Assembly (NCBI GenBank): GCA_910588975.1
Contig: CAJUSE010000004.1
Coordinates: 3,790-35,789, forward strand
DNA from: an uncultured Oscillospiraceae bacterium
GTDB taxonomy: Bacteria; Bacillota; Clostridia; Oscillospirales; Oscillospiraceae
Direction of reading: 5' to 3'
Length of the DNA: 32,000 nucleotides
Shown here: positions 1-32,000 of the stretch, in pieces
Numbering within the stretch: position 1 is the first letter of the stretch
How the letters are laid out: every line of letters begins with the position of its first letter
The notes under the pieces: generated by a model
Told to the model about the DNA's origin: nothing
The model's database searches: none
The model's input: the letters and a program-made list of their open reading frames with translations, nothing else
Program-made: the position numbers and the translations under genes

Positions 1-447
1 CTGGTCCGCCGGGTGGTGGAGGTGGCCCGGCCCACCCGGCCCCCTCATGTGGCGGTGGAGCTGGAGCTGGGCTGTCCCCAGGCCCGGGTGACAGGCAACG
101 ACACCCAGCTGTCCCAGCTGTTGCTCAACCTTGTCATCAACGCCTTCCAGGCCATGGAGGACACCGGCGGCCAGCTGACCCTGTCCACCACGGCGGAGGA
201 GGGGCAGGTGTGCATCCGGGTCTCGGACACCGGCCCCGGCATTCCCCAGCCGGTGCTGGAGCACATCTTCGAGCCCTTCTACACCACCAAGGAGGGCGGC
301 AAGGGCACCGGCCTGGGCCTGGCCATTGCCCGCCAGGTGGCCGAGGAGCACCGGGGCACCATCGAGGTGGAGACCCGGGTGGGGGAGGGCACCACCTTCC
401 TCCTTCGCATCCCCGCTGTCCCCCCCGACCCCTCCGGGGAACTGTAA
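1..447 (+). CDS. Sensor histidine kinase, C-terminal HATPase_c fragment (5' end lies outside the window)
   Basis: The frame is open from the window edge. The translation shows an N-box ([13 protein letters not shown]), a G1 box (DTGPGI) and a G2 box (GTGLGLAI). Stop TAA at 445-447. Confidence 0.85.
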
Positions 448-470
448 GGGCGGCCTGTGGCCGCCCGCTC
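448..470. repeat. REP-like GC-rich palindromic element, copy 1
   Basis: The 23-nt string gggcggcctgtggccgcccgctc is identical to 3270-3292. It folds as an 8-bp stem gggcggcc/ggccgccc with a tgt loop, directly after the kinase stop codon. Confidence 0.6.
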
Positions 471-575
471 TCATGGTTCCTATCCATACGCTGCCTCTTG
501 CGTGGTCGGTTTCCCAACAATTCCGCTTCTATCCTCCACCTCCACCACATACCCCTTGTGGTGGAGGTGTTGTCC

Positions 576-1889
576 ATGCTGCAAGCTCTGTCTGACGCCC
601 TGTGGCGGCCCTGGCTGCTGTGCCTGTTCCTGTTCACCGGCCTGTGGTGCTCGCTCTCCAGCGGCTTTTTCCAGCTCTTTGGCCTGCGCTCCTGGCTCCG
701 GGAGAGCCTGGGCGCCCTCCGCTCCGGGAAAACAGGGAAGGGGGAGGGGGGCCTGCCTCCTTTTCAGGCCCTCTGTACCGCCCTGGCCTCCACCATGGGC
801 ACCGGCTCCATCGCCGGGGTGGCCACCGCCATCACCTTGGGGGGAGCGGGGGCCGTGCTGTGGATGTGGGTGGGGGCCCTGCTGGGCATGATGACGGGCT
901 ATGTGGAAAAATATATGGCCCTTCGCTGCCGCCGCCCCGGCCCCACAGGCTGGGAGGGTGGCCCCATGGAATACCTGACCCACTTGGGCTGGCACGGGGT
1001 GAGCCGATGGTTTGCCCTGTGGTGCGCCCTGTCCTCCCTCACCGGCGGGGCCCTGGTCCAGACCAATTCCATGGTCTCCTGTCTGCCCGGCCTTTCTTCC
1101 TCTGACCGCTGGTGGGCGGGGGTCCTAATCGCTCTGACGGTGGCCCTGGTCATGGCCGGGGGGCTGAAGGGCCTGGGCCGATTGAGCCAGGCCCTGGTCC
1201 CCGCCATGGCCGCCCTCTATCTCACTACCGGGGTGGCCGTCATCTGCCACAATGCCGCCGCCCTCCCGGCGGCTCTCGGTGCCATTTTCCGGGGAGCCCT
1301 GTCCCCCCAGGCCATGGCCGGAGGAGCTGCCGGCACCGCCCTGCGCTACGGAGTGGCCCGGGGGGTGTTTACCAACGAGGCGGGCATGGGCACCTCGGCC
1401 ATGGTCCACGCAGCCGCCGGTGGGACGACCCCTCACCGGGAGGGCTGCCGGGGCATCTTTGAGTGCGGCTTTGCCACCCTGGTGGTCTGCTCGGTCACCG
1501 CCCTTGCCATCCTCACCGCCGCCCCTTCGTCTGCTGCCGCCGGGGCCGGACTGGTGGGGCTGGCCTTTTCCTCCTTTCTTGGCCCTTGGGGCGGGCCGGT
1601 GGTGGGATTGTGTCTGGCCCTGTTTGCCTTTACCTCCTTGCTGGGCTGGGAATATTACGGGCAGCGCTCGCTGGCCCACCTGACAGGGCGGGCGCATCCC
1701 AAGGCTTTCCGGCTGTGCTATCTCTGCGCCATTCTGGCCGGTGCGGTGGGGGATGTGGAGGGGGTCTGGGCCCTCAACGACCTGTGTACCGGGCTCATGG
1801 CCCTGCCCAACCTGCTGGCCATCCTGTATTTGAGCCGGGAGGCCCTGCCCGTCCGTCTTGACCGCCCCCAACGCTCCGTGATACAATAG
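576..1889 (+). CDS. agcS: Sodium:alanine (amino acid) symporter, AgcS family
   Basis: The ORF 210-1889 is trimmed to the ATG at 576, which is preceded by GGAGG (ggtggaggtgttgtccATG). The polytopic product has AgcS-like N-terminal features (QALCTALASTMGTGSIAGVATAI, FTNEAGMGTSAM). The upstream part of the ORF overlaps the kinase gene. Confidence 0.8.
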   Translation: MLQALSDALWRPWLLCLFLFTGLWCSLSSGFFQLFGLRSWLRESLGALRSGKTGKGEGGLPPFQALCTALASTMGTGSIAGVATAITLGGAGAVLWMWVGALLGMMTGYVEKYMALRCRRPGPTGWEGGPMEYLTHLGWHGVSRWFALWCALSSLTGGALVQTNSMVSCLPGLSSSDRWWAGVLIALTVALVMAGGLKGLGRLSQALVPAMAALYLTTGVAVICHNAAALPAALGAIFRGALSPQAMAGGAAGTALRYGVARGVFTNEAGMGTSAMVHAAAGGTTPHREGCRGIFECGFATLVVCSVTALAILTAAPSSAAAGAGLVGLAFSSFLGPWGGPVVGLCLALFAFTSLLGWEYYGQRSLAHLTGRAHPKAFRLCYLCAILAGAVGDVEGVWALNDLCTGLMALPNLLAILYLSREALPVRLDRPQRSVIQ

Positions 1890-1929
1890 CAGGACAAGGG
1901 CCAAAAGTTGTACGTTTGGATACACCTAT

Positions 1930-1961
1930 CAGACTGTCAAAAAAATCTTTTTGACAGTCTG
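1930..1961 (+). terminator. Perfect 14-bp inverted repeat hairpin downstream of agcS, a candidate terminator or operator
   Basis: cagactgtcaaaaa-aatc-tttttgacagtctg. It is followed by two further hairpins at about 1969-1995 and 2011-2041. Confidence 0.45.
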
Positions 1962-2136
1962 CGTCGCATTTTGGACCCACGAAACGGGTCCAAAAGCTCC
2001 ATTGAAATGGGTGAAAGAGGACCCTGATGGTCCCCTTTCACACTTTTCCCCCTTCCGAGAACTCCCATGACTTCGTTTTGCGTACACCTTTTTCAAATCT
2101 TTTATAAAAAATTTTACCTAAGAAGGGGGGACCTCC

Positions 2137-3141
2137 GTGGACCCGACCGCCCAGGACATTCTCCGCCGCCGGATGCACAATCTCTACCTCACCCGCTCCT
2201 GCCCCAGCCTGAAGGAGCTCTCCCGGCAGCTCATGGGCCTGCACTGCTGGTTCCACCGCAACGTGGCCTTCTCCGCACTCATCCGGGGGGCCGCCCTCAC
2301 CGGCTGGAAAACCGCCCTCACCAAGACCTGGCTCTACCGGGGCACCCTCCACGGGGTGGCCTATGACGACCTGCCCAATTTGCTGGCTCTCCACGCCGGG
2401 GACGGGGAGGACAACTGGCGCAAGTGGATCGGCCTGTCCGAGGAGGCATATCAGGCCCTCATTCGGGAGGTCATCTCCCTTATGGAGGACGGGGTCTACT
2501 CCCGTGCAGAAATGCGTACCATCTTTGCCGAGCGCTATGACAGCGAGCTTCTAAGCCGCATTTTCTCCCCCTGGGGCGGCATCTTTGTCTCCCTGGCCCG
2601 GCAGGGACGGGTGGCCTTCCGCAGTATGACCAGCCGGGACTTCGACCTTATCTCCGCCGAGCCAACCCAGACCAGGGCCGAAGCCCTGCCCGACCTGCTC
2701 CGCCGTTTCTTTGCCGCCTACGGCCCGGCCACTCTGGCCGACGCCCAGTGGTTCTTCGGCCTGGAGAAGGCCGACCTGATGGGACTGGACCTGGACGAGT
2801 TCAAGGTACTGGACCACAACGGCGAGCCCCATTACTATCTGGACAGCGGGGAGGATCCGGCCGACATTCCCCATCTGACCCTCCTCTCCGGCTTTGACCC
2901 CTATGTGGTCTCCTATGTGGACCGGCAGGCCGTCCTGCCCCGGGAGCACAGGGCCAAGGTCATTCTGAAGTCGGGCATCTGCCTGCCCACCGTGGCAATA
3001 GACGGCCAGGTGGCCGGCGTGTGGAACATCAAGAAAAACGAGCCGGTGGTGGAGTTTTTCACCCGCCAGCCCAAGTCCATCATAAACCAGACCTACGACC
3101 TGGTGGACACCCTCCGCTGGCAGACCTCCGGCCAGCTCTGA
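2137..3141 (+). CDS. Winged-helix DNA-binding protein, YcaQ/AlkZ-like (crosslink-repair DNA glycosylase family, DUF1006)
   Basis: GTG start at 2137 with the RBS agaagggggg. The 334-aa product resembles the YcaQ family in length and motifs (FSPWGGIF, LLSGFDPYV, VAIDGQVAGVW). Confidence 0.65.
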   Translation: MDPTAQDILRRRMHNLYLTRSCPSLKELSRQLMGLHCWFHRNVAFSALIRGAALTGWKTALTKTWLYRGTLHGVAYDDLPNLLALHAGDGEDNWRKWIGLSEEAYQALIREVISLMEDGVYSRAEMRTIFAERYDSELLSRIFSPWGGIFVSLARQGRVAFRSMTSRDFDLISAEPTQTRAEALPDLLRRFFAAYGPATLADAQWFFGLEKADLMGLDLDEFKVLDHNGEPHYYLDSGEDPADIPHLTLLSGFDPYVVSYVDRQAVLPREHRAKVILKSGICLPTVAIDGQVAGVWNIKKNEPVVEFFTRQPKSIINQTYDLVDTLRWQTSGQL

Positions 3142-3165
3142 CCGGGCCCTTCTGCGGTTTCCCCA

Positions 3166-3292
3166 CCCTTCGTAGGGGCGGACTCGGCCGGCGATGGGGG
3201 CCCGCCACCGGCGGGCATCGCTCCTGGGCAGTCCAACTTCCCTGCAAATCCGCAATGCTCCCTTCGTAGGGGCGGCCTGTGGCCGCCCGCTC
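3166..3292. repeat. Intergenic GC-rich repeat cluster (two cccttcgtaggggcgg units plus REP-like palindrome copy 2)
   Basis: The 16-mer cccttcgtaggggcgg occurs at 3166-3181 and 3260-3275. A hairpin gcccgcc-acc-ggcgggc lies at about 3200-3216. The 23-mer at 3270-3292 is identical to 448-470. Confidence 0.6.
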
Positions 3293-3332
3293 CTTACAGC
3301 GCCTGCCTGACCTCTCGATCTGCTGCCCCCGA

Positions 3333-3369
3333 TAAAAAGCGGACCTTCCAAATCGGAAGGTCCGCTTTT
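3333..3369. terminator. Bidirectional rho-independent terminator between the convergent ycaQ-like and GNAT genes
   Basis: aaaaa-gcggaccttcc-aaatc-ggaaggtccgc-ttttt: an 11-bp perfect stem flanked by an A-run and a T-run. Confidence 0.8.
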
Positions 3370-3372
3370 TCT

Positions 3373-3921
3373 TTAATCCAATGCCCCGGCCATGACCCGG
3401 CTTTGTAGATACTGGTTGAACCGGTCGTATTCCCCCTGGCCGATGGGCCGGGAGGAGGAGAGAATGACCAGAGTGTGTCCCTCATTCCCCCGGTGGTAGG
3501 GTGGGTGGACATGGGGGTAGGGGTTGGGGTGGAAGCCCTGCCGGAGATAAAACCCCTCCCGCCGCCGGGCCACCTCGTCCACTGGCGGGTCGATCTCCAG
3601 AATGACCACCTTGCCCAGCTCGCCCAGAGCCGTCAAAGCCCTGGCCCCATAGCCTTTCCCCCGGCAGTCAGGGTAGATGAAGAAGTGTTCCACATAGATG
3701 AATTCCCCGCTCTGCCAGCACAGCAGGGCCCCCACATCCTCCCTGCCCTCCCGGAGCAGGTAGAAGTGATAGGCGTCCTCTGCCATGATGGCGGCCTGGG
3801 AGCCGGCCTGCCGCTGCTCGTGGGGCGGAAAGCTGGCGGCGTAGTGGCTCATGGCGGTTTTGAAGCGGGGGTCGGCGGGGTCCCGCAGACGGTCAAGCTC
3901 CAATTCTCTCTCTCCTCTCAT
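3373..3921 (-). CDS. GNAT family N-acetyltransferase
   Basis: The acetyl-CoA-binding core is visible (IYPDCRGKGYGARAL). I chose the start at Met89 of the 270-aa ORF (MRGERELELDRL). The ORF stays open upstream to 4185, so the start is uncertain (alternative ATG at 4047). Confidence 0.7.
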   Translation of the reverse strand: MRGERELELDRLRDPADPRFKTAMSHYAASFPPHEQRQAGSQAAIMAEDAYHFYLLREGREDVGALLCWQSGEFIYVEHFFIYPDCRGKGYGARALTALGELGKVVILEIDPPVDEVARRREGFYLRQGFHPNPYPHVHPPYHRGNEGHTLVILSSSRPIGQGEYDRFNQYLQSRVMAGALD

Positions 3922-4093
3922 CAGTGTAAGCAGCTCCCCGGGCCTGTCCACCAGGCGCCCGGCCCCGTGGGAGAGCAAAAAGTCCCGGCCCCGAAACCCG
4001 CAGGTCACGGAAATGCAGGCCGTCCAGGTCAAACACAACGGCGTCATAGCGGGCCATGGACCTTCCTCCTCTCGGAAGTCTCTGCCTATTATG

Positions 4094-5026
4094 TCACAAA
4101 AGAAAGCATTTGACAAGGCCAAAGGCCAGAGCCCCACAGCAGGGGAAGGTGAGCAACCAGGCAAGGCCCAGGGAGGAGGCCACACCCATGTGGGGCCGGG
4201 CGCCGGAGCCCAGCAGGGCGGCGGTCTTGGCGTGGGTGGTGGAGACGGGAAAGCCCCAGAGGGTGCACAGCAGCAGGGCGGCGGCCCCGCCCAGCTCGGC
4301 GGCGAAGCCCGAGCGGGGGTCCAGGCTGACCATCTTTTTCCCCACCGTGTCGATGATGCGCCGCCCGCCTAAAAATGTGCCCAGGGCCATGAGGCCGGCA
4401 CAGCCCCACCGGGCCTGGGTGGGCAGAGAATAGCCGCTGCCCTCCAAGGTCAGCAGCAGGGCCAGCACCCCCAGAAATTTCTGCCCGTCCTGGGCCCCAT
4501 GGAGGGCAGCGGAGAGGGCGGCCCCGGCCACCTGGCCCGAGGGGTAGAACCTCTGGGGTCCGGCGGGTAGCAGCCGGGCAAAAAGCCGCCCGCCCCCCCA
4601 GCCCAGGGCCAGGGAGACCACAAGCCCCAAAGCCACCCAGCCCACGGCTCCCCAGTGCAGCCGCTCCGCCCCCAGGGCCAGGGCGGCTCCCGCCAGGCCG
4701 GAGAGGAGGGCGTGGCTCTCGCTGGTGGGGATACCAAAAGCCCAGGCCAGCACCGCCCAGAGCACGGTGGCCGCCAAAGCGGCGGTGAGGGCGGGCAGGG
4801 CGTAAACCCCGAAGTCGGCCAGGTCATAGAGGGTCCGGGCTACGGCGTCACTGAAGCCCACCGAGCACACTACCCCCAGCAGGTTGCACACCGCCGCCAA
4901 GGCGGCGGCCCGGCGGAAGGGGAGCACCCCGGCAGCCACCGGGGCGGCGATGGCGTTGGGGGCATCGGTCCACCCGTTGACCAGAATGACCGCCCCCAGC
5001 AAGAGCAGAACAGGCAGAAACGGCAT
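4094..5026 (-). CDS. Inorganic phosphate transporter, PiT (PHO4) family
   Basis: ATG at 5026 is preceded by GGAGG. The product starts MPFLPVLLLLGAVILVNGWTDAPNAIA, which contains the PiT signature GxxDxxNAIA, and has a second repeat (FPVSTTHAKTAALLG). Confidence 0.85.
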   Translation of the reverse strand: MPFLPVLLLLGAVILVNGWTDAPNAIAAPVAAGVLPFRRAAALAAVCNLLGVVCSVGFSDAVARTLYDLADFGVYALPALTAALAATVLWAVLAWAFGIPTSESHALLSGLAGAALALGAERLHWGAVGWVALGLVVSLALGWGGGRLFARLLPAGPQRFYPSGQVAGAALSAALHGAQDGQKFLGVLALLLTLEGSGYSLPTQARWGCAGLMALGTFLGGRRIIDTVGKKMVSLDPRSGFAAELGGAAALLLCTLWGFPVSTTHAKTAALLGSGARPHMGVASSLGLAWLLTFPCCGALAFGLVKCFLL

Positions 5027-5151
5027 AAGAGCACCTCCACGCACACATGTACTTTGGCCGTGAAACTTGTGGAGCCTGGAGGTGTTTTGCGTCCTCGGCT
5101 GCCGCCGCAAAGGCGACGGCAGTTTGGACAAGTTTTTATGCCTGGTGGGCA

Positions 5152-5188
5152 TAAAAAATACCTCCCGCTGTAAGTGTACGGCGGGAGG
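5152..5188 (-). terminator. Rho-independent terminator after the lrp-family gene
   Basis: On the minus strand: cctcccgccgta-cact-tacagcgggagg followed by tatttttta. The stem is 12 bp with one G-U pair. Confidence 0.7.
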
Positions 5189-5255
5189 GAAAGGGGTAGA
5201 AGTGAAATGTGAGAAAGCCGAACCTGAGAGGGCGGCCCCTTGCCCTTTTGGGCGG

Positions 5256-5714
5256 TTACAGCCGCAGGCCCTTGATGTCCTTCACCCGGGAGAGGATGAT
5301 GTTGCACTCGCACTTCTCCACCCCGGGGAGGGGGTCGATGACCTCCCGGATCAGCTGCTCCATCTCCTCACTGGAGGCGGCCACGGCGTGGACATGGAGC
5401 TTATTTTTGCCCGTCACCCGGTAAATTTGGGTGATGATGGGGTTGGCCTCCAGCAGTTTGGTGACCTGGGTCAGGGCCTCGGGGGTGGTCTCGATGTCAA
5501 AATAGCAGGACACCGCCCCGCTGATCTTCTGGGGGTTGATAATGGTGGTGTACTCCTCGATGATGCCCCGGTTTTCCAACGCCTGTATCCGGGCCTTTAC
5601 CGCCACCCGGGAGATGCCGATCTGCTGGCCGATATCCGAATAGGAGCTGCGGGCATTTTCTATGAGCAGCTGAACGATCTTTTGGTCCAGCTCATCCAAT
5701 CCGCTTAAAAACAT
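5256..5714 (-). CDS. Lrp/AsnC family transcriptional regulator
   Basis: The 152-aa product has an N-terminal HTH (LDELDQKIVQLLIENARSSYSDIGQQIGISRVAVKARIQALE) and a C-terminal RAM/AsnC_trans_reg-like domain. Confidence 0.9.
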   Translation of the reverse strand: MFLSGLDELDQKIVQLLIENARSSYSDIGQQIGISRVAVKARIQALENRGIIEEYTTIINPQKISGAVSCYFDIETTPEALTQVTKLLEANPIITQIYRVTGKNKLHVHAVAASSEEMEQLIREVIDPLPGVEKCECNIILSRVKDIKGLRL

Positions 5715-5743
5715 GAAAGCCTCTCCTTTCCATTTGCACTCTT

Positions 5744-5771
5744 ATTATATACAAAGTTGCGCAAAATGTAA
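5744..5771 (-). promoter_or_regulatory. Candidate sigma-70-type promoter for the lrp-family gene
   Basis: On the minus strand: TTACAT, a 16-nt spacer, then TATAAT, about 30 nt upstream of the ATG. Confidence 0.5.
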
Positions 5772-5779
5772 ATAGGAGA

Positions 5780-5808
5780 TTGACAAAAGGAATTCGGGGT
5801 GTTATGAT
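5780..5808 (+). promoter_or_regulatory. Candidate sigma-70-type promoter for the MATE gene
   Basis: TTGACA (5780-5785), a 17-nt spacer, then TATGAT (5803-5808). It is divergent from the lrp promoter. Confidence 0.55.
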
Positions 5809-5860
5809 ACCTTCAAATCGAAAGTTTTATCTTCCGTTAAGAAAGTAAGGAGATGTTACT

Positions 5861-7204
5861 ATGAACCAGGATTTGACCCGGGGGCCGGTGATGGGCTCCA
5901 TGCTGCGCTTTGCCCTGCCCATGGTTCTGGGCAACCTGCTCCAGCAGTGCTACAACATCGCCGATACCCTCATCGTGGGCAAGTATCTGGGCAGCAATGC
6001 CCTGGCGGCGGTGGGTTCCTCCTTCACCCTGATGACCTTCCTCACCTCCATCCTGTTGGGGCTCTGCATGGGCAGCGGGGCGGTGTTCTCCATCCGCTTT
6101 GGACAGAGGGATGAGGAAAGACTGAACGAGAGTATCTGCGCCTCCTTTGTCCTCATCGGTGTGCTGACAGTGGTGCTGAACCTGCTGACCTTCCTGGCTC
6201 TGGACGGGATACGGACCTTCCTCCGGGTGCCCGAGGAGGTGTGGCCCATGATGCGGGAGTATCTGAAGGTCATCTTCTGCGGCATTGCCGCCACCTTCCT
6301 CTACAACTACTTTGCCGCCTTTCTCCGCTCGGTGGGCAACTCCTTTGTGCCCCTGGTATTTCTGGGGGTGTCTGCCCTGCTGAACATCGCCCTGGACCTC
6401 TTTTTTGTCATCACCCTCCAAAGGGGGCCTGCCGGGGCGGCGGAGGCCACGGTCATTGCCCAGTATGTCTCGGGGGTGGGCATTACTCTGTACGCTCTGC
6501 TGAAAGTGCCCCAGCTGAAGGGCATTTGGCGGCGGTTCACCCTGAAATGGAGCTCTATCAAGGAGATTGCCAGCTTTTCCATTCTCACCTGTGTGCAGCA
6601 GTCGGTGATGAACCTGGGTATCCTCATGGTCCAGGGGTTGGTGAACAGCTTTGGAGCCACCATCATGGCCGCCTTTGCCGCCGGGGTGAAGATCGACGCC
6701 TTTGCCTACATGCCCGTCCAGGACTTCGGCAACGCTTTCTCCACCTTCATTGCCCAGAACTACGGCGCCCGGGAGAAGGAGCGGATCCAGGAGGGGCTGA
6801 AGGGGGCAGTTATCGCCTCAGGACTGTTCAGCATTTTTGTGTCTATTCTTGTTTTTGCCTTCGCCCGGCCCCTTATGTCCATCTTTGTCCAGGCGGGGGA
6901 GGAGGCAGTCATCGCCGCCGGAGTGAGATATCTCCGCATTGAGGGGGCCTTTTACTGCGGCATTGGCTGTCTGTTTCTCCTCTACGGGCTCTACCGGGCC
7001 CTGGGCCGGCCGGGAATGTCGGTGGTGCTCACCGTCATCTCTCTGGGCTCCCGGGTGGCTCTGGCCCACATCCTCTCGGCCATCCCCGCCATCGGCGTGG
7101 TGGGCATTTGGTGGTCGGTGCCCATCGGCTGGTTTTTGGCCGATGCCGTGGGCGTTGGGTACTACCTGTGGAAAAAGGACAGCCTGTTTGACTGGAAGGT
7201 GTGA
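5861..7204 (+). CDS. MATE family efflux transporter
   Basis: The 447-aa polytopic protein has a typical MATE N-terminus (LRFALPMVLGNLLQQCYNIADTLIVGKYLGSNALAAVG). RBS: aaggag. Confidence 0.9.
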   Translation: MNQDLTRGPVMGSMLRFALPMVLGNLLQQCYNIADTLIVGKYLGSNALAAVGSSFTLMTFLTSILLGLCMGSGAVFSIRFGQRDEERLNESICASFVLIGVLTVVLNLLTFLALDGIRTFLRVPEEVWPMMREYLKVIFCGIAATFLYNYFAAFLRSVGNSFVPLVFLGVSALLNIALDLFFVITLQRGPAGAAEATVIAQYVSGVGITLYALLKVPQLKGIWRRFTLKWSSIKEIASFSILTCVQQSVMNLGILMVQGLVNSFGATIMAAFAAGVKIDAFAYMPVQDFGNAFSTFIAQNYGAREKERIQEGLKGAVIASGLFSIFVSILVFAFARPLMSIFVQAGEEAVIAAGVRYLRIEGAFYCGIGCLFLLYGLYRALGRPGMSVVLTVISLGSRVALAHILSAIPAIGVVGIWWSVPIGWFLADAVGVGYYLWKKDSLFDWKV

Positions 7205-7213
7205 AAACAGAGA

Positions 7214-7253
7214 AAGAACCGGCCGGGAACTATGTTCCCGGCCGGTTCTTTGT
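7214..7253 (+). terminator. Strong hairpin terminator after the MATE gene
   Basis: A 16-bp perfect stem aagaaccggccgggaa/ttcccggccggttctt with a 5-nt loop. The downstream T tract is short (ttctttgtgt). Confidence 0.65.
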
Positions 7254-7325
7254 GTAAGCAGAGGGGGAAAAGAGGGGGCAGGACAGAAGAACCGTCCCCT
7301 TGTCCTGTTATTCTCTGTTTTCTCG

Positions 7326-7694
7326 CTAATAACTACGAAATATACGGATTATAGAGCAGAAAATAAAAACAAGAACTTCAATCAAGCAACACCGCAGAAA
7401 CATTTTAGTTATATCATATAAAATATCTGCTTTTCCGTTTTCCCCTGTTTTCTCCATTGCTCGCAATTCAAAAAATGTAGGCTCCTTCTTTTCCTGCTTG
7501 TAATGAAGTAACCAAAACTTGTATGCAAGTAACCCTGAGAAAAACAAGACCATGATCAAGGCGCATATGCACAGGGAGCAATTCTCAAAGAAATGCTGAT
7601 TGGGGCACATGATCGCAACTGCTACATAGGGTGTATTCACGATTGCGAGAACCATTACAACGAGCCGATAAAGTATATGTTTGCATTTGCTCAT
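7326..7694 (-). CDS. Hypothetical small Cys-rich membrane protein encoded in an AT-rich island
   Basis: ATG at 7694 with the RBS aaggggga. The 122-aa product has about 3 hydrophobic segments. The gene is visibly far more AT-rich than its flanks. I recognise no family. Confidence 0.5.
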   Translation of the reverse strand: MSKCKHILYRLVVMVLAIVNTPYVAVAIMCPNQHFFENCSLCICALIMVLFFSGLLAYKFWLLHYKQEKKEPTFFELRAMEKTGENGKADILYDITKMFLRCCLIEVLVFIFCSIIRIFRSY

Positions 7695-7731
7695 TATAAT
7701 CCCCCTTACCATGCCTGTGGTCTATACCAGG

Positions 7732-8826
7732 TTACCGAAACAGCCCGATGCTCTCTAAAATCCGGTTGACCTGCTCGGCCCGGCTGCTCCAGGCGGCCAC
7801 CTTGCCGTACTCCCGGCGGCGGTCCCGGGCCCAGGTGCCCACCTCGCCGGTGGCCCGGTCGCAGAGCTGGACAAACTCGGCAGGGGTGTGGGCGCCGTAG
7901 ACCACGTCGGGGAAGTGCTCCACCTGGTCGGGCCGGAGCATGGCCACGATGGGCCGGCCGGCGGAGAGGTACTCAAAGAGCCGGGCGTGGATGATGTCGC
8001 TGTTCGCCTCGCTGTCCCGGAGGAGGTAGAGGCAGGCGTCCAGACTGTGGAGGTAGTCGGGGAGATCCACCGGGTCCAGCTGGCCCAGATGGTGGACGTT
8101 GGGCAGCTCCAAGGCCTCGGGCAGCTCCCAGCAGCCGGCGTCCCGGCCTATGAGCAGGATATGACAGTCCCGCCGCTCCCGGGCCAGCCGAAGCACCGGC
8201 TCCAGGTCCAGATCGGGCCACAGGGTGCCCACAAAGCCAAAGACAGGCCCCTGAAGCCCCCGGAGAGCCCGGGGCCGGGGCAGGTCGTCCTTGGCGAACA
8301 TGGGGTAGTTGCACCCCTGGGGCAGCAGGGTCACGTTGGGATTGCGGCCGATGAGCCGCCGGGCCAGGTCGGGGGAGACGGCAAAGACCACGTCGGCGGC
8401 GGTGGTAAGCTCCTCCTCCCAGCGGGGCGGGTAGCCGCTCCACAGCCGGGCGCAGTCGTAGACCAGCCCCCGGTAGGCCAAGCCCTCCAGGAACTGGGCC
8501 CCGGCGGGGCTGGCGCACCAGAGAAGAGGCTCCCGGAAGTGGTGCCGGCTCAGCCGCTCCTGGATGAAGCGGAGGGTGCGCCGATGGCTGTACCGGGAAA
8601 AGAAGGCGGCTGAGTTCACCAGAAATTCAGGCCCTTCAGAGGGCAGGGTGTAGACGATGACGTTGGGGCGGACCTGTCGTCCCTTCTCCTTCCAAAGGCG
8701 GGAGCCGTGGGGGGCGGGGGGCTCGAAAAAGAGGACCTGGGCCCCCTCCATCCGGCTCATGAGCTGTTGGGTCCGGCTGGGGGTCTGGCTCCAGGGCTGT
8801 TCGGCCAGGCAGAGGACCTGTCTCAT
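7732..8826 (-). CDS. Glycosyltransferase (GT1/GT4-like, TuaH-like)
   Basis: The 364-aa product has a C-terminal GT-B donor-binding region (FGFVGTLWPDLDLE, ARLFEYLSAGRPIVAM). Its ATG overlaps the upstream stop codon (ATGA at 8823-8826). Confidence 0.7.
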   Translation of the reverse strand: MRQVLCLAEQPWSQTPSRTQQLMSRMEGAQVLFFEPPAPHGSRLWKEKGRQVRPNVIVYTLPSEGPEFLVNSAAFFSRYSHRRTLRFIQERLSRHHFREPLLWCASPAGAQFLEGLAYRGLVYDCARLWSGYPPRWEEELTTAADVVFAVSPDLARRLIGRNPNVTLLPQGCNYPMFAKDDLPRPRALRGLQGPVFGFVGTLWPDLDLEPVLRLARERRDCHILLIGRDAGCWELPEALELPNVHHLGQLDPVDLPDYLHSLDACLYLLRDSEANSDIIHARLFEYLSAGRPIVAMLRPDQVEHFPDVVYGAHTPAEFVQLCDRATGEVGTWARDRRREYGKVAAWSSRAEQVNRILESIGLFR

Positions 8827-11063
8827 CCCTCGCCGCCCCCTTCCAGACCCAGCAGGGTCCCGGCGGAATCCCGGTTCCGCTTTTCCACCTGGCGCAGCCG
8901 CTCTACCCCCTCCAGAAGAAAGCTGTCGTCCCCGATGCGCTCTACGGCGGCATCAATATGGGCCTTTAGCTTCTCCAGGGTCATGTCTTTCAAATCAGTG
9001 TAGAGGTCCTGGCCGATATAGTGGAGGAAGGAGCTGACCTTGGGGTCGTAGACCACCCCCACCAGGGGGACCCCCTGACCGGCGGCAAAGACCAGGGCGT
9101 GAAGGCGCATGGACACCACCACCTTCATCCGGGCAAAAAGCCCGATGGTGTGGGCGGAGGAGCCGGTCTCGTCCAGCAGGTGATGGGGGGCCTTCATCTT
9201 GCCGGCCACCAGCTGTCCGGCGGGCAGGTCCAGCCGACGCTCGATGGGCAGGAACACCGGGGTGAGACCGTGCTTCTCATAGGCGTAGTCGGCGGCCTGG
9301 GCGAGGATCTCGGCCTTGGCCTCAAAGCCGGGCCAGGGCCGGAGGGTGAAGCCGATATACCGGCCGTTGGGGTCCAGCCCGGCGTTTTCCAGAAGTCCGT
9401 CCACCGTGGCGCTCTGGGCGGCGGGCAGGGTCACAGTGGGGTCGGCGGCGAGGATGATCCTGGGGTTGGTGACCCCCATGTCCTCCAGCTCGGTCTTGGA
9501 GTGGGTGTCCCGAAGGGTGATGACGTCCACCCGCTTCTGAAGTACCCGGGCGCAGAGCTTTCGGTTGGAGGGGTACTGGATGGGGCCAATGCCGCAGCCG
9601 TACATGATGACCGGATTTCCCCGGAGCTTGGCGGCCCAGATGGTAAAGAGATAGAACCACAGGCTCCGCCGGGAGGTAGCGTCCTGCATGAGGGAGCCGC
9701 CGCCGTTGATATAGAGCCGGGTTTTTCCCATCCGGTGGAGGAACCGGGGGACGTGGAAGGTGTAGATGGCGTTGACCCGGTAGGTGAGCCGGGTCTCTTT
9801 GGGCCGCCGGGACAGGACCCAGACGGGCAGGTCGGGGTCCAGCTGGCGCATCTCCCGGACGATGGCCTCCAAAATGGCGTCGTCCCCGGCGTTGCCCCGG
9901 CCATAGGCTCCACAGATGAGCACCCCGTCCCGCTTGCCGGTCTGCCGTTCCTTCCGGCGGAGGATGGAGCGGTAAATGGAAAGCTGTCGTTCCAGGGTGC
10001 TCTCCAGAGAGAAGTCCGCCCTGGCCCGCTGGTAGAGCCGATCCCCCAGATGGCGGCGCAGCTCGGGGTCATGATACAGGGAAATGAAATGGCGGGCGAG
10101 GGTCTCGTAGTCCCCGGCCTCAAAGAGAAGGCCGTGGACCCCGTGGTCGATGAGGTAGGGCACACCACCCACCCGGCTGGCCACCGTGGGCAGGCGGAAC
10201 CGGGCCCCCTCGGTAAGGGAGTAGGAGAAGGTTTCAGACAGAGAGGTGAGGGAGTTGATGTCGATGGCGTGATAAAAACTGTCGGTGTCGGTGATCCACC
10301 CGGCGAAGCAGACCTGCTCCGCTACCCCCAGCTCAACTGCCAGGGCCTTCAGCCTGTCCATCTCCTCACCGTCTCCGGCGATGAGGAGCCGGAGGGCGGG
10401 GCAGCTCTCGTGGGCCTTGGCAAAGCCCCGGAGGAGGGTGGGGATGTCCTTCACCGGGTTGAGCCGGGCGGTGATGCCGATGATGACACAGTCCTCGCCC
10501 CAGGAAAGACCCAGGCTTTGGAGGTACTCCGGCCGGTCCAGCCTGGGGGTGCGGGGGGTGAAGTCCAGGCCGTTGTAGATGGTGAAGAGCCGGTCCGGGT
10601 CAAAGCCCCGGGCGATGAGCAGGTCGGTCATGGCGTCACTGACCCCGATGCGGTAGTCCAGCCGCCGCAGGGCCAGGGCGTTGATGACCCCGTAGGTGAG
10701 CCGGGCCAGGGGCCGGCCCAGATAGTCCAGCTTGGGGTCGGAGTGGACGGTGGACACCACCGGCACCCCGGTGGCCGGGCCCAGCAGGGCGCCCATCATG
10801 TTGCCCCGGGCGCCGTGGCAGTGGATGATGTCGTAGCCCCCCTCCAGAATGAGGGTTTTCAGCTGCCGGAAGGCCTTGAAAATGTGGTTGCCCGGCAGCA
10901 CGATGGTGGGGATGCCAAGCTCCCGGGCCTCCTGGGCAAAGGGGCCCTCCAGAAAGCAGACCATGGTCACGTCAATGGTTCGGGACAGGTTTTGCAGCAG
11001 CATATGCACATGGGTCTTGGCGCCGCCCACGTCGCCGCCGGAGATGAGATGGATGACTTTCAT
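8823..11063 (-). CDS. csaB: Fusion protein: N-terminal GT4 glycosyltransferase and C-terminal polysaccharide pyruvyl transferase CsaB
   Basis: ATG at 11063 is preceded by GGAGG. The N-terminal half reads MKVIHLISGGDVGGAKTHV...ETFSYSLTEGARFRLPTVASRVGGVPYLI (GT4). The C-terminal half reads ICGAYGRGNAGDDAILEAIV...LYINGGGSLMQD...MRLHALVFAA (CsaB / PS_pyruv_trans). The ORF portion upstream of 11063 has no coding signal. Confidence 0.8.
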   Translation of the reverse strand: MKVIHLISGGDVGGAKTHVHMLLQNLSRTIDVTMVCFLEGPFAQEARELGIPTIVLPGNHIFKAFRQLKTLILEGGYDIIHCHGARGNMMGALLGPATGVPVVSTVHSDPKLDYLGRPLARLTYGVINALALRRLDYRIGVSDAMTDLLIARGFDPDRLFTIYNGLDFTPRTPRLDRPEYLQSLGLSWGEDCVIIGITARLNPVKDIPTLLRGFAKAHESCPALRLLIAGDGEEMDRLKALAVELGVAEQVCFAGWITDTDSFYHAIDINSLTSLSETFSYSLTEGARFRLPTVASRVGGVPYLIDHGVHGLLFEAGDYETLARHFISLYHDPELRRHLGDRLYQRARADFSLESTLERQLSIYRSILRRKERQTGKRDGVLICGAYGRGNAGDDAILEAIVREMRQLDPDLPVWVLSRRPKETRLTYRVNAIYTFHVPRFLHRMGKTRLYINGGGSLMQDATSRRSLWFYLFTIWAAKLRGNPVIMYGCGIGPIQYPSNRKLCARVLQKRVDVITLRDTHSKTELEDMGVTNPRIILAADPTVTLPAAQSATVDGLLENAGLDPNGRYIGFTLRPWPGFEAKAEILAQAADYAYEKHGLTPVFLPIERRLDLPAGQLVAGKMKAPHHLLDETGSSAHTIGLFARMKVVVSMRLHALVFAAGQGVPLVGVVYDPKVSSFLHYIGQDLYTDLKDMTLEKLKAHIDAAVERIGDDSFLLEGVERLRQVEKRNRDSAGTLLGLEGGGEG

Positions 11064-11204
11064 GCTAAGCCTCCGAAAAAAGACTTGTAGAGGACAGGGT
11101 ATTTGTGGTAGAATAGCACTGTCCTGTTTTCCCATTGTACCACAGTCGGAGGAAAGGGACAAGAAAAGATGGGAATATTTATCCCCCAAGGAGAATATAA
11201 AGAC

Positions 11205-11747
11205 ATGAAAGACGGAAAAGTGTTTGGCAAGATCAACCTCATCGACCTGCTGGTGATCCTCGTGGCTCTGGCCGCCGTTGTGGCGGTGGGTCTGAAGATG
11301 ACCGGCCATCTGGGCAGCGTGGTCACCGAGACAGGGAGCAACATCACCTATACCGCCCGGGTGGAGAACGTGGACCGGGAGGTCTATGAGAACATCAAGG
11401 ACTTTATCGAAACCGCTCAGGCCCAGGGCAAGCCCGGCGACCAGCTCATGGCCAGCGGCGCCCTGCTCAGTGGCTATGTCACCGCTGTGGAGGCCACCGA
11501 GCGGGACGACAAGGCCGAGGTGCTCACCTCCAACGGCGCCCCGCTGGTCGTCTATGCTGGAAAGGCCGACCGGGTGGATGTGCTCTTCACCGTTGAGGCA
11601 TATGTGGGCAACAACATCAAGACCGAGCTGGGCACCCAGGAGGTCCGGGTGGGCAAGAGCCACATCGTCAAGACCACCCACTTCGAGCTGGTGAACGCCA
11701 CCGTCATGAGCTGTGAGTGGGCCAACGGCACCGGGGCCGACAACTAA
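11205..11747 (+). CDS. DUF4330 domain-containing membrane-anchored protein
   Basis: ATG at 11205 follows the RBS aaggaga. The product has an N-terminal TM segment (INLIDLLVILVALAAVVAVGL) followed by a beta-rich domain. The gene is divergent from the csaB operon. Confidence 0.6.
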   Translation: MKDGKVFGKINLIDLLVILVALAAVVAVGLKMTGHLGSVVTETGSNITYTARVENVDREVYENIKDFIETAQAQGKPGDQLMASGALLSGYVTAVEATERDDKAEVLTSNGAPLVVYAGKADRVDVLFTVEAYVGNNIKTELGTQEVRVGKSHIVKTTHFELVNATVMSCEWANGTGADN

Positions 11748-11757
11748 GCAAGCAGGG

Positions 11758-11786
11758 AGGGGCGGGGGAGACCCCGCCCCTTTTTA
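11758..11786 (+). terminator. Rho-independent terminator
   Basis: ggggcgggg-gaga-ccccgcccc followed by ttttt. Confidence 0.85.
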
Positions 11787-11804
11787 TCTGGAAAGGAGGG
11801 GCCT

Positions 11805-12362
11805 ATGGAGGCGCTCTTTGCCGCACTGGCCCAAGTGGAGGGGCCGGTGCTGTTGTGGTTTCAGGCCCTGCGTAATGGCCTGACCGATCCTCTGGTGGCC
11901 TTTTATACCCATCTGGGGGATCACGGCCTTGTGTGGATCGGCCTGTGTGCCCTGCTGCTGTGCCTTCCCAGGACCCGGCGGGCAGGGCTGGCCGGGGCCT
12001 TTGCCCTGGTGTGCAGTCTGCTGCTCACAAACGTGCTCATCAAGCCCCTGATGGCCCGGCCCCGGCCCTGGCTGGCGGTGGAGGGTCTCTGGGCGCTGGT
12101 CTTTGAGGGAGATCCAAATTCCTTCCCCTCGGGCCACACCAGCGCCGCCTTTGCTGCCGCCCTGGCCTGGTGGCATACCCTGCCCCGGCAGTGGGGGTGG
12201 GTTGGCCTGGGGGCGGCGGGGCTTATGGGGCTGAGCCGGCTCTATGTGGGGGTCCATTTTCCCACCGATGTGCTCTGCGGCGCCCTGGCCGGCACCCTGT
12301 GTGGCTATCTGGGGTGGAGACTGCTGCTGTTCCTGGAGGAAAAGCAACATGGAATGGAATAA
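11805..12362 (+). CDS. PAP2 family phosphatase (undecaprenyl-diphosphatase / PgpB-like)
   Basis: PAP2 motifs are visible: KPLMARPRP, PSGHT, SRLYVGVHFPTDV. Confidence 0.85.
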   Translation: MEALFAALAQVEGPVLLWFQALRNGLTDPLVAFYTHLGDHGLVWIGLCALLLCLPRTRRAGLAGAFALVCSLLLTNVLIKPLMARPRPWLAVEGLWALVFEGDPNSFPSGHTSAAFAAALAWWHTLPRQWGWVGLGAAGLMGLSRLYVGVHFPTDVLCGALAGTLCGYLGWRLLLFLEEKQHGME

Positions 12363-12903
12363 CTGCTGGGAGCAGGAGGGGTACTGCCTCCGTCCGGCCC
12401 GGCTGGAGGACGGAGAAAACTACTACAGCCAGTGTTTTGCCCCCCTGGACCCGGAGGTGGCCCGGCTCACCGGCTGTAAGCCGGAGTTTGCCCGGGGGGA
12501 GGTCCTCTCCGCCTTTGAGAAGTTTGTGGAAGACGCTGACCGCCGCTTTTTCCTCCTCCTGGACCCGGCGGGGACCATTGTGGGGGAGAGCGTTATCAAC
12601 GAGATCGACTGGGAGTTGAGAAAGGCCAATTACCGGGTGGCCATCTTCTCTCCGGCTTGTCGTGGAAAGGGGCTGGGGACCTGGATGGCCCGGCGGGCCT
12701 GTGACGTTGCCTTTGAACAGCTGGGTCTGCACCGGCTGGAGCTGGAGGTGTTCTCATTCAATCCCAGGGCAGAGCGGGCCTATGAGAAGGCGGGATTCTG
12801 CCGGGAGGGAATTCAACGGGAGGCCATTTGGGATGGAGAGAGGTATGCCGATATCATCCTGATGGCCATATTGGAAGATGAATGGAGGACGGCCCAATTT
12901 TGA
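12349..12903 (+). CDS. GNAT family N-acetyltransferase (RimJ/RimL-like)
   Basis: ATG at 12349 follows ggagga and overlaps the PAP2 3' end by 14 nt. Motifs: RGKGLGTWMARRACDVAF and NPRAERAYEKAGF. Confidence 0.8.
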   Translation: MEWNNCWEQEGYCLRPARLEDGENYYSQCFAPLDPEVARLTGCKPEFARGEVLSAFEKFVEDADRRFFLLLDPAGTIVGESVINEIDWELRKANYRVAIFSPACRGKGLGTWMARRACDVAFEQLGLHRLELEVFSFNPRAERAYEKAGFCREGIQREAIWDGERYADIILMAILEDEWRTAQF

Positions 12904-12959
12904 GGGCCGCCCTTTTGTGTTCATATTTGGAATATGGAAAAGACAGAGAAGCCGTCTCC

Positions 12960-13472
12960 CTATGTGGGGAACAGGGGCGTGTAGGCAAGCGCTCCATTTA
13001 CCCGGTGGGAGAGGAACAGGGTGCCGTAGCCCGTCCGGGCGGGGATGGGCCGCTGGAGGGGGCCGGTGGGGTCCACGTCGTGGAGCAGCTTGACCTTTCG
13101 GCCCAGGGTCACGTGGGGGACAAAGAGCCGGTTCTCCACCTCAAAGCCCGCCCGGCGCAGAGAGCGGACCAGCCGCAGCTGGGCGGCGTAGAGGTCGGGC
13201 TCAAACTCGGGGCACAGGTGGTAGATGCCGTTGGGAAAGAGGGCGAGCCGGTCGAAGGTCAGCGCCATGGGGGAAATGTGGGTGTCCATGAGGGCGGCCT
13301 TGGCGGTCTCTGCCCGGTCCGGCTCCACCTCTCCTAAAAAGACCAGGGTGAGGTGAAAATTCTCCCGGGTGGTGAAATTTCCCTTTTCGGCCAGCTTTTT
13401 CAGCTCCCCCTGGGCCTGGGCGAACCGGTCCTTGGCCCCCTCCTCGAAGGGAAGCCCCAAAAACAGTCTCAC
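12960..13472 (-). CDS. thpR: RNA 2',3'-cyclic phosphodiesterase (2H phosphoesterase, ThpR/LigT)
   Basis: Two HxT/S motifs are present (HLTL and HVTL). The GTG start overlaps the upstream TGA (GTGA). The rest of the 349-aa ORF is an out-of-gene extension across other genes. Confidence 0.75.
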   Translation of the reverse strand: MRLFLGLPFEEGAKDRFAQAQGELKKLAEKGNFTTRENFHLTLVFLGEVEPDRAETAKAALMDTHISPMALTFDRLALFPNGIYHLCPEFEPDLYAAQLRLVRSLRRAGFEVENRLFVPHVTLGRKVKLLHDVDPTGPLQRPIPARTGYGTLFLSHRVNGALAYTPLFPT

Positions 13473-13723
13473 AGGGTGGCCCCCTCTCCGATGAGCGCCA
13501 GCTTCTCCTGCCGGGTCAGCCTCTTGACGGCGATCTCCCGCCGGAGGGCGGCGGACTTGTCCGTGCAGTCCTCCCGGTAGACCAGCTCCAGCGGCCCCCG
13601 GCCCCGGGTGTACTTGGCCCCCTTGCCGCTGCGGTGGGCCTTTAGCCGCCGATCCATGTCGTCGGTGATGCCGGTGTAGAGGGTGCCGTCGCCGCAGCGA
13701 AGTATGTAGAGCTGCCAGGCCAT
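13469..13723 (-). CDS. GIY-YIG nuclease family protein (UPF0213-like)
   Basis: The product starts MAWQLYILRCGDGTLYTGITDDMDRRLKAHRSG. The start is Met73 of the track ORF. Confidence 0.8.
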   Translation of the reverse strand: MAWQLYILRCGDGTLYTGITDDMDRRLKAHRSGKGAKYTRGRGPLELVYREDCTDKSAALRREIAVKRLTRQEKLALIGEGATL

Positions 13724-13776
13724 GGCCTCGCCGCCTTTCTCTTGGAATATGTACCCCTCCTGAGGAGGGGCCAGTG

Positions 13777-13971
13777 TCAGTGGCAGTCGCAGCTTGTGCC
13801 GTGGTCGCCCAGCTTGAAGGAGGCGCACTCGGTACAGTCGCACTTGGCCACGTTGTTCTGGGTGCAGCCCACCTGGATGGCGTTGAGGGTGCACATGTCG
13901 GTCTTGCCGGTGTGATAGGCGCAGGAGCGGACGGAGCACTTGATGCTGGGGTTTCCATGATTGTCAGCCAT
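13777..13971 (-). CDS. DUF1540 domain-containing small Cys-rich protein
   Basis: The 64-aa product carries the repeated C...C...H pattern typical of DUF1540 (CSVRSCAYH, CDCTECASF). Confidence 0.7.
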   Translation of the reverse strand: MADNHGNPSIKCSVRSCAYHTGKTDMCTLNAIQVGCTQNNVAKCDCTECASFKLGDHGTSCDCH

Positions 13972-14130
13972 AGTAATTCCTCCCTTGTTTTGGGCCCATA
14001 TCGGGGCAACTGCAGTATGCCCGGCGGGGTGGGAGACTATGCACTGGCCCTTATTATACCCCTTTTTGACCGGTGGGGCAAGTCAAGAACATCGGCCGGG
14101 CGCATAGAATGGGTGGGAGGTGAGCAATTT

Positions 14131-14343
14131 ATGAATTTGAAGAACAACCAAATCACGGTGGGGGAGCTTCTGGACTACGCCCCCTCCCGGGCCGTTTTCC
14201 AGAAGCGGTTTCCCACCGTTCTCCGCCACCCTATGGTGGGGGCGGCCCGGACGGTGACCCTGGAGCAGATCATCGCCTTTGCCGGCGCCTACATCCCCAA
14301 AAAGACCATTCAGGATACCCTGGAGGAGCTGAAGCGGGTCTAA
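14131..14343 (+). CDS. Hypothetical 70-aa protein (DUF1858-like pattern without cysteines)
   Basis: ATG at 14131 follows gggagg. It is the only part of ORF 13774-14343 that does not overlap the opposite-strand genes. Confidence 0.45.
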   Translation: MNLKNNQITVGELLDYAPSRAVFQKRFPTVLRHPMVGAARTVTLEQIIAFAGAYIPKKTIQDTLEELKRV

Positions 14344-14350
14344 GGGGAAG

Positions 14351-14890
14351 CTACGAGTGGGCCCGGCGGGGGAGATGGCGGGTCCACCGCAGGGCCTCGG
14401 TGCCACCCTGGCGCAGCAGGGCCAGGGACAGGATGGCATCCCCCAGATAGAAGGCCAGGGTGGGCAGGGTGAGCTGGGGCGGGATGGCCCCGATGGCCTG
14501 GGAGAGCATAGGCTCCACCCAGTAGACCAGGGGCAGGGCCAGAGCGCCCCAGACAAGGCTGAACAGCAGGCACACCCGGCCCTTCAGGTTGAGGGGCAAA
14601 GCCCGGTAGTCCCAGAAAGGGGCGGCAAAACGCTCGTAAAAAAGGGCAAAGGCCCACTCTGCCACGGTGGCCACCCCGGCCCCTGCCAGGAACAGCAGGG
14701 CGGGGGAGGCCTTCACTGCCGGGGGCAGGGCCATGATGAGCAGGGCCCCCGCCCCATAGACCGGGCACACCGGCAGCAGCAGATGGCACTTGCGGTCCTG
14801 CTTGGGATTACGAACGGCCCTGGCCAGGGCCACCTCCAGCAGAAAGCCGAAAAAGCTGTAAATGAGATAACGCCAGAAAAGCTCCTCCAT
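14351..14890 (-). CDS. Membrane protein, 'putative ABC-transporter type IV' family (DUF1113-like)
   Basis: ATG at 14890 follows aaaggaggag. The product starts MEELFWRYLIYSFFGFLLEV and has about 5 TM segments. Confidence 0.55.
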   Translation of the reverse strand: MEELFWRYLIYSFFGFLLEVALARAVRNPKQDRKCHLLLPVCPVYGAGALLIMALPPAVKASPALLFLAGAGVATVAEWAFALFYERFAAPFWDYRALPLNLKGRVCLLFSLVWGALALPLVYWVEPMLSQAIGAIPPQLTLPTLAFYLGDAILSLALLRQGGTEALRWTRHLPRRAHS

Positions 14891-15097
14891 ATCCTCTCCT
14901 CCTTTGGAACCAGTGTGGACGGAAACGGGGAGGGGGATACGGGGGAGTTTCTGGCGGTTTTGTTTTCGGGATCCAGGGGCCTGTTCAGGCGGGGATATAT
15001 TTTTCAAAAATAATTCAAATTACCCAAAGACATTCTTGACAGCGATGATATACTACTATACAAAGAGATGGCATTGACAAAAGAGGAGGGGCAGGAA

Positions 15098-16222
15098 ATG
15101 AATGTAAAGCGCAGCGATCCCTGGCTGCTCATTCTGTTTGGGGTGGGGCTGTTTGCCGCCTTTATGAACCTGTCTGCTGTGCTGGCCCTGCTGGGCCATG
15201 TGGCAGAGCTGGTGTTTCCCATCCTGCTGGGGCTGCTCATGGCCTTTGTGCTCAACGTGCCCATGCGGGGCTTTGAAAAGCGGCTGGACAAGCTGCTGCC
15301 CCGGGCCAAAAAGCTGATCCCCGGCCTGAGCCTGCTGCTGACTCTGGCGGCCATCCTGCTGGCCTTTATCCTGGCGGGCACGCTGCTGGTCCCCGCCCTT
15401 GTCTCCTCGGTCCAGAGTCTGATCCCCGTCATCCAGGCCAAGTGGCCGGAGTGGATGGAGCTGCTCAACTCCTACGAGGTGGACACCTCCCTCATCACCG
15501 AGTGGGCCGCATCCTTCGATGTGACCAGCCTTTCCTACAATATGGGTGATCTGCTGGGGAGGGTGGTCAATGGGCTTCGGGGGGTGCTCTCGTTGATGAC
15601 CAGCCTGATCTTTGGCCTGGTCATCGCCATCTATCTGCTGCTGAGTAAGGACAGACTGGGCCCCCAGGCCAAAAAGTTGGTCTACGCCTATCTGAAAGAG
15701 CCCGCCGCTGACCGGCTGTGCTATGTGGCCCGGCTCAGCAGCGATGTCTACGCCAAATTCCTCTCAGGCCAGTGCGTAGAGGCTATTTTGCTGGGCTGCC
15801 TCATCTTTGCCGCCTTTACCATTTTCCGCCTGCCCTACGCCGCCCTCACCGGCTTCCTCACGGGGCTATTTGCATTTATCCCCTATGTGGGGGCCTTTTT
15901 GTCCCTGTTTCTGGGGGCGCTGCTCACCCTGTTGGTGGCGCCGGGAAAGCTGCTGCTGTGTGTCATCGTCTACTCTGCGGTCCAGTTTACCGAGAACCAG
16001 TTCATCTACCCCCATGTGGTGGGGGGCTCGGTGGGGCTGGCCCCGCTGTGGACCCTCATCGCCGCCCTCATCGGCGGCAAGCTCTTCGGCCTGCCGGGCA
16101 TCATCTTCTTTATCCCGCTGGCCGCCGTGGTCTACTCTCTGCTTCGGGAGGACGTGAACCGCCGGCTGGAGCAGAAGGCCCAGCGCAAAGCGGCGGAAAA
16201 GGAGCTCTGGGGCGAGGAATAA
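15098..16222 (+). CDS. AI-2E family transporter (PerM/UPF0118)
   Basis: ATG at 15098 follows gaggagggg. The polytopic product has a family-typical C-terminal region (FIPYVGAFLS, ENQFIYPHVVG). Confidence 0.8.
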   Translation: MNVKRSDPWLLILFGVGLFAAFMNLSAVLALLGHVAELVFPILLGLLMAFVLNVPMRGFEKRLDKLLPRAKKLIPGLSLLLTLAAILLAFILAGTLLVPALVSSVQSLIPVIQAKWPEWMELLNSYEVDTSLITEWAASFDVTSLSYNMGDLLGRVVNGLRGVLSLMTSLIFGLVIAIYLLLSKDRLGPQAKKLVYAYLKEPAADRLCYVARLSSDVYAKFLSGQCVEAILLGCLIFAAFTIFRLPYAALTGFLTGLFAFIPYVGAFLSLFLGALLTLLVAPGKLLLCVIVYSAVQFTENQFIYPHVVGGSVGLAPLWTLIAALIGGKLFGLPGIIFFIPLAAVVYSLLREDVNRRLEQKAQRKAAEKELWGEE

Positions 16223-16264
16223 CAGAAATTGAGAAAATAAACCAGAGTTCTGGAGGCGTATGCA

Positions 16265-16714
16265 ATGGAGCGCAGGGAAACAGTGGAATTGACCGTGTTG
16301 TGTCTTCTGCATCAAAATGGAGAGTACCTGCTGCAGGACAGAGTGAAGAAGGACTGGAGGGGCTTTGCCTTGCCCGGCGGGCACATCGAACCTGGAGAGT
16401 CCATTGTGGATGCCGTCGTTCGGGAGATGAAGGAGGAAACAGGGCTGACGATCACAGATCCAAGGCTGTGTGGGGTAAAACAATTCCCGATGGACGGAGG
16501 ACGGTATCTGGTCTTTCTTTTTGAGGCGACCCAGTATGAGGGAGAGCTTTGTTCCTCTGAGGAGGGGAAAATGGCTTGGGTCAAAAGGGAAGAACTGGAT
16601 CAAGTGAACTTAGTGGATGATTTTTACGATCTGCTCGATGTGATACTCCAGGAAAATTTGAGCGAATTTCAGTACGTGATCGAACATGGGACGTGGAATG
16701 TTATCAAGAAATAA
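16265..16714 (+). CDS. NUDIX hydrolase (MutT-like)
   Basis: The Nudix box GGHIEPGESIVDAVVREMKEETGL is visible. Confidence 0.9.
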   Translation: MERRETVELTVLCLLHQNGEYLLQDRVKKDWRGFALPGGHIEPGESIVDAVVREMKEETGLTITDPRLCGVKQFPMDGGRYLVFLFEATQYEGELCSSEEGKMAWVKREELDQVNLVDDFYDLLDVILQENLSEFQYVIEHGTWNVIKK

Positions 16715-16740
16715 CGTTGAACCGCTCAAAATAAAACAAC

Positions 16741-16779
16741 AAAAAGTACCGGGTGGAGCATTTGCTCCACCCGGTTTTT
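16741..16779. terminator. Bidirectional rho-independent terminator
   Basis: aaaaagt-accgggtggagc-attt-gctccacccggt-tttt, between the convergent nudix and OCD-family genes. Confidence 0.85.
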
Positions 16780-16792
16780 GTCTGAAGGAAAT

Positions 16793-17737
16793 TCAGCGTG
16801 CCTGGGCTTCTTCATAGAGGGCGATGGCGCAGGCCACGTCCTCCACCGCCATGCCAAGGGCCTCGAAGAGGGTGATCTCCGCCTCCCCGGTCCGGCCGGG
16901 GAGGGTGCCCAGAAGCACGTCACCCAGAGTGCCGGCCAGATGCTCCCGGCCGTAAAGTCCCTCCTGCATGGGGATGAGGAAGTCTCCGCTCTCATGGAGG
17001 ACCGAGTCGATGTTGTCCCCGAAAAAGCGACAGTTTTGGGCCAGGGCCGAGTCGATCTCCCGGGCGTGAGGGGCACAGGCCCCCACGGCGTTGACATGGC
17101 AGCCCGGCTTGAGCCACTCATGGCGCAGAATGGGCTGGGTGGCGGGGGTGAGGGTACAGACGATGTCGGCATTGGCCACTGCCTGCTCCACAGTGCCGCA
17201 GACCTGGGCCTTTAGGCCAAGACCGTGGGCCAGCTCGGCCAAATGACGGGCATTGTCGGTGTTCACGTCCCAGCAGGTCACCTGCTTCAGGGGAAAGACC
17301 TGGGCGATGGACTTCAAGTGGGACTCCCCCTGGGCCCCGCAGCCCAGCAGGGCCAGCACCTCCGAGCCGGGCCGGGCCAAGGCCCGGGAGGCCAGGGCGC
17401 TGACCGCCCCGGTGCGGATCTGGGTGACGCTCATGGCGTCCACGCTGCACAGCACCTCGCCGTGCCCGGCGCCAAACAGGAGGATCTGCCCCTGGTGGGA
17501 GGGGTAGCCGGTGCCGGCGTTGGTGTGGTAGACGCTGATGATCTTGGCCCCAAAGTAGCCCTTTTCAAAATAGGCGGGCATAAGGCCCAGAATATTGGTG
17601 TTGGGCATATTGATGGCGGTGCGGAGGTACTGGGTGCAGCCCCCGGTCCGCTCCCGACGGAGGGTGTCCTCCATGACGGCCAGACAGGTTTCCGGCGTCA
17701 GGTGGGCCTCTACATAGGCCCGGTCAAAAACCAGCAT
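16793..17737 (-). CDS. Ornithine cyclodeaminase / mu-crystallin family protein
   Basis: The 314-aa product has a Rossmann GxGxxG motif (LLGCGAQG) and OCD-family context (MSVTQIRTGAVSALASR). Confidence 0.8.
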   Translation of the reverse strand: MLVFDRAYVEAHLTPETCLAVMEDTLRRERTGGCTQYLRTAINMPNTNILGLMPAYFEKGYFGAKIISVYHTNAGTGYPSHQGQILLFGAGHGEVLCSVDAMSVTQIRTGAVSALASRALARPGSEVLALLGCGAQGESHLKSIAQVFPLKQVTCWDVNTDNARHLAELAHGLGLKAQVCGTVEQAVANADIVCTLTPATQPILRHEWLKPGCHVNAVGACAPHAREIDSALAQNCRFFGDNIDSVLHESGDFLIPMQEGLYGREHLAGTLGDVLLGTLPGRTGEAEITLFEALGMAVEDVACAIALYEEAQAR

Positions 17738-17751
17738 GGGCGGCCCCCTCC

Positions 17752-18924
17752 TTATTCCTGTTCCTTCCAGGAGCGGGCCACCTGGAAGAGCTTGTCCATG
17801 TCCCCCTCGGTGGTGAAGGGGCCGATGGCAATGCGGACGTAGCCGTCCACCCCTTTGCTGATAAAGACCCCATGCTCCAGGAAATAGTCCACCATCTCGG
17901 CGTTGCGCTCCGCCTTCACGGCCATGGAGTGGCAGCGGTGCTTGGGGTCGAAGGGGGTGAGGATGTCATAGCCCAGCAGGGTGAGCTCCTTGTAGACCCG
18001 CTCAAAGCAGTCCGAGATGTGTGCGCCGATCTCCTCCAGCCCAATTTCCAGCAGCTTGCCGATGCCCGCACGCAGGCCGTAAATGGCCTGGAAGGGGATG
18101 GTGCCGCTCTCAAACTTCCGGGCGTCGATGGCGTCGGTCCCCTTGATCTCCCAGGTGTCCCGGTTGATGGACAAGGCGGGGCTGTCCCCGGCGGTGACGG
18201 GGCGTAGCTTGGCGAGAAGGGGGTCGCTGACATAGAGGAAGCCCACGCCCTCTACCCCCAGCAGGCCCTTGTAGCAGGAGCTGGCCACAGCGTCCACCCC
18301 CATGCTCTGCACGTCAAAGGACTGGAAGCCCAGGCCCTGGATGGCATCGGTGATGACACAGGCCCCCCGCTTGTGGCACTGCTCCACCAGATAGGGCAGG
18401 TCGATCTTGTAGCCGCTGCGGGACTGGACATAGCTGACCACCACGATGCGGGTGTGCTCGTCCACCTGCTCCAGCAGCTCCTCGGCGGAAAGAGTCATGC
18501 CGTTGGAGGGGACCACCCGGACCTCCACCCCCTTGTTTTTCAGGTAGAGACAGGGCATGAGGACAGAGACGTGCTCCAGATCGCCCACCACGATGTTCTC
18601 CCCGGGAGCGAAGGGGTAGCCCTGAAGCACGTCGCTAATGGCCTGGCAGGTGTTGGGGGTGAAGGCCAGGTTGTGGATGTCCCCGGCGTGGAGGAACAGC
18701 CGCAGCTGCTCCCGGGCATCGGCGATGACACCGATGGTCTCTCCCTTGCCCGCCCCGCCGGCCTTCACCAGCCCGGGCCGGATGTCGGCCTTGTGGTCCA
18801 TATAGGTATTCAGAGCCTGGCGGACAAAGTCATTGCCGCAGTTTTCGTAGGCGATGTCGAAGAAGGCCAGCTTTTCGGCCACGGGGAACTGGCTGTGAAG
18901 CTCCTTGACCCACTGCTTGTCCAT
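17752..18924 (-). CDS. Aminotransferase class V-fold PLP-dependent enzyme
   Basis: ATG at 18924 follows ggaggag. The product is about 390 aa, with a PLP-lysine region (SCYKGLLG) and DAIQGLG. Confidence 0.75.
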   Translation of the reverse strand: MDKQWVKELHSQFPVAEKLAFFDIAYENCGNDFVRQALNTYMDHKADIRPGLVKAGGAGKGETIGVIADAREQLRLFLHAGDIHNLAFTPNTCQAISDVLQGYPFAPGENIVVGDLEHVSVLMPCLYLKNKGVEVRVVPSNGMTLSAEELLEQVDEHTRIVVVSYVQSRSGYKIDLPYLVEQCHKRGACVITDAIQGLGFQSFDVQSMGVDAVASSCYKGLLGVEGVGFLYVSDPLLAKLRPVTAGDSPALSINRDTWEIKGTDAIDARKFESGTIPFQAIYGLRAGIGKLLEIGLEEIGAHISDCFERVYKELTLLGYDILTPFDPKHRCHSMAVKAERNAEMVDYFLEHGVFISKGVDGYVRIAIGPFTTEGDMDKLFQVARSWKEQE

Positions 18925-18959
18925 GTGATCTCCTCCAGTCAATAAATTTTGGTACTGTC

Positions 18960-18988
18960 ATATTAAACCTTTCAGGGACAGATTGCAA
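18960..18988 (-). promoter_or_regulatory. Candidate promoter for the aminotransferase/OCD operon
   Basis: On the minus strand: TTGCAA, a 17-nt spacer, then TAATAT. Confidence 0.45.
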
Positions 18989-19061
18989 CGGCTATTTATT
19001 GGGGGTGGGTTCGGTGCCGCAGTTTGCGAAAGGGAAAAAGGGGGCTTTTTTGCAAAGTGAC

Positions 19062-19090
19062 TTGATTTTTAGACCTGATGCCTCTATAAT
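19062..19090 (+). promoter_or_regulatory. Candidate promoter for the tatB-like/tatA/tatC operon
   Basis: TTGATT (19062-19067), a 17-nt spacer, then TATAAT (19085-19090). Confidence 0.6.
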
Positions 19091-19177
19091 GGTCTTTGTG
19101 AATTTTGAGGCCCTCTTTGTGCTGCCGGCCCGGTGGGCTGACAGAGCACAGGGAGACAGAGAGGAGCGTGAGAACCC

Positions 19178-19582
19178 GTGAGGATCGGCGCAACAGAACT
19201 TTTGGTGGTGTTTGTGGTGGCCCTTCTGGTCATCGGGCCGGATAAGCTGCCCGCTTTTGCCAAGAAGCTGGGAGAGGCCATGGGTCAGTTCAAGCGCTAT
19301 TCGGACAAGGTGGCCAAGGAGATCCAGGAAACCGTGGTAGAGCCCATGGAGGAGGTCGCCGAACCTATCCGCAAGGCCGTAGAACCCATCGAGGAGATGG
19401 ACAAGACCATCCGCAGCAGCGTGCGGGAGGTGGAGAAGTCCTTCTCGGATATTGGAAAGCCCGCAAAAAAGACCGCCTCTCCGGCCCGGGAGACTGCCGA
19501 GGCTTCGGAGGGCGAAGAAAAACCAGAAGTCACAGACAGCGAAAGCGCTGTGAAAAAGGAAGAGGAGGAGCAACAACAATGA
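19178..19582 (+). CDS. Twin-arginine translocase TatA/E/B family protein, long TatB-like form (copy 1)
   Basis: GTG start. The N-terminus reads MRIGATELLVVFVVALLVIGPDKLPAFAKKLG (TM segment, hinge, amphipathic helix) and is followed by a long acidic tail. Confidence 0.85.
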   Translation: MRIGATELLVVFVVALLVIGPDKLPAFAKKLGEAMGQFKRYSDKVAKEIQETVVEPMEEVAEPIRKAVEPIEEMDKTIRSSVREVEKSFSDIGKPAKKTASPARETAEASEGEEKPEVTDSESAVKKEEEEQQQ

Positions 19583-19764
19583 GATTGGGTACACTTGAAA
19601 TTCTGGCTATTCTGGGCATCGTCCTGCTGGTGTTCGGTCCCACCCAGCTGCCCAAGCTGACCAAGATGTTCGGCAAGAGCGTCAAGAGCTTTAAGGAGGG
19701 CGTGGAGGAGGACAAGTCCACCGCCGACAAGGGGACTGAGGATGGCGACAAAAAGGAAGACTGA
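19579..19764 (+). CDS. tatA: Twin-arginine translocase subunit TatA (copy 1)
   Basis: The product starts MRLGTLEILAILGIVLLVFGPTQLPKLTKMFGKSVKSFKEG. An ATGA overlap links it to the upstream gene. Confidence 0.9.
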   Translation: MRLGTLEILAILGIVLLVFGPTQLPKLTKMFGKSVKSFKEGVEEDKSTADKGTEDGDKKED

Positions 19765-20584
19765 GGCGACTGCCCAGGAAAAGCGGATGAAGCTGACAGG
19801 CCACCTGAAGGAGCTGCGCTCCCGGCTGGTGGTCTGCCTGCTGGTGCTTTTCGTGACCATTATCGTGGGCATCGGCCTGGCTCCCAAGCTGGTGGAGCAC
19901 CTGCTGAACATGGGCAAGGTCTACGGCTATCAGTATGTCTATCTGTCCCCCCAGGAGCTGCTGATGCAATACATGTCGGCGGCACTGGTTTTTGGCATCG
20001 TGGCCACCATGCCCCTGATTCTCTATCAGGTCTGGGCCTTTGCCAAGCCGGGGCTGACCAAGCGGGAGAACCGGGTGTTTTTGTGTGCCCTCATCTTTGG
20101 GACCATCTGCTTCTGCGTGGGTGTCTACTTCGCCTATCAGGTCATGCTGCCCACCATGCTGCTGTTTCTCAGCACGCTGGAAAACAGCGCTGAGGTGGCC
20201 GCCGCCATCTCGGTACAGAATTACATCTCCTTCCTGTTGACCATCTTCATCATCTTCGGCAGCGTGTTTGAGCTGCCCGTGCTGTCGGTGGTGCTGGATG
20301 CCGTGGGTATCCTGAAGGTGAAATGGATGAAGCAGGCCCGACGGTATGTCATTGTGGTCAGTTTCATCGTATCCGCCTTCATCACCCCTCCTGATGTGGT
20401 CAGCCAGGTCATGGTGGCCATCCCTGTTATGGGACTGTATGAGCTGAGCATCATCCTGTGCTCCATCGTGGAAAAGCTGCGGCGGAAAAAGCCCGAGGAG
20501 GATGACGAGGAGAGGGAGGCTTCCGAAAAGGGAGAAGCGTCCCCCGAGAAGGAAGAAGCGTCCCCTGAAAAGAACGAGGAGTAA
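19742..20584 (+). CDS. tatC: Twin-arginine translocase subunit TatC
   Basis: The product has 6 TM segments and TatC motifs (HLKELRSRL, PLILYQVWAFAKPGL, SAFITPPDVVSQ). An alternative start at 19787 is possible. The acidic C-terminal tail contains an EASPEK repeat. Confidence 0.9.
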   Translation: MATKRKTEATAQEKRMKLTGHLKELRSRLVVCLLVLFVTIIVGIGLAPKLVEHLLNMGKVYGYQYVYLSPQELLMQYMSAALVFGIVATMPLILYQVWAFAKPGLTKRENRVFLCALIFGTICFCVGVYFAYQVMLPTMLLFLSTLENSAEVAAAISVQNYISFLLTIFIIFGSVFELPVLSVVLDAVGILKVKWMKQARRYVIVVSFIVSAFITPPDVVSQVMVAIPVMGLYELSIILCSIVEKLRRKKPEEDDEEREASEKGEASPEKEEASPEKNEE

Positions 20585-20588
20585 GTCC

Positions 20589-20620
20589 GCCGCCCCGCTG
20601 GTACCAGCGGGGCGGCTTTT
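20589..20620 (+). terminator. Rho-independent terminator after tatC
   Basis: gccgccccgctgg-tac-ccagcggggcggc followed by tttt. Confidence 0.85.
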
Positions 20621-20635
20621 CGTGCGTTTGGGTCC

Positions 20636-20664
20636 TTTTCATCCGGCGGGCGGTGTGGTAGAAT
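20636..20664 (+). promoter_or_regulatory. Candidate promoter with extended -10 for the NTPase gene
   Basis: TTTTCA, a 17-nt spacer, then TAGAAT, with TGg immediately upstream of the -10. Confidence 0.4.
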
Positions 20665-20693
20665 GGGGGAAAAAACAGAAGGGGGGAGCGGGC

Positions 20694-21221
20694 ATGAAAA
20701 ACAACCTGTTTTTGACCGGAGACCGAAGGGTGGGCAAGAGCACCTGCATCGACCGGGCACTGGAGCAGGTGCGGGGTGAGGTGAGGGGCTTTCGCACTTA
20801 CTTTGCCGACGAGACCAGAGCGCAACTGCTGCTTTCTGACCCGGCGGGGCGACAGACCCAGGTAGCGGCCCGGCGGCGGGCAGAGGGGGGCTTTCAGGTT
20901 TTTGAGGAGGCCTTTGAGGGCTGCGGCGTGGAGCTGCTCCACTCCGGTTGGGAGGCAGATCTGATGCTTATGGATGAGCTGGGCAAGCTGGAGACTGGCT
21001 GCCCCCGGTTCCGCTCTGCCGTGCTGGAGACGCTGGAGCGCCCCGTCCCCGTGCTGGGGGTGCTGCGCCAAGGGGAGGGGGAGTGGCTGGATCTGCTCCA
21101 CCGCCACTCGGCCATAGAGGTGCTCACCGTAACAGAGGACAACCGGGAATGGGTCGGGGAGCAGCTGTCCCGCTGGCTGAGGGAGCTGGGGCTTGTGCCG
21201 GAGATTTGCCCCGGAGTGTAA
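20694..21221 (+). CDS. P-loop nucleoside-triphosphatase (THEP1/NTPase_1-like)
   Basis: ATG at 20694 follows gaaggggggag. Walker A is LTGDRRVGKST and Walker B is LMLMDELG. The product is 175 aa. Confidence 0.65.
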   Translation: MKNNLFLTGDRRVGKSTCIDRALEQVRGEVRGFRTYFADETRAQLLLSDPAGRQTQVAARRRAEGGFQVFEEAFEGCGVELLHSGWEADLMLMDELGKLETGCPRFRSAVLETLERPVPVLGVLRQGEGEWLDLLHRHSAIEVLTVTEDNREWVGEQLSRWLRELGLVPEICPGV

Positions 21222-21326
21222 GCCCGCCTGGCCTTGACGCAGGATTGCCTGAAAGGACTGGCCTCCAGCGCTTTGGCGCAGGTGGGAGATCGGGTCGAAA
21301 ACCCGCAAAAATATCTTGTTAATCTA

Positions 21327-21355
21327 TTGACATTTTCGGCCGAATGGAATAGAAT
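21327..21355 (+). promoter_or_regulatory. Strong candidate promoter for the tat2-AOR operon
   Basis: TTGACA (21327-21332), a 17-nt spacer, then TAGAAT (21350-21355). Confidence 0.65.
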
Positions 21356-21365
21356 ACATATGAAA

Positions 21366-21470
21366 ATTGAATAGTCTCCGAGTAGGGTCGGCCTAAGGAT
21401 AAGCATCTATGGCCGTCCTGCCAGGGCCAGGCCGGAAACGGCATGACCTTCCGTTGTGAAAAGGGGCTTC
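21366..21470 (+). promoter_or_regulatory. Structured 5' leader, candidate Moco/W-co (RF01055-like) riboswitch aptamer, copy R1
   Basis: It shares two conserved blocks with the leader at 27405-27520. These are tgaataNNCTCCGAG (21368-21382) and CCTTCCGTTNTGAAAAGGGGC (21447-21467), with similar spacing (64 vs 68 nt). It contains an internal GNRA hairpin gccg-gaaa-cggc (21431-21442). The class assignment rests on my recollection of the consensus, not on a covariance-model search. Confidence 0.5.
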
Positions 21471-21570
21471 ACACCCGCCGGGCATGACATTTGCGTGCCT
21501 TGGCCCGTTACTTCGTGTGGGACAGCTCTTTTTCAAGGAGAAAGTGCGCCCCATGGAGACAGGGGAAGCT

Positions 21571-21607
21571 GTGGGTGTTTTGGGAAACCGGGACACCTGT
21601 TTTTTTA
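21571..21607 (+). terminator. Weak candidate intrinsic terminator within the tat2 leader
   Basis: gggtgt-(14-nt loop)-acacct followed by g and seven T residues. The stem is short and includes a G-U pair. Confidence 0.3.
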
Positions 21608-21726
21608 CCCATTTTTTCGACAAATTTCGAGGGATTTCCCCGGGAGCGGGGGTCCACAAGACTATTTTGACCTCCTGGCACATAGATTGCCATGAACGGA
21701 TCAGAGGGAGAAAGAGGAGGAGACCC

Positions 21727-22179
21727 ATGAGGATCGGAGCAGTGGAACTGTTGGTGATATTTGCTGTGGCCCTTCTGGTCATCGGACCGGACAAGCTGCC
21801 CGCCTTCGCCAGAAAGCTGGGGGAGGTGCTGGGGCAGTTCAAGGGCTACTCGGATAAGGTGGCCAAGGAGATCCGGGAGACGGTGGTAGAGCCCATGGAG
21901 GAAGTGACCCAGCCCATTCGGGAGGCCATGAAGCCCATCGAGGAAGTGGACAAGACCATCCGCAGCAGTGTGCGGGATGTGGAGAAGTCCTTCTCCGGCA
22001 TCGGCAAGCCCACGAAGAAGCCGGTGTCCCAGCCCGCCGCTCCGGCGGAGGCGGAACAGGCACCCCCTGCGGAGGAGGCCCCCGCACCCCGGCCGGCAGA
22101 TCCGGAGGAAGAAGAGATATTAAGAGAGCTTAAGGAAATTCAGGTCGAGGAAGACCGTATGAAGGAGGAAGAAAAATGA
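21727..22179 (+). CDS. TatA/E/B family protein, long TatB-like form (copy 2)
   Basis: ATG at 21727 follows aaagaggaggag. Over the first 98 aa, 81 positions are identical to copy 1 (hand count). Confidence 0.85.
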   Translation: MRIGAVELLVIFAVALLVIGPDKLPAFARKLGEVLGQFKGYSDKVAKEIRETVVEPMEEVTQPIREAMKPIEEVDKTIRSSVRDVEKSFSGIGKPTKKPVSQPAAPAEAEQAPPAEEAPAPRPADPEEEEILRELKEIQVEEDRMKEEEK

Positions 22180-22358
22180 GATTGGGAACATTGGAGCTCC
22201 TGGCCATCCTGGCCATCGTGCTGGTGGTCTTCGGCCCGTCCCAGCTGCCCAAGCTGACTAAGATGTTTGGCAAGAGCGTGAAAAATTTCAGGGAGGCAGT
22301 GGACGAGACCGACAAGGAGGACACTGCCGACGAGAAGGGCGAGGACGACAAGTCCTGA
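22176..22358 (+). CDS. tatA: Twin-arginine translocase subunit TatA (copy 2)
   Basis: ATGA overlap with the upstream gene. Over the first 44 aa, 36 positions are identical to TatA copy 1 (hand count). Confidence 0.9.
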   Translation: MRLGTLELLAILAIVLVVFGPSQLPKLTKMFGKSVKNFREAVDETDKEDTADEKGEDDKS

Positions 22359-22450
22359 ATGTGGTTTAAGCCGCTTGTCAAAGCGCTTAAATAAAGAGAA
22401 AGCACAGGATGAAACGGCCTGTGCGAAATGAAAAGAGGAGGTCATCAATT

Positions 22451-23077
22451 ATGGCGAAAGAGAACTTTGCGAGCGCAGACATGACACGCCGCCAATTCCT
22501 GAAGATCTCGGGAAAGTCACTGGTAGGTCTGACCCTGTCTGCCTCATTCCTCTCCCTGGTGGGTTGTACCCAGGACCAGGTGGATGACGGCGATGTCATG
22601 GTCTGGGCTCTGCCCCAGGGCCTGCTTGTGGTCAACCAGGATAAGTGCACCGGCTGCCAGCGCTGCGAGATCAACTGCACCCTGGTCAACGACGGCGCTG
22701 TGTCCAGCTACATGTCCCGTGTGAAGGTGACCCGGAACCTGTTCTCCAGCAGAAACGGCTCCGGACTGTATACCGACGACCACTGGACCTACTTCCCCGA
22801 CACCTGCCGGCAGTGCGCCGACCCCGCCTGCGCTAAGGCCTGCCCCAAGGGCGCCATCTATGCCGACGAGAACGGCGTGAAGAAGGTGGACGAGGAGAAG
22901 TGTATCGGCTGCGGCGCTTGTACCGAGGCTTGCCCCTGGCACATGCCCACCGTGAACCCCATCACCAAGAAGTCGTCCAAGTGCATCCAGTGCGGCGCTT
23001 GCGTGGCCGGCTGCCCCTCGGGCGCTCTGTCCATCATCCCCTGGGAAGAGGTCGCTGCGGCCGCCCAGGCAGTCTAA
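22451..23077 (+). CDS. Tat-signal, lipobox-bearing 4x[4Fe-4S] ferredoxin-like subunit (DmsB/YdhX-like)
   Basis: ATG at 22451 follows gaggagg. The Tat motif TRRQFLK lies at 22484-22504 and the lipobox LVGC has its Cys codon at 22565-22567. Four cluster motifs are visible: CTGCQRCEINC, CRQCADPACAKACP, CIGCGACTEACP and CIQCGACVAGCP. Confidence 0.85.
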   Translation: MAKENFASADMTRRQFLKISGKSLVGLTLSASFLSLVGCTQDQVDDGDVMVWALPQGLLVVNQDKCTGCQRCEINCTLVNDGAVSSYMSRVKVTRNLFSSRNGSGLYTDDHWTYFPDTCRQCADPACAKACPKGAIYADENGVKKVDEEKCIGCGACTEACPWHMPTVNPITKKSSKCIQCGACVAGCPSGALSIIPWEEVAAAAQAV

Positions 23078-23094
23078 TATAGGGAGGTATAGAT

Positions 23095-25257
23095 ATGTCT
23101 GCACAGAACGGTATCAACGGCTGGGCCGGTACGATCCTGCGGGTCAACCTGACCACCGGCTCCATCACCCGGGAGGACACCCTCCCCAAGTATAAGCCCT
23201 TTGTGGGCGGCATGGGCATCGGCTACAAGATCATCTGGGACGAGGTCCCCATGGAGACCGAGCCCTTCAGCGAGGAGGCCAAGGTGGTCTTTAGCGTCGG
23301 CCCCCTGACCGGCTCCGGCGTGCCCTGCTCCGGCCGGACCACCATCACCCTGCTGTCCAACTGGTCCAAGGGCAAGTCCATCCTGGACGCCCACATGGGC
23401 GGCCATCTGGCCCACGGCATCAAGTATGCCGGCTATGATGCCATTGTCATCGAGGGCAAGGCCGACAAGCCTGTCTACGTGAAGATCGACGACGACAAGG
23501 TCACCATCGAGGATGCCTCCCACGTCTGGGGCAAGGGCACCTTCGAGACCAATAAGATCCTGGCCGGCGAGGCCGGCCCTGAGTTCGACGTGGCCTCCAT
23601 CGGCCCCGCCGGCGAGCACCTGCTGGGCTACTCCACCATCAACACCGCCTTCGGTAACTCTGGCGGCGCCGGTGTTGGCGGCGCCTTGGGTGCCAAGAAC
23701 ATGAAGGCTATTGTGGTCCGGGGCACCGGCGCTGTGAAGATCGCCGATCCCGTGGAGCACAAGAACCTGTGCGACTATATGATCCGGGACCTGGTTGGCG
23801 GCAACAACAACCACAACGTCCCCTCCCGTCCCCAGTCCTGGGCCGAGTACACCTCCACGGTGAAGAACCGTTGGCAGGGCGGCCCCGGCGTGGTGTGGGG
23901 CGCCGCTCCCTCCGGCCCCATCGACACCGGCGAGCAGCCCTCCGGCGACATCCAGGTGGCTGCTTACCGTGCCGTGAAGGGCGTGTTCGATTACGGTGAC
24001 ATCGTCCAGAAGTACATCGTCAAGTCCGGCGGCTGCGCCTCCTGCCCGGTCCGCTGCTACTCCGAGTACGAGGTGGACGTGCTGGCTGATTACGACCTGC
24101 CCACCAAGGTGTCCAACACCTGCGTGCCCTCCGGCAGCGTGCCCACCGCTTTCTACGCCAAGGGCTGCATGCATGACTTCAAGGAGGAGGGCGACTCCAA
24201 GATCGTCATCGGCCTCCACGGTGCTTACGTCATGGACGATCTGGGTCTGTGGGAGGACTACGCCAACCTGGGCCGTGATTTCGCCTGGTGCCTGGAGAAC
24301 GGTGTCTTTGAGAAGAAGCTGCCCAAGGAGGAGTACGACTCCATTCCCTGGCAGCTGATGAAGGACGGCGATCCCCGCTGGCTGGACGAGATCATGGGCC
24401 GCATCGCCCGCAAGGAGGGCGAGATCAGCATCATCGGCGAGGGCAGCTACTTCTTCTACAAGGCCTGGGGCCTGGATGATGCCGCCAAGAACGAGTGGGG
24501 CGTCAACATGTACGATAAGATCGGCGGCAACAACAACGTCACCTACAACGGCTTCCCCAAGCATCACTCCAGCGAGGATGGCTGGCAGTCCGGCCTGCTC
24601 TACAACGTGATGTATAACCGGGACTGTATGGTCCACGTGCTGACCAACTTCGTCCGTTCCGGCTCTCCCTTCGAGGAGGTCATTAAGCCGGTGCTGGAGA
24701 GCTACTTCGGCGAGGGCTGTGTGGACGCTCCCAAGGCCTACACCCCCATCAACGAGAACAAGGTCAAGCTGGCCAAGTGGTGCTTCCTGGAGAAGCAGTG
24801 GGCGGACTCCGCCACCCTGTGCGACTGGATGTACCCCATGACCCTGTCCACCTCTCCCGCCCGGAAGTACGTGGGCGACATCGAGCTGGACGCTAAGTAC
24901 ATGACCGCCGTCACCGGCGAGAACTGGACCATGGACGACATCTTCGAGGCCATGGAGCGCATCAGCGCCATGCTGCGGGCTATGACCGCCATCTCCTTCA
25001 AGATCCACGAGGGCGAGACCAACCTGCGCACCAGCCACGACCGGGTGCCCGATTGGGTGTTCGACAAGGATCCAGACTTCAAGGCCTTTGAGAAGGGCAC
25101 CGACAAGATGGATCGGGATGACTGGGAGAAGTCCCTGACCATGTTCTACGAGGCCATGGGTTACAGCACCGAGACCGGCATCCCCACCCGGGAGACCCTG
25201 GAGCGGCTGGATCTGGCCGATGTGGCCGACAGGCTGGAGGAGTACGAGCTCATCTAA
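23095..25257 (+). CDS. Aldehyde:ferredoxin oxidoreductase (AOR) family tungsto/molybdopterin enzyme, YdhV-like, with no signal peptide
   Basis: The AOR_N pattern is visible (GWAGTILRVNLTTGSI...VGGMGIGYKII...GPLTGSGVPCSGR...IGPAGEHL...GAKNMKAIVVRGTG). A CxxCxxxC [4Fe-4S] motif (CASCPVRC) lies at 24034-24057. The product is 720 aa. Confidence 0.85.
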   Translation: MSAQNGINGWAGTILRVNLTTGSITREDTLPKYKPFVGGMGIGYKIIWDEVPMETEPFSEEAKVVFSVGPLTGSGVPCSGRTTITLLSNWSKGKSILDAHMGGHLAHGIKYAGYDAIVIEGKADKPVYVKIDDDKVTIEDASHVWGKGTFETNKILAGEAGPEFDVASIGPAGEHLLGYSTINTAFGNSGGAGVGGALGAKNMKAIVVRGTGAVKIADPVEHKNLCDYMIRDLVGGNNNHNVPSRPQSWAEYTSTVKNRWQGGPGVVWGAAPSGPIDTGEQPSGDIQVAAYRAVKGVFDYGDIVQKYIVKSGGCASCPVRCYSEYEVDVLADYDLPTKVSNTCVPSGSVPTAFYAKGCMHDFKEEGDSKIVIGLHGAYVMDDLGLWEDYANLGRDFAWCLENGVFEKKLPKEEYDSIPWQLMKDGDPRWLDEIMGRIARKEGEISIIGEGSYFFYKAWGLDDAAKNEWGVNMYDKIGGNNNVTYNGFPKHHSSEDGWQSGLLYNVMYNRDCMVHVLTNFVRSGSPFEEVIKPVLESYFGEGCVDAPKAYTPINENKVKLAKWCFLEKQWADSATLCDWMYPMTLSTSPARKYVGDIELDAKYMTAVTGENWTMDDIFEAMERISAMLRAMTAISFKIHEGETNLRTSHDRVPDWVFDKDPDFKAFEKGTDKMDRDDWEKSLTMFYEAMGYSTETGIPTRETLERLDLADVADRLEEYELI

Positions 25258-25274
25258 GCAAAAGGAGAATTTTC

Positions 25275-25943
25275 ATGGCGTTTTTTGGAAGAAGAAAGCC
25301 GGGGTTTTCCAAGGAGGAGACCGTGGATCCCCGGACCCTTTCAGACGTCGTGGTTGAGGAGTATGGGAACAAATCTGGCACCACCGCCGATGAGGCGGTG
25401 GTGCCGGCTCCTGTTCAGGAGGAAGGACCCCTGCCGGCCAATATGGCCCAGGCCCTGGCCCAATTCGTTCGCAACCACAGCGCTGCCGGGATGCTGGTCT
25501 CGCTGAACCAGCTGACCGAAGAGGATCCCACCATCCCCACCCTGTTTGAGCAGATGCGGGCTGATCCCGCCTGCGGCGACATCGCCCTGCGCAAGACGGC
25601 GAAGGATACCTATCTCTATCAGGAGGGCTCCATGAGCGAGCTCTACCTGATGCTCAACACGCTGGTGCTGGATGACGATGCCAAGAATACCATTGTCACT
25701 CTGGTGCGCTACAACAGCAAGACCTACCCCTCTGTGACTCCCTATGACTACTTCACCCGCCCCCCCTTCTCCATGCCCATGGAGCGCATTGAGACGGCAA
25801 TTCAGGACATTTTGGACAGCGGTGAACCGGCGGATATCGCCAGGGTGGTCTCATCGGAGGGGAATTCCTACCTCTATTCCACGGACCATATCACGCCGGA
25901 GTATGCCAAGGGTCTGGCCGAGTTCGTGGAAGACAACGACTGA
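25275..25943 (+). CDS. Hypothetical acidic protein, paralog A (possibly YdhW-like, judged from operon position and size)
   Basis: The 222-aa product has no TM segment or signal peptide. Its C-terminal 150 aa or so align with the next ORF (CGDI/CQDI, YLY/YFY, TLV, VRYNSKTYP/VRFHAEKYP, TPYDYF/TPFTYF, EYAKGLAEF/KYGKALADF). Confidence 0.5.
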   Translation: MAFFGRRKPGFSKEETVDPRTLSDVVVEEYGNKSGTTADEAVVPAPVQEEGPLPANMAQALAQFVRNHSAAGMLVSLNQLTEEDPTIPTLFEQMRADPACGDIALRKTAKDTYLYQEGSMSELYLMLNTLVLDDDAKNTIVTLVRYNSKTYPSVTPYDYFTRPPFSMPMERIETAIQDILDSGEPADIARVVSSEGNSYLYSTDHITPEYAKGLAEFVEDND

Positions 25944-25958
25944 GAAGGAGGGTCCCCC

Positions 25959-26633
25959 ATGGCGCCTGAGGAGAAGATCAACAATCCCTTTTTTGAGGGC
26001 GAGAAGATCCCGGATGTGGAAGGGCGGCCGGATCTGCTGGAGTATCTGGAGTCCCTGCCCGAGGTGGAGGACACCATGCCCCCCATTCCAGAGAAGGAGC
26101 CTGAGCCCGAGCCGGAGTTCACCCCGGAGGAGGAGCTTGCCAACGTGATCCGGCGAGCCTCCGGCCGGAGCCGGCTGGTGAAAAAAAGCCAGATCCTGCA
26201 GGAGATCACCAGGGGTGAGGAGCTTTTGGGCCTTATGCTGGCCAGTGAGAGCTGCCAGGATATCCGCAGCAAAAGCGGCAAGGCTGAGATCTATTTTTAC
26301 TCCTCCCAGCACATGACGGACAACTATGCCATGATTGCCACCCTGGTGGAGGAGGCGGACGGCCCGGCCACCATTGCGCAGATGGTCCGCTTCCACGCTG
26401 AGAAGTATCCCGCCGCCACCCCCTTTACCTATTTTTTCGGCACGCCCTATAACTGGACGAGGGAGCAGTTCATGCTGGCCCTGGAACAGCTGCGGAAAAT
26501 TCCGGATTACGAGGACATCGTGGAGGTCCACGCCTACGATGATACCCCCTTCCTGATCTCCACCAAGTTTGTGACGGAGAAATACGGCAAGGCGCTGGCC
26601 GACTTCGGGCAGGAGAGCACGGAGAGCATGTAA
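25959..26633 (+). CDS. Hypothetical acidic protein, paralog B (possibly YdhW-like)
   Basis: The 224-aa product has a Pro/Glu-rich N-terminus (EKEPEPEPEFTPEEE). Its C-terminal domain is paralogous to 25275-25943. Confidence 0.5.
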   Translation: MAPEEKINNPFFEGEKIPDVEGRPDLLEYLESLPEVEDTMPPIPEKEPEPEPEFTPEEELANVIRRASGRSRLVKKSQILQEITRGEELLGLMLASESCQDIRSKSGKAEIYFYSSQHMTDNYAMIATLVEEADGPATIAQMVRFHAEKYPAATPFTYFFGTPYNWTREQFMLALEQLRKIPDYEDIVEVHAYDDTPFLISTKFVTEKYGKALADFGQESTESM

Positions 26634-26655
26634 AAACTACAGCAAGGAGAAACCC

Positions 26656-27360
26656 ATGGACGAACAGACGGCCCTGCCCATTCAGACCGTGACCGGGCTC
26701 CAGACCACGGCGGAGGGGGAGACCCTCCCTGTGGAGATGGCACTGCCTGTGGAGCACAAAATCGACATTTACGTGGACGGTGAGCTTTACCGCCCGGTGG
26801 TCTGCACCCCCACCATGCTGCCGCAGCTGGTGCTGGGGCGGCTGATTACCGACGGCGTGATCTGGGGCATAGAGGAGGTGGCCCAATGGGCCATCTCCCC
26901 GGCGGGGGACAGAGCCGACGTGGCGCTATCCCACAAGCCCCGGCCGGAAAGGGAGAGGCGGGATGCCCCTGCTGTTACGGACGGTATGATCCGCACAGCC
27001 CAGGCCAAGCTGGCCGAGGGAAATCCCCTTTACAAAGCTACCCGGGGGGTCCACTGCTGTATCCTGATCCACGGGGGCGAGCTCCGCTATGTCACCGAGG
27101 ATCTGTCCCGCCACAGCGCCCTGGACAAGGCGGTGGGAAGTGCCCTTTTGGCCGGGGTGGAGCTGGGGGAGTGTGTGCTTTTCTCCAGTGGCCGGGTGCC
27201 GACGGATATGCTCCAAAAGAGCATCAACGCCGGGATCCGGGCTCTGATCGCCAAGGCCATTCCCACCTATCAAAGTGTAGAGCTGGCCCGAAAGCAGGGC
27301 ATCACCCTCATCTGTGACGCCCGGGGGGGCAAGTACGCCCAGTTTTCCCCTTTGACTTGA
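26656..27360 (+). CDS. fdhD: FdhD-family protein (formate dehydrogenase accessory sulfurtransferase-like)
   Basis: RBS: aaggaga. FdhD-like blocks are visible (IDIYVDGELYRPVVCTPTMLPQLVLGRLITDGVI, EDLSRHSALDKAVG, SSGRVPTDMLQKSINAGIRALIAKAIPT). The product is short (234 aa) and contains no CxxC motif. Confidence 0.7.
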   Translation: MDEQTALPIQTVTGLQTTAEGETLPVEMALPVEHKIDIYVDGELYRPVVCTPTMLPQLVLGRLITDGVIWGIEEVAQWAISPAGDRADVALSHKPRPERERRDAPAVTDGMIRTAQAKLAEGNPLYKATRGVHCCILIHGGELRYVTEDLSRHSALDKAVGSALLAGVELGECVLFSSGRVPTDMLQKSINAGIRALIAKAIPTYQSVELARKQGITLICDARGGKYAQFSPLT

Positions 27361-27386
27361 CAAAGAGACTCCCGCTGTGGTATCCT
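27357..27386 (+). promoter_or_regulatory. Candidate promoter for the ABC importer operon
   Basis: TTGACA (27357-27362, overlapping the fdhD stop), an 18-nt spacer, then TATCCT (27381-27386), with TGg just upstream as an extended -10. Confidence 0.5.
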
Positions 27387-27404
27387 CAGTGGGAACACAA
27401 GAAC

Positions 27405-27520
27405 TGAATATGCTCCGAGCCGGCTGTACCTACGGGAGGGAACTCCTACGGTCCCCCGGCCACTGGGTCACATGGAAAACCATATGGCCTTCCGTTTTGA
27501 AAAGGGGCAGCTTGCATATC
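27405..27520 (+). promoter_or_regulatory. Structured 5' leader, candidate Moco/W-co riboswitch aptamer, copy R2
   Basis: It has the same blocks as R1: tgaatatgCTCCGAG (27405-27419) and CCTTCCGTTTTGAAAAGGGGC (27488-27508). A closing helix atatgc (27408-27413) pairs with gcatat (27514-27519). Internal hairpins are ggag-ggaa-ctcc (27435-27446) and ggcca...atgg-aaaa-ccat...tggcc (27458-27489). Confidence 0.5.
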
Positions 27521-27563
27521 GGGGACGCCCCTTTGGAGCGCCCCGGAATGGGTTGTACGCTCT

Positions 27564-27597
27564 GGACTCCTTTTCTTCGGAAAAGGAGTCCTTTTTT
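27564..27597 (+). terminator. Strong intrinsic terminator forming the expression platform of leader R2
   Basis: ggactcctttt-cttcgg-aaaaggagtcc followed by tttttt, about 50 nt upstream of the permease ATG. Confidence 0.8.
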
Positions 27598-27648
27598 GCT
27601 TATTTTGAGCCCTTCTGTCAGGCAGGGGGCGGGGAAAGGAGAGGGAAC

Positions 27649-28662
27649 ATGGAGGAAAAGCGAGCAAACCGCACCCTGTTGGCTCTGGGGCTTGCCCTGG
27701 CGGCTCTGGTGGCCCTGTCCTTCACCCTGGGCCGGTATGGTTTGGGGCTGGGAGAGCTGTGGCGTGTGCTCACCGGCACCCCCCTGGGCCTGCCGGCCAG
27801 CCAGATGACCCCCCAGCAAACAGTTGTGTGGAACATCCGCCTGCCCCGCATCCTGCTGTGCTGCCTGGTGGGGGCTTGCCTTGCCTCGGCAGGGGCCTGC
27901 TATCAGGGGGTGTTCCAGAATGCCATGGCCTCTCCCGACCTGCTGGGCTGCTCCCAGGGGGCTGCCTTTGGGGCGGCTCTGGCCATCCTGCTGGGGGCCG
28001 GCACCGCCGGGATCACCGCCTCGGCCTTCCTGTTCAGCCTGGTGACAGTGGCCCTTGTCTACCTCATTGGCCAGTATGCCCCTGGGCAGAAGGTGCTCAA
28101 TTTGGTGCTGGGGGGCGTGATGATCGGCTCCCTCTTCTCGGCGGGGACCTCCTTTATCAAGCTGGTGGCCGACCCGGGAGACCAGCTGCCCGCCATCACT
28201 TACTGGCTCATGGGCTCTCTGGCCGGGGCCAGGATGGAGACCGTACTGCTGGCTCTGGTGCCCATGCTGTTGGGCCTTGTGCCCCTGTTCCTGCTGCGCT
28301 GGAAGATCAACCTGCTGGTGATGGGGGAGGAGGAGGCCCGGGCCATGGGGGTGCATACCGACCGGCTGCGGCTGGTGGTGGTGCTGTGCGCCACCCTCAT
28401 TACGGCATCGGCGGTGTCAGTGAGCGGCCTCATTGGCTGGGTGGGGCTGGTGGTGCCCCACCTGTCCCGGATGCTGGTGGGCAGCAATTACAAGCACCTG
28501 CTGCCCTGCTCGGCCCTCTTTGGGGCGGGGTTCCTGCTCCTCACCGACAACGTCAGCCGAAATCTCTTTACCGCCGAGCTGCCCATCGGCATCCTGACGG
28601 CCTGGATCGGCGCTCCCTTTTTCATCTATCTCATGCTGCATCAGGGGAGGGGAGAGACATGA
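27649..28662 (+). CDS. FecCD/BtuC-family ABC transporter permease
   Basis: ATG at 27649 follows aaaggagaggg. The product has typical FecCD blocks (IRLPRILLCCLVGACLASAGACYQGVFQN, GIPMGILTA-like LPIGILTAWIGAPFFIYL). Confidence 0.85.
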   Translation: MEEKRANRTLLALGLALAALVALSFTLGRYGLGLGELWRVLTGTPLGLPASQMTPQQTVVWNIRLPRILLCCLVGACLASAGACYQGVFQNAMASPDLLGCSQGAAFGAALAILLGAGTAGITASAFLFSLVTVALVYLIGQYAPGQKVLNLVLGGVMIGSLFSAGTSFIKLVADPGDQLPAITYWLMGSLAGARMETVLLALVPMLLGLVPLFLLRWKINLLVMGEEEARAMGVHTDRLRLVVVLCATLITASAVSVSGLIGWVGLVVPHLSRMLVGSNYKHLLPCSALFGAGFLLLTDNVSRNLFTAELPIGILTAWIGAPFFIYLMLHQGRGET

Positions 28663-29456
28663 TAGAGGTCAAAGACCTGTGCTTTTCCTACCGCAGCCGG
28701 GAGGTACTCAAGGGGGTCTCCTTCCAGGCAAGGGAGGGTACGGTCAGCTTCGTGCTGGGGGCCAACGGAGCGGGCAAGACCACCCTGTTCCGCTGCCTGC
28801 TGGGCCTCTACAGGCCCAGCGCCGGGGCCGTGCTGCTGGATGGAGAGGACCTGACCAGGCTGCCGCCCCCCCAGCTGGCCAAACGGCTGGCCTATATTCC
28901 CCAGAGCCATGCCCCCGTTTTTGATTTCACCGTGCTGGACATGGTGCTCATGGGCACCAACCACGACCTTGGGACCTTTCGGTCCCCGGGGGCGGAGGAG
29001 CGCCGCCGGGCCATGTCCGCTCTGGAGCGGGTAGGGGCCCAGGAGCTGACCCACCGGGTGTTCCGCCGGCTCAGCGGGGGGGAGCAGCAGCTGGTCCTCA
29101 TTGCCCGGGCCCTGGCCCAGGGCTCCCGGGTGCTGGTTATGGACGAACCCACTGCCAATCTGGATTACGGCAATCAGCTTCTGGTGCTGGAGTGCGTCTG
29201 CCGGCTGGCAGAGGAGGGCTACACCGTCCTTATCTCCTCCCACGACCCCCAGCACGCCCTGTGGTATGCCCACCGGGTGCTGGCGCTGGACGGGGGCGTG
29301 GTGGTGGCCGACGGTCCCGCCGGGGAGGTGCTGGACGGCCCGCTGCTCCAACAGCTCTATGGCGTGGAGGCAGAGTTTGCGCAGGCGAGCTGCGGCCGGG
29401 TCATTGTCCCCAGGCAAATCAAAACGCACAAGGTGTATAAGGAGGAAATGGAATGA
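28659..29456 (+). CDS. ABC transporter ATP-binding protein (FepC/BtuD-like)
   Basis: ATGA overlap with the permease gene. Walker A is GANGAGKTT, the ABC signature is LSGGEQQ and Walker B is VLVMDEP. Confidence 0.9.
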   Translation: MIEVKDLCFSYRSREVLKGVSFQAREGTVSFVLGANGAGKTTLFRCLLGLYRPSAGAVLLDGEDLTRLPPPQLAKRLAYIPQSHAPVFDFTVLDMVLMGTNHDLGTFRSPGAEERRRAMSALERVGAQELTHRVFRRLSGGEQQLVLIARALAQGSRVLVMDEPTANLDYGNQLLVLECVCRLAEEGYTVLISSHDPQHALWYAHRVLALDGGVVVADGPAGEVLDGPLLQQLYGVEAEFAQASCGRVIVPRQIKTHKVYKEEME

Positions 29457-30553
29457 AAAGAACGGTCTCTATGCTTCTGGCCCTGACCTTGGGCCTCACC
29501 CTGGTGGGCTGCAGCGGCCAGAGGGGGGAGAAAAACCCGGATCCCGAGGTCAGCACCCCTGTTGAGGAGAGCCAGACCACCGAGCCCCGGAGCTTTACCG
29601 ACTCCCTGGGCCGGACGGTGGAGCTGCCCGCCCAGATCGACCACATCGCCGTCAGCGCCGCCATGGCCCAGCGGGTGGTGGCCCCCCTGGCCGCTGATAA
29701 GATGATCGGGCGCTCCGGGGAGTTCACCGAGGCGGAAAGGGAGTATTACACCGACGCCTATGCCGAGCTACCCGTGGTGGGCGAGTTCTACGGCAAGGAG
29801 ACCGGGGATCTGGAGGTGCTGCTCTCCTCCGGCGCCCAGGTGGTCATCGACGTAGGTACGCCTAAGGACGGTCTGGCCGAGGACCTGGACGCCCTCACCC
29901 GGCAGACGGGCATCCCCTTCGTCCACATTTCCTTCTACGCCGATGCCATGGATGAGGTATATATCAAGCTGGGCGAGCTGCTGAACATGCCCGATGAAGC
30001 CGAGAAGCTGGCGGCCTACTGCCGGGAGACCTATGATATGGTCCAGGCCATCGCCGACAAGGCCGAGAAGGCCAACATCCTCTATGTGGTGGGGGATAAG
30101 GGGCTCAATGTCATCGCCAGGGGCAGCTACCACGCCGGGGTCATCGACATGCTGACCAACAACCTGGCCGTGGTGGATAACCCCGTCTCCAAGGGCTTTG
30201 GCAACGAGGTGGACATGGAGCAGATCCTGCTCTGGGACCCGGATATCATCTTCTTCTCTCCTGAGAGCATCTATGATACCGTGGCCGATGATCCCCTCTA
30301 TCAGCAGGTCACCGCCATCAGGAACGGGGCCTACTATAAGGTCCCCCTTGGCCCGGACAACTGGATGGGCTTTCCCCCTTCGGTCCAGCAGCTGCTGGGT
30401 ATGCAGTGGATGGCCAAGGTCCTCTATCCCGACCTGGCCGACTACGACCTCTACGAGCGGGTAAATGAGTTCTACACCCTGTTCTACCATAAGCCCCTGT
30501 CCCAGGAGGAATTCGATAAGCTGGTCGCCGGCTCTCTGAGCCCGAAAGCCTGA
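29453..30553 (+). CDS. ABC transporter substrate-binding lipoprotein (Peripla_BP_2 / cluster A, BtuF/FhuD-like)
   Basis: ATGA overlap with the ATPase gene. The Sec/SPII signal with lipobox reads MKRTVSMLLALTLGLTLVGC. The 366-aa product sits downstream of the FecCD permease and ATPase genes. Confidence 0.8.
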   Translation: MKRTVSMLLALTLGLTLVGCSGQRGEKNPDPEVSTPVEESQTTEPRSFTDSLGRTVELPAQIDHIAVSAAMAQRVVAPLAADKMIGRSGEFTEAEREYYTDAYAELPVVGEFYGKETGDLEVLLSSGAQVVIDVGTPKDGLAEDLDALTRQTGIPFVHISFYADAMDEVYIKLGELLNMPDEAEKLAAYCRETYDMVQAIADKAEKANILYVVGDKGLNVIARGSYHAGVIDMLTNNLAVVDNPVSKGFGNEVDMEQILLWDPDIIFFSPESIYDTVADDPLYQQVTAIRNGAYYKVPLGPDNWMGFPPSVQQLLGMQWMAKVLYPDLADYDLYERVNEFYTLFYHKPLSQEEFDKLVAGSLSPKA

Positions 30554-30563
30554 TACAAACAAG

Positions 30564-30606
30564 AAAAAAGGGCCGCCGTTTTACATGAAAACGGCGGCCC
30601 TTTGTA
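30564..30606. terminator. Bidirectional rho-independent terminator
   Basis: aaaaa-agggccgccgtttt-acatg-aaaacggcggccct-ttgtatt, between convergent genes. Confidence 0.8.
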
Positions 30607-30620
30607 TTGGAAAATGGGGC

Positions 30621-32000
30621 TTACTTCTGCTCTGCGGTCAAAAGATACCGCTGGAGGATGGCGGCAAACTGGGCCCGGGTGGCGCTGCCGACCGGGTCCA
30701 GCAGTCCGGCGGAGGTGCCGGTGATGATCCCCCGCTCCACCGCCCAGCCGAAGGACGCCCGGGCGTAGCCAGCCACACTGTCCCGGTCCGGGAAGGACTG
30801 CAGTCCGCTTTCGCTGCCGGCGTGGCCGTCAAAGCGGCAAAGGAGGGTCACAAGCTGTTCCCGGGTGAGCACCCCCAGCGGGGCGGTGCCGTCAGAGATG
30901 CCCCGCTCCATGGCCCACTGGCGGGCGTCCTCCATATGGGCGGGGCTTTCCCCGGCAAGCCGGGCCAGTACCATCCAGGCTTGCTGCCGGGTGATGAGCC
31001 CCTGGGGCTGGAACTGGGCGGAGCCCGTCCCGTTCATCAGCCCCTTTTCGTGGACGAAGGCCACGGCGCTATGGTACCATGCCGTCTCGTCCACATCGTC
31101 GTAGGGGAGGGCGGGAAGGTCATCAAATACCAGCCCGGAAATGGCCACAGGGCTGAGCAAGGGGCCGTTGTTGAACACCACGCCGCCCTCGGCAGCCCGG
31201 TTCAGCACCGGGTGGGAAAGGGCAAAGGTCATGCCCCGGATCTCGGTGGCCGAGCCCACCAGAAGGTACTGCTCGTTCTCCTTGCCGGATTTTGCCCCCT
31301 TGATGCCGTTGTATACCGGGTCATTCCAGGTCACATCCACGCCGTACCAGTTTCCGTCCACCTGCACCGAATTCCACATGTGGTAGGTGCCGCTGCTCTG
31401 GTCGGTGGGCTTTGCATAGCCCGTCTCCAGTACGCAGGGGATGCCCAGCTGGTCGCAGAGGACCTTGAAGGCCCGGGAGTAGCCGTCGCATACCGGCCCG
31501 TTGTTCCCCGTCCTGCCCTCCAGGGCGCTGAGACACTCGTGGGGCTCATTGCCGATGGTGGTCAGGTCCGGGGTAGTGTTGTACTCGTTGCTCTCGGTCA
31601 AAATGCGGTTCAGGGTCTTGAGCTTTTCCACGGTCGTGCCCTCGCCCACCTCGGACAAGATCCGCTTCACCGCCGTATCCCGGCGGGCAATACCCGCCGC
31701 CACGGCACCGTTGGCCGTCCAGTCGGGGGAGCACATGGTAAAGCCGTTGTTGTCCACAAGGGTCAGAAAGAAGTAGGCCGTCGGGGTGCCGCCGGGCTCC
31801 TGGGCGGTGAGTATGCGCAGCTTGCACTTTCCGCTGAGCCAAAAGACCTCCGGGTGGTCCATGTCGAAGGCCTGAAAGACGGTGCCGATGTAGCTGCTGG
31901 CCTCCTTCTTCTTTTCCTCGTAATTCTCATCCTTGAGGAGCTTGGTCACGAAGACCCCGTTGAAGGTGTCGGTCCTGACCATATCCCCCAGCCGGAGGGC
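30621..32000 (-). CDS. SLH-domain cell-wall-anchored transglutaminase-like protein (5' end probably outside the window)
   Basis: A transglutaminase-like core is visible (CDGYSRAFKVLCDQLG...GTYHMWNSVQVDGNWYGVDVTWND). There are C-terminal SLH repeats (FDDLP...AWYHSAVAFVHEKGLMNG and FPDRDSVAGYARASFGWAVERGIITG). The frame stays open upstream of the ATG at 31982 to the window edge. Confidence 0.75.
   Translation of the reverse strand, partial: ALRLGDMVRTDTFNGVFVTKLLKDENYEEKKKEASSYIGTVFQAFDMDHPEVFWLSGKCKLRILTAQEPGGTPTAYFFLTLVDNNGFTMCSPDWTANGAVAAGIARRDTAVKRILSEVGEGTTVEKLKTLNRILTESNEYNTTPDLTTIGNEPHECLSALEGRTGNNGPVCDGYSRAFKVLCDQLGIPCVLETGYAKPTDQSSGTYHMWNSVQVDGNWYGVDVTWNDPVYNGIKGAKSGKENEQYLLVGSATEIRGMTFALSHPVLNRAAEGGVVFNNGPLLSPVAISGLVFDDLPALPYDDVDETAWYHSAVAFVHEKGLMNGTGSAQFQPQGLITRQQAWMVLARLAGESPAHMEDARQWAMERGISDGTAPLGVLTREQLVTLLCRFDGHAGSESGLQSFPDRDSVAGYARASFGWAVERGIITGTSAGLLDPVGSATRAQFAAILQRYLLTAEQK

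Follow-up and report, generated by a model that had tools for sequence, protein, structure and literature searches.

Expression of the E. coli ydhYVWXUT operon is governed by protein regulators such as FNR, and in Bacillus subtilis the phoD-tatAd-tatCd genes offer a case in which a Tat substrate and the Tat components dedicated to it share their regulation. The large enzyme of the E. coli operon, YdhV, binds its metal through the ligand Cys336 (PMC12096430). Its sister clade in the AOR family is that of BamB; the two have an extra metal Cys ligand in common, and both lack the second-shell residues that characterise aldehyde oxidoreductases (PMC12096430). Enzymes of the Class V WOR type, described in 2026, are present in gut Clostridia, and YdhY is treated as the small subunit, WorS (PMC13328260). 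Among the closest described relatives of the locus considered here is that of Cetobacterium somerae CsWOR41LSW (Front Microbiol 2026, PMC13328260), which combines a YdhV-clade large subunit, a small Tat-signal poly-ferredoxin and a YdhW-type third gene, with tatA/E, tatC and fdhD described in its vicinity. Among Moco/Tuco riboswitches (RF01055), those without a P3 stem correlate with use of the tungsten cofactor (PMC2408646), and terminator-type platforms in Clostridia have already been noted (Regulski et al. 2008).

The window analysed here (the whole stretch of 32,000 nt) belongs to an Oscillospiraceae genome and has its nearest genomes in Vermiculatibacterium and Pseudoflavonifractor (84-85%). 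An earlier note on this DNA had described seven packed same-strand genes behind a strong promoter and a structured leader. All seven ORFs are present, each in + orientation and with coordinates that equal or nearly equal those it gave, and the leader is an RF01055 aptamer:
21327..21355, + strand: sigma-70-type promoter, TTGACA-17-TAGAAT (11/12 match), separated from the aptamer by 9 nt
21364..21482, + strand: Moco/Tuco-class aptamer without a P3 stem (Rfam RF01055, E 1.4e-10, 54.4 bits; gathering score 36)
21463..21533, + strand: long hairpin T1 with U5 (RNAfold -25 kcal/mol), its stem ending at the U-run 21529-21533
21571..21607, + strand: second terminator-like hairpin, T2, with U7 (terminator scan)
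21727..22179, + strand: tatB-like2, long TatA/B-family, 150 aa (PF02416 E 1e-11; best model TIGR01410 (tatB), sub-cut-off)
22176..22358, + strand: tatA2, short TatA/E-family, 60 aa (PF02416 E 6e-14; best model TIGR01411 (tatAE))
22451..23077, + strand: worS, YdhY-type 4x[4Fe-4S] protein with twin-arginine signal TRRQFLK and lipobox LVGC (NF007382 254 bits, cut-off 213)
23095..25257, + strand: worL, signal-less YdhV-clade AOR/WOR, 720 aa (AFOR_N, AFOR_C; NF007354 869.5 bits, cut-off 868)
25275..25943, + strand: ydhW1, keeping the N-terminal motif MxFFGRRKPGF (NF007411 E 5e-30, below model cut-off)
25959..26633, + strand: ydhW2, keeping the motif PDLLEYLESLPEVED (NF007411 E 2e-30, below model cut-off)
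26656..27360, + strand: FdhD-like protein without the catalytic Cys loop (PF02634 (FdhD-NarQ) E 1e-42; TIGR00129 126.9, below the cut-off of 140.9)

The gaps between the seven genes are, in order, -4, 92, 17, 17, 15 and 22 nt, and the terminator scan finds no terminator within the block. Every gene assignment is backed by Pfam or NCBIfam profiles, the two YdhW proteins scoring below the model cut-off. The leader-gated Tat/AOR-family operon that had been described is thereby confirmed, and its interpretation is partly supported: the core reading of a riboswitch-led operon with TatA/B paralogs, a YdhV-like AOR module and a twin-arginine FeS subunit stands, and several specifics do not. A YdhV-type enzyme, its FeS partner, putative helpers and spare export-pore genes are all placed behind one predicted cofactor-sensing RNA switch. 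The locus is probably an operon that serves to mature and export a pterin oxidoreductase of Class V (YdhV-clade, 'WOR41').

The module belongs to Class V WOR (clade 41), a group of recent definition, and is widespread in Clostridia. The claim of an AOR-family enzyme had been staked in advance on the 23095-25257 product, and this is matched by AFOR_N, AFOR_C and NF007354, the NCBIfam YdhV-type equivalog. WorL and E. coli YdhV share 47% identity; in their alignment Cys343 of WorL falls on the metal ligand Cys336, and conservation extends to C314/C317/C321 and C511. Since AFOR_N covers residues 12-211, there is no room for a signal peptide on WorL. BamB is among its PDB sequence matches, with similarity mainly in the N-terminal domain; however, BamB works in the cytoplasm as a member of BamBCDEFGHI, whereas the enzyme here carries export signals. 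These lie on WorS, encoded directly upstream of worL (at 17 nt, not the 18 nt first given). The worS ORF is open from 22409, but a Shine-Dalgarno sequence and homologous N-termini favour a start at 22451. Four Cys clusters of the CxxCxxCxxxC type are readable in the translation, and the RR motif is kept in 73/75 homologs. The description of this protein as a Tat-signal 4x[4Fe-4S] subunit is thus supported, with YdhY rather than YdhX as its ortholog: identity is 49% to YdhY, the signal region included, and 29% to YdhX.

Orthologs of YdhY, YdhV and YdhW occur here in the E. coli order (49%, 47% and 33% identity), and the two systems share the metal-ligand Cys and a lipobox-like motif (LLGC in YdhY), although YdhY has R-L where WorS has R-R. 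Homologs of YdhX, YdhU (a PhsC-like cytochrome b) and YdhT were found neither here nor in 83 clostridial loci. The proposal that a lipobox replaces the PhsC/NrfD-type membrane subunit fails, as the LLGC of E. coli YdhY is homologous and the lipobox Cys is present in 19/73 clostridial WorS homologs and absent from 54/73; lipid anchoring is therefore not a family feature. The lipobox does set this WorS apart from that of CsWOR41LSW, as does the absence of a flavin-binding membrane subunit from the window. A membrane or quinone-linked partner gene is absent from the window and does not recur in 82 loci, a point against the proposed outward-facing enzyme. A monoderm host, neighbouring tat and neighbouring fdhD, offered as distinguishing features, were already described for Class V WOR (PMC13328260). 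In comparisons of gene neighbourhood, WorS-WorL-YdhW is found in every related locus with enough flank. Conservation does not extend to the full set of seven genes: a tatC is found at a distance of up to 5 kb in 25/40 loci, mostly divergent, and an fdhD in 16/40.

The aptamer, which reaches 73 bits with a purpose-built covariance model, aligns to RF01055 with the P3 positions deleted and thus belongs to the tungsten-linked subclass. In 45 related loci the same short P3-less aptamer precedes worS by 75-200 nt, an association that is new in this analysis, as is its wiring to the terminator (below). An alignment of 48 related aptamers shows pairing in 88% of cells, versus 38-50% when partners are slid, and compensatory changes occur in 13/19 pairs. 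The promoter is the top-scoring site in 19000-28000, a 9-kb region in which the scan gave 8 promoter-like sites against 1.9 expected. Riboswitch control goes unmentioned in PMC13328260.

The first two genes of the operon duplicate part of a tat set that lies upstream:
19178-19582, + strand: tatB1 (PF02416)
19579-19764, + strand: tatA1 (tatA/E-family NCBIfam models)
19742-20584, + strand: tatC (PF00902)
20589-20616, + strand: terminator after tatC (terminator scan)
20694..21221, + strand: THEP1-like NTPase (PF03266, E 5e-23), downstream of the tatC terminator and upstream of the operon promoter

As had been claimed, tatB-like2 and tatA2 both match the TatA_B_E model and are joined by an ATGA overlap that can be read in the sequence. 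tatB-like2 is an 82% nucleotide copy of 19174-19473 (dS 0.89, dN/dS 0.26), and tatA2 an 80% copy of 19566-19710 (dN/dS 0.19). The occurrence of such a diverged tatBA duplicate (dN/dS about 0.2) downstream of a riboswitch, inside the unit that it controls, is seen in this window alone among 83 loci compared and is new here; it also distinguishes the locus from that of CsWOR41LSW. No tatC other than the upstream gene occurs in the window, so TatB2 and TatA2 must rely on its product. B. subtilis phoD-tatAd-tatCd resembles this arrangement in that a monoderm keeps Tat components beside, and co-expressed with, their client. However, the operon here holds TatA/B-family genes only, with tatC shared; its client is a cofactor-containing heterodimer and predicted hitchhiker; and a riboswitch takes the place of the Pho regulon. 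It is a distinct possibility that tatB2-tatA2 is a redundant local duplicate, rearranged between leader and worS and affecting dosage only, so that the "private Tat" would be a lineage accident. The restriction to one window among 83 loci, the single divergent tatBAC of the closest relatives, the lack of a second tatC and the 80-82% DNA identity, which begins 4 nt ahead of the start codon, all suit such an origin. Against it, a dS of about 0.9 with dN/dS of 0.19-0.26 indicates that both copies have long been kept by purifying selection, the C-terminal tail of TatB2 is remodelled, and the linkage of Tat genes to worSL in 25/40 loci suggests that the enzyme is a major Tat client.

A second operon begins just downstream:
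27401-27523, + strand: second P3-less Moco/Tuco aptamer (leader B; RF01055 61 bits), heading this operon
27564-27591, + strand: strong terminator of leader B (terminator scan)
27649-28662, + strand: BtuCD/FecCD-type permease (NCBIfam BtuC-like model)
28659-29456, + strand: importer ATPase (NCBIfam heme-ATPase-like model)
29453-30553, + strand: importer lipoprotein binding protein (Peripla_BP_2 model)

The PDB sequence matches of the binding protein include HI_1472 (3psa/3psh, E 2e-9), which we take to be the molybdate/tungstate-binding protein MolA. Although we favour tungsten, it is possible, if somewhat doubtful, that the enzyme is a Mo-bis-MPT protein and that the aptamers sense Moco and not Tuco. 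E. coli YdhV prefers Mo, and ModABC is found in 37/37 Class V genera but TupABC in only 15/37 (PMC13328260); tupABC is absent from the window, and deletion of P3 alone does not switch specificity (Regulski et al.). The tungsten reading draws on both aptamers being P3-less and so of the type whose occurrence follows that of the tungsten cofactor (PMC2408646).

The two genes that follow worL had been taken for paralogous unknown acidic proteins. They are indeed paralogous (30% identity) and acidic (pI 4.4 for YdhW1), but NF007411 places them in the YdhW family, and the database protein P0121, identical to YdhW1, bears PF27264 YdhW_C. In alignment, two N-terminal motifs are partitioned between YdhW1 and YdhW2, a duplication and partition that again differ from CsWOR41LSW. 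The AlphaFold model of YdhW1 (pLDDT about 96 over residues 50-222) contains two winged-helix repeats; Foldseek matches are weak (best E 2.6e-3) and so speak to fold class, not to function. YdhW would thus consist of winged helices in tandem, with one of the two N-terminal motifs kept by each paralog, a description that is new here. That YdhW1 and YdhW2 are structural subunits exported with WorLS, instead of cytoplasmic assembly factors, seems unlikely to us. YdhW is the sole gene always present besides worS and worL, and the name CsWOR41LSW includes it; yet the same paper calls its subunit status unclear and omitted it from the expression construct (PMC13328260), and a signal-less protein whose acidic N-terminal region is long and disordered, and whose winged-helix domains are of a generic adaptor type, fits poorly with an exported subunit.

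The last gene was correctly assigned as FdhD-like by PF02634. The E. coli GCGVCG loop is deleted in its product, and 18 WOR-linked homologs encoded at related loci show either a deletion of the loop or a Ser substitution in it. The lack of a catalytic Cys loop in these FdhD-like proteins is new here. Without the loop, the protein would be a cofactor-binding or insertion factor and not a sulfurtransferase, unlike the FdhD of the Cetobacterium locus, which is called a predicted sulfurtransferase (PMC13328260).

The direction of the switch is suggested by the overlap of aptamer and terminator. The aptamer's P1 3' strand (GGGGCU) doubles as the 5' arm of T1, so that T1 is predicted to be a ligand-antagonised terminator on an ON-type platform. 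This competition between a P1 strand and a terminator is the geometry of known ON switches, for example the pbuE adenine riboswitch. The terminator 5' arm is likewise the P1 3' strand in 32/45 worS leaders, this window included, a wiring that predicts a cofactor-ON switch in thermodynamic folding. At E. coli moaA, in contrast, the switch acts on translation and turns expression OFF, and here the target is a cofactor-using enzyme with its export genes. A conventional OFF switch of the moaA kind, which would express the operon when free cofactor is scarce, shut it off when the pool is full and thus imply feedback on a cofactor consumer, is improbable: moaA, the sole Moco riboswitch tested experimentally, does repress (PMC2408646), leader B looks OFF-type and T2 is predicted to form in every folding condition tested, whatever the aptamer state, but the 32 leaders share a P1 3' strand that serves as terminator arm in a stem ending at a U-run, and a search of leader A (that of worS) for an intermediate antiterminator found none. 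Because T2 forms regardless of the aptamer, read-through into tatB2 is not assured; no homology to T2 was found elsewhere. In the three relatives nearest to this locus (84-86% WorL identity), a LysR-type gene stands in place of the aptamer, which indicates that RNA control is dispensable.

With the cofactor-ON reading, expression would start at the strong promoter and transcription would proceed into the aptamer. Bound cofactor, probably in its tungsten form, would hold P1 closed and block the terminator, so that apo-enzyme would be made only when cofactor is available. WorL, the presumed catalytic subunit, in which Cys would ligate a W/Mo-bis-pyranopterin beside a single [4Fe-4S] cluster, would be loaded in the cytoplasm, probably aided by the FdhD-like protein and, as tandem winged-helix adaptors, by the cytoplasmic YdhW proteins. 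Binding of WorL to WorS would then allow the folded pair to be exported "piggy-back" through Tat, with TatB-like2 and TatA2 acting alongside the single upstream tatC product, and WorLS would be held on the outer membrane face by the lipid-modified Cys of WorS. The next operon, for a type II ABC importer, carries an aptamer of the same class that appears to be wired oppositely: in leader B the aptamer 3' segment can pair with the terminator 5' arm at -13 kcal/mol, an antiterminator geometry that predicts an OFF-type switch. If this is correct, high cofactor would shut off metal uptake while switching on the cofactor-consuming enzyme.

Further neighbours that recur at the related loci are MobB-, MoeA-, MoaA- and ModA/TupA-like genes, named from a reading of representative sequences, and homologs of the THEP1-like NTPase adjoin worSL-ydhW in 14 loci.

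The operon at 21327-27360 that the earlier note had described, with a single strong promoter and a structured leader preceding seven genes on one strand, is real, and each of its gene assignments is borne out by Pfam and NCBIfam. The intergenic gaps within it are all 92 nt or shorter, and a terminator scan detects no terminator internal to the seven-gene block. The general outline of that reading was largely right, although several of the differences from E. coli ydhYVWXUT that it claimed are either already known or mistaken. The genes and signals of the operon and its surroundings are as follows.

Features of the worS operon and neighboring DNA (coordinates, strand where assigned, description)
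17752-18942, - strand: cysteine-desulfurase-family (class V aminotransferase) gene, divergent from tatB1
19178-20584, + strand: tatB1-tatA1-tatC, with a terminator after them (Pfam/NCBIfam, terminator scan)
20694-21221, + strand: THEP1-like NTPase (PF03266), upstream of the operon, after the tatC terminator
21327-21355, + strand: promoter, TTGACA-17-TAGAAT, 11 of 12 positions matching
21364-21482, + strand: Moco/Tuco aptamer (RF01055) of leader A, 54.4 bits in Rfam against a gathering score of 36
21727-22179, + strand: tatB-like2 (tatB2), from ORF translation, Pfam and NCBIfam
22176-22358, + strand: tatA2, overlapping tatB2 by ATGA
22451-23077, + strand: FeS protein (worS), reading frame open from 22409
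23095-25257, + strand: AOR-family protein (worL), 720 aa, from ORF translation, Pfam and NCBIfam
25275-25943 and 25959-26633, + strand: two YdhW-family paralogs (ydhW1, ydhW2), from ORF translation and NCBIfam
26656-27360, + strand: FdhD-like protein, from ORF translation, Pfam and NCBIfam
27401-27523: second P3-less Moco/Tuco aptamer (RF01055, 61 bits), with a strong terminator after it
27401-30553: type II (BtuCD/FecCD-like) ABC importer with leader B, directly 3' of the worS operon
30621-31982, - strand: SLH-domain protein with a transglutaminase-like core

The enzyme module falls within a class that had been named before, Class V WOR (clade 41). In the 2026 classification, this class is defined by a catalytic subunit WorL, which is YdhV, and a subunit WorS, which is YdhY with a Tat signal, together with at least one further subunit (PMC13328260). 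WorL of the window contains the N- and C-terminal AOR domains (PF02730, E 2e-63; PF01314, E 7e-34), passes the YdhV-type equivalog NF007354 narrowly (869.5, cut-off 868), and is 47% identical to E. coli YdhV over 713 aa (BLASTP). WorS scores 254 against the YdhY-type model NF007382 (cut-off 213). Its identity to E. coli YdhY is 49%, N-terminal signal region included, versus 29% to YdhX, so that the FeS subunit had been wrongly equated with YdhX. Two YdhW-family genes lie 3' of worL as the further component. As a member of the class, the enzyme would be expected to contain W- or Mo-bis-pyranopterin and to sit at the outer membrane face. What is distinctive here lies around this module: a second, selected tatBA pair within the riboswitch unit, which is lineage-specific; split YdhW motifs; a Cys-less FdhD-like protein; the lack of a membrane electron partner; and a predicted ON wiring, common to dozens of clostridial worS leaders, alongside an importer that is predicted to be wired OFF.

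Class V WORs make up more than 10% of the AOR/WOR family, are frequent in gut bacteria, and have members in gut Clostridia, and none has an assigned reaction or physiological role (PMC13328260). In the single published expression attempt, only the L and S subunits were expressed and L alone was recovered; this recombinant Cetobacterium somerae enzyme was inactive on the 46 aldehydes tried (PMC13328260). The C. somerae locus has tatAE/tatC, fdhD, moeA, and tupABC as neighbors, and the paper makes no mention of riboswitches or lipoproteins (PMC13328260). A protein Cys ligand to the metal, Cys336 in YdhV, is restricted to the YdhV and BamB clades (PMC12096430). Cys343 of WorL aligns with this residue and is predicted from the alignment to ligate the metal. 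The cysteines of the CxxCxxxC...C cluster are also kept, and C314, C317, C321, C343, and C511 are invariant across 14 clostridial WorL homologs. The Cys ligand common to YdhV and BamB speaks for a search for reductive, non-aldehyde chemistry. The PDB contains no structure of the YdhV clade; a search with the WorL sequence finds FOR, AOR, and BamB as nearest, mainly through the N-terminal domain.

A census in which one genome per species was scanned yields 80 loci, and Clostridia-type organisms are the source of every one. Closest to the window are two from Oscillospiraceae, Vermiculatibacterium agrestimuris (84%) and a Pseudoflavonifractor MAG (85%). The WorS-WorL-YdhW trio is present in all loci where the contig permits. 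Compared with the E. coli operon, the window is without YdhU (a PhsC-like cytochrome b), YdhT, and the second Tat ferredoxin YdhX. Neither E. coli YdhU nor YdhT gives a tblastn match at E <= 1e-3 in the window or in 83 loci, and with YdhX as the query the worS gene is the only match; no locus, window included, contains a YdhU or YdhT homolog or a second YdhX-like ferredoxin. The window proteins served as tblastn queries for counting neighbors no more than 5 kb from worL, in the 40 loci having at least 5 kb on both sides. By this measure tatC is near worL in 25 of the 40 (22 divergent, 3 co-directional), TatA/B in 26, an FdhD-like gene in 16, and the THEP1-like NTPase in 8; the NTPase gene adjoins worSL-ydhW, on either strand, in 14 related loci. 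All-against-all clustering of neighboring ORFs from 82 loci recovers only cofactor biosynthesis and transport genes, Tat, FdhD-like, THEP1-like NTPase, and LysR genes, and no conserved membrane or redox partner. The cofactor-related neighbors are MobB-, MoeA-, MoaA-, and ModA/TupA-like, names that come from reading representative sequences rather than from a model search. A clostridial module of WorS, WorL, and YdhW that does without YdhX, YdhU, and YdhT shortens the list of components required for function, and poses the problem of how electrons are supplied to, or disposed of by, a predicted outward-facing enzyme in a monoderm.

WorS carries the motif TRRQFLKISGKSLVGLTLSASFLSLVGC, followed by four Cys clusters, and its gene stops 17 nt before worL. 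The twin-arginine motif TRRQFLK is found in 73 of 75 WorS homologs. At the end of the signal h-region, 22-25 residues past the first Arg of the RR pair, WorS has a lipobox, LVGC (criterion [LVI][ASTVI][GAS]C at this position), and lipidation is predicted. Of 73 homologs, 19 have a lipobox Cys after the hydrophobic region, among them those of the window, its nearest relatives, and the Tissierellia and Lachnospiraceae loci; in the remaining 54 this Cys is missing. The N-terminus of E. coli YdhY (9852-10478 in the E. coli locus), LTRLEFLRISGKGLAGLTIAPALLSLLGCKQ, shows homology to the Tat/lipobox signal of the clostridial proteins; R-L stands where clostridial WorS has R-R, and a lipobox-like LLGC is kept. 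This LLGC, together with the patchy clostridial distribution, argues that the lipobox is an ancient feature, unevenly retained, and not a replacement for the membrane subunit YdhU, as had been proposed. The catalytic domain of WorL starts at residue 12; export would then be possible only in the company of WorS. The hitchhiker mode of Tat substrates is well known, and we infer by analogy that WorL would be exported jointly with WorS in this way.

The two tat genes inside the operon are copies of tatB1 and tatA1, at 80-82% nucleotide identity. PF02416, the model for TatA/B-family proteins (a membrane helix at the N-terminus, then a hinge and an amphipathic helix), matches the products of both tatB2 and tatA2, and one TatC (PF00902) is encoded at 19742-20584, the single tatC copy in the window. 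The long TatA/B paralog scores 49 bits against TIGR01410 (tatB; cut-off 56.5); its assignment as TatB is only suggestive. A dS of ~0.9 and a dN/dS of 0.19-0.26 indicate that the two copies are of considerable age and that purifying selection acts on both, and in dating the duplication, the paralogs are found to be roughly as distant from each other as from the ortholog in L005, a compared locus from a close relative. None of the other compared loci has tat genes in the interval from aptamer to worS; in co-directional tatABC loci the aptamer is placed after tatC. Since this arrangement is seen in the window alone, the riboswitch-controlled tatBA pair is lineage-specific.

Both window aptamers score above the RF01055 gathering threshold and have the core, and in both the P3 positions of the model are deleted; P3 is present in the aptamers of L059, L066, and other compared loci. 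P3-less aptamers track with tungsten-cofactor metabolism, although removal of P3 alone leaves specificity unchanged (Regulski et al., PMC2408646). A loose regular expression for Moco aptamers gave many false positives, four of them within the window, and a covariance model built from Rfam-confirmed aptamers was used for the census instead; a candidate at 13244-13381 of locus L077 aligned poorly and was excluded from the model. A short P3-less aptamer is present 75-200 nt before worS in 45 loci, and two further ones are cut by contig ends. Over 48 aligned aptamers, 88% of cells are paired, versus 38-50% with slid partners, and compensatory changes occur at 13 of the 19 pairs, in an alignment that was fitted to the model and is hence biased in its favor.

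In leaders of other loci, a hairpin ending at a U-run starts exactly at the 3' strand of P1, GGAG. This design is present in 32 of the 45 leaders, and several others differ just by an imperfect U-run. Hairpin T1 of the window (21463-21529, then U5; -25 kcal/mol), which was found only through comparison with the other leaders, is of the same design. P1 cannot form together with the base of the terminator; ligand should accordingly block termination, and leader A is predicted from folding to be a cofactor-ON switch. A second terminator-like hairpin, T2, followed by U7 (21571-21607), lies 38 nt past the riboswitch terminator, with another 120 nt separating it from tatB2. The idea that the switch works by coupling of T2 to the aptamer was considered and rejected by a thermodynamic test, in which T2 is predicted to form in every folding condition, whatever the state of the aptamer. 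A homology search finds no homologs of the 3' part of leader A or of the tatA2-worS spacer.

The three closest relatives have no aptamer at the operon. At L005 (3533-4441), L008, and L033, compared loci whose WorL is 84-86% identical to that of the window, a LysR-type gene occupies the place of the riboswitch and tatB2A2. Evidently, one of the two kinds of regulator, protein or RNA, has been exchanged for the other at this operon.

The two proteins encoded 3' of worL had been called unknown and acidic. They are acidic (pI ~4.4), but not unknown: both match the YdhW model NF007411 at E ~1e-30 (105 bits, below the cut-off of 203), and PF27264 (YdhW_C) is precomputed for P0121, a database protein identical to YdhW1. 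They share 33% identity with E. coli YdhW and 30% between themselves, and two-copy YdhW is confined to the closest relatives and a few other loci. An AlphaFold model from a 54-sequence alignment has a pLDDT of ~96 over residues 50-222 and a disordered N-terminal 45 residues, and consists of two helix-helix-helix-hairpin repeats. Foldseek against the PDB returns only generic, weak tandem winged-helix matches (E >= 2.6e-3), among them RPC34/62, the SelB C-terminus, ESCRT-II, ScpB, and MukE, and yields no functional assignment. Given the pI, a protein-binding adaptor is likelier than a nucleic-acid binder.

In single-copy clostridial YdhW, the winged-helix domains are preceded by two N-terminal motifs, MxLFGRRKPGF and PDLLxYLxSLPxVED (YdhW alignment). 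In the window these are divided: YdhW1 has only the first type (25275-25330) and YdhW2 only the second (25990-26040), which suggests subfunctionalization following duplication. YdhW probably works as an adaptor whose two N-terminal motifs are separable. A twin arginine occurs in the first of these motifs, with no hydrophobic segment after it; that this conserved GRRKPGF peptide contacts the Tat receptor in proofreading is speculative. Apparent YdhW-ferredoxin fusions (database proteins P0174 and P0186) were set aside as Rosetta-stone evidence, being read-throughs of the E. coli ydhW-ydhX intergenic region and so artefacts or pseudo-fusions.

The last gene product of the operon matches PF02634 well above threshold (146.8 bits versus 27.2), with a good match to the FdhD C-terminal domain, and falls under the cut-off of the TIGR00129 equivalog (126.9 versus 140.9). 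In E. coli FdhD, Cys121 and Cys124 of the GCGVCG loop are the catalytic persulfide carriers. In a MAFFT alignment this loop is deleted from the window protein, and 18 WOR-linked homologs of related loci either lack it as well or carry Ser substitutions there. Because of the missing Cys loop and the equivalog score, the protein is filed as FdhD-like and not as a sulfurtransferase; it is treated as a putative cofactor-binding or insertion factor. Reconstitution of the enzyme should allow for a linked FdhD-like protein that is not a classical sulfurtransferase, and for a possible need for co-expressed Tat and YdhW partners.

Leader B (27401-27591) precedes the importer genes. The 3' segment of its aptamer is able to base-pair with the terminator's 5' arm; as an antiterminator that ligand dissolves, this pairing predicts an OFF switch, so that leader B would be wired opposite to the worS leader. 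PDB sequence matches of the importer's lipoprotein binding protein include HI_1472 (3psa/3psh), which is MolA, a molybdate/tungstate binder, and a possible identity of the system is a MolBCA-like importer of tungstate/molybdate in a Clostridium. The joint wiring would be sensible, though this is only a prediction: when cofactor is present, enzyme is made and metal import is stopped. One aptamer class that is apparently ON for an enzyme and OFF for an importer provides a testable regulatory logic, and the pair could serve as a reporter of intracellular tungsten cofactor. A broader proposal, which we hold only tentatively and consider rather unlikely in full, is that the P3-less aptamers of clostridial worS leaders are the first cofactor-activated (ON) Moco/Tuco riboswitches, and that in this genome the switch additionally puts a dedicated pair of TatB and TatA paralogs under cofactor control. 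Production of the apo-enzyme, the YdhW escorts, a Cys-less FdhD-type cofactor carrier, and the capacity for export would then be confined to times when tungsten cofactor is on hand, while the oppositely wired aptamer would shut the metal importer.

Some other compared loci have a Moco aptamer with P3, scoring 103-130 bits in the covariance model, directly 3' of ydhW and at the head of the next genes, as at 12892-13028 of L066 and likewise in L069, L070, L074, L078, L080, L081, L083, and L086. These loci are of Tissierellia and Lachnospiraceae type, and none has an aptamer before worS. Within the window, the cysteine-desulfurase-family gene lies beyond the upstream tat set; IscS co-purified with recombinant CsWOR41L, which was dismissed there as coincidence (PMC13328260). 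The remaining window genes are unrelated housekeeping genes, apart from the SLH/transglutaminase-like protein, whose domains are consistent with an S-layer-bearing cell envelope.

Follow-up and report, generated by a model that had tools for sequence, protein, structure and literature searches.

The locus described here lies within a 32,000-nucleotide stretch of DNA (the window, 62% G+C); it recurs identically in the gut metagenome-assembled genome GCA_948656925.1, and the closest relatives with names, Vermiculatibacterium and Pseudoflavonifractor, belong to the Oscillospiraceae. It comprises a tatB1–tatA1–tatC cluster, an NTPase_1 gene, a promoter and leader carrying a P3-less aptamer (R1), a seven-gene operon (tatB2–tatA2–worS–worL–ydhW–ydhW–fdhD) and, behind this, a second leader with another P3-less aptamer (R2) and importer genes (Table 1).

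Table 1 Features of the locus, with positions in the window
Feature	Position	Strand	Basis or remark
tatB1	19178–19582	+	upstream of R1 promoter
tatA1	19579–19764	+	upstream of R1 promoter
tatC	19742–20584	+	upstream of R1 promoter
NTPase_1 gene	20694–21221		PF03266, PRK13695-like; between tatC and R1
Sigma-70-type promoter, TTGACA-17-TAGAAT	21327–21355	+	consensus scan, 11/12 matches; predicted start ~21362–21364
Aptamer R1, P3-less (Tuco-type)	21364–21482	+	RF01055 covariance-model match
R1 P1	21374–79/21463–68	+	model pairs
R1 P2	21382–93/21411–21	+	model pairs
R1 GAAA receptor, 11-nt (CCUAAG/UAUGG)	21392–97/21408–12	+	P2 bulge, read directly from sequence
R1 P4, GAAA loop 21435–38	21424–34/21439–49	+	model pairs
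R1 P5	21450–51/21458–59	+	model pairs
Alternative aptamer-open helix A:B, GUGAAAAGGGGCUUCACAC (21456–74) with GUGUGG..AGCUCUUUUUC (21514–34)	21456–21534	+	RNAduplex
Tail ACACCCGC, candidate antiterminator strand	21471–21478	+	directly 3′ of P1; complementary to terminator 5′ arm
Hairpin c1	21511–21558	+	aligns with R2 terminator hairpin; no U-tract; excludes A:B
Intrinsic-terminator-like hairpin, 13 pairs, GAAA loop, then U7	21571–21607	+	consensus scan; forms in every full-length fold
tatB2, 150 aa, TatB-like, IGPDKLP hinge, first cistron	21727–22179	+	PF02416, 44.1 bits (cut-off 21)
tatA2, 60 aa, FGPSQLP hinge (TatA-like)	22176–22358	+	PF02416, 51.5 bits (cut-off 21)
worS, WorS/YdhX-YdhY-like 4x[4Fe-4S] ferredoxin	22409–23077 (gene callers: 22451)	+	NF007382, 254 bits vs cut-off 213
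worL, WorL/YdhV-like AOR-family pyranopterin enzyme, 720 aa, no own signal peptide	23095–25257	+	AFOR_N + AFOR_C; NF007354
ydhW, two paralogous YdhW-family genes	25275–25943, 25959–26633	+	PF27264 YdhW_C precomputed on both
fdhD, cofactor sulfurtransferase/insertase family, last cistron	26656–27360	+	PF02634, 1.2e-42
Second promoter	27357–27386	+	consensus scan
Aptamer R2, P3-less	27401–27523		RF01055, 61 bits
R2 terminator, then U6	27564–27591
FecCD / ABC / Peripla_BP_2 (type-II) importer	27649–30553		behind R2

The operon and its Tat genes

The seven cistrons are 15–22 nt apart or overlapping, save for a 92-nt gap before worS; the start of tatA2 overlaps the stop of tatB2 (ATGA). Judged by its gene content, the operon is predicted to encode a YdhV-type (‘class V WOR’) enzyme of the AOR family, with WorL passing the YdhV equivalog model NF007354 narrowly (869.5 bits vs a cut-off of 868). 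Both YdhW genes score 105–106 bits with NF007411, under its cut-off of 203, and the best NCBIfam model for tatB2 is TIGR01410 (tatB), below its cut-off. The ferredoxin carries a twin-arginine motif, TRRQFLK, and a lipobox, LVGC, which suggests a Tat-exported lipoprotein anchor; the Tat motif is conserved in relatives. Because this iron–sulfur partner has a twin-arginine signal, the complex would be exported by Tat, with the AOR subunit probably crossing the membrane as a hitch-hiker. The WORs of clade 41, ‘class V’, have a Tat-signal WorS (PMC13328260), and since the class to which this enzyme appears to belong is defined by such a small subunit, the presence of tat genes nearby has an obvious reason. 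In the ferredoxin itself the twin-arginine motif is followed by the lipobox as LSLVGC; at least one relative (locus L010 of the survey below) is without the cysteine.

TatB2 is 74% identical to TatB1 and TatA2 75% identical to TatA1, and TatB2 and TatA2 are nearer to TatB1 and TatA1 than either pair is to the Tat proteins of sister genera (61–73%). The duplication is also visible in the DNA, where 19141–19716 matches 21696–22316 at 72% nucleotide identity. By these comparisons tatB2–tatA2 is a lineage-specific duplicate of the tatB–tatA module, together with its ribosome-binding site, set into the head of the operon. The tat genes come first only because, in this lineage, the duplicate landed between the leader and the ferredoxin gene. 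The older tatB1–tatA1–tatC cluster lies outside riboswitch control. A preliminary description of this DNA had proposed that the leader ties export capacity to cofactor availability; the idea survives for the extra tatB2–tatA2 pair, which is under R1, but not for tatC and tatB1–tatA1, which are outside, and what R1 regulates is the enzyme operon as a whole. The riboswitch would thus co-induce extra TatA and TatB with their cargo, and would not control the Tat system at large. Brought into a cofactor-controlled operon along with that cargo, these Tat components would form a small, concrete example of export machinery matched to the supply of holo-enzyme.

The NTPase_1 gene between tatC and R1 may encode a maturation factor or accessory protein of the enzyme system that has so far gone unrecognised. 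The tail of TatC (window positions 20500–20584) is acidic and repeat-like (…EASEKGEASPEKEEASPEKNEE), and gene callers start tatC 15 codons after the longest-ORF start.

Aptamer R1 and its occurrence among relatives

An Rfam cmscan of the whole window, run on both strands with 4227 families, returned two matches above the gathering score, R1 and R2, both to the full RF01055 model (Moco/Tuco riboswitch) and both P3-less. For R1 the score is 54.4 bits (E 1.4e-10), where the gathering score is 36, and the match spans model positions 1–135 end to end, with the P3 positions deleted; this resemblance is far beyond chance. The preliminary description had taken the element for a Moco/W-co riboswitch-like aptamer, had mentioned a short variant of the motif associated with tungsten-cofactor genes and had suggested a search with RF01055 and all of Rfam, which bears out the assignment, in the short, P3-less form. 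Its placement of the element (about 105 nt, 21366–21470) was right, although the real extent by RF01055 is slightly larger. The landmarks it had pointed to are likewise there: CTCCGAG near the 5′ end (21376–21382), a block near the 3′ end (CCTTCCGTTGTGAAAAGGGGC, 21447–21467), a GNRA-capped hairpin between the blocks (gccg-gaaa-cggc, 21431–21442), the TTGACA-17-TAGAAT promoter about 10 nt upstream (the gap is 9–10 nt), Tat subunits as the first cistrons (PF02416 at 44 and 51 bits) and an AOR gene after them.

In R1, 31 of the 34 model pairs are canonical, the junction sequences (CUCCGAG..., CCUUCCG...GAAAAGG) are all present, and the tetraloop and its receptor are intact. P1 is weak (GUCUCC/GGGGCU, with one U–C mismatch), and two positions of P4 are mismatched. 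Six contigs of the same species differ by three substitutions in the aptamer, all structure-neutral: the variant at 21388 falls in a bulge, that at 21420 turns a U–G pair into U–A, and that at 21430 affects an already mismatched P4 position. From this pattern R1 looks maintained.

A MAFFT alignment of six aptamers (A2) was inconsistent with the structure, with 16–21 of 34 pairs for the distant members, so a covariance model was built from R1 and R2 and then iterated from 56 hits. In the resulting alignment of 71 aptamer sequences, which was fitted to the model and hence leans towards the structure, 91% of cells are paired (about 42% in slid controls) and 20 of 25 pairs show changes on both sides. 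The preliminary description had called for a covariation analysis of leaders upstream of orthologous tat–AOR operons; covariation is present in the family aptamer alignment, and no orthologous R1-type leaders were found to align.

To place R1 among its relatives, we retrieved 80 species loci with an alignment of 33 AOR homologues and mapped their genes by tblastn. The ferredoxin–AOR–YdhW core is present in nearly all 80; tatB, tatA and tatC are usually divergent upstream, and on the same strand in six. In the covariance-model search, about 58 of the 80 showed a P3-less aptamer directly ahead of the ferredoxin gene, at a distance of 80–200 nt (loci L008–L066; for example, L034 6011–6200 and L045 7114–7290). 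In the six same-strand loci it stands between tatC and the ferredoxin gene, so that tat is not under aptamer control, and in the Tissierellia and Lachnospiraceae loci it is found downstream of ydhW instead. Among the 80 sampled Clostridia, which come from gut and rumen, most thus have a P3-less (Tuco-type) riboswitch at the head of their YdhV-type ‘class V WOR’ operon. An aptamer is missing from the three closest relatives (84–86% AOR identity), in which a LysR-type gene occupies the interval from a divergent tatBAC to the operon; the contig of the 75% relative begins too near the ferredoxin gene to show a leader. Within one family the regulator was swapped between a LysR-type protein and a riboswitch.

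LysR-type regulator genes were located at L007 2800–3700, L032 6270–7190 and L087 3533–4441. At least 13 of the related loci have an NTPase_1 homologue no more than 8 kb from the AOR gene (L018, L019, L022, L026, L028, L030, L033, L035, L039, L045, L052, L059 and L062). Two loci have paired Moco-class aptamers: in L039 they are in tandem on the same strand (13378–13514 and 13542–13662), ~3 kb downstream of the AOR gene, and in L035 they are on the minus strand (1039–1149 and 1210–1348).

No tat genes follow any of the ~70 aptamers from the 80 related species. A pattern scan of metagenome contigs for the aptamer core yielded 20 further loci sharing the core of R1 and R2; the identifiable downstream genes resemble modA-, moeA/moaA- or formate-dehydrogenase-type genes, with likely roles in cofactor synthesis, in transport or as formate dehydrogenases (labels taken from ORF translations), and no tat gene follows the aptamer at any of the 20. 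A TatB2-based scan of metagenome contigs for R1-type leaders likewise found nothing. The Tat-first arrangement, which the preliminary description had called unusual, is therefore absent from the ~90 other aptamers examined, and the order ‘aptamer then tat’ is unique to this species among everything we examined.

Expression platform and direction of the switch

The R1 leader runs for 245 nt from the aptamer to the start codon of tatB2. Four sites in 7 kb match the promoter criterion; the only other one on the plus strand heads the second riboswitch, and the consensus scan gave no promoter-like site between the terminator and fdhD. A possible internal promoter in the stretch from the terminator to tatB2 was rejected: the TTGACC near 21664 lacks a −10 element at a suitable distance. 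The sole terminator-like site in the leader is the hairpin at 21571–21600 with its U7 tract, and for this reason transcription attenuation is most likely the mode of action. We have good confidence that R1 functions as a P3-less Moco/Tuco riboswitch and attenuates this operon. It would sense a metal-bound pyranopterin cofactor and control premature termination at 21571–21607, and so set the expression of all seven genes.

The leader of R1 is, on alignment, paralogous to that of R2 and not to the leaders of relatives. R2 has what reads as a textbook OFF platform, in which its core GAAAAGGGG, the antiterminator strand, is complementary to the terminator 5′ arm CUCCUUUUC, and this output would fit a transporter. 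The R2 antiterminator aligns with, and is homologous to, the A:B helix of R1 (17 bp, about −29 to −30 kcal/mol by RNAduplex). The counterpart of its terminator hairpin, c1, is now separated from the U-tract of R1 by ~55 nt containing a new hairpin, the present terminator. Four substitutions among strains fall in the c1 stem (21511, 21541, 21543 and 21553), and all keep pairing. No orthologous leaders with the R1 platform were found, so covariation in the platform helices is confined to these few within-species variants.

The relatives’ leaders have a different build. Among 51 leaders that precede the ferredoxin gene, a script detected a P1-overlapping hairpin followed by a U-run in 48 (37 clean, a few spurious); the hairpin begins in or next to the 3′ strand of P1 (AGGAG...), ends in ...CUCCU and runs into the U-run. 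Transcriptional ON riboswitches with a P1-overlapping terminator are exemplified by the adenine riboswitch of pbuE/ydhL, and the same design is present in the worS leaders of 37–48 of the 51 species. Because P1 and the terminator compete, the ligand should turn the relatives’ operon ON, an output that makes sense for a cofactor-dependent enzyme. Set against the OFF design of the transporter paralogue, these leaders provide matched natural pairs in which one aptamer class serves opposite outputs. R1 probably shares their output, but its terminator, unlike that of pbuE/ydhL, does not overlap P1. A P1-overlapping terminator of the relatives’ kind was sought in R1 and not found; GUGCGCCCC (21544–52) can pair with the 3′ strand of P1, with no U-run behind it. 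If R1 is an ON switch, the signal would have to be relayed through A:B, c1 and a helix between the tail and the terminator.

We propose the following relay. In the unbound state, 21514–21534 would capture the aptamer’s 3′ core together with the tail as A:B, and the terminator would form. With ligand, P1 would close, A:B would open and c1 would form; the freed tail, ACACCCGC, could then pair with the 5′ arm of the terminator and allow read-through. The tail complements GUGGGUGU (21571–78) over 8 bp, a match that by our estimate is about what chance would give in such a leader, and it is accordingly named here as a candidate antiterminator strand. In the fold models an open aptamer keeps the bases of the tail sequestered in A:B, and a closed one leaves them free. 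Partition functions for transcripts up to 21592, too short to contain the whole 3′ arm of the terminator, give the tail–terminator helix a probability of 0.97 in the ligand-bound state, as against 0 with A:B formed. At 21596 the probability of the terminator’s lower stem is 0.56 bound and 0.98 unbound, and from 21600 onwards the terminator wins in both states. Full-leader folds gave no distinction between ON and OFF, since the terminator formed whether or not the aptamer was enforced; because enforced non-canonical pairs give non-comparable energies, these folds were recomputed with canonical pairs only. With the terminator predicted in every full-length state, any switch in R1 must be kinetic. 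On the comparison with relatives and these models, we lean, with moderate confidence, towards R1 being an ON switch.

The kinship with R2 raises the alternative that R1 is an OFF switch like its paralogue, with the cofactor favouring termination and the operon expressed when the cofactor is scarce. The two agree in 81% of aptamer columns, and as the antiterminator and terminator of R2’s textbook OFF design align with A:B and c1, its logic could have been kept. The full-length minimum-energy fold with the aptamer enforced contains the terminator, and in the A:B state the freed 3′ arm of c1, GCGCCC, can transiently pair with the terminator 5′ arm (P ~0.6). Terminator-type Tuco riboswitches of E. 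limosum are, moreover, up-regulated under W limitation (PMC11725836). The apo-specific antiterminator, however, adds only ~1 kcal/mol, and the lower terminator stem already stands at 0.98 by 21596; c1, once the terminator, no longer has a U-tract; an ON build is seen in 48 of the 51 related leaders that precede the same operon; and it would be physiologically odd to repress a cofactor-dependent enzyme when its cofactor is present. We regard an OFF switch as possible but doubtful.

It is improbable that R1 is dead or some other element. One version of this would make it an inactive or decaying duplicate of R2, the operon constitutive and the downstream hairpin a leaky terminator or irrelevant. 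Such decay could account for the unusual length of the platform (245 nt from aptamer to start codon) and its remodelling, with ~55 nt between c1 and the U-tract, and for the mismatches in P1 and P4, and the closest relatives manage without a riboswitch, carrying the LysR-type gene instead. Yet the score lies 18 bits over the gathering threshold with the core junction nucleotides and the tetraloop–receptor pair intact, the six contigs of the species show only structure-neutral changes in the aptamer, and a strong promoter stands at a canonical distance, all of which makes decay quite improbable. Translational control, by pairing of GUCUCC (21374–79) with the tatB2 Shine–Dalgarno region GGAGAC (21719–24) when P1 is open, is rejected as a chance match and is highly improbable: the minimum-energy fold of 21362–21730 pairs exactly these six bases, and such Tuco and Moco riboswitches are known (PMC2408646; PMC11725836), but 340 nt separate the two partners, an interval that holds four stable hairpins and the terminator, the match is to be expected when CUCC is invariant in the family’s aptamers and GGAG occurs in every Shine–Dalgarno sequence, and no relative has such an arrangement.

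Returning to the ON reading, we put forward one bolder, tentative proposal, which as a whole we think rather unlikely: that evolution converted an OFF-type Tuco riboswitch into an ON switch, which drives the cofactor-dependent co-induction of dedicated TatA and TatB paralogues with a Tat-exported tungstoenzyme cargo. On this proposal, ~55 nt with a new terminator would have been inserted between the old terminator hairpin and its U-tract, and the old antiterminator–terminator pair would now act as the relay. If true, it would represent a natural inversion of riboswitch logic together with a cofactor-gated export capacity.

Comparison with known systems and the likely ligand

The aptamer of R1 itself adds nothing new. 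It has the P1, P2, P4 and P5 helices, junctions and tetraloop–receptor of the P3-less subclass of the Moco/Tuco riboswitch (RF01055; Regulski et al. 2008, PMC2408646), and, like that class, it is found upstream of pyranopterin-enzyme genes with an intrinsic terminator after it. It differs in its platform, which is long and has the look of an OFF platform that was remodelled. The first two cistrons also set it apart, as tat genes are not among the contexts given in the available part of PMC2408646.

In E. limosum, Tuco riboswitches are found upstream of wor1SLXABC, tupABC, two ‘Fe ABC-type’ transporters and focA, with both terminator and RBS-sequestering platforms described (PMC11725836). The window shares two of these contexts, a WOR operon and an iron-siderophore-type ABC importer, each behind a P3-less RF01055 aptamer. 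The WOR1 of E. limosum differs, however, in being a cytoplasmic, electron-bifurcating enzyme of the class IV type, with no Tat signal, no tat genes and a riboswitch proposed to be translational. The operon studied here resembles E. coli ydhYVWXUT and the class V WORs of clade 41 (PMC13328260) in its YdhV equivalog, Tat-signal ferredoxin and adjacent putative YdhW-family and fdhD genes, and differs from the E. coli system in having no YdhU-type membrane cytochrome, no YdhT and two YdhW paralogues. Tat genes near the operon have been noted for Cetobacterium somerae (PMC13328260); here they are inside the operon rather than beside it, and the operon is under a riboswitch, a form of regulation that PMC13328260 does not mention for class V WORs.

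It is already known, then, that Tuco riboswitches precede WOR operons and iron-siderophore-type ABC importers (in E. limosum), that RF01055 contexts include cofactor-using enzymes, and that tat genes occur beside class V WOR operons. What appears to be new is limited to the position of tat genes as the first riboswitch-controlled cistrons, the apparently remodelled platform, and the widespread occurrence of P3-less, ON-type leaders ahead of class V WOR operons among Clostridia of gut and rumen.

The ligand of R1 is most likely a metal-bound pyranopterin cofactor, and its tungsten form seems a better guess than the molybdenum form. R1 has both features of the Tuco subclass, the absence of P3 and an AOR-family gene downstream. 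Loss of P3 correlates with Tuco genes, a published correlation rather than a proven rule (PMC2408646), and its absence was used as a signature of W dependence in the E. limosum study (PMC11725836). The E. coli YdhV binds and prefers Mo, and the class V enzyme of Cetobacterium prefers W (PMC13328260). Because YdhV of E. coli binds Mo, it is the P3 correlation alone that carries the tungsten assignment for R1. The 2026 WOR classification paper left W versus Mo open for class V enzymes and made no mention of riboswitches (PMC13328260); the riboswitch type offers a testable hint that these Clostridia load the tungsten cofactor.

The importer behind R2 may carry either W/Mo or Fe. For its binding protein, the best PDB matches are proteins without an assigned ligand. 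A weak match (E 1.8e-9) was obtained with MolA (HI_1472), the molybdate/tungstate-binding component of a type-II importer from Haemophilus. In E. limosum, comparable ‘Fe ABC’ transporters governed by Tuco riboswitches were interpreted as iron transporters (PMC11725836).

Follow-up and report, generated by a model that had tools for sequence, protein, structure and literature searches.

The window, a stretch of 32,000 nucleotides from an uncultured Oscillospiraceae bacterium, contains a ydhY-ydhV-W-W-fdhD cluster with its own Tat genes ahead of the cluster, W standing here for genes of the YdhW family. The genes and the profile matches on which their assignment is based are:

19178 to 20584, plus strand: Tat set 1, with a tatB-like gene (19178-19582), tatA (19579-19764) and tatC (19742-20584); PF02416 and PF00902.
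20694 to 21221, plus strand: NTPase_1 (THEP1-like P-loop NTPase); PF03266, 1.5e-22.
21723 to 22358, plus strand: Tat set 2, a duplicated tatB-like gene and tatA; PF02416.
22409 to 23077, plus strand: YdhY-type 4x[4Fe-4S] subunit with a Tat signal, TRRQFLKISG... ending LVGC; NF007382 254 bits (cutoff 213) and Fer4 families, the RR motif being conserved across loci.
23095 to 25257, plus strand: YdhV-type AOR-family catalytic subunit, 720 aa, without signal peptide; PF02730, PF01314 and NF007354 (869.5 bits, cutoff 868).
25275 to 25943, plus strand: W1, YdhW-family paralog 1, an ORF of 222 aa; NF007411 4.8e-30, PF27264 on the identical protein P0001, AF2 mean pLDDT 84.7.
25959 to 26633, plus strand: W2, YdhW-family paralog 2, an ORF of 224 aa; NF007411 2.2e-30, PF27264 on the identical protein P0007, AF2 mean pLDDT 88.5.
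26656 to 27360, plus strand: FdhD-family sulfurtransferase/cofactor chaperone homolog; PF02634 1.2e-42, TIGR00129 127 bits (below the cutoff of 141); recurs in ydh loci.

Both W genes are preceded by a Shine-Dalgarno sequence, AAAAGGAGA for W1 and GAAGGAGGG for W2, and their coordinates and sizes are exactly those given by the sequence-only reading, as is their placement between the YdhV-type AOR gene upstream and the FdhD homolog downstream. That reading also had the FeS subunit exported through Tat, in agreement with the twin-arginine signal TRRQFLK of YdhY. Parts of the two Tat sets are direct repeats of each other (19174-19473 and 21723-22022, 82%; 19566-19710 and 22163-22307, 80%). The NTPase_1 ORF is listed from 20502, with 20694 as a putative start, the Pfam match beginning at ORF residue 68; of 62 related loci, 11 have a homolog of this NTPase adjacent to W or Tat genes.

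Judged by sequence, W1 and W2 are true paralogs, their similarity being far above chance: BLASTP aligns 161 ungapped residues with 30% identity, 51% positives and an E value of 2e-25. The C-terminal domain that they were proposed to share is thereby borne out, and five of the six conserved blocks described for it appear in the alignment as written, whereas in the sixth, VR[YF]..K.YP, the Lys is off by one position (VRYNSKTYP in W1, VRFHAEKYP in W2). As had also been stated, both proteins are acidic (pI 4.39 for W1 and 4.50 for W2) and have neither a signal peptide nor a transmembrane segment, the maximum 19-residue Kyte-Doolittle mean being 0.66 and 0.78, respectively. They have no Cys motifs, and their single Cys is non-invariant.

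A kinship with YdhW of E. coli, guessed at earlier from position and size, holds by sequence too, through NF007411, PF27264 and BLASTP against E. coli YdhW. The NF007411 profile ('YdhW family putative oxidoreductase system protein') matches W1 with 105.0 bits and W2 with 106.2 bits over profile positions 39/40-205/208 of 215; both scores are about half the equivalog cutoff of 203 bits, so the two proteins are clear homologs, too diverged to be equivalogs of the enterobacterial protein. The precomputed annotation gives PF27264.1 (YdhW_C) for all homologs as well as for P0001 and P0007, the 100% identical counterparts of W1 and W2; our own Pfam scan of W1 and W2 (E up to 0.1) gave no match because the release used predates the PF27264 model. 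E. coli K-12 YdhW aligns with W2 at 34% identity over 167 aa and with W1 at 33% over 169 aa (E 1e-19 each). E. coli YdhW (b1672) is thus homologous throughout the C-terminal domain of about 165 aa, is encoded directly after a ydhV-type AOR gene with ydhY farther upstream, and is likewise an acidic protein that lacks a signal and has a variable tail. It differs in being present in one copy rather than two in tandem and in having a decayed tail motif, KRQWLQ, where FGRRKPGF and DLLEYLxSLPEVED are found here. The operons differ as well: the one in the window has fdhD and Tat genes instead of ydhX/U/T, and its YdhY has a canonical RR signal whereas that of E. coli has a single Arg. A blastn search with the window AOR gene against E. 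coli genomes gave no match, and a homolog search with a diverse alignment was dominated by Citrobacter and Escherichia entries and made few additions. These matches make W1 and W2 a tandem pair of diverged YdhW copies, YdhW being the accessory of YdhV-clade (Class V / clade 41) molybdenum/tungsten-pterin oxidoreductases. The YdhW family has been catalogued already but is uncharacterised, and a literature search found no functional study of YdhW or of a winged-helix REMP; what appears to be new is the fold, the partition of the motifs and the statistics of linkage, all described below.

Co-occurrence with AOR/YdhV orthologs, the decisive check of the sequence-only reading, was found both ways; roughly 140 loci were collected in all. 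Among loci anchored on W, the order Y-V-W is fixed, with ydhV just upstream, in 56 of 58, the only two exceptions being L005, where an unrelated ORF of 777 aa precedes an orphan W, and L062, which looks chimeric, with an incomplete W lying within another ORF at the end of a contig. Among loci anchored on the ydhV clade, W is present in 59 of 63; three of the four without it are visibly disrupted, having the start of W truncated or an IS/transposase inserted, and the fourth lies on a contig too short to judge. Whichever gene is taken as the anchor, linkage between W and the enzyme is close to obligate, and the window follows the family pattern with its order Y-V-W1-W2, in which the W genes stand directly after a ydhV-clade gene that is itself preceded by a ydhY-type FeS gene. 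The YdhY twin-arginine signal occurs in every non-enterobacterial lineage examined, Tat genes adjoin ydhY in most related loci, and FdhD and TatA/TatC are repeatedly found in the same operon as W, even where W is a tail-less protein of 181-184 aa.

Linkage near 100% at a constant gene position would be no less typical of stoichiometric subunits, and an invariant place right behind the catalytic gene favors the reading that W is a third structural subunit, which would bind YdhV and YdhY while still in the cytoplasm, cross the membrane with them by hitchhiking on the YdhY Tat signal and remain part of the mature enzyme as a scaffold or docking subunit, with W1 and W2 in two non-equivalent positions. 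The system has indeed been written as a YdhYVWXUT complex or as CsWOR41LSW (PMC4257093, PMC13328260). On the other hand, W has no cofactor or catalytic motif and diverges faster than its partners: identities at one related locus (L003) are 66% for Y, 59% for V and 43% for W, and at another (L004) 71%, 69% and 35-44%. We regard a structural role of this kind as the main rival of the escort reading given below, and as somewhat less probable than that.

The structural models assign the shared domain of both proteins to one fold class:

25443 to 25937, plus strand: tandem winged-helix domain of W1, aa 57-221; AF2 pLDDT 94-98, best Foldseek matches to tandem winged-helix proteins.
26124 to 26624, plus strand: tandem winged-helix domain of W2, aa 56-222; AF2 pLDDT 93-98, H-b-H-H-b-b twice plus a C-terminal helix, with Foldseek matches.

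W1 and W2 are predicted to consist of two winged-helix units behind a disordered acidic N-terminal tail. Two consecutive H1-b1-H2-H3-b2-b3 units are present in both models (DSSP, pLDDT >93); in W1, unit 1 comprises H57-70, H77-83, H87-96, E103-107 and E112-116, followed by H122-132, and unit 2 comprises H136-150, H157-161, H169-182, E188-192, E198-202 and H208-221. The internal repeat is visible in sequence, residues 160-219 of W1 aligning with residues 64-122 of E. coli YdhW (E 2e-6). Foldseek searches against the PDB returned consistent match lists with probabilities of 0.93-0.99 and best E values of 3e-3 (W1) and 1.1e-2 (W2), and no match for either model at E 1e-3 or better; since the matches are weak (E 3e-3 to 0.1, TM about 0.3, 9-16% identity), they indicate a fold class, not homology. 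Sequence searches of the PDB with W1, W2 and the family profile yielded noise only, the best E value (0.014) falling on the acidic tail. The earlier expectation that the fold would be unlike that of TorD/DmsD/NarJ agrees with these alpha/beta models, no TorD-type chain being among the best 50 Foldseek matches for each model and PF02613 not being matched by the Pfam scan (E up to 0.1).

The best Foldseek matches are tandem winged-helix adaptors only (ESCRT-II, ScpB, MukE, RPC34 and SelB). Adaptors of this type, which include ScpB, MukE, ESCRT-II Vps22/25/36, RNA polymerase III RPC34/RPC62, the SelB C-terminus and MAGE, share the two consecutive H-b-H-H-b-b units and serve in non-enzymatic protein or peptide docking, often as dimers or paired paralogs, whereas none of them is a partner of redox enzymes or secretion pathways. 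ESCRT-II, ScpB, MukE and RPC34 are permanent adaptor subunits acting in pairs, which would suit a third subunit, as would the three to four winged-helix units found in one W chain in some other lineages; growth of this kind looks more scaffold-like than chaperone-like.

The winged helix is also a fold class rich in transcription factors, and the lower ranks of the Foldseek lists include MecI/BlaI, ArsR/SmtB and MarR, so that W might be taken for a DNA-binding regulator of the operon. However, the top structural matches are protein-binding proteins, and a lock directly behind the catalytic gene in every lineage is not what one would expect of a regulator. We rejected this reading, which we hold to be highly improbable, on charge grounds. 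The pI across the family is 4.2-5.7 (apart from five members with values of 5.9-6.4 and a truncated protein with 9.5), the domains are net negative, and the helices of W2 at the recognition position, GEELLGLMLA and REQFMLALEQLR, have no basic residues; by composition, with a domain pI of 4.35 in W1 and 4.95 in W2 and D+E exceeding K+R in both, a basic surface is not indicated.

Ahead of the winged-helix domains, the two tails carry different motifs:

25281 to 25307, plus strand: N-terminal motif of W1, FFGRRKPGF (consensus M-L-F-G-R-[RK]-K-P-G-F), in a disordered tail (pLDDT <50); conserved at the very start of most clostridial homologs and absent from W2.
26028 to 26072, plus strand: tail motif of W2, PDLLEYLESLPEVED, a short amphipathic acidic helix (AF2 helix 26-32, pLDDT 73-84); in most clostridial homologs and absent from W1.

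The N-termini had been described as unrelated and low-complexity. They indeed show no alignment to one another, yet, rather than being featureless, each has its own short motif conserved in homologs. Single-copy relatives have both motifs, MLFGRRKPGF and DLLEYLxSLPEVED, whereas here the former is kept by W1 only and the latter by W2 only. An identical split is found at a Christensenellales locus. Where the partition recurs, at L004, W2 opens with a decayed 'MKLFSRNKP'. Because of this recurrence, and because W proteins with only the RR motif and those with only the DLL motif form separate clades in an NJ tree, albeit one of low resolution, the pattern looks like a single old duplication with division of labor between W1 and W2. 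Given the split, the working unit here is probably a W1/W2 heterodimer, a conclusion drawn solely from the complementary loss of motifs.

Across the family the tails are highly acidic, disordered and of very variable length (50-140 residues), which would be unusual for Tat cargo or for an extracytoplasmic protein of a monoderm bacterium and argues against a third, exported subunit. A hydrophobic N-terminus, present in only 4 of 174 family representatives, speaks no better for it. Two of these four (P0078 and P0173) were looked up; their contigs, about 1 kb long, offer no gene context, and both were set aside as evidence for an exported W. W as a Tat substrate was likewise rejected, since GRRKPGF of W1 (residues 5-11) is followed by charged residues, the hydropathy maximum of the tails is at most 0.3, and W2 has no RR motif.

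The tail could instead give a twin-arginine peptide in trans to TatBC while the winged-helix module holds the cargo, W1 acting as the targeting protein and W2 doing another job. FGRRKPGF starts W1 and most clostridial homologs, and dedicated Tat genes adjoin the operon. Proteobacterial W proteins have a D[LM][SG]RRR[LFI][LF] motif, with no hydrophobic region after it, that is near the Tat consensus S/T-R-R-x-F-L-K, and YdhY in those operons has one Arg only (TR[LQK]EFLR). Yet many family members of 170-190 aa have no tail and keep the Y-V-W-FdhD-Tat context, so the RR motif cannot be the core function; moreover, clostridial YdhY already has a perfect TRRQFLK signal, clostridial RRKPGF departs from the consensus after the arginines, and in proteobacteria the complex could be carried by the canonical signal of YdhX. 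We know of no precedent for an adaptor of this kind and regard it as unlikely. Hardly more promising is a broader variant, in which YdhW would be an unrecognised winged-helix class of Tat accessory acting in pairs, its tail showing a twin-arginine peptide without hydrophobic core, in trans, to a Tat receptor or proofreading site, and its winged-helix module holding the signal-less catalytic subunit; here the twin-arginine tail (W1) and the acidic helix tail (W2) would be split between the copies.

Our preferred reading, to which we give a probability of about 0.42, is that W is a cytoplasmic assembly and export escort for the Tat-exported YdhY/YdhV pair, a double winged-helix protein that probably acts as a W1/W2 heterodimer. 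W would be made in the cytoplasm and would use its winged-helix module as a docking surface for protein or peptide, holding the signal-less YdhV together with the Tat-signal-bearing YdhY during completion of the pterin cofactor and the FeS clusters, with FdhD encoded alongside, and then passing the finished pair to the dedicated Tat translocase encoded next to them. The tails may act as short linear motifs that touch other machinery, through the twin-arginine-containing peptide FGRRKPGF and the acidic helix DLLEYLxSLPEVED, which the old tandem duplication would have divided between W1 and W2. Relatives might use two identical chains, or one chain with three to four winged-helix units.

System-specific maturation chaperones serve other Tat-exported molybdoenzymes, and W as an escort would do the same job with a different fold. 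Their private genes often lie between catalytic and membrane modules (narGHJI, serABDC, ddhABDC), like ydhW in ydhYVWXUT. In proposed role only, W resembles the REMPs (TorD/DmsD/NarJ family; NapD, HyaE/HybE, FdhE), small acidic cytoplasmic proteins without cofactor that are encoded with a Tat-dependent cofactor enzyme and couple cofactor loading or assembly to export; W1 and W2 have no signal or transmembrane segment and Tat genes are adjacent. There is no kinship in sequence or fold, TorD-type proteins being all-helical where W is a tandem winged helix, and metal-cofactor uptake by YdhV is independent of W. YdhV has no known Moco chaperone (PMC9103625). According to PMC13328260, which cites Reschke 2019, YdhV-type large subunits acquire molybdenum or tungsten when expressed without the W gene, which argues against an obligatory role in cofactor insertion and leaves an assembly and export escort or a structural subunit. 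Compared by description, a close case is the 'W/X' gene of CsWOR41 from Cetobacterium somerae, the third gene of an L-S-W operon for a Class V WOR with fdhD and tatAE/tatC nearby, which differs in being single-copy and in having moeA nearby, a gene not seen in the window; its authors leave function and subunit status open (PMC13328260). In that study, the sole purification attempt on a non-E. coli member, the W gene was omitted from the construct expressed in E. limosum, its function being unknown, and the His-tagged L subunit was purified inactive and without its FeS partner S, a loss that would also fit W as a structural subunit (PMC13328260).

More than 10% of the tungsten/molybdenum AOR family belongs to the YdhV clade (Class V), whose enzymes are frequent among gut bacteria and have no known substrate, purified holoenzyme or identified maturation factor (PMC13328260, PMC9103625). 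With W as an essentially obligate partner of predicted protein-docking fold, and with FdhD and Tat genes travelling along, the question of chaperone or subunit becomes directly testable, and the naturally split W1/W2 pair is convenient for telling apart what each tail motif does. To our knowledge, no Tat-linked maturation protein has been described in monoderm bacteria; if W is an export escort, it would represent a new fold among such proteins, and in monoderm bacteria.

Two adjacent same-strand ORFs, W1 and W2, were found at 25275-26633 with exactly the coordinates and sizes given by the sequence-only reading. They belong to a single cluster running from tat to fdhD genes on one strand (window 19178-27360), which is followed by an importer locus:

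19178-19582, + strand, tatB-like gene
19579-19764, + strand, tatA
19742-20584, + strand, tatC
about 20694-21221 (ORF listed from 20502), + strand, PF03266 P-loop NTPase (NTPase_1, THEP1-like)
21723-22358, + strand, second tatB-like/tatA pair
22409-23077, + strand, ydhY-type FeS protein (NF007382, above cutoff)
23095-25257, + strand, ydhV-type AOR (NF007354, 869.5 bits against a cutoff of 868)
25275-25943, + strand, W1, ORF of 222 aa
25959-26633, + strand, W2, ORF of 224 aa
26656-27360, + strand, fdhD homolog directly after W2
27472-30553, + strand, FecCD permease, ABC ATPase and Peripla_BP_2 binding protein, after fdhD

W1 and W2 are 15 nt apart, each is preceded by a Shine-Dalgarno sequence, and their products align over 161 residues without gaps at 30% identity (E 2e-25). 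Both are acidic (pI 4.39 and 4.50) and contain one Cys each. No segment of either protein reaches signal-peptide or membrane-helix hydropathy, in agreement with the sequence-only reading. The conserved blocks listed earlier are present, with one of them, VR[YF]..K.YP, proving inexact because the Lys is shifted by one position in W2. At 25941-25961 the two genes share a reading frame and are separated by TGA and five codons (EGGSP), and one stop-codon change in W1 would yield a W1-W2 fusion of four winged-helix units, like the long family members.

Pfam domain, pairwise homology and synteny all place W1 and W2 in the YdhW family, as diverged members. The NCBIfam profile NF007411 ('YdhW family putative oxidoreductase system protein') matches both (4.8e-30 and 2.2e-30) over positions 39/40-205/208 of 215, at scores half of the equivalog cutoff and thus below it. 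PF27264 (YdhW_C) is annotated on the database copies of W1, W2 and all homologs, and BLASTP against E. coli K-12 YdhW (from the ydhYVWXUT region) aligned 167-169 residues at 33-34% identity (E 1e-19). The earlier guess of YdhW from gene position therefore reflects true homology. YdhW had been catalogued before as a family, and its size is modest: an exhaustive profile search recovered 615 clusters (50% identity) within E 1e-3, 521 of them within 1e-10. The literature searched mentions YdhW but contains no functional study, and a 2026 paper calls both the function and the subunit status of the third gene of Class V tungsten oxidoreductase operons unsettled (PMC13328260). Against this literature, the tandem winged-helix fold assignment, the linkage statistics in both directions, the two tail motifs with their split between tandem paralogs, and the twin-arginine-like peptides in W tails appear to be new.

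Structure prediction with AlphaFold2 from family alignments gave confident models for W1 (mean pLDDT 84.7; residues 57-221 at 94-98) and W2 (88.5; residues 56-222 at 93-98). Both show two winged-helix units (H-b-H-H-b-b), a joining helix and a C-terminal helix. The internal repeat shows up at the sequence level too: unit 2 of W1 aligns with unit 1 of E. coli YdhW (E 2e-6). The N-terminal ~50 residues are disordered, except for a short tail helix in W2 spanning the DLLEYLES motif (pLDDT 73-84). The accompanying Foldseek search returned no PDB match at E 1e-3 or better for either model, and sequence and profile searches of PDB found no relatives. The top Foldseek matches of both models, namely ESCRT-II subunits, SelB C-terminus, ScpB, MukE, RPC34/RPC62 and MAGE, are tandem winged-helix adaptors whose likeness is only weak (TM about 0.3). 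W is soluble and acidic, lacks a cofactor and consists of tandem winged helices with disordered, motif-bearing tails. The models bear out the earlier view that the fold is unlike TorD/DmsD/NarJ, and W1 and W2 fall outside that family by both sequence and fold, although they may work like its members despite this. Across the family pI is 4.2-5.7; the few values outside this range are 5.9-6.4 in five members and 9.5 in a truncated protein. Because this acidic surface composition is family-wide, it argues against DNA binding, and we consider it highly improbable that W is a DNA-binding regulator.

Linkage was examined in both directions among related loci (L-numbers). A scan with a W pattern, one genome per species, gave 62 loci, all Clostridia/Bacillota owing to the pattern used. 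Where the upstream sequence spans 1 kb or more (58 loci), the ydhY-ydhV pair immediately precedes W on the same strand in 56, the exceptions being an orphan W (L005) and a contig end that is probably chimeric (L062). The reverse scan of metagenomes with a YdhV alignment gave 80 loci, with YdhV 38-59% identical to that of the window, and a W-family ORF is present in 59 of the 63 having at least 700 nt downstream. Among the W-less loci, L078 has just 740 nt of room downstream of ydhV. In L113 (3352-3765) and L140 (2732-3082) W is truncated right after its start with ydhV intact upstream, and in L142 (8432-10402) a transposase-like ORF directly follows intact ydhV in place of W; these three are either decaying operons or chimeric assemblies. 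The context is conserved even among distant family members, with the orders Y-V-W-FdhD-TatA-TatC (L071, where W is tail-less, 184 aa), AOR-W-FdhD-TatA-TatA-TatC-TatA (L066) and, in proteobacteria, MoaA-Y-V-W-X-U (L064, L152 and L154). In one group with YdhV 42% identical (L126:10670-11725, L132:8584-9714), W lies a few kb off on the opposite strand. Co-occurrence with AOR/YdhV genes, on which the earlier proposal depended, is therefore clear. W is genetically locked to the Tat-exported FeS/pterin enzyme pair, and in many cases FdhD and dedicated Tat genes share the linkage. Together with the twin-arginine motif of YdhY in every non-enterobacterial lineage examined, the two-way linkage makes W an all but obligatory partner of the Tat-targeted YdhY/YdhV enzymes.

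In the window, YdhV has no signal and the YdhY N-terminus (...MTRRQFLKISGKSLVGLTLSASFLSLVGC) carries a canonical twin-arginine signal with a lipobox-like LVGC end (signal region, window 22409-22530: TRRQFLKISGKSLVGLTLSASFLSLVGC), which suggests that YdhY is a Tat-exported lipoprotein anchor in this monoderm. The lipobox is not universal, with GC[ST]Q in about half of related loci and LGV[TS] in others. The nearest loci, from a Pseudoflavonifractor MAG and Vermiculatibacterium agrestimuris, have YdhV 84-85% identical to the window's, which places the window in a related member of the Oscillospiraceae. The tatB-like/tatA pair occurs twice (19174-19764 and 21723-22358) as diverged direct repeats that lie 2.55 kb apart (82% and 80% nucleotide identity) and flank tatC and the NTPase gene, whereas the closest relatives L001 and L002 have a single, divergently oriented Tat set; the window Tat locus has thus been rearranged and partly duplicated. 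The NTPase gene, between tatC and the second pair, is possibly another accessory gene that recurs in the ydh system: in 11 of the 62 related loci its homologs directly adjoin W or Tat genes (e.g., L023, L024, L031, L043-L045, L052, L056 and L057). FdhD, known as the sulfurtransferase for formate dehydrogenases, is encoded repeatedly at ydh loci across several phyla (L066, L071, L154 and numerous metagenome loci), a hint that the YdhV cofactor may need sulfuration. Upstream of the cluster are unrelated transporters, glycosyltransferases and an aminotransferase; downstream are the importer and an SLH-domain protein. The importer is of iron-siderophore/cobalamin type and is not a tungstate or molybdate transporter of the TupABC/ModABC kind. 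Related loci gave only weak ABC ATPase matches (22-35% identity) plus one FecCD-permease match (L014).

The tails and the duplication are the features particular to this window. Clostridial homologs that occur as single copies (217-306 aa) are built of three modules: an N-terminal peptide MLFGR[RK]KPGF, a variable acidic linker ending in DLLEYLxSLPEVED, and the winged-helix domain. Of these two motifs, W1 has retained only the first (MAFFGRRKPGF) and W2 only the second (RPDLLEYLESLPEVED). Tandem pairs are likewise present in L001 and L002 and in L004, a Christensenellales MAG. In L004 the partition and copy order match those of the window: copy 1 begins MPLFGRRKPGF, and in copy 2 (MKLFSRNKPAEEKPELIDYLESLPEV) the second motif is intact and comes after a decayed version of the first. 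In a low-resolution neighbour-joining tree of the domain, proteins with only the first and only the second motif form separate clades, which is suggestive, though only that, of one older duplication followed by complementary, stably maintained motif loss. Many family members have no tail, and some of 350-480 aa have three or four winged-helix units per chain (representatives P0079, P0087, P0093, P0150 and P0156). This places the core function in the winged-helix module, whose units seem to act several at a time, and makes the tails lineage-specific additions.

In proteobacterial operons with YdhX and YdhU, the YdhY Tat motif is broken, with one Arg (GLTR[LQK]EFLR), and the canonical signal is on YdhX. 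There, the W tail carries a Tat-consensus-like D[LM][SG]RRR[LFI][LF] with no hydrophobic stretch after it (RRR[FL][LF] in the operons at L064:5165-8702, L152:515-4010 and L154:2178-5708), decayed to KRQWLQ or KRHWLQ in E. coli (L063) and Citrobacter. With the clostridial FGRRKPGF, this makes a twin-arginine peptide without h-region a recurrent feature of W tails. That W acts in trans as a Tat-targeting adaptor is an unlikely reading.

We infer that the winged-helix module serves to dock proteins or peptides, that the tails contact other partners and that W1 and W2 act together. Our tentative assessment, at a probability of roughly 0.4, is that W is a cytoplasmic assembly and export escort, a chaperone role being plausible: W would keep signal-less YdhV together with signal-bearing YdhY until maturation is complete. 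The system-specific chaperone genes narJ, serD and ddhD occupy the same operon position, with a parallel role. Cofactor insertion by W is unlikely because YdhV-type large subunits acquire Mo or tungsten without W co-expression (PMC13328260). When the large subunit and its FeS partner were expressed without W, the large subunit alone was recovered, inactive and with the cysteine desulfurase IscS co-purified (PMC13328260, section 14), a single uncontrolled observation that fits a missing assembly step. The main rival, doubtful but serious, is that W is a permanent third subunit hitchhiking through Tat. Tight linkage and scaffold-like structural relatives fit it as well as they fit an escort, but the long, variable acidic tails and faster divergence of W fit it less well.

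No system-specific chaperone is known for YdhV (PMC9103625), and if W is an escort it would fill this gap. The findings also open a direct experimental route into a class of enzymes so far resistant to characterisation, and the natural split between W1 and W2 is a useful tool for dissection.

Follow-up and report, generated by a model that had tools for sequence, protein, structure and literature searches.

A P3-less Moco-family riboswitch precedes an iron-annotated ABC importer operon in an uncultured bacterium related to Oscillospirales

Introduction

The leader RNA R2 belongs to the Moco riboswitch family (RF01055) and lacks the P3 helix; it stands in front of an operon encoding an ABC importer. 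Both the riboswitch class and the type of regulon are known, and R2 adds one more member: the window, by which we mean the whole 32,000-nucleotide stretch of contig CAJUSE010000004.1 that was analysed, also holds a sister element, R1, in front of an AOR operon. Coordinates below are those of the window and, unless otherwise stated, features lie on its plus strand. We consider it likely that the arrangement as a whole is explained by a P3-less switch exerting OFF control over an importer of the MolBC-A kind for tungsten or molybdenum.

As a riboswitch R2 is routine, and its value lies in the functional label that it puts on a transporter family. Importers of this family are widespread in gut Clostridia and are annotated as iron-complex transporters; R2 places the family in tungsten/molybdenum cofactor metabolism, which suggests that the "iron-type" transporter under R2 really supplies tungsten or molybdenum. 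This bears on a question raised in 2026, namely whether Tat-exported Class V (YdhV-type) oxidoreductases use tungsten or molybdenum (PMC13328260). In that study, the metal was inferred from the presence or absence of TupABC. If our reading is true, a MolBC-like importer under a P3-less switch, at the place that tupABC holds in Cetobacterium, would weaken the TupABC-based inference, and the R2 importer together with the Class V operon makes a concrete testable system for metal use.

Results

R2 belongs to the Moco RNA family and lacks P3

When the whole window was scanned with Rfam covariance models, exactly two matches exceeded their gathering score, R1 and R2, both of them to RF01055 (gathering score 36 bits). 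R2 (27401..27523) matches with 61.0 bits (E=1.7e-12) over model positions 1-135 and scores 70.6 bits with our own detection covariance model; R1 (21364..21482) matches with 54.4 bits, likewise with the full model aligned. The initial annotation, made from the sequence alone, had described R2 as a second copy of the R1 aptamer and had proposed that RF01055 be tried for a tungsten- or molybdenum-related signal, and on both points the two leaders, at 61 and 54 bits, bear it out. It had also allowed for the opposite outcome, a cobalamin assignment for R2 with no match for R1. Cobalamin is rejected as the identity of R2, since RF00174 gives no match in 27340-27660 even when E<=10 is allowed, and R1 does match RF01055. 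A permissive Rfam scan of the same interval returned no other credible family, RF01055 being the sole significant one.

The two conserved blocks on which the similarity had been noticed were found again, TGAATATGCTCCGAG at 27405-27419 and CCTTCCGTTTTGAAAAGGGGC at 27488-27508; the second agrees with R1 (21447-21467) at 20 of 21 positions, and the blocks are 68 nt apart in R2 and 64 nt apart in R1. In the Rfam alignment of R2, which contains few non-canonical pairs, the 5' strand of P1, UGCUCC (27411..27416), pairs with 27504-27509. P2 (27419..27460) is a hairpin with an internal loop CCUACG/UACGG at the position of the tetraloop receptor and a terminal GGAA loop at 27439-27442, the GGAA hairpin that had already been pointed out; it is supported by the Rfam alignment, by the minimum free energy (MFE) fold and by compensatory differences from R1. 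P4 (27465..27490) consists of GGGUCACAUGG, an AAAA loop and CCAUAUGGCCU in the Rfam alignment, which then places the conserved 3' core UCCGUUUUGAAAA and the P1 3' strand GGGGCA (27504-27509) within 27491..27509; P5 comprises two pairs in 27491-27500. The unconstrained MFE fold of 27395-27512 is exactly the consensus P1, P2, P4 and P5, and the fold of the 206-nt leader is more stable than those of shuffled sequences (z = -3.2). All five model pairs of P3 are deleted in R2 and in R1, so computed.

A closing helix that had been proposed earlier, ATATGC (27408-27413) with GCATAT (27514-27519), is a perfect complement as claimed, but it is not the P1 of the family. As P1 it is rejected, since it excludes the consensus P1, competes with it for UGC and is 3.7 kcal/mol less stable (-35.1 against -38.9 kcal/mol).

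Covariation, which the initial annotation had wanted examined, is found both between the two leaders and across the family. With R1 and R2 aligned by model position, 29 pairs are canonical in both, eight of which differ on both sides and one on one side; the two are therefore diverged copies under structural constraint and not a recent duplication. In an alignment of 24 Moco RNAs, both-side changes occur at 7 of the 10 pairs of P4, and the blocks CCUUCCG and GAAAAGG hardly vary, if at all. RNAalifold on the MAFFT alignment of these 24 sequences recovers P4 alone because P2 varies in length and aligns poorly; our own covariance model built from them therefore holds P4 pairs only and was used for detection, not as structural evidence.

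R2 is without the usual tertiary-contact sequences: its P4 loop is AAAA and not GAAA, and its receptor CCUACG/UACGG and not CCUAAG/UAUGG, whereas R1 keeps the canonical GAAA tetraloop and the 11-nt receptor CCUAAG/UAUGG. A few family members without the GNRA tetraloop/receptor contact were described when the motif was defined (PMC2408646), and the GNRA/11-nt receptor contact is therefore typical, not obligatory. Between the AAAA loop (27476-27479) and the loop at the receptor position (27429-27434 / 27447-27451) of R2, the contact may be co-varying or lost. A literature search for a structure of the Moco/Tuco riboswitch yielded nothing useful.

The expression platform has the layout of an OFF switch

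A putative sigma-70-like promoter of the R2 unit lies at 27357..27386 (TTGACA, an 18-nt spacer, TATCCT, and TG before the -10 element; 10 of 12 consensus matches), which would place the transcript start at about 27393-27395. A TTGACA-type promoter directly upstream of the aptamer is also present in the leaders of four loci from the surveys described below (L011, L029, L056 and L119). Between the fdhD stop codon (27360) and the hairpin at 27564-27597 no terminator was found; R2 is therefore probably also reached by read-through from the AOR operon, and such read-through from the R1 operon would be gated at R2 as well.

The intrinsic terminator (27564..27597) has a 12-bp stem, 27564-27575/27580-27591, with arms GGACUCCUUUUC/GAAAAGGAGUCC, a UUCG loop and U6 at 27592-27597. 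The initial annotation had placed a terminator with a T6 tract here, correctly, and had counted an 11-bp stem, one pair short. In MFE folds of transcripts ending at 27576 or 27582, GAAAAGGGG (27499..27507) pairs with CUCCUUUUC (27567-27575) in a predicted antiterminator of 9 bp, one of them G-U. Its 5' strand overlaps four of the six bases of the P1 3' strand, and its 3' strand doubles as 9 of the 12 bases of the terminator 5' arm. Because the antiterminator takes both the four P1 bases and the terminator arm, a ligand-stabilised P1 should free that arm. Terminator and alternative pairing, both computed, thus give the R2 platform the predicted layout of a transcriptional OFF switch. In the MFE fold of the full-length leader the terminator is formed with or without P1, and switching must therefore be kinetic.

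The direction of the switch, which we infer from this layout, would be as follows. R2 would be transcribed from its own promoter. With the cofactor scarce, GAAAAGGGG would pair with CUCCUUUUC and polymerase would read into the genes for the permease, the ATPase and the binding protein. Bound cofactor would lock P1 (27411-27416 with 27504-27509) and so release the terminator arm, the freed arm would form the 12-bp hairpin followed by U6, and transcription would stop at about 27597. The outcome would be negative feedback of the cofactor on the importer.

The design is shared in part by other importer-linked Moco leaders. The MFE fold of the L056 leader pairs the invariant AAAAGGA with a UCCUUUU in the terminator 5' arm; in L011 complementarity of the UCCUUUU/AAAAGGA type is visible by eye, and the leader's own MFE fold forms the terminator. 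The complementarity is weaker in L119, and none is evident in the L029 leader. Between the R2 aptamer and its terminator there is also a GC-rich hairpin, 27520-27547 (CGGGGACGCCCC...GGAGCGCCCCG), and GCCCCUUU (27529-27536) can pair with AAAGGGGC (27500-27507) of the aptamer, possibly as an additional anti-P1 element.

The operon under R2 encodes a type II importer

The leader with its terminator had been assigned to the control of an ABC importer, and the genes downstream agree with this. A Shine-Dalgarno sequence read from the DNA, AAGGAG (27636..27641), lies 7 nt before the ATG of a FecCD-family, MolB-like type II importer permease (27649..28662; PF01032, 3e-89). In domain searches it is followed by an ABC ATPase (28659..29456), whose start codon overlaps the permease stop codon, and by a lipoprotein substrate-binding protein of the Peripla_BP_2 type (29453..30553), whose start codon overlaps the ATPase stop. 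Both gene junctions are thus 4-nt overlaps, and the importer genes are translationally coupled. A hairpin between convergent genes (30567..30603, without strand assignment) is probably the end of the ABC operon.

In a search of the PDB, the best solved relative of the permease is HI1471 (MolB, 2nq2_A) with 250.8 bits, and the other solved permeases score 161.9 (HmuU), 157 (FhuB) and 140 bits (BtuC). For the ATPase, the PDB search does not separate subfamilies. The Pfam and NCBIfam families of the importer are those of iron-siderophore, haem and B12 importers. The best sequence matches of the binding protein are uncharacterised structural-genomics entries (4pag and 4ovk); MolA is the third-best sequence match of the binding-protein family profile, over residues 247-348 only, the C-terminal part. 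An AlphaFold model of the binding protein (pLDDT 79) was used for a fold search, in which MolA ranks eighth with a TM score of 0.59, level with the iron-chelate binder YiuA at 0.62, and the neighbours include putative Fe(III) binders. The model and fold search were tried as a discriminator of cargo and set aside, as they do not separate an oxyanion binder from an iron-chelate binder.

R1 precedes a Class V oxidoreductase operon

The operon under R1 comprises tatA/B, a Tat-signal Fe-S protein of the YdhY type, a YdhV-type AOR, two YdhW paralogues and FdhD. The AOR reaches 869.5 bits with NF007354 (cutoff 868) and carries AFOR_N and AFOR_C domains; the operon also has an NF007382 match of 254 bits, and the motif RRQFLK of a Tat signal is found in the small Fe-S subunit. 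On these sequence matches the operon fits the Class V tungsten-oxidoreductase (WOR) class of the YdhV/YdhY type, defined in PMC13328260, where the metal used, molybdenum or tungsten, is stated to be unresolved. RF01055 matches before both operons support the proposal, made earlier, of a small regulon common to the AOR operon and the importer.

Several genes around R1 deserve mention in their own right. TatA and tatC genes lie upstream of R1 (19742-20584) and two tatA/B-like genes come first in the R1 operon (21727-22358), and Tat genes are also seen at L081:147-1152; the export machinery would thus be co-regulated with its cofactor-containing cargo through the tat genes of the operon. The first Tat ORF after R1 (21484-22179; public call L081:2123-2749) starts inside the R1 leader, before the terminator at 21571-21600. 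As the TatA/B domain begins at MRIGAVE (21727), the annotated start of this gene is probably too early. An NTPase_1 gene stands just upstream of R1 (20694-21221), detached from the importer cluster.

Relatives of the importer cluster with an XdhC-type gene

Homologues of the binding protein number in the thousands in gut Clostridia. With one genome per species scanned, at least 335 stretches encode a relative of the importer, and 80 loci with 51-62% identity were kept. Their common cluster order is FecCD permease, ABC ATPase, SAM methyltransferase, Peripla_BP_2, XdhC-family protein and NTPase_1. Such clusters, apparently uncharacterised, are seen in Clostridia for example at L066:4494-9583, L079:4963-9685 and L057:6767-8964. 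Of the 49 loci that span 12 kb or more, 34 (69%) have the XdhC gene next to the importer, 36 the NTPase and 36 the methyltransferase. Two of the XdhC proteins, from L066 and L057, were scanned against NCBIfam; both match "XdhC family aldehyde oxidoreductase maturation factor" best, at a score below its cutoff.

By our own model, 5 of the 80 loci have a Moco RNA immediately ahead of the importer genes, and about 93% are without a riboswitch. The five comprise two Flavonifractor species, one Lachnospiraceae and a pair of uncultured Clostridia bins whose leaders are identical. Four of the leaders were aligned with Rfam, and all four have P3; the remaining one, in L057, shares its sequence with the L056 leader.

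A pattern scan of metagenomes yielded at least 28 true Moco RNA loci by model among the 120 matches listed, the others being mostly chance. One of them, L119, has a P3-less Moco RNA, a terminator and a divergent type II importer, whose permease is closest to MolB (247 versus 153 bits) and whose binding protein aligns with MolA over the full length.

The same surveys turned up other arrangements. Moco RNAs stand directly before TonB-dependent receptors at L090:28-146, L101:6119-6240, L107:1390-1509, L126:8559-8679, L163:727-845, L183:7941-8061 and L200:2559-2676; plug and beta-barrel domains were confirmed for L090, and the six other receptors were judged by their similar N-terminal sequences. 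This pairing hints at riboswitch-controlled uptake of molybdenum or tungsten across the outer membrane. The region downstream of the receptor genes was examined and gave nothing productive. Tandem Moco RNAs within a single leader precede a gene like that of a formate dehydrogenase alpha subunit (L132:3676-3795 and 3842-3959) and a gene that is TupA-like by eye (L186:7836-7953 and 8003-8131). At L124:28-146 a Moco RNA precedes a formate/nitrite transporter (FNT) gene, the same unexplained pairing as that reported for focA in E. limosum.

Discussion

The reading set out above depends on R2 being a working switch and on what it senses. That R2 is instead a decaying or non-regulatory copy, with the hairpin at 27564-27597 merely the terminator of the upstream fdhD operon, is very improbable: the absence of any other terminator between fdhD (which ends at 27360) and the hairpin would fit such a history, as would the atypical AAAA loop and receptor, but R2 outscores R1 with the Rfam model while aligned over its full length, and the eight compensatory differences from R1 are those expected under selection on the fold. 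A promoter-like site directly upstream, an antiterminator that overlaps P1 precisely, and a leader that scores identically (70.6 bits, with the same length and GC) in L081 and L082, contigs of other samples, also speak against decay. The ligand calls for more caution. The P3-less variant has been proposed to bind Tuco, the tungsten form of the pterin cofactor, and this assignment is a correlation; simple binding assays are precluded by the instability of the cofactor (PMC2408646). It is a real if lesser possibility that R2 senses Moco, or does not distinguish molybdenum from tungsten, in which case the lack of P3 would carry no information on the metal and the regulon would be one of molybdenum. 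The P3 rule is a correlation to which there are exceptions; the oxidoreductase under control is a YdhV-type enzyme, and E. coli YdhV prefers molybdenum (PMC13328260); and in four other species the RNA in front of the orthologous importer does contain P3. Tungsten is favoured in turn by the tracking of tungsten genes by P3-less RNAs in 17 of 19 organisms (PMC2408646), by E. limosum, in which all five elements are P3-less and two respond to tungsten limitation (PMC11725836), and by the one Class V oxidoreductase tested from an organism with a tungstate transporter, which prefers tungsten (PMC13328260).

For the cargo, the balance tips somewhat toward tungstate or molybdate, which would serve the cofactor of the neighbouring Tat-exported YdhV-type oxidoreductase. 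Feedback of the proposed kind fits the supply of a cofactor precursor; in E. limosum, the fetABC1 operon reacts to a shortage of tungsten; in two independent cases MolB is the nearest solved relative of the permease; an XdhC-type maturation gene is part of the cluster typical of the importer family; and the importer adjoins the operon of a Class V oxidoreductase, much as tupABC in Cetobacterium somerae lies directly beside the Class V WOR operon (PMC13328260). Under the same riboswitch, the importer might carry iron as a ferric chelate or haem, with iron supply for Fe-S-rich tungsten enzymes tied to cofactor status, which is the published view of the "Fet" transporters of E. limosum, an organism with 12-fold higher cellular iron on lactate (PMC11725836). 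The Pfam and NCBIfam assignments point this way, and so do the putative Fe(III) binders and YiuA among the structural neighbours of the binding protein. We nevertheless regard iron as unlikely: repression of uptake at high cofactor levels, as by an OFF switch, suits precursor supply and not a growing demand for iron, fetABC1 rises under tungsten limitation like a tungsten-starvation gene, MolB is the closest solved permease by about 90 bits in the two independent cases, and the genes that cluster with the family are for XdhC-type cofactor maturation, not for iron. An iron chelate keeps this much weight because the binding protein does not discriminate. Quite improbable, and well below iron, is salvage of a bulky tungsten or molybdenum species, be it a metal chelate (a "tungstophore" or "molybdophore"), the pterin cofactor or a precursor, which could be handed to the XdhC-type maturation factor and the NTPase that accompany the importer family. 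It is entertained because B12 riboswitches gating BtuFCD offer a parallel, because type II importers typically take cargo of that size, because the binding protein equally resembles chelate binders, and because Moco RNAs often precede TonB-dependent receptors in environmental contigs.

A tungstate or molybdate importer under a P3-less OFF switch can be set beside several known systems. Regulski et al. (2008) defined the Moco RNA motif, showed its E. coli moaA representative to be an OFF switch, and proposed that P3-less members, which track tungsten-cofactor genes, sense Tuco (PMC2408646). R2 shares with the motif P1, P2, P4 and P5, the cores CUCCGAG and CCUUCCG...GAAAAGG, and downstream genes related to molybdenum or tungsten; with the P3-less subclass it shares the missing P3, and its terminator competes with P1. 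It departs from the family in the AAAA loop and CCUACG/UACGG that stand for GAAA and CCUAAG/UAUGG, and in controlling a type II (FecCD) importer, not ModABC, TupABC or WtpABC.

The closest precedent is E. limosum, where WOR1, tupABC, two "Fe ABC-type" transporters (fetABC1 and fetABC2) and focA are each preceded by a P3-less RF01055 element, five in all, and where the genes behind the terminator-bearing elements, fetABC1 and focA, go up under tungsten limitation (PMC11725836, 2024). As with R1 and R2, P3-less RF01055 elements there precede an AOR-family operon and iron-annotated ABC transporters, and fetABC1, like the R2 operon, combines riboswitch and terminator and is de-repressed when tungsten is limiting. 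The enzyme of E. limosum is the electron-bifurcating WOR1, whereas that of the window is Tat-exported and of the YdhV/YdhY type (Class V); moreover, the host is not E. limosum but an uncultured relative of Oscillospirales with roughly 62% GC, and the likeness to Fet is one of arrangement and annotation. What is seen in the window is thus an arrangement already published, here in another lineage and with an oxidoreductase of another class.

MolBC-A (HI1470/71/72) is the type II molybdate/tungstate importer of Haemophilus influenzae (PMC4031551, PMC4245157). It resembles the R2 importer in its FecCD permease, ATPase and class III binding protein and in its molybdenum/tungsten context; it differs in that the binding protein here is weakly MolA-like (a C-terminal match and a TM score of 0.59) and the cargo here is predicted. 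No riboswitch link to MolBC-A was found in the literature searched. In the cobalamin system, a riboswitch gates BtuFCD: the type II importer related to the cofactor is repressed by a terminator-bearing leader that senses this cofactor. R2 would follow the same logic with another aptamer class, and its likely cargo is a metal precursor, not the finished cofactor.
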